Source of the DNA: Girardia tigrina
Taxonomy: Eukaryota
DNA length: 55,606 nt
Direction: 5' to 3'
Assembly: GCA_001938485.1 (NCBI GenBank)
Contig: MQRK01227476.1
Coordinates: forward strand, 1-55,606
Part shown: positions 1 through 55,606 of the stretch, in pieces
Position numbering within the stretch: the stretch's first letter is position 1
Layout: every line of letters begins with the position of its first letter
The notes under the pieces: generated by a model
Databases searched by the model: none
The model's input: the letters and a program-made list of their open reading frames with translations, nothing else
What the model was told of the DNA's origin: nothing
Translations under genes and position numbers: made by a program

Positions 1-503
1 CATTAGATTCAAATAATTAATCAAATAACATATCAATCCCATCTGAGTAGGAGAGTCACAAATCTAAACAGCATAAAAACAACAAACTTACAACATTCAC
101 AATTATCCCTCACAATTTTAATCCAGTATGATTCAATTTTTTTTAGTATTTTGTTGCTTTAATTTTAGCTATCACTTTTGTACGTAAGTTTTCAAGAATA
201 TATTTTTTGTTCTTATTTTTATTTACAAAATATAGCTTGTTGAAGTTGTGTTATGGATAAAATATAGAGACAAGAATATTACAAATTGTATATTGTGTTA
301 CTTTCTTCTGATGTCGGTATTCTAGTTTCATTAACTAAACAATTATATTTATATGTTTCATAAATACAATAAATTTATTAAGTCTGTTGGTCGAAACTGT
401 TATAGATAAATTCTGAATCATGCCTTTCAAAATTTAATTTTTTTTTGGGTTTTTCTTTTTGTAAGTTGTAAAAAATTTTATTATACATGAATTATTATTT
501 TAG

Positions 504-3500
504 AAATATCGGTCGAGATTTGAGTAAAGTTCGATTACCTGTAATTCTTAATGAACCATTAAGTGTCCTTCAAGTATGATACTGTTTTGATGGATATTAC
601 AAATATTTTGTTGTACTTAGATGCTTTGTGAAGAACTTGAATACAGTGATCTTCTGGATTCTGCTTCAAAGTCATCAGATTCTTTAGAAAGAATGGTATT
701 TTAAAATAAAGGACTTAAATATTTATAATATGTAGAGTTATTTAGCTGCCTTTGCAATTTCATCATATGCTTCCACTTTTTACAGAGCAGGAACGAAACC
801 TTTTAACCCTGTAATCGGTGAAACTTATGAATATGTTAGACCTGATAAAGGATGGAAATTTGTAGCAGAACAAGTGAGTTCAATAAGTTCTTGATTATTT
901 TGGAGGTATTTTGTTATGCAACAGTTAAATGTGACAATTTTAATAGCAACTGTTTTAATTTTGCCACTTAAATAATTTAAATTACCCTTATTTACATTTT
1001 TTTATTGTAACTTTAGTATCATTATTATATGCATATATTATGGCATTATTATCTGCTTTATTATTTATTATCTATGTTTTTTTATTATTATATTTATTAT
1101 TATTATTTGCTTTTCATCAGTTTTATTTATACTTGTAAACTTTTTTTTATTATTATATTACTTAATTAATTTGTCATCATAACGACATTACGCTGTTATG
1201 ATGATTAGAAATAAAATGTAAATATTTAAAAAAAAAACCAATCATAAATTTATTAATTCCTTACTTTATAATTAGCATTTTTTTCTGACACGAAATAGAT
1301 TTTTTTATTATTTCGTATTATTACCTGAGTCTTTGTTGAGCAGAGAAACATTACTATATTGTGATTTGTCTCAACTGACGAAGACGATACTATCATAATT
1401 ATTGACTTTCATCAATGACATTTTTAATTACGAACTGATTTTCTATAATCCCAAAGAGAAAAAAGAAAGATATTACCGAATCAGATTATCATTTTTATTT
1501 CCAATATCAACAATTCTCATCGCATATACTAAAAAATCCTACTATATTGTCCACTAACAAATAATACTCTATTTGCTAATTGTATTCAAATACCGTTGTA
1601 TATTACTTGTGGAATCATTATTTTTTAATAACTTAATTCTCCTTCAAATTCGTTTTCTTGTTAGTGTGATTTTATAATTATTCTTCCTTATTACTCATTT
1701 TGTTAATTATTATACGTTAATTATAACATTTATTTTAAGCAATATTATTTTTTTATCTTTTTTAATACGTATAAAAGTGAATTTATAGATCGGTTAACTA
1801 TTTTGTTACATATCAGTTCACTTTTATACAGCAACATTATTCATTGTTGTCTTATAATAATAATAATAATTTGGAAACATCTCTTTTAAGATTTTATGTT
1901 TAACATTTTAGGTCAGTCATCATCCTCCGATATCTGTTTGCTATTGTGAATCTGATAATTGGTCGTTGTGGCAAGAATTCAGATTAAAGAACAAATTTTG
2001 GGGAAAATCCATCGAAGCAATACCAACAGGTTCTTTACGTGTTTACTTTAAAAAGTAGGCTTATGGAATGGAATAAAAATAATTACATTTTCATTAAGAT
2101 TTAATGAATCAGTGCAATGGAATAAAGTTACTACATGTATTTACAATATATTTGGTCAAAATCGTTATATAGAGCACTACGGCGATATGAATTTTCAATC
2201 TAATTTTAATAATAGTGCCAAAATTACTTTTCATAAGGTAAATTTACAATTTCTGTCATTATAATTTTCTAAATCATGCTCAATCTTAATATTAACCTAT
2301 TGACCTATTTTTAAGATATGATATTTGCTGAAGTACAAGTTTGAAAAAAAATATTTTAGAGCAAACGAAACTGTGTATGAAATACAATTAAAATTAAGGA
2401 AGAAGTAGAGAGCAAGAAACGCGTGTATAAGGTCTCGGATAAAACAAATTATTACTCTTAAACTTCACCAAATTCTTTTAATATTCTACTCATGTTATTT
2501 GTGATCTGCATTTTACTAATTACTAAAGAGAACGTGTGCCTAGGTTTTTAGTAAAATTGTCTATTTTTATATTAATTATCAATAATAATATTATTATTTG
2601 TTTATGTTTCGTAATGGTTTAAAACGTTACTTCTTTATCTAATCGATTAAGTTTAACAGATTATATCTTTTGATCGAAGACAGAATACGAAAATGAATTT
2701 TTAGGCCTGAATTCAGGGATAATTGAGATATTTTCTTCTGTCAACATTTGAAAAAATTGAAAACTTTCAATTCATATTTTAAAATTATTTCTAGTTTGAA
2801 ATATGTAAGTTTTTTTATTTACGTTTAAATGCTTTTGTTAAAATATATGTAAATATTTGTGTGGAAACCAATGTGATATTTATGAATTTCGAATCTGAAT
2901 TGACGATCATTTATATTAAATGACCAAATTGAAGGTATATATATATAAACATAGAATGTAATTCATTTTTATTGAAAAGATATCTTTCTGAATTAAATAT
3001 ACATTAATTTATATTTTATATTCAAATACAAAAAATATTTAATTCAAGAAATTTAAATTTTCGATTGATACATAAGTTTAATATTCAATAATTAAAACCA
3101 TACTCATAAATAACCGTATCCCATACGTCATTTTATTTAAGAAAACATCGAACCATGTCCTAAGAGCATATTTCAAAAATGATTTAATTAAATTTTTTGT
3201 CAAATATATATTTAAACAAAATTTATTGATAAAAAATAATTAGTCTTAGTGATCATGGTAATAATAACTTATTATCAGCTTTATCATTTCCTCTAAGTCT
3301 CTTTCATCATCAACATTGTCGATGTACCAATAAAAATTACATCAAATTTTCGCAAACTTTATTATACAACAGTCAACACTATAATTTCCCACTCTATTAT
3401 TTCACAAACTATGTAATTTCAAAGACAGTGACAAAACCAAAAAATTCACAATGTTAAGAGAGCATTTTTTTATAATTTCACAGTGTTATAATTTCACAGT

Positions 3501-5300
3501 CTTAAAAACATAATCCCTGTAAAATTAGTTTTTACTATTTAAAACAAAAAACAGCATTTTTATTTAATATAATAATAATCTTTAATAATCTGGAAATGTT
3601 TAAAACCAAGATGTTTTATAGGAATAAACGCAAAAAATGTAGGAATCGATTATTAGATCAATGAAAGCGTGTGGATGAAGGCTAACATTTATCAAAGATT
3701 GCTTCGAAATTTTATGCTTCGGTGGGGAAAGAAAACCCAAAAATTTTATTGTCATTAGATAATGACTCCTCTCATTTTATTAAAACGGTGGTTTTGATGA
3801 TTATTAAAATAATCATTTTGCCCCCAAATAATGCTTCAAAAATTCAAACTCTAAATGCGGGTATTATATCAGCATTCAAAAGAAAATACAAAACATTTTT
3901 ATAAAAAGGTTCTATGAAAATTACAAGCTTTACAAAAATGTTACAAAATAAGTTAATTAGCACCTTTTGCGTGATTGAATATAAAAAAAGAATTTTAGAC
4001 TGATAATAAACCAATTAAATACGAGAGGATATATTTTTAATATCTACTCATACAAAAAACATGTTTGTTACACAATCAACTTTGTATAATTTCACATCTG
4101 TATTTTTCGGCTTTTTTATGAACAAAAAGTGTGAAATTATAGAGTGTTGACTGTATTTATTATTTAAGACATTTACATATCACTCTGTCATCTTATGACC
4201 ATTGTTTCATAAAGTCATTCGTGTCGCCCGGATTTTTAGAATTTTATTGATGCGGAGATTATTGCAAATTTGTTTCTTAATGACATGCAATTTTTAAAAA
4301 ATCAATACATTTGTTATTAGATGGGATATGCTCAGAAATTAACAAAAAGTGATTTAATTAAGAGGAAGAGATTTTAAGTCACTAATCTTATCAATGGAGT
4401 TTAATAAACCGACATCTATAGGTAGATTGTTACTTAAAGGATATATATTGTTACAATTTTAGATATTATGGAGAGAAAAAGAGAGGGGATCAATAGGTGG
4501 GGGAAGTCAAATTTTGAAAGTGGGCTCTTAGAGAACAGGGAAAAAATAGAATGGGGTCTATCTAAATTTATACAATATTAAAAATGAATAGTGTTAGGTT
4601 CGTGATTAATAATTATATTCATAAGAATGCAAAACTTTATTTCTATAACAATTAACAATTATTCAAACAATTTTTGTTGAGGAACTTTTTTTTGTTTGTG
4701 TTACAGTTTTTTTATTTGTACTTCTTCCATAATTTATGAATGATTTTTAACCATTCAATTAGTATATGTAAAAATTAATTTAATCTTACAAAATTACAGT
4801 ATATTATTTTTTAGTCAAATAGCTGGGTGCATCAGAAATTCGAAGTAACTGGTACCGTAAATAGTTCAGATTCCAGGAAATGTCAAATGTTTGGTAAATG
4901 GACTGAAGGTGTTTATGTTGGAGATAATGCACGTTGCATCTGGCGTCCAGGAGCCATACCAAAGGATCACAATAAATATTATGGATTCACGCAATTTGCC
5001 ATTGATTTAAATAACATTGACAATGAATTAGCAGCTACATTACCAAAAACTGATTCTAGATTCAGACCAGATCAAAGATATTTAGAAATGGGACTTATTA
5101 TGGAAGCTGAAACTGAAAAAACAAAAGTTGAAGAATTGCAACGGGTCACTCTATCAAAAATTGGTGGTGATGCCAATTGGAAGCCGTTGTGGTTCAAATT
5201 GCGCAGTGATTCTAAGTCAGACAAATATGAATTTACAAATGAGTACTGGTCAGCTAAAGAAAATCACTTTAAAAATATACAACTTCCAACACTCTGGTGA
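504..5300 (+). CDS. OSBPL3/6/7: Oxysterol-binding protein-related protein (ORP3/6/7-like), 3' part (lipid-binding ORD). Exons 504-573, 621-695, 736-873, 1912-2054, 2099-2237, 4815-5300; the 5' exons lie upstream of 504
   Basis: GT-AG splicing gives one continuous frame: [36 protein letters not shown]...[16 protein letters not shown]...[11 protein letters not shown] (EQVSHHPP ORD signature)...KNKFWGKS...[22 protein letters not shown]...[16 protein letters not shown]...LPTLW*. Introns are 47, 40, 1038, 44 and 2577 nt. AATAAA lies about 60 nt after the stop. Confidence 0.95.
3370..4153 (+). mobile_element. Internally deleted Tigger/pogo-type DNA transposon in the last ORP intron
   Basis: Inverted ends CAGTCAACACT..ATAATTTC (3370) and GAAATTATAGAGTGTTGACTG (to 4153, followed by TA). 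The motif TATAATTTCACA recurs subterminally. ORF 3722-3904 [12 protein letters not shown]...[24 protein letters not shown] matches pogo/Tigger DDE motifs (DNAPSH; LPPNTTS.LQPLD.GII..FK..Y). Confidence 0.8.
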
Positions 5301-6185
5301 TACATGATAAATTATTTCATCTTATTCTCTTTTCAATTTGGCTCAATATGGGTGTCCTAATGAATAAATATTTTTCTGATCTCTATCAATGAATTTCAAA
5401 TTAATTAGACCTTTAATTTTTATTAATTTAAAGAAAACGACTAAGTGAAGCTTTAGCCTTTTTAAGGCATGTGTCTAAACTAGTTGAAAATAGCTCTTTT
5501 ATTCTAGTTTACGGTTTGGTATATGCGATTTTAAAAACGTATTTTGATTTTAAAGAAACAGTTTTATGCTACGAATATGAATTTTATTGATGGTTATTCC
5601 ATAAGCGATCATCAAACTGTAAATCTTTTTTAGACCAAAACATAAAACTTTTAATAAAACAGTATATTTATGGATCTTCTACATCTATCCTTTCATTATT
5701 AGAAATCATATGAAAATAAGAATAAATGTGTATCAATGTCGTTTATCAAAACATTGTTTCTTGCCAATTTGAAATCTGTTGAGATCCAGAAATTAAAAAT
5801 ATTAAAAATATGCTTTTAAAATCATTCACCCTTGTGTATTGAGCCCTGTAAAAGTAAATAAAACAAAAATATATAATAATTATGAAACTGAAATTTCTTT
5901 TGATGTCTGTTCCCTTTCTAGCTTCCCGTTGTTTGAGCAAGGGCTCAGGGTCGCCTGGAAGTTATTAGGGATATAACGTAATTAAATAAAAAATATATAA
6001 TAACAAATTTAGTAATATTGATAATTATTATTTTTTAGCAATCATTACTACTTTTATATATACTATTATTATTATGACTTTCGGTAGAAGTACTATTATC
6101 ATTGCAATAATATTATTATTACTATCATCTAAATAATCAGTATTATGTAAATCATAAGTACTATGTAATATTATTATTTTATTAC

Positions 6186-6831
6186 TAGTACCTTTATTAT
6201 TATCATTATTATTACTAGCATCATTACTATCGCTATTATTAATATTACTATCATCAATTGTTTAAGTTAATATCATTTTATAATCAATTATTATTACAAT
6301 TATTTTTATCATTAAAATAAATTATTATGATTATTATATTTCCCTTTAGTCGAATTTTTCCTTCCTCCTCACGGACCCATTCATTATGGGGGCGCTCCTG
6401 ATTTGGTTGGAAAAGGTCGTATTGATGTTGCAACCACCTCTCACAACCATCATTTAGTATTAATTATTACTATTATTTTATTACTTAATAATAGTAATTA
6501 ATTTATTACTTAATAATAGTAATTACTTAGTACCTTTATTATTATCATTATTATTACTAGCATCATTACTATCGCTATTATTAATATTACTATCATCAAT
6601 TGTTTAAATTAATATCATTTTATAATCAATTATTATTACAATTATTTTTATCATTAAAATAAATTATTATGATTATTATATTTCCCTTTAGTCGAATTTT
6701 TCCTTCCTCCTCACGGACCCATTCGTTATGGGGGCGCTCCTGATTTGGTTGGAAAAGGTCGTATTGATGTTGCAACCACCTCTCACAACCATCATTTAGT
6801 ATTAATTATTACTATTATTTTATTACTTAAT
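6186..6831. repeat. Near-identical tandem duplication (period about 342 bp) in ATT-rich low-complexity DNA; partial third copy near 7688-7740
   Basis: 6186-6490 is repeated at 6528-6831, including the GC-richer core CCTTCCTCCTCACGGACCCATTC...ATTGATGTTGCAACCACCTCTCACAACCATCAT. Confidence 0.9.
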
Positions 6832-7823
6832 CAAGACAATTATAATTTATTATTATTGTCAAAAAAATTACTTTTATTATCATTATTATATATTATTATT
6901 TTATTAGTATTATTATTATTATCATTTATTATTACTTATCAATGTAATCATTATCATCATAATTATTATTTAAATATTCATATTATTATTATTATCATTA
7001 TTATTTTAATTTAAGCATTATTATTATTACTATTATTATAATTACTATTATGAGGGGTTAATTTAAAGTTTTATCTCGCCAGAATAATTTATTATTTTTT
7101 TTATAAGGTAAAATATTTTAATGTTAATATGCTTATTCAATATTTTAAAATTAAAAATGATATAATAAAACAACTATTAAAAAATCAAATACGTATTTAA
7201 AAATAAAATATGTTTTTAATGTGTTTTTTAAATATTTTGAAAAGAATTAAAAATGATATAATAAAAGAAAATCATAAAAATTAAATGTCTATTTAAAAAT
7301 AAAAAATATCTTTTTAATGTATCTATTAAATATCTTAAAATTAAAAATGATAAGAAAACCATTAAACATTTATTTATAAATAAAAATATTTTTATTGTCA
7401 AAACAACTTATATATTTTAATAGAAGTATTAAGCAATTTAAATAAATTTTAAAATAAATTTTTGGTTTTAATGTGAAATGTATTTAATAAATTTGCAAGA
7501 ATTTTTAGTTTTAATGTTTGCAAGTTTTTAATTTTAGTTTTTAATTTGCAAGATTTTAAAAATTGAATCGAAAAGAATTTAATAGATTAATTTGTGGTGG
7601 GATAATTAAATTAACACAAAAATTTGTTTTAAATATGTGAATTGTTGTTATAGAAATAAAATTTGGTGTTAAAAAATGAATTCGGACATTGATGTTGCAA
7701 CCACCTCTCACAACCATCATTCAGTATTAATTATTATTATTATTTAATTAATCATATTAATATTATTAATAGTATTATTATTTTAGTATTACTATTATAA
7801 TATTTATTATTATAGTTATTATA

Positions 7824-9439
7824 TCATAATATTACAAAAAAATAAATTATAAAAAAATATTATAAAGGATAATAAAACAGAACTTACCAAGTTTTATAAA
7901 AAAATAAATAAAATTAATGTGGCATTAATGCCAATTAATGTAGGTGCAAGTGCACCGATCGGGTTGGAGAATGTGCGGTGCAAGCGCACCTAGTTTTGAA
8001 GATTGACATTTATGCCATTAATTTTGATGTAAGCGCATCATTAAAATACTTGAATTTGGTGCAATTGCACCGTAATTCAAATATTACATGACAGGTGCTT
8101 GTGCACCTGTCATGTTTAGTTTCTTTTCCCAAAAAATGGGGAAATAATTTATTAACTTAATAAAATATAATTTTTAAATAAATTTTTAATATAATTTTTA
8201 AATTAATTTTAAATATATTTATTATATAAAAATCTGGTATAAATACCCGTAAAAATTCACACATAAGACACACATAAAACTCATAAAGGAAAATATAATA
8301 TGAAGGGCACGCATAAGAAGGTTTAACATATCTTTAATATCAACCAAAGGAAAGAGTATAGAGAAATAAACGAGATTCTCCATTATTATATCCTTCCACT
8401 GTTATTAGTCGTCAATTGTATTTACTCAATAAAGTTTTCTAGATTTGGTCGTTTATTATTTATTTTAACGATGGGTAATTGTTAAAGTCTCTTGCGAGAA
8501 TATCTGAGAAAATAAATTTAAGGAATCACTTTCGAGATTGATTTTGTTGACGATCCTCAAGAGAGGAAAATTTGCTGAACCTCAAGCGAGGAATAATTGT
8601 TTAAATTATACAAATAGTTGGAAGAGCCCTCTGAACTCAAAGTCAGATTACGTGTCGATACTATAAAACTCAAGAGAGTTAAAAGGTTAATTTCATTGAA
8701 TACCCAACAAATCATTGATCTTTATATAAAGTTTTATTTTCATAACTTTTGTTTAACAATATATCAAGAAGTTGATAATACCTTTAGTTTATTTTGTGAC
8801 AACATGCCCTTTAAATTATTAAAAAAGTAATAAACATGATGTTTTGAATGACATAGACATCTGAGGCTAAGTTCAGCATAACACAAGCACCTTACAAAAG
8901 TACTAGATGGCACATATTATTTATTGTAAGTAACTCAAAATAATCATGAGTATCACATTTTTATCAATCGGATATCAGAATAGACACTTTCAAATTCATA
9001 ACTTCAGTTACCGAAATGATACGTATCGGTTTTTAATGTTTTACTGACTGAGAACGCTTCTCAGAAACTTTCTTCGTTATTATCCTAATATTCTCAATAG
9101 AGTTGTCCGGTTGGTTTTCTAACTAATGGAGAAAGTAAAATTCTTATTTCAGAAATACAAAATACTGGTGTTATAAATTTGATAAAAAGAAAAATGTTGT
9201 AGTTATTGATTTTTTATTGCCGAAAAATCTTTAACGTTTCAAAGATTAAACGAAAGTTTTTGAAAATGATTAAAACTACTCATTCAAAGCCTTTATGCAA
9301 CCAGAAGTGCTGATTGTAATGATCTTCATAATATTACAAAAAAATTAAATTATAAAAAAATATTATAAAGAATAATAAAACAGAACTTACCAAGTTTTAT
9401 AAAAAAAATAAATAAAATTCATTAATGCCAATAATGTAG
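7824..9439. repeat. About 115-bp direct repeat pair (7824-7943 and 9327-9439)
   Basis: Both carry CATAATATTACAAAAAAA...AATAAAACAGAACTTACCAAGTTTTATAAAAAAA...CATTAATGCCAA..AATGTAG. Confidence 0.85.
7943..8115. repeat. Cluster of five 14-bp palindromic motifs (GGTGC-N4-GCACC) with unique spacers
   Basis: Copies at 7943, 7977, 8026 (degenerate), 8058 and 8094. The last extends to a 13-bp-stem hairpin ACATGACAGGTGC-TTGT-GCACCTGTCATGT (8086-8115). Confidence 0.85.
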
Positions 9440-9957
9440 AAAGTTACTGAACTGCCTAGTTGAATATTTTGTTAGAAGGCAAACATTTGTCAGTGATCAG
9501 TTGTTTATAGTTAATCTTTATGGACGAATCAAAGTCATATTTTTCACAACATCGGTTGACAGGAACTTTAGCAGCCCTACAAATTAAAAATGAAACAATT
9601 TCTGTCGCATAATAATAGTTGAATTATAAAATAAAAAAATATTGTCCTTATTTTGTTAAAGCACTTGAGTTGATTTTCCGATTTTATAGATTATCTCTAT
9701 TATTTTAAAGAGAATTCGATCATATTTGAAAATATACAAAAATATTGACAAATTAATAATGCAAAAGTTTTTTAAAAATAAAACTGAACGAAAAAAATAT
9801 AAAAATTAATAAAGATTAATATAAAAATTTATAAAATCAAAATTTTTTGAATTTTGATACATGAACAATTATAATAGAAGTAACTACAAAATTAATATTA
9901 CATTCCATTATATCAATAACATCTCGAACATCAATAAAATTAAATAAATCAATAAAA

Positions 9958-10357
9958 TCAGAAATAACAACACAAAGTATATATAATATATGTATTCAAG
10001 AAACAAGTTTTATTCAAGAATTGTTTCTCTCTTTTCCGCTTTAATGACATATCGAAGCATTTTTCTAAAATATCCATCAAATCAGATGAAGTAATTACCC
10101 CAAATCCTCCTTCAATCAACCTTTTCGATTTCTCTTCCTTTCCAGCACAATTGTTGACAACATAGTTTTTCCATTTAGGTTTTCTCAAAAATTTTAATAT
10201 TTTTTTGAACAACCCAGTAATTCAGCTCCAAAGCATCAGCAATTGCTTTGGTTGAATGGTCTTGCCTAATTTTAATAGCAATTTTCTCTTGGTCTTCCTG
10301 AGAAATTTTGCTGTTTCTTCTATTATAATTTTTCATGAATAAAAAAATCAAAAACAT
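9958..10357 (-). mobile_element. Tc1/IS630-like transposase N-terminal helix-turn-helix remnant
   Basis: RRNSKISQEDQEKIAIKIRQDHSTKAIADALELNYWVVQKNIKIFEKT fits the N-terminal HTH pattern of Tc1-like transposases. No catalytic domain or TIRs found. Confidence 0.45.
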
Positions 10358-10804
10358 TTTTCAACAATTTTGATTTTATTGATTTTATGTAATTTTATTG
10401 ATTTTATTAATTTTTATTGATTAAAATTATATCATTGGAAAAATGATTGCAAAAAGTTCGATAAATAAACTGTTTATCTTTTTATTTATTCTAAATTCAA
10501 TTATTTATATATAAATTATATTTATTTGGATAAAAAGATAAATAAAATCTTATTTTATCTTATTAATTAAAACAAAATTTTTTTTTACTACTTTTATTAT
10601 AATTTCCTCAAAATTCGTCGGGGCAATAAGATCTATGTCCCCATAAATGATAAAAAGAAAACGTACATAAGAAGGAATAGTACATACACTATATCAAGAT
10701 AGGAAAGAATGAAGAAATAATAATCATAAACCAAATACATATAAAATTAAATAAACCAATATATATAAAGATCACAAAAATCAAATATAAAAATCAAGAT
10801 GTTA

Positions 10805-11966
10805 TCAATTATCGTCCGTGAGATCGATGGGGAGCTCTGCGAAAGGATCTGATGGAATTTGATATTCAACTTTGATTCTTTGAGGCGAGAACCACGGCAG
10901 ATCCGTGCCTCGCGGGGCTTGACGAAACTCCACATCAATGTCAAATTTTTGAAGGGTAGGAGGTGTAGCGTGAGGACCACCCTTTTGGTTTCGATTCCAT
11001 AAACAATATCTGGTAAAATCGGTATCACTGTGAAAGTTAGGATTGCCTTTCACAGTCGGAACCGTTTGATTGTCACAGTGTGATGGAAAGGTAAGACGTT
11101 GCTGAGTACACGTAATATTCTGAAAGGGCTGTACCAAGGTGAACGATGAAGACTCAATATGCGAAATTGAGACTATCTTTGCGGCCTTTTCTGGGTGATG
11201 CCCTAATGTGCCCCGTGACCAACGTTTCGATTTAATGATGTTGACCTGTGGTTCCTCAAAAGTTGTTTCAACTATCCTGGCATGAGTCTCTCAAATACCG
11301 ATGTAGGTGCTCCAGATAAGACTTTCAGTCGATCAAGATAAGGCGGTGGAGGCATGACATCTTCATTAGAAGGTATGTAGACTGGGTGTGTTTCCTCATC
11401 TAAGGGGGTAATGTGTATTCACTTTCGCTAAAATTGTCATCTAATGAGGCGAAAAGATCTAGGTCATCGAGGTCATTGTCGTCGAGCTGTTCCATAGCCG
11501 ACTTAAAAGATGTCGTGGAATATGTATCCGATAGAACTTTCGACATTCTCCAATAGTTTGTTTCCAGTCACTCTTCCTCCATAGATGAAGGTGGACCATG
11601 TGTTTCAGGAGGCGAATTCTCAAAAAACTGTGCGGCGTTCGTAGGGGACAATGTATCTATCCATCTATTTTCATTTTTGCGATATATTCGCCACAGGGTA
11701 TCTGTGTCCTCATATGAAGGGTGGCCATGTAATTGAATGTTTTTTATGAAGGATATCCCAAGCCAAAGACTTTAGGCAGTAAAATTTCCCGTTATTCTTT
11801 TTCTTAATGCCATTAACTCAAAAAAAACAACGGCGGACAACTCCTCGCACTGTCGATCAATGATTCCTTTACGCTCTATGGACTGTGAAAACGACAAGTT
11901 ACGATAGCCGGTAGACGGCTGATTTTCAAGAAAAGTCTGTTTAAAGTCAGAATATTTGTTCTGCAT
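10805..11966 (-). pseudogene. Decayed ORF of about 385 codons, unknown family, at the 3' side of the Gypsy segment
   Basis: ORFs 11772-11966 and 10805-11137 join through an acidic/Pro-rich middle (EQLDDNDLDDLDLFASLDDNFSESE...PPPPYLDRL) if two stops and two frameshifts are allowed. GC is higher than in the flanks. Confidence 0.5.
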
Positions 11967-12339
11967 TTTGAAGAGGAATTCCTATGCTGTTTGGGATGCT
12001 GGTTTCATTTTAAATTAAAAGATATTAAATCATCGTGCACGTTTGTACGAATTAGAAGAAAGAAAAAAATAAACAATTTTATAATGAAATATAAAATTTC
12101 AAGGCTCGTACAGCCAAAAATGATTTTTATACCTGCGTCTGTTCTACGTACACTTCTGGCAGGTATTTCCCCAAGGAGGTACGATATAAGTTTAAAGCCG
12201 TCTGTTTCTTTTTGTGTTTCTTATATATGAATGTTATGTGCCATATTATTAAAAAACTAAGTAGAAATAATCCAACACTGATTATAAACGGCCATGTGTG
12301 TAACTGTAAATCTTTATTACCATTTAATTTATAAAGATT

Positions 12340-15300
12340 AGATTAAATTTCCGTTAAGGAGTCAGAATCAATAAATTTTTCATGTGTTTTAATGTGTGGA
12401 ACAGTAAATAGTGAACTATACTGAATAAATATATCCCATGAAAGACTATGTATAGTGAGATTTGACATTGAATTATCAATTAGTATCTTCTGCCCCACCC
12501 ATTTAATTTAAAATGATGCTATTAAAGTTATTTTTCTATATATAAGAACATACATATCTGTATGATTTCGATATCCGTCAAAATATATTGCTCTAAGTTC
12601 GTTATTACTTTGCCAATAACATTGCCCAAGACAAGTCTTAAAAGAATATTTAATGTTATGTGCTCCAACATTAACAAAGACGGTATGATGGACAATCTGT
12701 AATAAAATCTGTCGTTCTTGTAACGAAGTTCCTTGTTCAGCACCTACACCTCGCAGTAAGATAAGATGACCATTAAGGTTAATATAAAAGGAAATTTTAA
12801 ATATTTAAAATTATAAACTTGGTTTTTATCTGTCCTCACAACCTTTTCATCCATTTCAGTGTTTATCGGTAACTTTTTCCGACGCCAATTATGTAAATTT
12901 ATACCTTTTATAAAAATTTCTTCCTTTATTCATTGTTTGTTGAGCTGACCTATTTGATCTAAATCTTGATGTCTTACATATAAGACAGCTGCTTTTTTTC
13001 CTTCTAATGACGTGATCTCGATATTTTAAATTATTTCAAATACTGATTTTAGCAATTCTGAACCGTATCTTTTACCATATTCGGATGCAGTATCTCCACG
13101 TCGATCTTGAAGTGCCAAATTAGAGTATATAATAAGAGATGCTATGGCTGTATGGAACGGCGCTCGGTGCATTTTTGCTTCCATTAATGCAGATAATCCA
13201 CCTTTAGTATCTATCAACCCTGGGTACTCACATAATTGTACCTGTTTAAGTAATTTTGCAGCTTTGTGAAACTTATGTCGAGTTATTACAATCGTTAGTG
13301 GAGTAGCATTTCTTTTTGGATCTTTTACAGCAAAGAGATGTGGGTATTTTCTTACCTCATATTTGAAGAATTGGTCATTATAATTATTTTCTTTTATAAA
13401 ATGTAATCCAATATCTTCTTGTAACAGTAGAATGGTTGCATTCTCACTAATTTCTTTTTGCGATAATGGAGATCCATTATCATGATTAATTTTTAATGGT
13501 TTTATTTGAATTGGTTTTGAACGAGGTACTTGTGGATTGATTATTATGATATCTTCATAATCTGTAGATTCTGTATTCCTGTTCCTTGATAGCTGTGGAT
13601 TGATTTCTACCACGGCTATTTCCTCAGGTTGAGTTTGTGATCTGAGGTTATATCTTTTAATAGGCTCATTCTCAGCTTTTTTGCATCGATTGACGTGTAC
13701 GACTATTGGATCTGCATTTTTATTTTTTATGATAAATAAATTGGTGGGTGTCACTCTGACAACATCATATGGGCCTTTATATAGCATTGCTAACTTCTGG
13801 ATCAATCCTTTCTTTGACTCGGGAGCAAATATTCTCACCCTATCTCCGACTTTAAACGAATGTGGTTTTGTCGTTTTGTCGTATTGTTCTTTATATTTCT
13901 CTTGATTATACTTTATTTGTAGGCAAACTTGTTTATACACAATGTTTAATATTTCCAACATAAAGTGACAAAATCTGGGACTTCCATTAACTGTGATGAT
14001 TTTGGACTAAAATCCAAGTCAACAGGCATTATAATATCTCGTAAATATAAAAGATAACTTGGTTTGTAACTTGTTGCTTCTGTTTTTGTATTATTTATTA
14101 CAAATAACACATACAGAATGAAAATATCCAAATCACCTTGTTTTCGATTTGTTAAAAATGCCATTCTGTTTAAAAATGTACCGTTCATACGTTCAACTAA
14201 TCCATTTATTTCCGGATGGTAACCTGTAGTATTGAGCTTTAATATCTCAATGAGATGATTTATTTGGTTCATTATACTACTCATAAAATTTTGCCCTCTA
14301 TCGTTTAAAATCTTTTTTGGCGGTCCATATTTGAATATAATGCGTTCAACGAATATTGGTGCAAGTGTTTCAACTTTTTGATCTTGCATTGATAAAGCTT
14401 CTGTAAATTTTAAAAAATGATCCACGAAAACTAAAATATATTTATTGCGATTTACTTTTTCTGGAAATGGTCCAACGATATCCATTGCACATTATTCGAA
14501 TGGGGCTGCTGGTACTGGCATCGGTTTCAAGGGCACCTTCCTTTGGTTGGCAGTGTTAAGAGAACTCACACATTTGACAGAACATTTATTACACTCACAT
14601 TTCTTATCATCTTTATGATGATCAATAGTATTGCTTTCACTTAGATCCATCAATCAATTTTCAATATCTCCCATTATAATCTGAACTAACTTGAGAACAT
14701 TATTTTATATAAAAATATTTAATTTAAATTTTATTGGCTGAAATAAAATATTTTATAGTCATTTTTAAACATTAATTTGATTTTAATTATTTGAAAATTT
14801 ACAAAAATAAAATCAATAAACTTATTTAAAAGTTGCAATAATAAAAATTAAAAATTTGAATATTAAATCNNNNNNNNNNNNNNNNNNNNNNNNNNNNNNN
14901 NNNNNNNNNNNNNNNNNNNTTCACTTAGATCCATCAATCAATTTTCAATATCTCCCATTATAATCTGAACTAACTTGAGAACATTATTTTATATAAAAAT
15001 ATTTAATTTAAATTTTATTGGCTGAAATAAAATATTTTTATAGTCATTTTTAAACATTAATTTGATTTTAATTATTTGAAAATTTACAAAAATAAAATCA
15101 ATAAACTTATTTAAAAGTTGCAATAATAAAAATTAAAAATTTGAATATTAAATCTAAATTTAAAGAAATTAGTTTCAGATTATAAGAAATTAAATATTGA
15201 TAATCCATCTGGTTAGGAGAGGCACAATCCCAAATCAACATACAACATTTAAACATGCAAACACTACACAAAAACATCCAAATATCAAATATTCCTCACA

Positions 15301-15740
15301 GCCCGTATTTTTTCGAGTAGCGCAAATGGCACATAATTGGATCCATGACTCAATGTCAGATCTCATGCCTTCCCAATAATATTTTTCTCTGATTCTGTTA
15401 AATGTTTTTTGCAACGAAAGATGTCCTCCTAAAGCTCAATCATGATACTGCATCATTATATTTTCTTTTTGTGAATCAGGAGTAACAATTAATTCTTTAT
15501 CTCTATCCAGATATTTTAATATGTTATTCACAACTTTATATTATTTTATTTGTTGTTCCATTAATTTTTCTTTTAACTCTTTACGTTTGACATTGTTTTT
15601 TTGCCAATTTTGCAAATTCGTGTTTATGGTTACGTTTACAGCAGCTATTTCAAACATTTGACTTATTAGGTCTTTAAGTTTTATGGTCTCTGTAAAAGAG
15701 ATAATTGAAACGTATGCTACGATTAACTCTTTTATCAAAA
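12340..15740 (-). mobile_element. Ty3/Gypsy LTR retrotransposon pol remnant: integrase zinc finger, core and GPY motif, plus a long C-terminal extension
   Basis: About 15310-15500: MMQYHD*ALGGHLSLQKTFNRIREKYYWEGMRSDIESWIQLCAICATRK (HHCC). 14485-13946: MDIVGPFP...YILVFVDHFLKF...NDRGQNF...YHPEINGLVERMN (DDE core). 13961-13026: FKVGDRV...KLAMLYKGPYDVV...VHVNRCK. Frameshifts and stops present; an assembly gap interrupts it. Confidence 0.9.
14870..14919. other. Assembly gap flanked by a duplicated ~230-bp overlap
   Basis: N run; 14637-14869 is repeated almost exactly at 14920-15154. Confidence 0.95.
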
Positions 15741-16431
15741 TATTTATATAAATAGAAATAAAAAAAATAATTTTAATTAAAATATATTAAATAATAAAAA
15801 CATGCTTGAATCCAAGTCGTATATAAGATTTTTAATACCACAGTAATTGGCGAAGAAGTAACGTGCCAAATCGATGATTCTATTATTCCTTGACAACACA
15901 ACTTGGGTTATTTTTTGTCTCGTTTCTTCTAATATTTATTTTGGTAATTGAAAGATCATGGAAAGCTCATGGAAAGATCATATCCTTAAAAGTTCTATGT
16001 TTGATGATTACAATTTTAATATTCGGCAAATTGATAAGATATTGTCCGGCAATAGGATACGATTCGATGATTAGATGACTGAGTCTCGATTCGAGATTAG
16101 TGGATCTGATTCAGATTTTTTAAAGCTTTACAAAGATTTTATTTCTCGAAGCAAAATAACAATCACTCAAGAAGCTGTAGATTCTGTACTCAACTCTTTA
16201 TTTGTACTCAACTCATATGTTTATTGGTTGAATATGTTTATTTGTTGAATATTGTTTATTTTAATGTTTATTTTTTTCTGGTTATGTTATATTATAATTA
16301 AAAATTATGATTCAAATAGCCCATAGCAATATGGGATATTTGAATTTTAATTTAAATTAAATAATCATTAATTCAATGATTAATGATTTCATAATTATAA
16401 TTATCATTAGTTTTTTGTTAATAAATTAATT

Positions 16432-17131
16432 ATAAATTATTATCGATTCAACCGTATCACAACTTTCATTTTCTGCATGACAAAACGGATGTGTCATCAT
16501 TTTTCGAGAGACACTATCGAATGTGGCTTGGAACTTTCTTAACTCGGTTTTATATTGTCGTCTTACTACAAAATCTCCTGCGGTTTTTCTTCTCCAAAGA
16601 CTTTACCATTCACATTGACAATTTTCTTTTGGTGTGACCCAACCAACAACATTTACATCTGTATATATATTACTCCGGGTTTCGCATTCAGTATGATGTC
16701 TTGATAAGAACTATCTGGCTTTATTTTTCCCATTATGAATGCTTCTTCGCATTGTTTAGCTGTTAATTTTGCTGGTTCCGGAAAATATGAAGGTTTTATC
16801 GGCATTGAACCATGCGCACATCTGAACACTGTTTCTATATAGGTTACTTTGCATTCTTTTGCTTCTAAGAAAACAAAATCTGATTCCTGATATATATTCA
16901 TTACTTGTGAAAAAAAAGTGAATATTTTTGTCCGAATTTTGGTCTCGAACAGTCGTATGCTGTGATCCCTTCAGCTCCTTTTATTACTTGAAACATCATC
17001 ATCATCATCATTACTACTGGCCAATTTATTTTATCTTTTACACCTTTCCTTTGTTTTATAACTATTAAATTCTTTAAAAATTTGAGTATCTGATTCATCA
17101 TCTTCTCGAAGGGTATTTTTCCATCCACCAC
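16432..17131 (-). pseudogene. Env-like viral glycoprotein remnant (chuvirus glycoprotein-like N-terminal region) in the retrotransposon cluster
   Basis: Hydrophobic leader WPVVMMMMMMFQVIKGAEG, then ITAYDCSRPKFGQKYSL / MNIYQESDFVFLEAKECKVTYIETVFRCAHGS...LTAKQCEEAFIMGKI / DVNVVGWVTPKENCQCEW*...FVVRRQYKTELRKFQATFD...HPFCHAENESCDTVESIIIY. Two frameshifts and one stop. The cysteine pattern was recognised from memory. Confidence 0.6.
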
Positions 17132-17534
17132 GAGATTGCATCCATGAATTTATTCAATTTTCAATTAACGAAACTACCAATCCTATATATATCTAGACCC
17201 ATAAGATGAAATATAAATTTCTCATGTGTTCTTATAGCAATAAGAGCAGTAATTATTCTATTTTTATCAGGTGTCGTGGCCAATAAATTTCGTAATCCAT
17301 ATTCAAATTTCAACTCCATGATTTATATCTCGTTCATTTTCTTTAATTACGTCAATTTTAATACTTATACGTCAATTTTTAACATACATCAATTTTTTAT
17401 ACTTTGGGCTATTTTTATTATACTTTTTATTCCTTCCTGTTTTATCAACGCGAAATTGTAATTTTTACAACTTCCTTTAATAAACAATGGATAACATTTT
17501 CTATTTCAGTATTTTTTGTTTCATCCGGATCTCT

Positions 17535-18203
17535 TCATTCCGCTATTTGTCATTGTACCATGATGACTTGTGTGAGGAAGATGTTCCGTACAAACCCCAC
17601 ATGATTCTGGAATACAACTCACAGAAAGGTAGGGTTGATACTCTCGATCAAAATGTGCGGTGCTACTCATCAAAACGAAAAACAAATAGATGGCCATTTG
17701 CATTGTTTTGTAATTTATTGGATATTGGCGCGTACAATGCTTTCGTGTTCTATACAGTTGTATATCCAAATTTCGCAAATCGGGTTAGCCATCGTCGACG
17801 CATGTTTCTATTACAACTAGCGACCGAATTGGTGAAAGTTGATAATCCACCAATCTTGCCTAACCCAGGTTGACCAATTCGTCCCAATCAAAAGCGACGA
17901 TGCAATTTGTGCCCCCGACAAAATGATCGAAAGTCTAGCCAAAAATGTGACATTTGTTATCAAGCAGTTTGCTTTGAGCACACAATTCGTCGTTGTAATA
18001 AATGTCAATAGAACTTTTCATATTCTTGTCATTGTTTTATAAATTCATAAATTTGTATATTTTAATATTCTTAACTTACTAGTGTGATGTTAGAGACTAA
18101 AATTGTTGTTTTGATAATATTTACCGTAAAAATATAGATTCTGTACTGGTCCAGCAGACCCCATTTGGTACTCAACGTGATTTTTTTCTTGGTCGTTTAA
18201 TGG
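17535..18203 (+). mobile_element. piggyBac transposon 3' fragment with right terminus
   Basis: KPHMILEYNSQKGRVDTLDQ..CYSSKRKTNRWPFALFCNLLDIGAYNAF...RRRMFLLQLATEL. After a premature TGA (17871) the same frame continues into the Cys-rich domain RRCNLCPRQNDRKSSQKCDICYQAVCFEHTIRRCNKCQ* (to 18011). Ends GGTCGTTTAATGG followed by TTAA (18204-18207). Confidence 0.9.
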
Positions 18204-19416
18204 TTAATATAACTATATATCGATTGTCACTCTCCGTTGGGTATTTAATATAAACTCACAATTCTCCTTCCGGACAATTGAAAATCTATTCTTACACGGG
18301 GACATCTCGATGCTTCTCATGATCTGGATTACGACTATCGGCACTTGGATTAACGGAATATAACCCACTACGGATTAATTTCAGTACCTTTGGCTTTAGG
18401 ACAGGACGGAATCATTAAAGATGGGAAGGACTACGACGACGCTTAGTTAGTGGTTCTAGATTAACTCGCCAACGGCGAGATCACACGAATCTAAAAGAGA
18501 AACTATTTATATAAATATGTGATTAAAATATAACACAAATTCCGATAAAATATATTCAATGAATCAAAATAAAGCATATTAAGTAACACGAAATTTACAT
18601 TATTTCTAATCTTCTTGGACCGGAGGAAAGTTCGTCTACTGGTTTTCTGATCTCGATTAATTAGCTCGTGGGGTTTTTTCGTTAATTTTCTAATTCTTTC
18701 ACTTGCGATCAACAAAATTGCTTTACGCTATGTGGTACTATTCTTCTGAAAATTGTCCTAATGGTCTCGAAATATTGGTCCTAAGTGCTTTCTTCAAAAT
18801 GTTCTAATAATATTCTGCAATAAATACTATTCTAAGTGCTGTTGTTCTGTTCTAAAACTTGCAAAATATTTTCAAATGTTAATTAATGTTCTGGTTTTTA
18901 CTCGTCGGGCTACTGTATATATAACAACGTTTAATCTTGTTGGCCTGTCGGGTTGGTATGTTAATCTTGTTTGGCACGTTTTGATTAGCGGTCTACAAAT
19001 TTTGATGACTATCATTGACTGGTGCTACTCAGATCGAACATTCTAGTCTGAAAATTTCACATGACGTGGGCCACGTCACCGATTATTCATAGTGAATAAT
19101 CGTGTGACTAAATTTCTGAAACTCTGGGTTGTATAAAACAAAATAAAACACAAAAACATGTTTGGCAATCCTGAGATTCGTTTACTCTAAAAGTCAATGT
19201 ATAACATAAATTAACAGAAGGCACAATGCACAGTCAGTATATCAAAAATTATTTGTTTATGAAGACGAAAAACGTAAATTATAAATCATAGTCACTTCTA
19301 AAAAGATTGTTAAATAATGAATTTCTGTACGAATTTCTAAAAAGGAAACACAATGCGAGGGTTATAAATAATATAAGTTAGCATTAAAAGTGTAGAAGTC
19401 TTTACTTTTTCCATTT

Positions 19417-20129
19417 GTGGATGGAAATATCGAGAAAGTATCCCGACTGAAGAGAATCCAAAGAAGCGGGGACGAGCAAACACTAAGACTGGNGCTACCT
19501 CGTCTGAAAGAACACAGCTGTCCGATGGATGCCTGTCACAAACAATATGCGGAAGTGAAGGAGTTAAACAAGCATCTCAGAAGAGATCACGAAGGAGCAG
19601 AGCCAATCCCGCGGAAGAAGAAAGAGAAGAAAGCCCAGCCACATCAGAAGAAAGGAAAATATCAATGTCAACACTGTCCGAGGGAATACAAGGCCACTGG
19701 TTTCCTAAGGATTCATATTCAGAAGAATGATCAAGAAGCGCCAACATCCAACACCCAGAGAGAAGAAAACTTGGAAGAAGAGAACCAGGAAGAGCCGACA
19801 TCAAACCAATCCAATCCTCAGTTGCCGGACGCAACTGTGAGTATGCCGAGGATACAGCCGAACGACGATGCCGAAGAGAAGCTCCTACAATACCGACTGC
19901 CAGCCGATTACAAGACTGCAAGAGGACAATTTAATTGCCCATTTCGCAGTTGTTACGCGTCCACCGTAACAGCCAACGGCATGTACGGCCATGGTACCAA
20001 GTTCCATGGTTGGTCGTGCGTTACTGGCAAGCCGACTGCTCAGAGGCGGAAGGCCACTAACCCGGTAGGAGTTTAGGTGGACCCTCTAAATAGCCTTAGG
20101 CTCAATACCAATACAGAAATGGGAAGCCC
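19417..20129 (+). mobile_element. 5'-truncated retroposed insertion (probable non-LTR element 3' end) encoding three C2H2-type zinc fingers
   Basis: Exact 13-bp direct repeat ACTTTTTCCATTT at 19404-19416 and 20130-20142. GC-rich open frame to 20076 with CPMDAC..HLRRDH, CQHC..HIQKND (degenerate) and CPFRSC..HGTKFH. Confidence 0.75.
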
Positions 20130-20269
20130 ACTTTTTCCATTTCATTAATAAAAACATGACCAATCATTTATCATTTACACGATGGAAAAAAATCCCGCTT
20201 CAATTCAGTTTTCCCTCATTTCCAGCTGTTTTACAAAATTTCCCGCATGGTCTGGCATCACTGAACACA

Positions 20270-20885
20270 TTGAATTATCACTGGTGATGAAAAGTACATT
20301 TATTTCGATAATCCAAAACGAAAGAGATCATAGACAGACCCAGGAAAGGTGCCAAAGATGATTCCCAAGCATAACATCCATGGTAGGATCAGAAGAGTAT
20401 TTTGTATTATGAACTTCTGAAACCTGACAAAACTGTTCACGTGGCTCTTTATGGAGAGTAATTAAACAATCTGAACACAGACGTTACCACCAAACGACAG
20501 GGATGGACCACAAGACACGAGTACTCGATTTTGCTTCACGACCATGCGAGACCTCATGTTGCAAAACCGGTGATAAATACAATAAAAGAACTGAACTGGA
20601 AAATCTTACCCCATCAGCTCTACTCTCCTGATATTACTCCATCGGATTTTCACTTATTTCGATCAATGGCTCACAGATTGGCGGAACAGAAATTCACAAA
20701 ACACGAAGAAGTGCGAAAATGCCTCGATAAATGGATTGCATGGAAACAACCGAAATTCTTTTTTGATGGAATCCAAACATTACCAATAAATTGGAATAAT
20801 GTTATTATTAATTATTGTTGATATTGTTAATAAAGGTTTAATGAATTTTTTTTGGAATTTTAATGTTTTAAATCGTAAAAAACTA
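20270..20885 (+). mobile_element. mariner transposase remnant
   Basis: IITGDEKYIYFDNPKRKRS, LHDHARPH and YSPDITPSDFHLFRSM motifs, with stops and deletions. Confidence 0.85.
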
Positions 20886-23171
20886 ACGATGATGTGATTA
20901 AAATTAAAGTTTAAAAACCTTTTTCTCCCATACGGGATACTTATGGTTTCTTTAAAAACAATATTTTAAAGGATAAAATAAAAACAAAATAAATTTGGTA
21001 TTCACTTTACTTGATTACGTGAACTCTTCTTAGGCGAATTTTTCAGCAAATATTTTTGGGCCAACTAAACTAAATTTGCTGCTGTTTATATAGTTATTTT
21101 CATCAGCCTTGAAAATTGATGAAGTAAAACAAAGGCTAAAATATTTATAATTTTGATGAAGTAAAACAAAGACTAAAACATTTATCATTTTTAATTCCAA
21201 GTTTTGTTAAACTAAATATTATTTTGTTTGAAATTAATAATTTTACTAAAAGAATTATTTAAAAATTTTATCAAATGTGTTCATATGTATATTTCGGAAC
21301 CCTAACAGACTTAACACAACATATTCCGAAAGAGTAAATTTTATTGAAAGAAATTTTTTTAAAGACGGAATGAAATGTATAAAATGAAATAATACAAAAT
21401 AAATTTTATTTGTTATGTAACCAATTTTCGTACCTCCCTCCTCCCTCGTACCAAACCGTAACAAAATCACTGACACCTTTCTCGCCTTCAAACGTTACAT
21501 AAAAAACGAACGTTCCCTGAAGACTTTCCCTAGTTTCGCAGTGAGACCACGTGGAGGTATGTCCGACTGGCTAACGCATGGATACCCATTTTGATGGTTT
21601 TATTATTTTTGTCACCATCTTAATCCTTAAGTGTACGAAATGTGAATCACATTGAGAATGGGCCACAAGGAAATTACGTTTATGTTGAAAACAAAAAAAC
21701 CGATAGCTGTGTAATTTTAGACATGAATAAATTAACTATCAAATCTGTACATACATCTACAATACTGAAAAGGAGCATACCATTCCAACTCCAATATGTT
21801 ATAACCAGCGTGATCTAAGAATTGACCTAAAAATACTTAAGTATATTTCTAGACTTTATTATCACAAATTTTTGACTTTATTATTTTTAATATAAAACAT
21901 TTTACTATAAAACAGAGTTAATACAATCCACCTCATTTCAACGCCTTTAAGATAGAAAAAAGTGTAAATCCAAACGAAATTTATTTCTTCTAATCACAAA
22001 AGAAGTAGAAGTGGAGGCCATTAACATTTCTTGTTTTTAGTGTATGCTAAATTCAAATAGTGAACCACATTTGATGGAATAAAATTCCTGTCTTTCCTTA
22101 AAATATTTCCAATAGAAAAACAGTTGTCAACATCAGCCAAGGTTGGTTGACAGTTAGGCAACAACAATAAGTGCTGGGAGAAATATCCTGTCGTTTATAA
22201 TGGTTGACATAAAGTATTTCGTTCTTTTCCAAACGTTTTGCTATGTAGCCAGATGCATTGAATGGATCATCTTGAAAAGATAACGTACTAAAATCATTGT
22301 ACGCTGCTCTTCTACTAAATTCTAATGTGTTAAGGCTGTTCTGATACGGGTAATAAGAACTCCACCATATGTGATTTTCTCAACAATAGATCGAATAGAA
22401 AGAAATGATCTGAGTATCAGATCGCTGCTTTAAGCCATGTCACCTAATGTCGACTGAGGTGGTTGACCGATTCCATAAAAAAACAGAGACAATCATGATT
22501 TTTAACAAGACATATTATAAGTTAAAATTTATAACATTAAAGAAAGGATTATTTCAATGAAATACAGCTTTTTAAATAAAATTCTCGCTTTTTAATTTTT
22601 TTGTATATTTATTACGTTAAAAAATGAACAATAACTAATTTTCAATTTTTTGACCGAACGTCAAATTTAGACCTAATTTTGATTTAATAACTTCCTTCAC
22701 AACGTACTTGTCCCTAAAAAAAGTAACAGATTTGTGCATAATTTTAAAAAATAAATTTGTATTTCAATTTTGACTTTATTGACTTATGGTCACCCTTGTT
22801 ATAATGGAATTCATGTGATACATGTACACAACGCTTGATGGCTCACGAAGATGCAAAAATGCTGAAGATAGAGACTCGGATGATAAACATTCTAAACAGA
22901 TCTGAGATATTCAAATATTCAAAATAGAAAAAATTAAAAAGAATTTAATTTCATGTAACTTTTTGTTACAGTGCAATGTCAATGACGGTCATTCTGGTGT
23001 GGAATATACCAACAATTTATTAATTTGGGTTCATTTCCGTGATATTTTTATTAACGGTTTACAAGGTATGGAGTTCTAAAGCAAAACTAAGTTCTAGTGC
23101 AAAACATTTCTACATTTGGCGAGAAATTTAAAACATTTTTAACTTTTGTACAAAGCAAATAAAGTAAAGTG

Positions 23172-23520
23172 TTTTTCCATTCTTTTTATTAGCTTAATTT
23201 CTATATAGGAATTTAGAAACCTGTTTTTGAAGGCCTTTTACTGAATCAATTTTCTCCAATCTTTGCACACTTACTCATTCTCGAAGACAATAAATGATTA
23301 TGTGAAAATTTGATCAAAAAAACTTTTTAAGGTCCCAAATGCGAAACAAACGGAAAATTCGGAGTTCCCGAAAAATATTAATTGCAAGATATCTACTTAT
23401 AAATTATAAGTAGTTTATATTAATTTTTATTATTTTTTTAATTAAAACTTTGTTGGCAAAGTTGAGTTCTGTCTGCATAAAGAATGAATACAAAAAATTA
23501 TTTTTTTTGATTTACTAGTT
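23172..23520 (+). repeat. Helentron-like non-autonomous repeat, copy A; other copies at about 29628-29980 (+), 31207-31736 (+), 32438-32510 (+, partial), 47280-47465 (-), 47535-47735 (-)
   Basis: Shared core ATCCATGGAATTTAGAAACC..TTTTGAAG..CAATCTTTGCACACTTACTCATTCTCGATGACAATAAATGATT. The 5' TCCAT(G/T)CTTT is inverted relative to the 3' ATAAAG(C/A)ATGGA. Full copies end T(A/T)CTAGTT. Confidence 0.7.
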
Positions 23521-23734
23521 GATTCACATCTTTTATATGTATCCTTAAATGACATATCTTGTGACAATTGTTTAGATAAAATATCAATAAATAAATTCAT
23601 TTCTCTCCTAAAACTTTATTAAAACAACAAGAACTCGAAGAGATTTGAGAATTCAGTGCAAAATAATCTCAGAGATTAATATTCGACTGAAAGTTAACTA
23701 AACGAAAATTAAAAATAAATCAAGAAAAATTAAA

Positions 23735-26700
23735 TCAGCTACTTCTTCTGGTAGCATAATGCTCGATAAACTGATTTGATAATTTAGAAACAGATTCCGT
23801 GAGAATGGTTACAACTAAATCATGTCCGCGTGTCGATTTGCCGACAGATTCATCAACCAGTCTCAGAGCCGTCGCCTCAATACCTGCCCAATCTTTGATA
23901 AAGTCGCAAGACATATCGGGCACTTTTGATGAAACATTAGACTCGATATTTATGTGTCTAAAGAATTTCAAGAGTAAAGAAAGCTAACAATAGGTCACAC
24001 AGAAATAAACTACAGATCACTTAAAAAATAATTTAAGACAATAATTTTAATTAAACTATCGCGGTTTGTGAAATGATTTTTTATTTATTTAATGTTAAAT
24101 AATTATTTTTAAAAAAGAACGATTAAATTCAAATAAATGTAAAAAAAATAATATTAAATTTCTACAGTACCTGTAATTTTATAAATTTATCAAACAAACC
24201 AGATCCAGCTAATGAAAAACATCGTAAAATAAATTGGCATAAATTATAAAGTTTCATTATAAATAAAAAAAAGTAATATTAACGTTCAACGTTTTTGGCA
24301 CGAAGCACTATGACACATTACGAATAAGCACAACATGGGTAAAACATATTACGAGAATTATTAGGAGCCTTAACGAAGACGCAAAGACAAAATTGTTGAC
24401 AAGCGAGTAATTTAGCGACTGGTTTAAATCATCAGTAGGAGTAAGACAAGATTGCATGCTTCCACAAACATTGTTCAACCTTTTCCGTGAGAGAATTGTT
24501 AGGGAAACAATAGACAATCTAGACGATGTTGGAATAAGCTTCGGAGGAACAAGAGTAACCAACCTACGATTTGCTGACGATGTCGACATAATTGGTAAAA
24601 ATGAGGTAAAGATTCAGGAACTTGCGAATAGACTGTATAAAGTGTCAAAGATAGACTAATCTTTGGAGATGAATGAAAAGCATTATCTTTTTAGACCAAT
24701 ATCGACGGTGCATAACATTGTTATATAGTATCCACTTTTCGTCGCCAGTAATTATTTTCTAAAGAAATTGTTCTTACTGGTTCTTTTTAATAAGGTGATC
24801 ACAAACAAGAATACGTGGCATCATCTGACGCTCATTCAAATCATTAGGAACCCTCACATCAGCACGATTGACATAATCTTCAAAGTGGTGCCTTTGGACA
24901 CATTTCTATGCGACACATTCACGACGTTCGTTATATTTATGGCTGATTTCATTACACTTTTGTACAACGCGATCGGTAACTGCAGATCAGTAGAAGTAGC
25001 ATATTTTCGCTACGTAGGTCGCGTTTTTCCCTTGTCGAAATAATTACAACATAATATGCCGAAAATGCTCATTTTACCCTTCCATTTTACTATACAAATG
25101 GTCAAAAACTAGGTAACATAATTAAATAAATATAACACTAAAATATAGCCACAATTGTAAACTAGAACTGATGTTACGAAATTTTTGCGAATATTCGAAA
25201 ATTGCCACTGAAAACTATTCAATACCGTAGTGTTATTCGCTTTCTCTTTCTGACAGGAAAAAATATAGTTCTTATTGAACCGAAAACTGTTTAGCAACAA
25301 GAGTGGCCATCCACAGCAACAATTTATCGTTGCTTCAATTACTTTCGGAGTGGTAGAACCTCCGTGGTGGAAGAAAATAGATCTGGAAGACACTCGGAAA
25401 TGGATGAAAAAATAACGCAGACAATCGTGCAAAACAAGAGAAGAATAACGATGAGAGCTCACAACCCGCCAAAATGTGAGCAAAGTCACTCTACATACTT
25501 TCCTCTTTGAAAGTGGCATTCGAAAACTATGATCCCGTTTTGTGCCACGCTTCTTAACGATGGAAATGTGACAATTATGTTTGGAATGCTGCTTGGAGAA
25601 TCTGCAGATCAAGATCAATGTTGGACACCGTTTCATTGATAATATCAACACCGTGGACGAGACACAACTGTACCTTTATGTCCCAGAATCTAAACGAGAG
25701 TCGCAAGAATGGAAACTGCAAGGAGAAAGCAGCTTAATGAAAACGCGTTCTTCAACTTGCAACTGAAAGGCTCTCATGCTGACTGTGTTTTGGGACGCCA
25801 ATGGCATTATTCTGACTGACTTCGCAGAATCCGGCGTGAAGATCAATAGTTCTTACTACTCCAACATCGTGCAGCAGGCAAGGAAGCACGACGCAAGAGC
25901 AGAGTGTGTCATATCTATTTTTTACACAATAATGCTCCCATCCACACCAGCAGCGTTTCCATGACCACAATTGAGCACCACAGGCTCAATTTGAGCCCCA
26001 ATTCTACGTACAGCCTCGTTTTGGCTCCCTCCAATTTCTTCCTGTTTAACCATCTTAAGAAGCATCTGCGGGGCCATGTTTTTGTCAACAAACATGATTT
26101 GAGAGCCGCCGTGGAGTTTTCTGGGAGAAAAACTTCCAAAATTCTTCAAAAACGCCATTAAAAACCTCAGTCTTTGCTAGGAAAATGTGACAGTGAGAAA
26201 TTTATGAGAAATGATACCTATTTACCATGCTTGTTCTTAATACAAAGTGTTGTGTTGATATCTTAAGTTTTTCTAAATTAGTCTCGCTACTTATTGAGTG
26301 CACCACGTAAATTAGCATACGAGATTTTAACACCATACAAGATGGGTTGGAGATTTACTACAAAACCTAAAATTTATAGTGGATTTCCAGCACAAATAAT
26401 TGCGAAATTCTATGTCCTCGTTTCAATAATTATTTGGTCTGTGACTATATATCAGATCTTTTTCCATTCTTGTTATTAGCTTATTTTGAAGGTTCCATCT
26501 CAAAATATCACCGCAAAAATGTCGTGGTCCTAATGTCACGAACAAAAATATCGCGGATATAAAATGTTTAAAAAACTTAATTTAAATTAGTATTGTTACT
26601 TAAAATAAATTAAAAGTAATACATGAATTATAAAAATATAGTATAAAAACAAATAATAATAAAATATTATAATAATAAAAACAAAAACATATTTTATAAA

Positions 26701-29700
26701 CCCATTTTTGTTTATCAAAAAACGTTTAATGCTTCAATAATTTATTATTAAACGTTCAAATGAAAATTGCTTCCGAAACGCTTCAAATAATTTTAAATTA
26801 ATGCATTATTGTAACTAGCTACTATCTTGCATAATCTTTGTGTGTTGTCCCTATATTTTTCCTTCATAAAGGTTGCTCTTGTCCAACAATATACTGGTTA
26901 ATCTTTAATTCATTAAGGCTTTGTTCACGCTTCAGTACATCAATGACACGCCAAATATTTGGATGATTTTGAAATTAAAAACTCGTTAAATGATCGATGC
27001 AAACCTTCAACCGAATTGTTAGTTTTTGGAAATCCTTGCATTACTGAATTACATAAACTATGTAAAAATAGTGAACTTTTACGTCTATTCCTCATTTGCG
27101 ATCGACCAATCCAAGTATCGTCAAAATAAAATATTATCGGATTTAATAAAACTTCATTTTCAAAGTAATATTCCGATCCACATAATGTTTCGAATGCTAT
27201 AATGACATGGTTTTCAGGTACAAAGGTATTGACTGCCAACATCCGTACATGTAATGAAAACATTGGATTTTTTTATAAAAACATTTTATAATTTACTTTC
27301 AGTATTTTTGAAATTTTTGTAAATACGAGGGGTGTCCCAAAAGTTCACGGACTGAGAGAATATGGAGTGGTCATGTGTGTGCGTCAGTGTAACGCGCGGT
27401 GTGTGTACGATGACATGAGGGGGGAACCAACCAATTGTAATTGAGGTGAACTCTCATTGGCTGCCCGTCGGCATGTGTGTGACATACGAATGTATTAATT
27501 TGTCATTTTTCTCTCTTGTAGTTAGTATGGAAGAGAGTGAAATATCAACGACCAATCATCTATTTCCTCTGGAAGGAAGACACCTCCACTGCAGATATTG
27601 TGCACCCTTTACACCGCGTCTTTGGTGATGCCACTATGGGAAGAACGGCTGTCTTTAAGTGGGTGCAACGATTCCAGGCAGGGCATCAACCATTAGAGGA
27701 TGATGAACGCAGTGGGCGACCAAAAACATCCGGATGTCAAGAAAATGTGAAAGTTATCGAGGAAGTCATTCTTGGTGACAGATGTCTCATTATCCGTGAG
27801 ATAGCAGCTATTACAGGCGTTTCTAAAAGTAAGGTGCACCGCATAATGTCAGAGGAGCTGTATATGAGGAAACTGACTGCCAGGTGGGTGCCGCGCCTGC
27901 TCAACAACGAACAGAAGACCAATCGAAAGTCTGCTTATCAAGAACTGCTGCATCTGGTTCATGGTCTCGGTAAGGCGTTCTGGTCACGGATTGTGACAGT
28001 GGACGAAACGTGGCTCCCGTTTTATCTTCCTGAAATAGTGCCGTCAATAGTGCCACCCAGGTGACAGACCCCCTTTAAAGGCGAAGACCGTCCCTTCAGC
28101 CGGGAAGGTAATGGTTACAGTCTTTTGGGACTGTGATGGAATAATTCACATTGATTACCTGCCAAAGGGGGTCACCATCAACAGCGCATACTACACGAAC
28201 CTGCTCGACAAAGATCTGCGCAAAGCTCTCAAGAACAAACGGCGGGGAAAGTTGTCATCTATCCCATTATTGCAACAGGACAACGCACGTCCCCATATAG
28301 CGAAGTTGACTGTCAGTACCGTGCAACGATTGGGCTGGACACTTGCCTCACCCCCCATATTCACCGGACCTCGCGCCGAGTGATTATCACCTTTTCTCGG
28401 CATTGAAAAAACCCCTTCGAGGACATCATTTCGCGAATTTGGATGAAATGAAAACAGCAGTCAGTGCGTGGATTGCGGAGACACCGCGTATTTTCTTCGA
28501 TAATGGTATTAGGAAGTTGACACAGAGATGGGAAAAGTGTGTGAAACTGAATGGTGATTATATTGAAAAGTTCGATAGCCATTCTGATGAGGATTGATCA
28601 ATTTTGTTAACTAGAATAAACTTTTTGAATTTGTTGTTACTTATCAGTCCGCGAACTTTTGGGACACCCCTCGTACGTTATATTTAATATTCAATTTTTT
28701 ATGTTTTAATTATTTAATTTTTTAATCATATCCTTAATTTCAAAATTCGAAAGCCAATTGAAAATATTTATTAATTTCGACGGTTTAACCGTCATCGTCA
28801 GAACAAATGGTTTTTCAAACGAAATTTACTTATATAGTGCAGTTAATGATTATACAATCAATACGTAATCAGCACATCATTTATAAACTCTCAACAAAGT
28901 TGTAGAGAATGCAGTTTGAACGTTAATTTTAGGATCCAAAGATCTTATATGTGACGCTTCACATGTCACTCTCTCCCAATAATTTTTAAATTGAGTGCAC
29001 AGAATTTTAAAGTGTTGTGAAGTTATATCTCCTTTACAATTTCTTCTATGTCCTGCAATGTTACTTCCACCTTGATTGCGACTGTGTTCCTGGATTATCT
29101 TACAGAGATGACGTGAAGTCTCTCCAATTCATGTGGCGTTACACCCATTACATGTATATTGGTAAATGAGATCCGAACACAATCCCAATGGCGTTGGAGA
29201 TTTATTGCCGAACATACTTTCAATTTTCTGAGTGCGGGATATTACTTTTTTTAAAAGTACTTTACTTTTATCAATTACTTTTTTCAATTTGATTTCAATT
29301 CCAAATAATTTTTGAAATTATTGAAATTTTGATCAGCGAACTAAATTAACTACCTCCTCATAGGCATTAATAGCACTCATTTCATAATCACACATAATAG
29401 ATCTTGGTCATAAATTTTGACTCAAAGTTATCAAGACAGTTAATACTTGCATATACGTTTCTGCACTTTTGTTGGTGAGTAAAAGAAAAACGGATGGTAG
29501 TGCATTATTATACTTAATTTCGTGAATTGTATACAATTGATATTTAAAAAACTATGTATTTGTTTGCGATATTTTTGTTCGCGACATTTTGGGCACGCGT
29601 TATTTTGATGTGCTACAATTTTGAATATCCATGGTATTTAGAAACCTATTTTTGAAGTCTTTACTCAATCAATTTTCTTCAATCTTTGCACACTTACTCA

Positions 29701-32700
29701 TTCTCGATGACAATAAATGATTGTGTGAAAATTTGATCGAAAAAACTTTTTAAGGTCCCAAAATGGGAAAACGGTTCCATCGGAATTCCTGAACAATATT
29801 AGTAAAAAAAGATCTACTTATAAATTATAAGTAGTTTATATTAAGCAAAAAAGGTAAAGATAAAAAAGTAAATGTAATAGTAATTTTCCCATCCACAAAA
29901 CAACAAAAAAATTATCTTGACCAAATAGAGTTCTGTCCGCATAAAGAATGGATATCAAATTTTTTTTAAATTTCTAGTTAATTAAAATTATTGTGCCAAC
30001 TATTCTTGACGATAATCGTATTGTGTGTATTTAGATGGCATATTACATGTAATTATTTATTGCATATATAAGCAGATTTAAAATTCATATTTTCATTATG
30101 ACCAGGTGCTGATGGTTATACAGTCGATATTAATTGTTCTTGAAAATAAAATTTTATTTTATAAATGGCATAAAATCAATCTTTAGTATTCAAAAATCAA
30201 ATGAAATTCCTATTTGAAACAATCAGAACACATCAATCTGCCATCTGGTAGGAAGACTCACCACTGTAAAATAACATAAAACATTACAAACAAATCATTG
30301 AAAAAGAATCCTTACAACCAGTATATGTTAAAGAATCAATGTTTAAACAAGATCACAGGCAAATAGTTGTGTCAGATAAATAATCTTTTTTCGTTTAAAA
30401 GCTTAATTAACCTATTTGTCGTAACAAAGAAAATAGTCCTAATGTATAAAATTAACTTTTAGTTTGGTCGTCACTATCTGATACAGAAATCAAATAATAA
30501 ATTAGTTTCATAATAATAACAATAATAATATCAATACTCATTATTGATCTGCATCTCTCCTTCAAGATATTTAGTGGCCTGTCTCGCTCCGTGATCTTGT
30601 GTCTTGATTCGATCCAATCGTTGCAATACTGCAACATCACAGTTATAGAAACACTGTAAAAAACCACAGTCTAACCCGCTCGAGGGATCACAAATATGTA
30701 CCGCTCGCTCCGTACCAACAATTTGATAACGTCGAGTCTCGTACATATAAATTCTACGTCTGGAATCATATATACTGCGCACATACCCTCACGAGATGGA
30801 CTGCGCGATTTTTGTTTGTGATCGGCGTCACGATTGTCATCTGACTCTACCGAACTCGATAACTCATTTTTCAATCTCAATCTCGCCATTTCTCGCATCA
30901 TTTTCTCTCTTTCAGTGTTTCCAACAGACACCTTTTTAATTTCATGATATAAATGAACCATTATTTTCATTATTTTATCGAAGTAATTTTTAAAGGGTTC
31001 AATAATAAGTTCTTGTGCTAAGAAGTTCGATTAAGATTATTACATTAATTCATCTGCATTAACTTATAATAACCAATACTGAATTTCAGATGCACAGTTA
31101 AATGTGGAAAAGATTGTTTATTATGTGTAAATTTAAATCGAATTAGTTTCAAATTATAAGAATTAAAATATTAATCAGCTTTCCTCACAATAATAATTTG
31201 CAATTGTTTTTCAATGCTTTATGTTATCTTGCTTTCTATACATGTATCTATGGAATTTAGAAACCTATTTTTGACTCAATCAATTTTCATCCATCTTTGC
31301 ACACTTACTCATTCTCGATGACAACAAATGATTATGTAAAAATTTGATCAAAAAAAGTTAACTACATTTCAATTTTCAATTCTCCATACTTTTTTCAAAG
31401 GATGAGGTGTATGTGTTAGTGTTTTCACGATTTTTTTTTCTTTTGTGAAGGTGATAGTTGAGCGTTCGAATCATCTGAATGGAAAGATTTTTTTCAAATT
31501 TTTAATCTTTTTTATTGTTTTTTTTGTTTAATTTATAGAAATTTTAAAGTGTAAGGTCCATCTTTTTGCAAAATGGAGTTGTAAAAAAATTGTATAAAAT
31601 TTTACCTTCTAATAACATAATTAATTTATTCAAAAAATGCAATAGTAATTTTCCCTTCTACAAAAGATAATCTATTGGCCAAGTAGAGTTCTGTCCGCAT
31701 AAAGCATAGATATAAAAAAATTTATGATTTACTAGTTTAAACTCATTTCTAAAAATCCATTTAAAAGAAATTAAAAAATTATTATTTGCCTCGTCGTCTT
31801 TCTTATTTTATTAAAAGTCCTTTCAAAAACTTACAACTTTGGACGTTAATTGAGCGTAATTATGCAGAAGGCAGTCAGTCCACAAAATATACAAAATGAG
31901 ATAGAGCCGCCGTCAGTCCACAAACAAGCATTTTACAAGCTTTTATGACAAGTGCACTGGCTGTTTTTAACAGAACATTATAAGACGATTCCCAATTCGT
32001 GCACATGAAAACTGTAAAAATACCTATTTGTGGACTGGTTAGTTTCTGTATAGCTACGCTCAATTATAAGAACCATGTATTTTTATACAATACTTCACAC
32101 GAGTGAAACTCTCCCAATAATTTCTAAATTGAAAGGAGAGAATTTTTTAATTTTTTTAGGATTTATAAATCATTTAAAATGTGAAAATACAAATTAATTT
32201 AATTTCTCCATGAAATTAAGTTTCATTTTAATATAAGACTTAAAATTATAAAAATAATTTATTAATAATTTATTTACAAAATGACTTAAGTCTGAAATTT
32301 ACTGACTAAAAATGGAACTTAAAACATTCATTATCAAATATCATAGTACTGATTAGATTTTTGGTTGTCATAATGCACGTGACCACGGGAGTGATATATA
32401 CTTCCACCATTATATGAATGACAGATGACCCATTATTGTTTTCCCATGATTTATATTAGCCTGCGTTCTATATATGTATCCATGGAATTTAGAAATCTGT
32501 TTTTGAAGGTTTTGGCGAGATTCATACAATCCAAACGAAGCCTTATATTTTGCATTATTGCATAATTATTACTGGCAGTCTCGCTTGATTCGTCTTACAA
32601 GTTTTGTTCAATCAAGTACAGATGTAAATGAAAAAGTTTTGATTGGTCAAGTGCGGCTGAATAGATGAGAATTCACCTAATTGGAGTTCAACTGATTTAG

Positions 32701-35700
32701 ATTTATTTACATGGATATTTCCAAAGAATTATCGATCTATGTTAATTCGAATCAACCGGTATATTATTAATTTTTTTGGCATTATAAAATCAAATATTTG
32801 TGTAATCTATTCCAAGTATTATTGTTTAATTTAAACTCAAAGCTTCCTGAAAAATTATTGGTTAACAAATTAGAGTCAAATATCAAAGTAAATCTTTCTT
32901 CGACATCTAAAAATCTTCAAAAAATATGCGAAATGATTGAGTTTTGACTGTTATAACTAATTACAATTATTATTGCAAGTTTCATACATACAACGGGCGG
33001 TTTTTAATTGCATGAGAGAAAAAAGACATGAAAGAAGAGAATAATTTATTTCAATAGGAAGTTGTACCTCCCTTAGCACGCAAAAGTTCTTTCACACGGC
33101 GACACATATAGTAGCAACACGTATAGCAGAGGAGGAAAACCATATTTTCTGACATGTTTCCCACAATGCCTCCTTGGGAACATTTCGTTTTCGAATCTCA
33201 CGTTTCAACAGGTTCCAGACCGTCTCTATCAGATTCATGTCTGGGCTGTTTCTAGGTCAAGACAACTCAGTTACTCCACTGTCCTCCAAGTGTGATCGCG
33301 TTTTTCTTGAGGTGTAGCATGGAGCGTGGTACCATACCAGTTCTCTGTCTGTGTGAGAAGACAGGTGTGAATGACTTGACAGTATTGTTCGGATGCCATT
33401 GACCATTCACCCTATGAAGACGTCCAGGTCCTCTGCTGGAGATACATCCCCAGATCATCATTCGAGGAGGATATGTTTGCGGACTTTACACCCGGCCTTG
33501 ATGAATCCGCTCTAGCAGTTCTTCGAACCAATTGGCTCTGCGGCGACATGCTTCCATCCTTGTCTCATCAATGAAGACAAGCTCCAATGAAACCAGATCA
33601 AGAGAAGATGTCCCATGTAATGAGAGTAATAGCATGTCATTACTGTACTCATTACAGTATTTATCTTGCTCCATTTGTCCGCTGTACAGTGCGCATGTTG
33701 CTTTGAAGCTGTTGTGCCATCATTCTATTTGTGAACAATGGAACCCCATTTTAGGCGAGTCGCCCTGCATACTGCAAATGCCCTCGAATTCGATGTGATC
33801 ATACATTAGATGCATGCTCGCCAATTGTTTCTTTTATTTCCACTGATGTCATTTTCGATCAATCTTGCTGAGTATGATGATGCGATTTGAAAGTCGCTCT
33901 CCGATGAGCTTCTTTCTACCACACCGGCTTTTCTTCTGATTTGCAATGCTCCAAGTCTGTTGATGTTGTTTTATTAGCTGGAACACTGCAGATCGGGAGC
34001 AGCACACATTTGCAGCAATTTTCACTTGTGTTTTGGATGTATGGGTAGTCAAAGTCACTATCTGCGTACGCTGTACAGCAGTCAAGCCCATGATAATGGC
34101 AATTCTTGTAATTCTTAGAAAAAACTAAAAGTAGAATTATAATTTCATTTTGGCACCCTTTACAATTGAATCGTTTGATTAAAGTATGCTGCAAGTAGAC
34201 ACAAGTATTTTTAAATGTTATAATATATGGATTTTCAGGATTATGCAATTAAAACCGCCACCATTGTAATTGATTCAGGTATAAATATGGAGAAATTAAT
34301 TCGTATTGTAAATTATTTCACTAATTAATAACTGGGAAACCTAAAAAATCAACAGATAAAATTGTAATGTTCGAATTATCAGAACTAAGAAGTTGATTCA
34401 AGTAATTTGTAAATTATATTGGTACTTTGTGATGGCGGAAGAAACAGAAGACATTTATGCGGTGAATGTCATTCCTAGCATGAAATATATGGCAATTACT
34501 TGTCATTACACTTAGATCAAGAAGAGGATCAAGAAGAATATCCAATGTTTTAATATTTGCTCAACTATATCTAGAAGTATTTGTATGAATTAATAAAAAT
34601 GAATCGAAATTTGTATTATCTGAAAAAGTATGAATAAATATTGGGTTGTTCGGAAAGTCATTTCGTTTTTTTTATTACTTGTTTTAAATGTATTTTTTTA
34701 AATTAATAATCATTAATAATCATTGACTTTGTTATTTATTTTAGCAGTTGGTAATCAATAAAATGTCTGATATTGAATTTGCATGTACTATTTGTTATAA
34801 TTCATATCTCCGAATTTATATCTCCGAGTGCTTAACGAAGCGTTTGCTTCATTATCTGAATGAGAAATACCCAGCTGGATACTTAATCTTCTGGCCATAT
34901 CTTGCTTCTTGTCACTACGCCAAAGCAAGTCTGAAGTGCTTAGAGGAAAACAAAATTCCATTTGTCAAAAAAGATTTGAATCCATTTGGAAAATTTTGGA
35001 ATAATTAAAAACAATTATTGTGAAGGACTCATGTGAAAAGCTCATTGTTTAAATTTTTGAATAAATAATTTTTATAAATAATATTTGAAATAAGTAAATA
35101 TTTAAAATCAAAAGTTGTCTAAACATTTATAATGTAAAAATATATCGTAATTAATTTTAAAAATTTATTTTCGAGAATAATCGAATTTTATTTGAAGAGT
35201 AAAAAAAACTTAAAATGAAATTAATTGGGAAATAATGAATTTTTAAATAATTGATTAAAAAAATATATAGAAATACAAGGATAAAATAGGTTGTAATAAT
35301 TTTAAAAATTATTCTAAATAGTTTTGTAAAAAAAATTTAATTAAGACTTTTATCATTAACGTATCATAATAATAATAAAATTTGTAAATCACTGTGAAAT
35401 ACTATAAATTATTTTTTGGTATTTAAATTGTATGGTATTTAAAATAATTGTAGGTAAAAATGCTTTTAAATATTAATAATAAAATTTTTAAATATTGAAA
35501 AAAAATAAAACGTTAAAATCTTTATTAATTAGAAATGTTTCCCAAAAAAAAGAAATAACATTAAACTAATTCTAAAATAATAAAAAATCATTAAGGTTAA
35601 TTTAGTAAAAATATGACTACTACAAAATTTTGTTGGTTTTAATTTAAAAATAAGGATGTAATTTTTTAAATAAATAGAATTAAAAATTTTCAATTTTAAA

Positions 35701-38700
35701 ATCACTTATCAGTTATTTATATTTATAATTTCATATTTTTATATAAGAATCTGGTCATAAAGAAAACGATAGAAAAGTTCCTCTACAAAAATTCTTTATT
35801 AAAAGCAACAATTTTTATTACAACAAAAATTGTTAACTAAAAATTGTTTGAATAATTGTTATTTGTGTATTTAATAAATTTTTGGTGTTATGAATTCTAA
35901 TATTGATCAAGAACCCAACATGTCGACCATCGCCAGCAGCTCCGAACAATTAATTTCGAGGCTTATACCAGACAAATTTAGACGACAAGATAATGTGGAA
36001 ACAACATTTAAATAATTTTAGATTACTAGAAATTGTTGCAAAATACGTTTAAAAATTATTCAAAATAGAACAGTTATTATTTAGATTTTTATAATGTATT
36101 TTGAAGATTTTTATAAAATAATAAAATCTTAATATATAAATTAACGTAATAAAAAAATAAATTCAATTTTAATTAACGTTTTAATAAATAAGTTATCAGT
36201 ATTATAATCCAATATTTTTATGTATGAATAATCTGGTCAAAAATAAGAAAACAAAAGAAAAGTTCCTCAAGAAAAATTGTTTAAATAATTGTTATTGTTA
36301 TAGAAATATAATTTGGTGTTAATGAATTATAATTTTGATCAAGAACCCAACATGGCTACCATCGCCAGTAGCTCCGAACAACTAATTTCGAGGCTCATAC
36401 CAGACAAATTTAGGCGACAAGATAATGTTGAAACATTCATTTCGGCTTGCGCTTGATACTTCAAAGTGGCCAAAGTATCGGAAAGTATGCAAGAGATTTT
36501 GGTAATTGGGTTAATGTCACACGACCTCGTACCAATATACGAAAGTGTGGGTCCCGAGGTGAAGGGATATGAAGCCCAGTTACGACAAGCTTTTCAGACG
36601 AAAAGCACGTTAATGGATGATTTAATAGAAGCGGTAAACTTCGAGAGATCGGGAGAATCAGTGGAGGAATTCTTCGTTAAGGCAAAAAAGTTGGCGGCAA
36701 AATTGATGAAGCATGAGTGGACAGAAACGGAGGTAGAGAAATGCCTTCTGATTCACGCGTCAAAAGATAGTGACGTGAAGAAAGAAATCAAATTTAGAGA
36801 AGTGAAAGAATTAGCAAAGGTGAAGAACGTCATTAGGAAAGTAGATGAAGTCCGGAGAATGGAAAATCCGGTGCACGCAATACGATCAACATATAGAGAT
36901 GTGGTCAAAAATGGCAACAAAAAATATAATATAATAAATATAAAATATTGATCAAGAACCCAACATTTATATTTGATTTTTGACCTATCAAAGATGGAAA
37001 GCAAGAATCAGCATTTACGGCATGTATTACTTTTTTACTTACGAAAAGGTAAAAATGCTGTACAAGCAAGAAGAAAATTATGCGAAGTGTATGGAGAAGA
37101 TGTGTTTACAGAACGCCAATGCCAAAGCTGGTTTAAATAATTTAGATCCGGAAATTTTGATGTTGAAGATTCTTCACGTTCCGGAAGGCCCATTGAGGCC
37201 GACGAAGACATAATAAAGGCATTAATTGATTCAAACCGGCGAATAACAACTCGCGAAATTGTCCAGACATTACATTTATCTAATTCGACCGTCCATGATC
37301 ATTTGAAGCGCCTAGGTTTTACATCAAAACTCGGCACATGGATTTCTCATAATCTTACCGAACGAAATTTATGCTGTCGTTTAGACATCTGCGATATGCT
37401 TCTCAAATGCCAAGAAAATGAAAAAAATGAAGCGCATCGTCACTGGAGATGAGAAATGGGTAGTCTACAATAATGTAAAACGCAAGAGATCTTGGAGTAA
37501 AAAAGATCAACCTGCTCAAAGCACTTCGAAAGCTGACATTCATCAAAAAAAAGTGATGCTATCTATTTGGTGGGATTTCAAAGGAATCGTATTTTATGGG
37601 CTTCTTCCAGACAAAACTACGATCAATTCGGACGTCTACAGTCATCAGCTGGACAAATTAAATGAATCTCTTAAACACAAAAGGCCAGAATTGATCAATA
37701 GTAAAGGTGTAGTGTTTCACCAAGATAATGCCAGACCTCATACAAGTTTGTTAACTCGCCAAAAGCTTTTACAGCTTGAATGGAACATCATGCCTCACCC
37801 ACCATATTCTCCAGACCTCGCACCTTCTGATTATCATTTGTTCCGGTCTCTACAAAATTATTTAGTCGGCAACACTTTTGGATCAAATGAAGATGTTAGA
37901 AATCACCTGGAAAAGTTTTTTAACAGCAAAGAACAAATATTTTATGAACGTGGAATCATGTCACTGCCAGGAAGATGGAAGAAGGTATTGAACAACAATG
38001 GTCAATGTGTATTTCAACACAATATTTATCCGACATAAAAATTTGTCTTTTACTTTTACACAAAAAAAACGAAATGACTTTCCGAACAACCTAATAGTAG
38101 AGAATAAATTTATGTCCGAATAATCGTATAAATTCCTTTCAAAATTTTTGAGATTTTAATTAATTTGTATAAAAAATTATTTGAGGATTAAACGATTATT
38201 TTGTTTATTTTGCGTGTATTAACATAAAAAGTAAAATCCGATCGATTTAACAACACAATGATAATTCCCAAAAAAACAGATAAAACTGAACTATGATGAC
38301 ACCTACAAATACCGATCAAATCTTACCGACACAGAATTATCGGTCATGGAATATATTTGATTCCATGATTTCGAGATAAGATTGGTCCTGGGAGCATTCT
38401 GGGAACACGAGAGAGTCCACCTGCAGCTATTAGGAGTGCCAATGACGTTGATAGGCCCGTGAGTGAGAGATGCCATTCGGTGGCCGCATTGGAGCACTCT
38501 GAGAGCCCTTGAGATCGCCTGGTGAAGTTGATTGCCACATTTGTTCATTTGGCCTAATCCAGTATCAGCATCAATTGATATTTCCCTATCTTCTGGCAGT
38601 TTGCATGCCATTGTAGACCGAATATCACGGTTAATGTGACAACACTGTATTGATGTTATATCCGCTGAAGCATTCCGATAATCAGAAATGGAGGAAGAAA

Positions 38701-41700
38701 TAATCAACTCTGACTGATATCACAATAATAACTCACATTGCTGGAAATCATCGAGTGCATTCTCACAGAAATTCAAGAGGACAACAAAATGTTTCCAGAG
38801 AAACGGTGCAAATTTCAAAACTCGACAGAAACTGTCTTGTAATTCATCACTGAGACTACCGAATTGATTGAACAACAGAGATAGAGGTTGCAGTAGATCT
38901 ACATTAGTCAGACTCGGTAACAACGTGTCGACAGACGGTTTCACAAACAGAGGAATTCTGGACATTATACATTATACTATCAAGCATTATGATACAGTTA
39001 AACAGAGATTAATACCATCTTTAACTAATAATATTTTAAAAATAAAGTCTCATGTGGATGTTTAATTCAAGATACCTATATTGCACTGTTCTTGAACTTT
39101 GTAGATGCTGCGTTACCATTTGAATATTATTGCACTATTATTTTCAGGTTTTAAATAATTCAAACATTTACTTTCTTTTGCATATTTGTTTGGGAATAGT
39201 TTAGACATTTTGAAATCATGCTGACATAAGTATTGATCGCATGTTTATTATATTAGGTTGTTTAAAAAATAATGTCGTTTTTTTAATGGTCCTGATTTTT
39301 GATCATGTTTGGAAATAAATCTTTATCATTTATTTATGGTTTATACATAATTTTAAAGCTTATGAAAACTCTATATTTCTATGATACTTTGTTTAAATAT
39401 TAACTTTAAAATAACGTGTTTATTTCAATAGTTGTCAATATGCAAAAAGCGCAATTACGAGCAAGTTTTTTATATGAATTCAAACTTGACCACAAAGCAT
39501 CGGAGGCCGTCCGTAATATCAACGGTGCATTTGGCGATGGAACCACAAACGAACGTCTGTTAAAACCTTGATTCAAAAAATTACAAGGAGTTGAGACCAT
39601 CAAAGATGATGATGGCCGTGGACGGAAACCTGCTATTGAAAATGAAAATTTGAAGGCTCTAGTAGAAGCAAATCCACACACAACAGTTCGAGAGCTTGCG
39701 GAGGAACTAGGTGTCACGATAGGAACAATTTCAAACCAACTGCGTGACATTGGGAAGTCGCAAAAACTGGATAAATAGATTCCATACGAATTAAATGACA
39801 GTCAAAAAATGCGTCGTTTGAGGCATCGTATTCTCTTCTTCTGCGGAACAAGAACGATCCGTTTCTGGACCGAATTGTAACGTGTGATTAAAAGTGGATT
39901 GTCTTCGACAATCTGAGACGTTAATCCCAATGGTTGGACCACGATCAAGCTCCGCAACCCTTTCCGAGGCCGAAATTGTACCAATAAAAGATGATGGTGA
40001 CTGTTTGGTGGTCTGCAGCTGGTGTTATTCATCATAGATTCCTAAATCCAGGAGAAACAATTACGGCAGAGAGATACTGTCAGGAAATTGTCAAAGTGAA
40101 CCAGAAACTCCAACAACAATAACCAACATTAGTCAATAGGAAGGGGCCTATTCTTCCCTACCACAACGCTCGGCCATACATCGCACGTCTGACAATGCAA
40201 CTGTTAAACGAACTTGGCTACGAAACTTTGAGTCATCCACCATACTCACCTGACCTCTCGCCTATTGATTATCACTTTTTCAAACATCTTGACATTTTCC
40301 TCCAGGAGAAAAACTTCAAAAATCAAGGGGATGCTAAAACTGCCTTTAACGATTTCATCGCCTCCATAAAGCCAGACTTTTATGCAACCAGAATAAATAA
40401 ACTTGTGCAACGTTGGCAAAAGTGTATTGATGCTAACGGTTTCTATGTCGATTAATAAAGTTGATTCTACGCTGAGATATTTGTCCTTAAAGATTAAGGT
40501 TAAAAAACGACATTATTTTTAAGCAACCTAATATAAACAATAGTTTAAGAAAATTAATTTATAATAGAAGTTATAAAATTATGATTAAATAAGAAAGCAG
40601 ATTGGGATTCATATCATGTACATTTATTAACTCGTTTTACACTGGTCACGGGGGCAAAATTATCGACTAGTTAAGAGTAGCATTTTTTAATGTTTCGGTG
40701 CTGTTCAACTGTGAGATCTGTCTGTTTCGAGTAGCTTGGTGTCGATTGCTGATTCGGATAACATAAACCAATGGGAAAATTAGGGAAGAGTGCGCTGCCC
40801 CGGGTCCAGAAAATCAACATTTTTTAATATCTCATGAAAAAGATAATCAATAAACTATAGAAACCGTTTTTGGTTAGTTGTTTTTAAAATGACTGAATGG
40901 GTATATTGTGAATGGCGAGTAAGTAATGTTTTAGTGTTCTTCTATAATGATATATTATTGTTATTGCGTACTTGTTGTTGTCTTCTTGTTGTTTTTTATG
41001 CTTCGAAGATTTAACAGATTCTGGTGGCGGTTGTTGAGTCTCATCAATGAACGGTTCAGAAAAGATCACTGAGAAAAATCGAATCGGAAATAAAATTGAT
41101 AAATACCAAGAAAACGTGTCACCTTGGTTTGAAGATTCTTTATTACGCGGTTTCTGGTCTCTATCAAGTTGATTCCGACCGAACACAGTGTTATGTCCGA
41201 CAATTGCTCTGATAATCTGATCATCTTCGTCTTGTGAATGGATCTCTTCATTCGATTCGAAATCTGTCTCTTCATCGAGATCACTGACTCCGAATCCTCT
41301 AGGATTACCGTCTTCATCAAGCTCGCTGTTGACTGAGTTTTCGTTATAATTGTCTTCATCACTACTAGTGGAATACTGATCATCCCATAATAAGTTATCA
41401 CTTTCCGAAAAATTTAATTCTCCTGGTTACACAAAAATGTTAAATAATAATGTTTTTATCGATTTTGTATAACCTTCACTAAGATCTTCATCATTGTTCG
41501 TGTCATCTGTATCCTGTCGAGCTCTCACTAATCTCTTTGAAAGGGCCATTCGTTTTTTCTTCGGTTTTGTTATTGATTGTTGTGGTTGTGGTTGAGAAAC
41601 AATCGTATTAATCGTGTCGATTTCTTCATTAATCGTTTCCCTTTCTTCACAGCATTCGTACCGTCGAAACATAAGAGAAATTTCAATATTAGCCCCTCGT

Positions 41701-44700
41701 AACTCATCGCGAATTCTCACAAGACATTGATTGAAAACGTGACCGTATAAATTTAACACAAACGAATGTGCTAAATCAAATTTCTGATAAATCGATTTCA
41801 ACTGATCATCGTCAGAATCTTGTGTGAAGTTCTGTCTAATGATTTCCAAACACGAATTGGCGATGAATAACACTTGAGTAACGATTTTCACATTTAAACT
41901 AGATGGTCGAACACCATTGTCGGGAGACGAGGCACTCGACACGAGTTTCCGATCGAATCCGAGTACAAAACTCAGAATATTCAGGACGTCATCACACATA
42001 CCAGCCAACTGTTTCATGTCGTAGCTAAACACATAAAGATTAAATAGAAAAAAAACTATGGGAATTTGGTATTACTGATTCATTTCGTTTGGTGTCGTAA
42101 ATAGATGCCACACATTCAAATATTTAATGATGCACGATTTCACTCGGATTATTCTTAACAATTTTATTATTTTCTTAACCAGTACACTCAATTACTGACT
42201 TCAAACCACTCTTAGAAACATTCGAGCCTGACTTCTTCATCAAGGACTCTCGATCAAGAACGCTTCTCAATCGTTTTACGTTTCTCTCGAATAAAATTAA
42301 TAAATTTTCTTTTGCTTGACAAAAGGAATTTGAACACAACTGAGCTTTCAAATAATAATAGGCTGCATTGAGTCCGTAATAACTCAATGTGTCGAGTGTA
42401 GCTAATTGGTTATAAGCATGTCCAAGTGACGGATTCAGAGACAATACAAAGTTATAGTAGCGAGTGGATAACACTCGCGCATTTGTACATTTGATATCAT
42501 TTTCATAACGATCTGGCATTCATCAATAAATAGATTTAAGCACAATATCATTAAAAATAAATAATAAAAATAATGACTTAATATTGATTAATGAAATCAA
42601 AAGAATTACTAAATAGACATTATTAATAAATAAAAATAACTCAAATAATTGGATCAAAATCCCTTTTTTTGCAAAGGTTGAGAAACAGTATGGAACTGTG
42701 ACCGAAATAATAAATAAATAATAACTGTTTCTCTTATAGTTTTGTAAAGTTGTTATAAAAGTACAACAAAAACCAGAGAGAAATCGAATATGAGAAAGAA
42801 CTAAAGGAAAAAAGAGAAAAGGATGAAATCAAACAATGTTCTCAGGAGTTGATGAAAGATTAAACGAATACGGTTTGAAAAGGATGGAGTGCTCGAAAAA
42901 AACTTTGCAGAGAGGAAACTAAAATGGGAAATAGAATAAAACGAAAGAGAAACGACCCTCGTAAGGGCCACAATTACCCATTGTTTAAAAAATACGAAAC
43001 ATAATTTTTTTTAAAAAAAATATAAAATGAGATTAAAATAAAAGTTGTTTTTTATTTTTTCAAATATTTATTGATTTTTAAAAATTGAGACAAAAAAATA
43101 AATAACATTAAAATCGAAAAGTACAATCTATATACAAGAGATAAAATAAGACGATGAGTTTCAAGATAAAGATCCCATCATCAGGTCAATCTCCACATGT
43201 ATTTTTATCTCAAAACGTCTTCTCGCATCGTCTTATGTTAATCCCTCAAAAAAATATTATATTAAAACGTTATTGAAATTAATCTAAAATTGTAATAATC
43301 TTATTTGAAATTATGAAAACTAATAAGAAAGAATTTCCAATAAGTTTTGATATAATTGATATATTTTAATTATAATACTTTGCAATAGTAATAGTTATTG
43401 TTGTCATTCAAATAATCAATTAATTTATTAAAGTTTTGTAATCTTTTTTCTTTCTAATAAAAAATTCCTAAGCCAATCAAAGTTTATTAATTTCGACGGT
43501 TTAACCGTCATCGTCAGAACAAATGATTTTTCAAACGAAATTTACTTATATAGTGCAGTTAGTGATTATGCAAGCAATACATAATCAGTACATCATTTAA
43601 AAAATTGAGTGCACATTAAAAAATTATTGGGAGAGAATGACATGTGAAGCGTTATATATAAGATCTTTGAATCCTAAAATTAACGTTCAAACTGCATTCT
43701 CTACAACTTTGTTCGGAGTTTTTAAATGATGTACTGATTACCTATTGATTACATAATCATTAACTGCACTATATAAGTAAATTTCGTTTGAAAAATCATT
43801 TGTTCTGACGATGACGGTTAAACTGTCGAAATTAATAAACTTTGATTGGCTTAAGAATTTTTTATTTGATAATTTGCCAATTTTATTTCAATTTTTCTTT
43901 CTATTCATTTTTTTATGAATTTCGTGACTTTTTTGCATTATTATTATTAAAATAAATTTAAACCTTACATTTTAACAGCGACAATTTTCAGTATATAATA
44001 ATTAAATAATTATAAAATTCCAAATTTCCAAAAAAAACATTTTAGAAATGATTAAAAATTATTTTGTTTAATAATGTGGGATTACGTAGTTTTAAAGTAA
44101 GAATAAAAAGAAAAATAATTTATATATTTTCTCGGAGGCTTCTGTATTGTTTATTCGTGTCCAACTTCTGATTCTTCTAGTCATTTCATCACCCATTTCG
44201 GCGTCGCGTAGACAGTGGATAGATTAGGTTGTCCTAAAAGTTCCCGGTCAATAATGAAAATACATTTTTTTCAAATTTCTTTTTGGCATTATTTATTTGA
44301 TATTGATATATATATATATCGATTTATTTAGAGCATTATATGGACGAGATTACAAATCTTGAAATCCGTGTGTTGCTCCGCCACTAATGGAAGAAAGGGT
44401 TGACAACACGAGATACTGCCAAGGCAATTTGCAAAGTTGAAGGTACACAAACGGTCGGAAAAAGTAGGGCAATTGATCAGTTAAAGCGTTTCAATAAAGA
44501 CAACTTTGACTTGAATGACAGTCCTTATTCTGGACGACCAACAAAATTGGATAACGATGACTTGCAAGCAGAGTTGAACATGAAGCCTTCGTCAAGCACT
44601 CACGATTTGGCATTTAAGCTTGCAGTTGGCAAGTCAACCATAAATTGGCATTTGAAGCAGCTCAAGAAAGTGCGTCAAGATCCACACGAACTCACTAAGC

Positions 44701-47700
44701 ACAGGTGATAAAAGAGTCCAAATTTTCCGACAAATGCTACAGAATCCATGAGATGACCGCTTTTGGAAACGAATTGTGACGTCGGACGAGAAGTGGGTCT
44801 ACTAGGTCAACCACAAGCGATGGATTCCACCGTGTCAAGCAACGCTGTCAGTTCCAAAACGAGATCGATTTGGCTTGAAAATCATGTTGTTCGTCTGGTG
44901 GAACTTTGAGAAAGTCTTGCACTTTGAGTTGGTTCAGAAAGGCCAGGTCATCAATGCAGTGCTCTATTGTAAACAGATGGACCGTGTCTACGAGAAGCTC
45001 AAGAAGTACCCTGCCTTAATCAACCGAAAACGTGTACTGCTTCAGCAAGACAATACCAAGCCACATACCGCCAAGAAGACCGCGGACAGGTTCCAAGATT
45101 TGAATGGAATCGAAATCCTGCAGCATACTGCTTACAGCCCTGATTGCACTCCATCCGACTATGGCCTCTTCCGATCCATGCAACACTTCTTGAAAGGCCG
45201 CCGATTCAAAACATTCGATGAAGTTAAACAAGCATGTAAAAAGTTCTTCGATTTCAAGCAGCCGGAATGGTACTTTGACCCGATCCGAAGGCTTGCAGAC
45301 CGTTGGCAGAAAGTAGTCGAAAACGATGGACTGTACTTTGAAGATTAATTGTTGTTTATTTAAAATAAATTCTTGCTCAAAAAAATGTACTTTTCATTCT
45401 TGACCGGGAACTTTTAGGACAACCTAATAAATCATATTACGATAAATGATTTGAGTAAATTCAATTTGTCAAATGGCACTTTTAATAATAAAAAACAATA
45501 AAGCCATTTTAATTTAAAACTTTTATTGGAAAACACGTTTCGCCACTGTAAGAAAGTAAATCGTTGTTGTCTTTATAGTCGGAAGACCATTACGCGACCA
45601 TGTCTTACATCAGAACACTCGAATATGATTGGACAAATAACTTTACATGCTTAAACAAAGTTTGTGAAACTTGATTAACAGTGCTTCGCTAATTATCCTT
45701 TCATAGTTGCAGTCAAAATTACTAATCGAAACCCGAAAATCACTCTCATTTACTCTCCTTTGAGTTCCATGACAGCTCTTAATGTGATCTAAAATAGAGC
45801 TTGTCTACTTGATTGGGTATGTTTCGCAAATCTAGTACGGAGGTGACGATCTGTCTCTCCAATGTACAAGGCTTCGCACTGGTGACATTTATATTGGTAA
45901 ACTAAATTTGCTTCCATACCCAATTGTGTTTTTGATTTATTGGGAAAGTAATTAGAGATTTTGTTAGTGAGAAAAACCAATTTAATTTTAGCGCTTCTGG
46001 AGACCATTTTTCAAAAACTCTTAAAATCCTTTGCTCCTTTAGAGTAATTCTACCGTATTACTGAAGCACTGTTAATTAAGTTTCATAAACATTGTTTAAA
46101 CGTGCAAAGTGATTTGTCCATTCATATTAGAGTATTCTGGTGTAAGGCATGGTGACGTAATGGTCTTCCGACTATAAATACAACACAGAAGTGGCGAAAC
46201 GTGTTTTCAAATATAAATTTTAAATTAAAATGTTTTTATATGATAAGTGATTGAGTTTATTGCAATCAAATCGAGAAAAATGGTCATAAAAATATTCTAT
46301 AAACTTCACAATTTTCAACATTGGCATTGAAAAATTAAAAGACCTCAATCTTCAGACAATTAAATGGTCAAGTGAAACACTAAACCAAAATCAAAATAGA
46401 TAAACCTACAGAGATCACCAATATAAAGCAAACTGTGTTGAATACAACTGAAAGCCCACGATTTCAACTCGGGAGATATATCTTTATCTTTTTCTTCGTC
46501 GCCATCATTCAAAACAAATTGGCTGAAGTGCGGACACATCACTTTTGTTAATCCAAACTCTGTTTGGAGTCGTATGATCAATTTCTGATAATAGCCGATT
46601 GCTCCGAGAATGTGCCGCTGGAACGCCACAAGCAACAGCGGTTCACAATTGATCAAGCTCGGTTTATTCTATTGATAAACGACAAGTTGATGTACGAATA
46701 TTTCAAAGGATACTAAGATTAATTAAAAGAAGCGCAAAATGTTTAAAACTTTTTGAATTCAAATTTAAAGTAAATTAAATACAAGATTAACTTAATTGTT
46801 TGTTTTTAATGACATGTTACCAAAAATATTCAAAAATTGAAGTATAATATTTTTCGTTTACTTAAAACATTTTATCAACTATATAGAGCATTAATTTGAT
46901 AATAATGAACTTTATCGAATTAATGCACCCTAAAAAAGTTCAATTAAGAAAATATTTGTTGTGCTTTAACCATTTTAACAATGTTTCTTTTTGGTGTGAT
47001 TTTCATTGACGAATTAAATTTTCATTGACTTAGGCTCGAAATGATCGAATACAAAGTTCAAGTAAAGAGATATTGGTAATTGTAAGAGTTCCTACTCTTA
47101 GTCTCACAATCAATGAAAATAGATATTGAAAACTATATCAAAAAAATTTTTAATTTATTAGTTTGATCAAATTTTCACATTATCATTTATTAAAAAGCAT
47201 GGAAGGAAAAAACCAAAATATTTCTATTTAATTTAATACATTTGAAACATTTGTGGATAATCGAAAAATGTTTTTTTGCAAAATAATTTTCTTTGATTTA
47301 CTAATTTGATCAAATTTTTACATAATCATTTATTGTCATCGAAAATGAGTAAGTGTACAAAATTTGAAGAAAATTGATTGAGTAAAATGGCTTCAAAAAC
47401 AGGTTTCTAAATTCCATGGATATATATTTTTTTAGAAAGAAATATAATAAAAAGAATGGAAAAAATCAAATGTAACCATCAATTCTACATAAAATTAATG
47501 TGACTATTACTTATTGTTATTTTTAATTTTTCGTGTAGTATTATAATTTATAAGTATATTGTTTCAATTAATATTGTTTAGGAACTCCAATTTGGCCGTT
47601 TTGTCCCAATTCTGAGACCTTAAAAACTGTATTTACTCAAATTTTTACATTATCATGTATTATCATCGAAAATGAGTAATTTTGCAAAGTATATAAATAT

Positions 47701-49114
47701 ATATAAAGCAAGCTAATATAAAGAATGGAAAAAACTGCACATTTTAAATAAATACTTTTAATTCTTAATTTGAAAATGTTTAACAAAGAAGTAAAGTATT
47801 TTTTTCAATTGCCTTAAATTATTCCAATTTTTGTTGTAAAAAATCGCCGTGTGACATTTGTAGAACAGATTGGTATTTTACCAAATTTTATTTCTCTAAA
47901 ATTGTAATTAATTGTAATTTTAATTAAATTTTTTTAATATTTTTCGTTCGATTAAATAAGCAAAAAAAATTTTAAATGAATAATTTTAATTTTTTCTCGT
48001 AAATCCGAATGGGTTCATAAAAAATTAATAACAAAGTCGTATATTTTATTATCTAGCTGAAGATTGATTATTCGTTATGTGTTGTGTAACTCGATAGGAA
48101 TCCCTGCCCTTTCCCTCTAACGTTTCGTAACGTAAACGTGAACTCCTTCTTAGTCCGTTACGTAATTTTTGAATGCTCCAAATAACAATTCTCCACATCA
48201 ATTTCAATATCCATCTCCGAATAATTAGAAACTGTAATACTATTTATCTGTTTTTTATTGTTTCGACTTATCTATAATACAACTTTGTAATTAACATAAC
48301 GTTATTTAATTTGAAATCATATTTTCACTCATAACCAATAACATTAAATGACATATTTCGATATTCTTTGTCTCCACTACAATATCCACCACTGTGAGTA
48401 CCAATCATAATTAAAGTGAATTAATTATAATTTTAATTCCCAATTTAATTTTAAATAAAAAATAATAATAAATTAAACTAAAATAAATTAAATCATTATA
48501 ATTAAATGTAATTATAATTTATATTTTTTCAATTTCCTTAAACTATTCAAATTTGGTTGTAAATAATCGCCGTGTGAAATTTGTAGAACAGATCGATATT
48601 GTACCAAATTTTAATTATCTAAAATTGTACTGATTGATTTTATTTACATATTTTAAACATTTTCCGATCGATTAAATAAACAAAAAATCGCATATTTTAA
48701 TGGAATACTTTTAATTCTTTCTTGAAAATCCGAATGGGTTCATAAAAAATCGATTTCCAAATCGTATCTTCGGCTTTCTGGCCGAATTCCAGTGGTTCCA
48801 AAAATATCAATCGATTTAAACACTCTTTCAATCTGTTTGTTTGTGTTCACAAAAATAAAACGAATTTTGCGACATCAACAACATCACTACTTGTATCGCA
48901 TTGCTTGAATTTCACTCGATGATAAAATCTCTTCGGCGTTTTTTATTTGATAATAATGTACGACTTTTTTCAGAGTTTCTGCCACAACTCTTCGGTTTCA
49001 GATATTGAAAAATTCGATATCAATTGAAAGAAAATTTTACCTGATCAATGTTTTTTCTTTGACACTTGCATTCTGTCGAATTCTGATTTTTAATCCTTGA
49101 GATTTTTGATCCAT
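23735..49114 (-). CDS. SMG5: SMG5-like nonsense-mediated decay factor (EST1/14-3-3-like TPR region plus C-terminal PIN). Exons about 49114-49041, 48989-48891, 48832-48709, 46668-46410, 42512-42200, 42153-42076, 42024-41474, 41422-41123, 41068-40972, unresolved exon(s) between 40970 and 39000, 38957-38737, 38664-38327, 30931-30676, 30628-30538, 23957-about 23740; last exon uncertain
   Basis: Phase-compatible GT-AG exons give peptides collinear with animal SMG5: LKECLNRLIFLEPLEFGQKAEDTIWKSIFYEPI; QRHILGAIGYYQKLI; SLLYIGDLYRYEND; PSLGHAYNQLATL..AAYYYLK..AKENLLILFERN; acidic linker; LWKHFVVLLNF; KLPED; REKMMREMARLRLKNEL; YMIPDVEFICTRLDVIKLLVRSERYIFVIPRAVLQRLDRIK...GARQATKYLEGE; LVVTILT. Confidence 0.9.
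24290..24670 (+). mobile_element. Non-LTR retrotransposon (RTE-like) reverse transcriptase fragment
   Basis: SDWFKSSVGVRQDCMLPQTLFNLF...GISFGGTRVTNLRFADDVDII (RQGC.LSP.LFN and FADD motifs). Confidence 0.85.
24690..25060 (-). mobile_element. mariner remnant
   Basis: The minus strand reads VPNDLNERQMMPRILVCDHLIKKNQ*EQFL*KIITGDEKWILYNNV. Confidence 0.75.
25370..26309 (+). mobile_element. Decayed mariner with right terminus
   Basis: VPRFLT, NTVDETQLYLYVPESKRESQEW, MLTVFWDANGII, HNNAPIH and YSLVLAPSNFFLF motifs. Ends CTACTTATTGAGTGCACCACG-TA. Confidence 0.85.
27326..28673 (+). mobile_element. Near full-length mariner (DD34D, irritans-like TIR) with a frameshifted transposase
   Basis: 30-bp TIR CGAGGGGTGTCCCAAAAGTTC(A/G)CGGACTGA with 1 mismatch and TA on both sides; 1348 bp. 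Motifs RSGRP, WVPRLL, VTVDETW, QDNARPH and HPPYSPDLAPSDY are split across three frames. Confidence 0.95.
28752..29275 (-). mobile_element. Penelope-like retroelement 3' fragment (GIY-YIG endonuclease plus pLTR)
   Basis: Minus strand: LIYQYTCNGCNAT*IGETSRHLCKIIQEH...IAGH...C...FKILC...ERVTCEASHIRSLDPKINVQ, followed by a repeat also present at 43456-43866. Confidence 0.9.
28767..28806 (-). ncRNA. Minimal type I hammerhead ribozyme motif (Penelope pLTR)
   Basis: CUGACGA-U-GACGG(UUAAA)CCGUC-GAAA-UUAA-UA; the 3' arm of stem I is partly degenerate in this copy. Confidence 0.7.
32991..34266 (-). mobile_element. Tc1-family transposon, decayed
   Basis: Imperfect TIRs (CAACGGGCGGTTTTTAATTGCAT / ATGCAATTAAAACCGCCACCATTG) with TA on both sides. 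HTH ORF from 34091; motifs VFIDETR, MIWGCISSRGPG and NSPDMNLIETVWNLLK. Confidence 0.9.
34790..35010 (+). mobile_element. Tc1/mariner-superfamily catalytic fragment from a different family than the enclosing mariner
   Basis: IYISECLTKRLLHYLNEKY...IFWPYLASCHYAKASLKCLEENKIPFVKKDLNP resembles FWPDLASCHY-type transposases. Confidence 0.65.
36352..36925 (+). mobile_element. LTR retrotransposon gag-like fragment; its leader and N-terminus are duplicated at about 35750-36005
   Basis: MATIASSSEQLISRLIPDKFRRQDNVETFISACA*YFKVAK...FERSGESVEEFFVKAKKLAAKL (ESV.EF..R...LA gag motif). TGATCAAGAACCCAACAT occurs three times (about 35904, 36336, 36949). Confidence 0.7.
39253..40531 (+). mobile_element. Full-length mariner (cecropia/Hsmar1-like), pseudogenised transposase 39440-40455
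   Basis: TIRs TTAGGTTGTTTAAAAAATAATGTCGTTTTTT / AAAAAACGACATTATTTTTAAGCAACCTAA, TA-flanked; 1279 bp. MQKAQLRASFLYEFKL..., FLDRIVTCD*KW, HPPYSPDLSPIDYHFFKHL. Confidence 0.95.
43482..43520 (-). ncRNA. Minimal type I hammerhead ribozyme motif
   Basis: GUU-CUGACGA-U-GACGG(UUAAA)CCGUC-GAAA-UUAA-UA-AAC: intact core, 5-bp stem II, palindromic stem III loop, short stem I. Confidence 0.75.
43802..43840 (+). ncRNA. Minimal type I hammerhead ribozyme motif
   Basis: GUU-CUGACGA-U-GACGG(UUAAA)CUGUC-GAAA-UUAA-UA-AAC; one G-C to G-U change in stem II. Confidence 0.75.
44224..45427 (+). mobile_element. Full-length mariner, pseudogenised transposase 44340-45348
   Basis: 28-bp TIR TTAGGTTGTCCTAAAAGTTCCCGGTCAA at both ends; right flank TA, left flank GA. 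Motifs RIVTSDEKW, QQDNTKPH, YSPDCTPSDYGLFRSM. Confidence 0.95.
45505..46232 (-). mobile_element. Second Penelope-like family: GIY-YIG fragment with inverted terminal copy
   Basis: LVYQYKCHQCEALYIGETDRHLRTRFAKH (46007-45789). About 45505-45695 is the diverged reverse complement of about 46055-46232. Confidence 0.85.
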
Positions 49115-49955
49115 CAAATTTACTTTTTTTTTGATTATTTAATTTTAAAATGTTGCGATTGTAAATATTAAAACAAAGGTTACGAATAATATACATGAGT
49201 TTTAATTAATTTGTAAATATCGAAAAACTTATACAACGTTTTCAAATCATTAGTATCCTTTTTAATGTTAGGGAATGTAAATGTTTACTACTTAAAATTT
49301 TTTTTTTATTTTCAATTGAATTTTTCTTAAATTTTATTTTATGGATTAGCAAATTTTATTTTGATTTAAAGCAAATTTGTCATTAAACGTGTCGGGTATA
49401 TTCAGAACGAATGTACTCGTTACAAGGAATATTAATGAAAGTTGTGTTTTCAAATATTTATTATTAATTTAAAGTTGACCTTTATTGCCATAACTAAAGA
49501 TTTATTTTCTCTTCTTGTTAATTGAAAATAGTAAAGCGTCAGAAATATTCATTAAAAATATTTATAAAAAAGAACAGACTACCAAATGAATATTTAAACT
49601 AAATAATCTCATTTTCTAACTTTCGCCTCCTCATCGTTTTTTGAATGAATACATTGTTTTAGTTATTCAATTCGTTGAGGCTTTAATTTATTACCAATTT
49701 TTAACACTTAATTGTGAGAAGTTAGAAACGTTACAATCTGTCATTGTCCTTTGTATCTCATTTCCTCTTTCCCCGATTTGTATCGATCAACCTTCAATGA
49801 CATTTCCTCCTCCAATTTGAAAACTTGTCGACTCCATTTTGATAATCTTGTATTTGCAATCGTTTAAGAGTCACACTTGTATTTTCTTCTGTCGCTATTC
49901 TTAATCGGTAATGATCGATTATCTTAAACATCCAGTATGCCCCCAATTTATATCC

Positions 49956-50619
49956 GGGAACACGTCAATTGGTCGGATATTTTTATCGTTGATTTTTGGT
50001 AGTGACAACAATTAGTCAGGGATTTTTTAATTTATTTTTTTTTCATTTTAATTGTTGTGTAGTAATATTACTGTTTTATAATAAATTGTTGAATTAGTTA
50101 ATGTTTATTTTAATTTCTAAAATATCTGTCTTCTATTTATTTTATTAATTGTTATTANTAATTATTAATTAATTTATTAAATACATATTTATATATTGTA
50201 CCAAAAAAAATTTGTACACTTCGGCGATCATATATCTTGCTGACCAGTTATCGACAATAACAAATTGTCATTTTGAATAAATTGCCGATCTTAGATCCTC
50301 CGACTAATTGTCACACCAACCAAAACTCTTTTAGATTTTTTAGAAAAAATATTGCTTAAAAATAATGTTACAGCAACTAAATAAATAATTTAATATAATT
50401 ATTTCCAAAAAGAGTCTTTTTTTACCATGGTATATACATTTTTATGGAAATTTAATTGATATTCCATATATTGTCAAAAGAAAATAGTATTTTTGTACGC
50501 TTTGAATATCATATATCTTGCCAAAAAATTCCAAAAATATCTCACATATTGTCGCCCCGACAAAAAGTACCGACGAATTGTGTCCGGACCAATTTACCAC
50601 GACCAATTGACGTGGATCC
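49956..50619. mobile_element. MITE-like non-coding element with inverted termini
   Basis: GGGAACACGTCAATTGGTCG at the left end and CGACCAATTGACGTGGATCC at the right end; repeated CGAC(C/G)AATT motifs; AT-rich interior. No TSD identified. Confidence 0.6.
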
Positions 50620-50961
50620 ATGGGAGTCCCCAAGGGGGGGGCAGTTGCCCCCCTGGAAACTTGAATAATTTATCATTTTAATTGTACTATGTCGATATCC
50701 CATAGTCTCAGAAAAAGTTATTTTAGTCTCAAATCTAAGTAAAAGGCTTTTAGTTAATTTTTTTTAATAATAATATTTTGAAATTAGGTGGCAAAACGGA
50801 AGTCGAGCCTTAAATATTATTAGAATTTCTAATTTAGAAAATTGAAATTGTAAACACTTTATTCATGAATCATGATTTATATAAAATTACTTTGGTAAAA
50901 TTTTTTAAACGTATTATTCCTCTCCTTTTAGAATGGATATAAGAAAATATTTATCCTGTGA

Positions 50962-53092
50962 CAGTGGCGTAGCAACTGTTATTGGCGCCCGGGGCGGTCC
51001 TAAGATTTGTCGCCCCTAACCCTAACCCATTATTCGGAACCCTTAATTACTGTTTTTACTAAAAATTAAATAGTCACAAAATATTTACTTTAATTTCCTA
51101 TTTTTCTAGCAATACTCTTATTCTCATACTAAAAATTACCAAGTAAATAAGTCATTTCAAAATTTACAATTTTATTTACAATTTACAAGCGAACTTTTCG
51201 CACTTTCATTTCTGCAAATTTATTGATAACAGTATCAAAATTCAGTTCAGCAGCAAGCTCTCTCTCAATGGATAGAACTGCCAAGTCTGTAAGTCTTGAT
51301 TGGCTCATTGTAGATCGGAGATAGTTCTTAATGAGCTTTAATTTGGAAAACGAGCGTTCGCAGCTGGCAACGCTAATAGCCCTGGTAAGAAAGATGCGCA
51401 GCAAAATCACAATATTAGGGATGGAGTCTCTAAGGTGATATCTCTGTATGAAGCTCAAAAATTCTAAAGGTCCGTCGATTCTGTTATTTCTTGAAGCTCG
51501 GACAAAATACTGCAGTCTTCTTCTTTCGGCTAAGAATTCCTTTTTCTCCACCTCGTCTTCTATTTCACCAAGTTGGCAATCGTAATTATCATCAAAGAGA
51601 TTCGATGGTGCAATAACAGCATATCTGTTTGCAAGATCATGAACTTGTTGAAATCTTGAATATATTTCGTCTATCAACCTGTCTATGACAGACAGCATTT
51701 CCCGTCTCAACTCAGCATCAAATATCATCGCTACATCAGTCGATCCCTCGCCATCCATTCTTTTCTTTTTGCGAATATGACGCTCCATACTTATCCCCAT
51801 TCCAAAGAGCTTTTGGGATTCGTCCATTGCACTGTCCACCATCCTTTCTCTATTCTCAAAAATGCAATCTTTCAGTGATATGAGTTTGACAGAACTTTGA
51901 TGCAGATTGAGCCCTTTTGTTTGAAGATACTTCTGGGCATCATTGATCTCTGGTAGAATGGAATTCCAAAGGTTCAAAAGCGATAGAAACGGAAATGACA
52001 GTACTGATGATAGGATTAAAGATGCATCAGATCTTGTCATTAAATTTTCTCCTTCTTTGGTGAGCTTCTCCAGAGCAATCACGACTTATGATAATTTTTT
52101 CACCAACACATTTGCAGCATCAGCTCTAGTGCTCCATCTGGTTTCTGCAACTCGCTTGATACTTAGACCAGTCTTAAAAGATCGTATTAAAATATTGTTT
52201 ATGTATTTTTTCGTTTTTAATGAGGTAAAACAAATTTGTTTGTTTTTTTAAATTCTGTTTTTTATTATTTAGTAAATAATTATTTTTTATCAAAATAATT
52301 TGACGTTTTCTTGGGAAATTAGAGACCACGACAAAAATTTCGCATTTGCGAAAAAAACGAGTCCTTTTAAACGACGAATTGGTTTTACCGCATTAAATAA
52401 GAATAAATACAATGCAATATCCAAATTTTTTTTAACAAAATCGATTTTTTAAATTTTCAAATTTTCAATTTGACTTCATAAAAAAAGTCAAATTTATTTG
52501 CTAAAAAAGTAATTATTTAATAAAATATCAAAAATTTAAAATTAAAAAAAGTGACGATTTTGTTTTACGGTAAGTATTGCTTACGTATTTTTTTNNNNNN
52601 NNNNNNNNNNNNNNNNNNNNNNNNNNNNNNNNNNNNNNNNNNNNNNNNNNNNNNNNNNNNNNNNNNNNNNNNNNNNNNNNNNNNNNNNNNNNNNNNNNNN
52701 NNNNNNNNNNNNNNNNGCTTAATCAAAATTATAACCACATACTTTATACATGCTTTTGAAATTAAGCACAAATTCACAGACTTACAAAGTAAGAAAATGC
52801 AATCAAATAAAATCTAATAACCGGAAGTATTTAACTGAAATACAAAAATCAAGACATTTTCATGTAACGGTAAAGAATTTGTACATATCTGGTAAGAGAC
52901 AAATCTTCCAGCCCATTGGCAGTTTTCATTAAATTAGTTCATTTTAACATTCTGTTATGTCCAGCATTTCTGGTCAGATTTTTCTTCGTTTTATTTTATA
53001 TATAATATTTCTCCCATTCACAAATGCCGCCCCTAACAGTCATGCCGCCCGGGGCGTACCGCCCCCTCCGCCCTCCATACGCTACGCCACTG
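50962..53092 (-). mobile_element. Inner hAT transposon (internally deleted), transposase C-terminus with dimerisation domain at 51183-about 52180
   Basis: 12-bp TIR CAGTGGCGTAGC; exact 8-bp TSD TCCTGTGA (50954-50961 and 53093-53100); ETRWSTR and SVASCERSFSKLKLIKNYLRSTMSQSRLTDLAVLSIE. Contains an N gap (about 52595-52716). Confidence 0.95.
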
Positions 53093-53828
53093 TCCTGTGA
53101 CAAGCCCGAAAATAAAAAGCAGAAAATACAGACTCTAAGTGAACTTGAATCTGTACCATATACTGAATTCAGTGACCATGCAGAAATTACTTATCCTGTG
53201 AATGATCGAATAGAGGAGTCAACTACACAAGAAAACACAAATGAAAATATGTACGATATTGGTGCACATTACAGTGTTTCTTCTATTCCATTTGATTTAA
53301 AATTAAAGATTCTCCTAAACACAACAGTTCCTAAAAAAGAATACAATTTTAAAAAAGATTCAACTGGGAAAAGGGCTTTTCGATTTCCTTGGATAGAATA
53401 ATATTTACCATGGTTGTGTTATTCTAATAATTAAAAAAGGTGCATTTTGCAAATATTGTGTCCTTTTCCACCAAAGATTCATCGATGTCTTTAAGAGGCA
53501 TTTATAAAATCAGCATTTATAAACTATAAAAATTTTCATGAAGCTGCTAGGTATCATCTGACGTCGCAATGGCACAAAGAAGCAACTATTGATGTGCAAA
53601 ATTTTATTACCGTTAACAAATATCCCGAGAAAGATATAATTAGTCAAATCGATTCTGCAGCACAGGTGACTATAAAATCGAATCGAATAAAACTAGGTTC
53701 AATTTTGTCTTCGATTATATTTTGTGCTACTCATGACTTACACTTGCGGGGAAAACATAGCAATGAAGGGAATTTAAAGGATTTATTTCGATTTCGAATT
53801 GAAGCTGGTGATGTTACATTACAAAAAC

Positions 53829-54393
53829 GGTTCCATGACAATTCGACACAGACAATTCGACATAAGACAATTCGACACAAGACAATTCGGCACAAATTTT
53901 TTAATTCGATACAATTTTTTAATGGTACAAATATTTTATTTCGACATTTTTAAATTTCGATTAGGTATTTTTAATTCAAAACTTTTTTTAATTTGATCAA
54001 TAACTAAAATGAAATATTTTCATTATTACTACACATTTTTTGAAACACAACATTTTCAATAACTATATTTTTAGACTAATGAGTTTTCCTGTATTTAATA
54101 TGAAAAAAATCAATTTTTATGAAAAAAATATGTATTTAATATAAAAATATGTATTTAATATGAAAAATGTCGAGTTTCAAAAAATGTGTAGTAGTAATGA
54201 AAATATTTCATTTTAGTTATTTGTCAAATTGAAAAAAAGTGTTGAATTAAAAAAATTAATCGAAATTTAAATATGTCGAAATAAAATATTTTTCCCATTA
54301 AAAAAATGTGTCGAATTAAAAAATTTGTGTGGAATTGTCTTGTGTCGAATTGTACGTGTGTCGAATTGTCGTGTGTCGAATTGTCTGGTTACC
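53829..54393. mobile_element. MULE-type fold-back MITE (near-complete 565-bp palindrome)
   Basis: Termini GGTTCCATGACAATTCGACAC / GTGTCGAATTGTCTGGTTACC with tandem GACAATTCGACACA motifs. 9-bp TSD with one mismatch (TACAAAAAC / TACAAAAGC). Removing it restores the hAT frame. Confidence 0.9.
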
Positions 54394-55489
54394 TACAAAA
54401 GCATTTAACCACAACACCTGCAAACGCACGATTTACATCTGTGAGAATTGAACATCAATTTATTGAATTTTGTGAATTGGAATTGAGAGATTCTATCATT
54501 TCAGAAGTCAATAAATCAATTGGGTTTTCAATTTTAGCTGATGAAATAGCTGATATTGCAGGGGTAGAACAGCTTTCACTTGGTGTTCGATTTTTTGATG
54601 AAGCTAAAAAAATTCGTGAAGAATTTGTTGGCTTTGTGAAGCTTTTCGAAATGGATGCTAAAAGCATCAGTTCTGCACTTCTTAAAAAAGTGTGTGGAAT
54701 ATGGTTTGGATATGAGTAAATTGATTGGACAAGGATACGATGGTTGTGCAACTATGGCTGGAAATGAAGCTGGTGTTCAGGCGCAAAGCAAAAATATATA
54801 TCCAAATTCTACTTATGTACATTGCGCTTCTCATAGATTAAATCTAGTTGTTAATGATTTGAACATTGTCGCAGAAGTCCGTCAAACAATTGGAATAGTA
54901 AAATCGATAATAACATTTTTTAGAGAGAGTCCAAAATGTAGAGCTACTGTTCCCACAATTCCTCTTCTATCAGAAACAACATGGACATCAAAATATCAAA
55001 GTATTTCCATTTTCTCAAAACATTTTGGGCTTATTTTTAATAAACTAGAGGAAATGTCAACGAATTGGACTGGTTCAACAAGCCAAGAAGCTCATCGTTT
55101 ATTAACAGCGAATAGTAATGGAATGTTTATCGTTTGTTTAAAAATAATAGCCAAATATTCAGCCATTTTGGAACCAGTAACCCAGACTCTTCAGTCTGCA
55201 CAAATTAGATTTACAAGCTGCTCATCAACACGTTCAGGATTTAATGAATATATTTTTATTGTATCGAGAAAACTCTGACAAAAATTTCAAGAGATTTTTA
55301 AAGAATCATTCGATTTGGCTGCAAAATTATTTATCAATATTGAAATACCCAGGCGTTGTTCCAAGCAGAAATATAGAAATAATTGTACAGGAAACACTCC
55401 TGAAAAATACTTTCGTCAATCAATATTTATACCATATTTGGATTCTTTAATATCTTCTTTAATGTCAAGATTTTCTAAAGATAACCAAA

Positions 55490-55606
55490 TGTTACGACCA
55501 CGATTTGAAGGAAACCCTCCTTCACAACCCCCATCCTGTACGTCCGAGATCATTGGAGAAAGTTTTGAGGACAGTCTAACTCGACTGTCCTCGGTTAATT
55601 TTAAAT
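55490..55606. mobile_element. Probable start of an LTR inserted into the outer hAT, cut by the window edge
   Basis: hAT-like coding stops abruptly at TGTTACGACC (TG start typical of LTRs) and GC content rises. The other end is not visible. Confidence 0.4.

Follow-up and report, generated by a model that had tools for sequence, protein, structure and literature searches.

The window, by which we mean the whole 55,606-nucleotide contig MQRK01227476.1 from the Girardia tigrina assembly, very probably contains the decayed remains, with internal deletions, of one copy of a multicopy Ty3/Gypsy LTR retroelement whose polyprotein includes a predicted class III env in frame. The copy in the window is dead: it is broken and truncated. 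It can be followed as one deleted and interrupted element from 17549 to 10468 (-), where it terminates within the 3' LTR. Its parts, in the order of the element, are as follows (L006 is a natural copy from the host genome; other L numbers are also fetched loci).

17125..17549 (-): what is left of the polyprotein's Bcl-2-like domain, from tblastn to residues 347-502 of L006
16967..17124 (-): linker (acidic, then basic) and hydrophobic leader ending in GAEG, from the sequence and the hydropathy of L006
16430..16966 (-): N-terminal ~195 residues of the predicted class III env ectodomain, from tblastn and the PF24664 match of the family's frame
15691..16429 (no strand): unrelated filler, without a blastn match to any fetched locus
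15301..15690 (-): end of the RNase H region and zinc finger of the integrase, from the same family (PF17921, E = 3e-16)
14558..15300 (no strand): another repeat, inserted along with an assembly gap, that splits the integrase; it matches L134 and L047
13029..14557 (-): integrase core, C-terminal domain, and polyprotein tail, frameshifted (rve, E = 8e-7; Integrase_p58_C, E = 1e-3)
10614..13028 (-): 3' accessory region, with the decayed ORF of a small membrane protein and another ORF downstream of it, from comparison of copies
10468..10613 (-): start of the 3' LTR, truncated, which aligns with LTR starts (TGTTG)

The copy in the window

The sequence-only reading of this region had listed a leader and a series of glycoprotein-like motifs that were spread over frameshifts. 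Six-frame translation of 15500-18500 places all of these motifs on the minus strand, in three frames. The leader, WPVVMMMMMMFQVIKGAEG, is at 17023-16967 (-), and ITAYDC begins at 16966; ECKV..F.C and QCEEA..G.I are in a second frame; and VVGW..NC..EW, VVRRQY..L, and C...E.C.T....IIY are in a third. There is also an in-frame stop within env at 16605-16603, which that reading did not mention. Compared to the natural copies, the window's env has a deletion of ~49 nt near 16910 and a loss of 1 nt near 16660, and another 2 nt are missing near 17062, upstream of the leader. The leader had been described as being in frame with upstream coding sequence. This is true of the natural copies; in the window, it holds only up to ~17062, where the 2 nt are missing, and is partly accidental.

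These motifs are not chance resemblances: when we used tblastn with the frame of L006 as the query, residues 486-732 matched the window's env pieces at 72-83% identity (E = 5e-121). None of the four env pieces from the window reached PF24664 by itself in a Pfam scan (at E <= 1), so the identification of env rests on the other genomic copies. The window's env stops at 16430, which leaves only the first ~195 residues of an ectodomain of ~550 residues. The filler that follows replaces ~3.6 kb that was lost: the rest of env, the protease, the reverse transcriptase (RT), and most of RNase H.

The Bcl-2-like remnant contains several indels, as well as RIITAL and WMQSRGGW, which we take to be BH1-like and BH2-like motifs. 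The copy does not continue upstream of 17549 and so has neither gag nor the 5' LTR. On the other side of the filler, 15301..15690 has 81-87% nucleotide identity to the env-bearing copies L023, L027, L035, and L038, and the family segments that flank the inserted repeat are contiguous in L027, L035, and L038. The integrase segment has 82-90% nucleotide identity to copies of the family. The accessory region is missing ~1.1 kb at ~11825, which in other copies carries a DEDD exonuclease-like part. The truncated LTR start aligns with the 3' ends of L059 and L063 and with the 5' end of L043. Because the closest fetched relatives of the window copy are just 89-95% identical, per segment, it is not a very recent insertion.

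A multicopy family with a long reading frame

The family is a multicopy LTR retroelement. Searching the host genome with 16400-17350 gave 809 candidates, and the 40 that were scored yielded 45 matches. Apart from the window itself and one piece of 37 nt, these matches have 75-86% nucleotide identity.

As pieced together from overlapping natural copies, the family has a single frame of ~3,000 codons, without a stop between domains, in the order gag, spacer, Bcl-2-like domain, leader, env, protease, RT, RNase H, and integrase. L006 has a frame of 1,232 codons with the full Monjiviricetes fusion domain (PF24664, E = 9e-85). The frame of L005 (856 codons) extends from a CCHC zinc knuckle to env; the frames of L021 and L034 run from env to the protease, and those of L023 and L030 from env to RT; and L114 has 1,677 codons of env-PR-RT-RH-IN. 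Among the natural copies examined, we did not see a single gap-free copy of the whole frame: L110 is stop-free for 3,084 codons, but 974 of these are N (assembly gaps). The suggestion that env is fused into a polyprotein, which had been made from the window alone, is thus confirmed by continuous frames in overlapping natural copies (L005, L023, and L114).

Gag has a weak match to PNMA-like capsids and one zinc knuckle, and a second hydrophobic segment lies between env and the protease. The LTR is ~775 bp (TGTTG...CAACA, with the two ends seen in different copies), and in all three loci scanned, the primer site is complementary to the host's tRNA-Lys(CTT) genes. Both the TG...CA termini of the LTR and the presence of a tRNA primer site are as in other Ty3/Gypsy elements. 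Summed over overlapping copies, the element's length is ~14-15 kb. The spacer has dN/dS of 0.10-0.15, which indicates purifying selection. Contigs that resemble the family cover all 30 bins in four of four runs, of which one is a metatranscriptome and the other three are only presumed to be RNA. As there is no silent control among them, we make no claim that the family is transcribed.

Linkage of env to a Gypsy-type pol

The sequence-only reading had proposed that env belongs with the Gypsy pol pieces nearby. The window's env, 15301-15690, and integrase stretches co-occur in 4 of 15 fetched copies, where their order and strand are the same; in the remaining 11, the series is interrupted by deletions, assembly gaps, the end of the contig, or the 10-kb limit on fetched sequence. 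The distance from env to the pol stretch is ~3.6 kb in L023, L027, and L035 and ~3.4 kb in L038, whereas in the window an unrelated stretch of 0.74 kb separates them. The neighboring pol pieces in the window belong to the same family as env.

The family's pol is Ty3/Gypsy, not BEL/Pao. In a search of PDB, the closest solved relative of its RT is the RT of Ty3 (E = 8e-80). The RT has the motif MPFGLTNAPATFQR...YIDD and is accompanied by RT_RNaseH, H2C2, and rve domains; the order PR-RT-RH-IN, the Gypsy-type RT, and the H2C2 integrase are all those of Ty3/Gypsy elements, the Metaviridae. Pfam scans of the family's frames did not find the BEL markers PF05380 (Peptidase_A17) or DUF5641. In a tree of RT sequences, the family groups with other env-bearing polyproteins and apart from BEL RTs of the host genome (100/100), although this tree is small, with just two BEL rows and no named Gypsy references from outside.

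Env is a predicted class III fusogen

We modeled the env of L006 using AlphaFold 2 with 116 sequences (mean pLDDT = 84); a single-sequence model had a pLDDT of 33 and was left unused. Foldseek matched the model to herpesvirus gB (E = 1e-14, TM ~0.4), and the top fold matches in BFVD were glycoproteins (G) from chu-, xinmo-, and qin-like viruses, with E values down to 5e-42. By sequence, the matches to gB in PDB are weak (E = 0.13 for env alone and 0.012 as a profile). Together with the PF24664 match of the natural copy, the fold matches support the earlier claim of homology to chuvirus-type glycoproteins. In the monomer model, a class III (gB-like) ectodomain lies between the leader and the transmembrane segment, and we predict that env is a class III fusogen.

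A sequence search with env gave matches to 1,143 representatives at E <= 0.001. The best full-length relatives are long proteins, with 27-42% identity, followed by stand-alone proteins of ~650 residues, with 21-31% identity; the one match that is named as a chuvirus G has 26% identity. Of 15 long relatives that we scanned, 12 have protease and/or RT in the env frame, and none has BEL domains. A tree of the ectodomain (119 rows) places 19 of the 20 top-tier relatives together in a group with SH 98, and the named chuvirus G (P0028) and a DUF5641/BEL-linked G (P0057) fall outside it. This group was picked by score, and 97 rows of the tree are unlabelled. The twentieth top-tier row (P0024) is a long-branch partial sequence. 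Because env is closest to the envs of other polyproteins (mostly 27-42% identity) and not to chuvirus G, it belongs to an old lineage of retroelement envs and is not a fresh capture.

Pairwise dN/dS of the env ectodomain versus L006 is 0.05-0.14, including for the two longer pieces in the window, so env was under purifying selection while the family spread. The leader ends in GAEG in 11 of the 12 listed frames from the host genome and in GANG in the twelfth. In L006, it has a moderate hydropathy peak (1.6), and it is rich in methionine, so it could also be a start. We predict that the leader is an internal signal peptide and infer that it is cleaved.

The ectodomain of the family has only 15 asparagines. 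It has no N-glycosylation sequons in seven of nine natural frames (some of which are partial) and one in each of the other two. Among 96 stand-alone relatives of env, the median is 3 sequons and none has zero (this is a comparison of counts, with no statistical test). Some of the related env polyproteins (P0002, P0004, P0006, P0008, P0009, and P0015) appear to have at least two aspartic protease domains. Also, an env-PR-RT-IN polyprotein (P0011) is filed under a metagenome-assembled genome of Flavobacteriaceae, which is likely animal DNA that was binned into a bacterial genome.

A Bcl-2-like domain before env

The ~140 residues that precede the leader, which the sequence-only reading had passed over, are Bcl-2-like. 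In a single copy, the similarity to Bcl-2 is weak (E = 0.39 in PDB and 0.24 in Pfam), and the NWGR motif of BH1 is degenerate in the family. Profiles of the region before the leader match Bcl-xL at E = 2e-5 and 3e-4; the rows of these profiles were chosen partly by motif. In a plain scan of the host genome with PF00452, the env-linked loci L139 and L140 come directly beneath the 13 matches that are over the cut-off. The profile built from the element finds six host-like Bcl-2 frames (E = 2e-6 to 6e-3, versus 0.03 for the best of 20 shuffles). Of three Bcl-2-like test stretches, two had no Bcl-2 match in a Pfam scan, and the third (L113) had E = 0.051. Versus L006, the domain has dN/dS of 0.07-0.13, which indicates purifying selection.

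The host genome also contains giant elements, with frames of up to 4,142 codons and matches to dUTPase, that share the junction between the Bcl-2-like domain and env. The Bcl-2-like domain is absent from many of the relatives outside the host genome.

The giant, Burro-like frames are on contigs C249044 (L106/L107), C246636 (L108/L109), C242717 (L112/L113), and C191956 (L122), and carry Ty3 capsid, env, protease, RT, RH, and IN, with weak matches to dUTPase in two of them. A Bcl-2-like domain precedes env in L106/L107, L112/L113, L122, and L125, and was undetected in L108. Host-like Bcl-2 domains in L126-L136 are in single open frames; some of these score identically on several contigs, and four have a frame of 186 codons. 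They may represent genes without introns, mobile cargo, or duplication in the assembly.

The 3' accessory region

Between the integrase and the 3' LTR, there is ~3.5 kb of accessory sequence. We found weak matches to a DEDD exonuclease (RNase_T, E = 4e-7 to 7e-3) in L037, L030, L048, and L052. RNase_T was not found in three further copies of the accessory ORF, and five pieces of the accessory ORF had no Pfam match. DEDD ORFs are reported from LTR elements of rotifers (PMC5408684).

A small membrane-protein ORF, without a match to any family, precedes the exonuclease-like ORF. Accessory ORFs of at least 600 codons were recorded at L037:776-2203, L030:824-1771, L048:7109-7903, and L067:3675-5507, and some of these have the RNase_T match. 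We had suspected by eye that there were ankyrin repeats after the integrase, but the tail gave no matches in PDB at E = 10, and we dropped this idea.

Relationship to known elements

In-frame env in Gypsy elements of flatworms has already been published, so our family is not a novelty in that respect. The sequence-only reading had raised the capture of a chuvirus-type fusogen by a Gypsy lineage as potentially new, and this too is in print (PMC13524379, PMC6431247). PMC13524379 describes 114 arthropod gypsy elements that bear a chuvirus-like glycoprotein. It also reports GAG-ENV-POL Gypsy elements with a gB-type env in Platyhelminthes, Nematoda, and Bryozoa, which are not one clade (Chary and Hayashi). 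In the planarian element Burro, env is in frame between BCL2 and the protease and has matches to mononegavirus fusion proteins (PMC6431247, Arkhipova and Yushenova).

Our family resembles the GAG-ENV-POL errantiviruses of flatworms in PMC13524379: it has a Ty3/Gypsy pol, env between gag and pol, a predicted class III fold, and a similar coding span. The nearest of these elements is Smed_errantivirus_3, whose env row for domains I-II shares ~116 of 246 residues (~47%) with L006, by a hand count. The main text of PMC13524379 does not mention Bcl-2, an exonuclease, a polyprotein, the term in-frame, or Burro, although its figures may show the continuity of the ORFs. Primer tRNAs are not listed there for the six Smed elements, while our family has a tRNA-Lys site. 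In our family, we saw the Bcl-2-like domain, the single frame, the tRNA-Lys primer site, and the 3' accessory region.

As in Burro/GYPSM1 of dugesiid planarians (PMC6431247), env is in frame between a BCL2-like domain, which directly precedes it, and the protease. However, the polyprotein is ~3,000 amino acids, versus 4,873-5,140 for Burro, and the element is ~14-15 kb instead of over 30 kb. We saw one zinc knuckle, and Pfam scans of the family's frames found no MATH, BIR, SUMO-like, ankyrin, or dUTPase domains. The family's RT is also separate from the RT of the giant elements in the host genome. Because it lacks the giant size and the extra domains, we consider the family to be Burro-like and do not class it as Burro.

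What is new is in the details: a compact family that keeps the junction of Bcl-2 and env, priming by tRNA-Lys, and an exonuclease-like ORF at the 3' end. We found no description of a compact Bcl-2-env family as such in the literature that we searched; subscription papers and Repbase were outside the scope of this search, and we do not claim that the family is absent from print.

The non-canonical endogenous retroviruses of nematodes reportedly have a continuous gag-env-pro-pol frame. They are like our family in having env before pol after the capture of an RNA-virus-type glycoprotein, but they are from another host phylum (Sacco et al. 2022). The BEL/Pao elements of mosquitoes that bear a chuvirus glycoprotein have the same glycoprotein family, PF24664 (Dezordi et al., PMC7642597). 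Our family differs from them in that its pol is Gypsy, with neither a BEL-type RT nor Peptidase_A17/DUF5641, and in that env is inside the polyprotein, before the protease.

Our finding adds one family, by way of one dead copy, to a published class, and as such it matters little. Still, the family is a compact, high-copy, and selection-constrained case, and its processing could be observed in the host's tissue. Also, the junction of Bcl-2 and env is kept in an element that is much smaller than Burro, which points to a core part and not baggage. According to the introduction of PMC13524379, it is an open question whether the invertebrate retroelements with gB-type envs are infectious.

How the polyprotein might work

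The element likely made enveloped particles. From the anatomy of the polyprotein, along with the established biology of other polyproteins, we propose a scheme for its processing, which we consider somewhat more probable than its alternatives taken together. While the polyprotein is being synthesized, the internal leader would thread env into the lumen of the ER, and signal peptidase would cleave the leader after GAEG. Env would be held in the membrane by the second hydrophobic segment, which would also return protease-RT-IN to the cytosol, where the element's protease would release it. The cut leader would stay behind as a tail anchor on the Gag-Bcl-2 half. The tail anchor of cellular Bcl-2 proteins sits where the leader would remain. 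In this way, capsid, env, and enzymes would be made 1:1:1 on one membrane. The predicted gB-like trimer would mediate fusion between particle and target cell, and the Bcl-2-like domain would curb apoptosis of the host cell.

More speculatively, the signal peptide of env may double as the tail anchor of Gag and of a captured Bcl-2 domain, so that one polyprotein builds an enveloped particle that buds at the ER, with capsid, fusogen, and enzymes fixed at 1:1:1, and also protects the cell that produces it from apoptosis. We regard this as possible but somewhat doubtful. If true, this would be a flavivirus-like plan of assembly in a retroelement, kept from the compact to the giant members of the family.

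Alternative explanations

In the same element, env might instead come chiefly from a transcript of its own, either spliced or subgenomic, with a methionine of the leader as its start, in the style of classical errantiviruses, and the fusion to gag would be incidental. The leader does have several in-frame Met codons, and retroelements usually need far more Gag than Pol. On the other hand, natural copies lack stops between gag and env or between env and pol, and the spacer is under purifying selection (dN/dS of 0.10-0.15). None of nine joints in the RNA contigs over L006 recurred in a second run, which is a weak test because these contigs derive from many copies. Overall, we think that expression of env from its own RNA is unlikely, and we prefer the single polyprotein.

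As to the origin of env, the PF24664 match and the chu-like virus G proteins among the top BFVD matches might also suggest that this lineage captured a chuvirus glycoprotein recently and independently, or that a chuvirus inserted by itself beside an unrelated Gypsy pol. This seems very improbable, as the window's env and pol match the same copies, 19 of 20 top-tier relatives of env are grouped (SH 98) apart from P0028 and P0057, and the list of ORFs from the window shows neither an N nor an L gene. Purifying selection on env would be expected of a fusogen gene that had been domesticated by the host, but with 4,311 candidate places in the genome (68 scored), LTRs, a primer site, and a window copy that is broken and truncated, we give this idea hardly any credence. 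Finally, env could be linked to a BEL/Pao element, as in the Anakin case from mosquitoes. BEL/Pao elements are abundant in the host genome (150 scored matches), yet none of 13 fetched BEL stretches gave a match to the env profile, and the family has RT_RNaseH, H2C2, and rve but not PF05380 or DUF5641, so there is next to no chance that this is correct.

Other features of the window

A fragment of a piggyBac-like transposase (17484-17870, +; PF13843, E = 6e-10) abuts the point where the retroelement is cut off. A C2H2 zinc-finger ORF at 19396-20131 (+) is also present in L060, at 91% identity, so it is part of another repeat. Two pieces of the window are from host genes: an exon of an oxysterol-binding protein (4815-5297, +; E = 5e-35) and an Est1/SMG5-7-like gene (41427-46668, -; E = 2e-16 for 42178-42519), which is interrupted by mariner-like elements. 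By eye, 34639-38096, 44218-45433, and 51183-55605 contain elements with terminal inverted repeats and pieces of transposases, which we take to be mariner-like and hAT-like, respectively.
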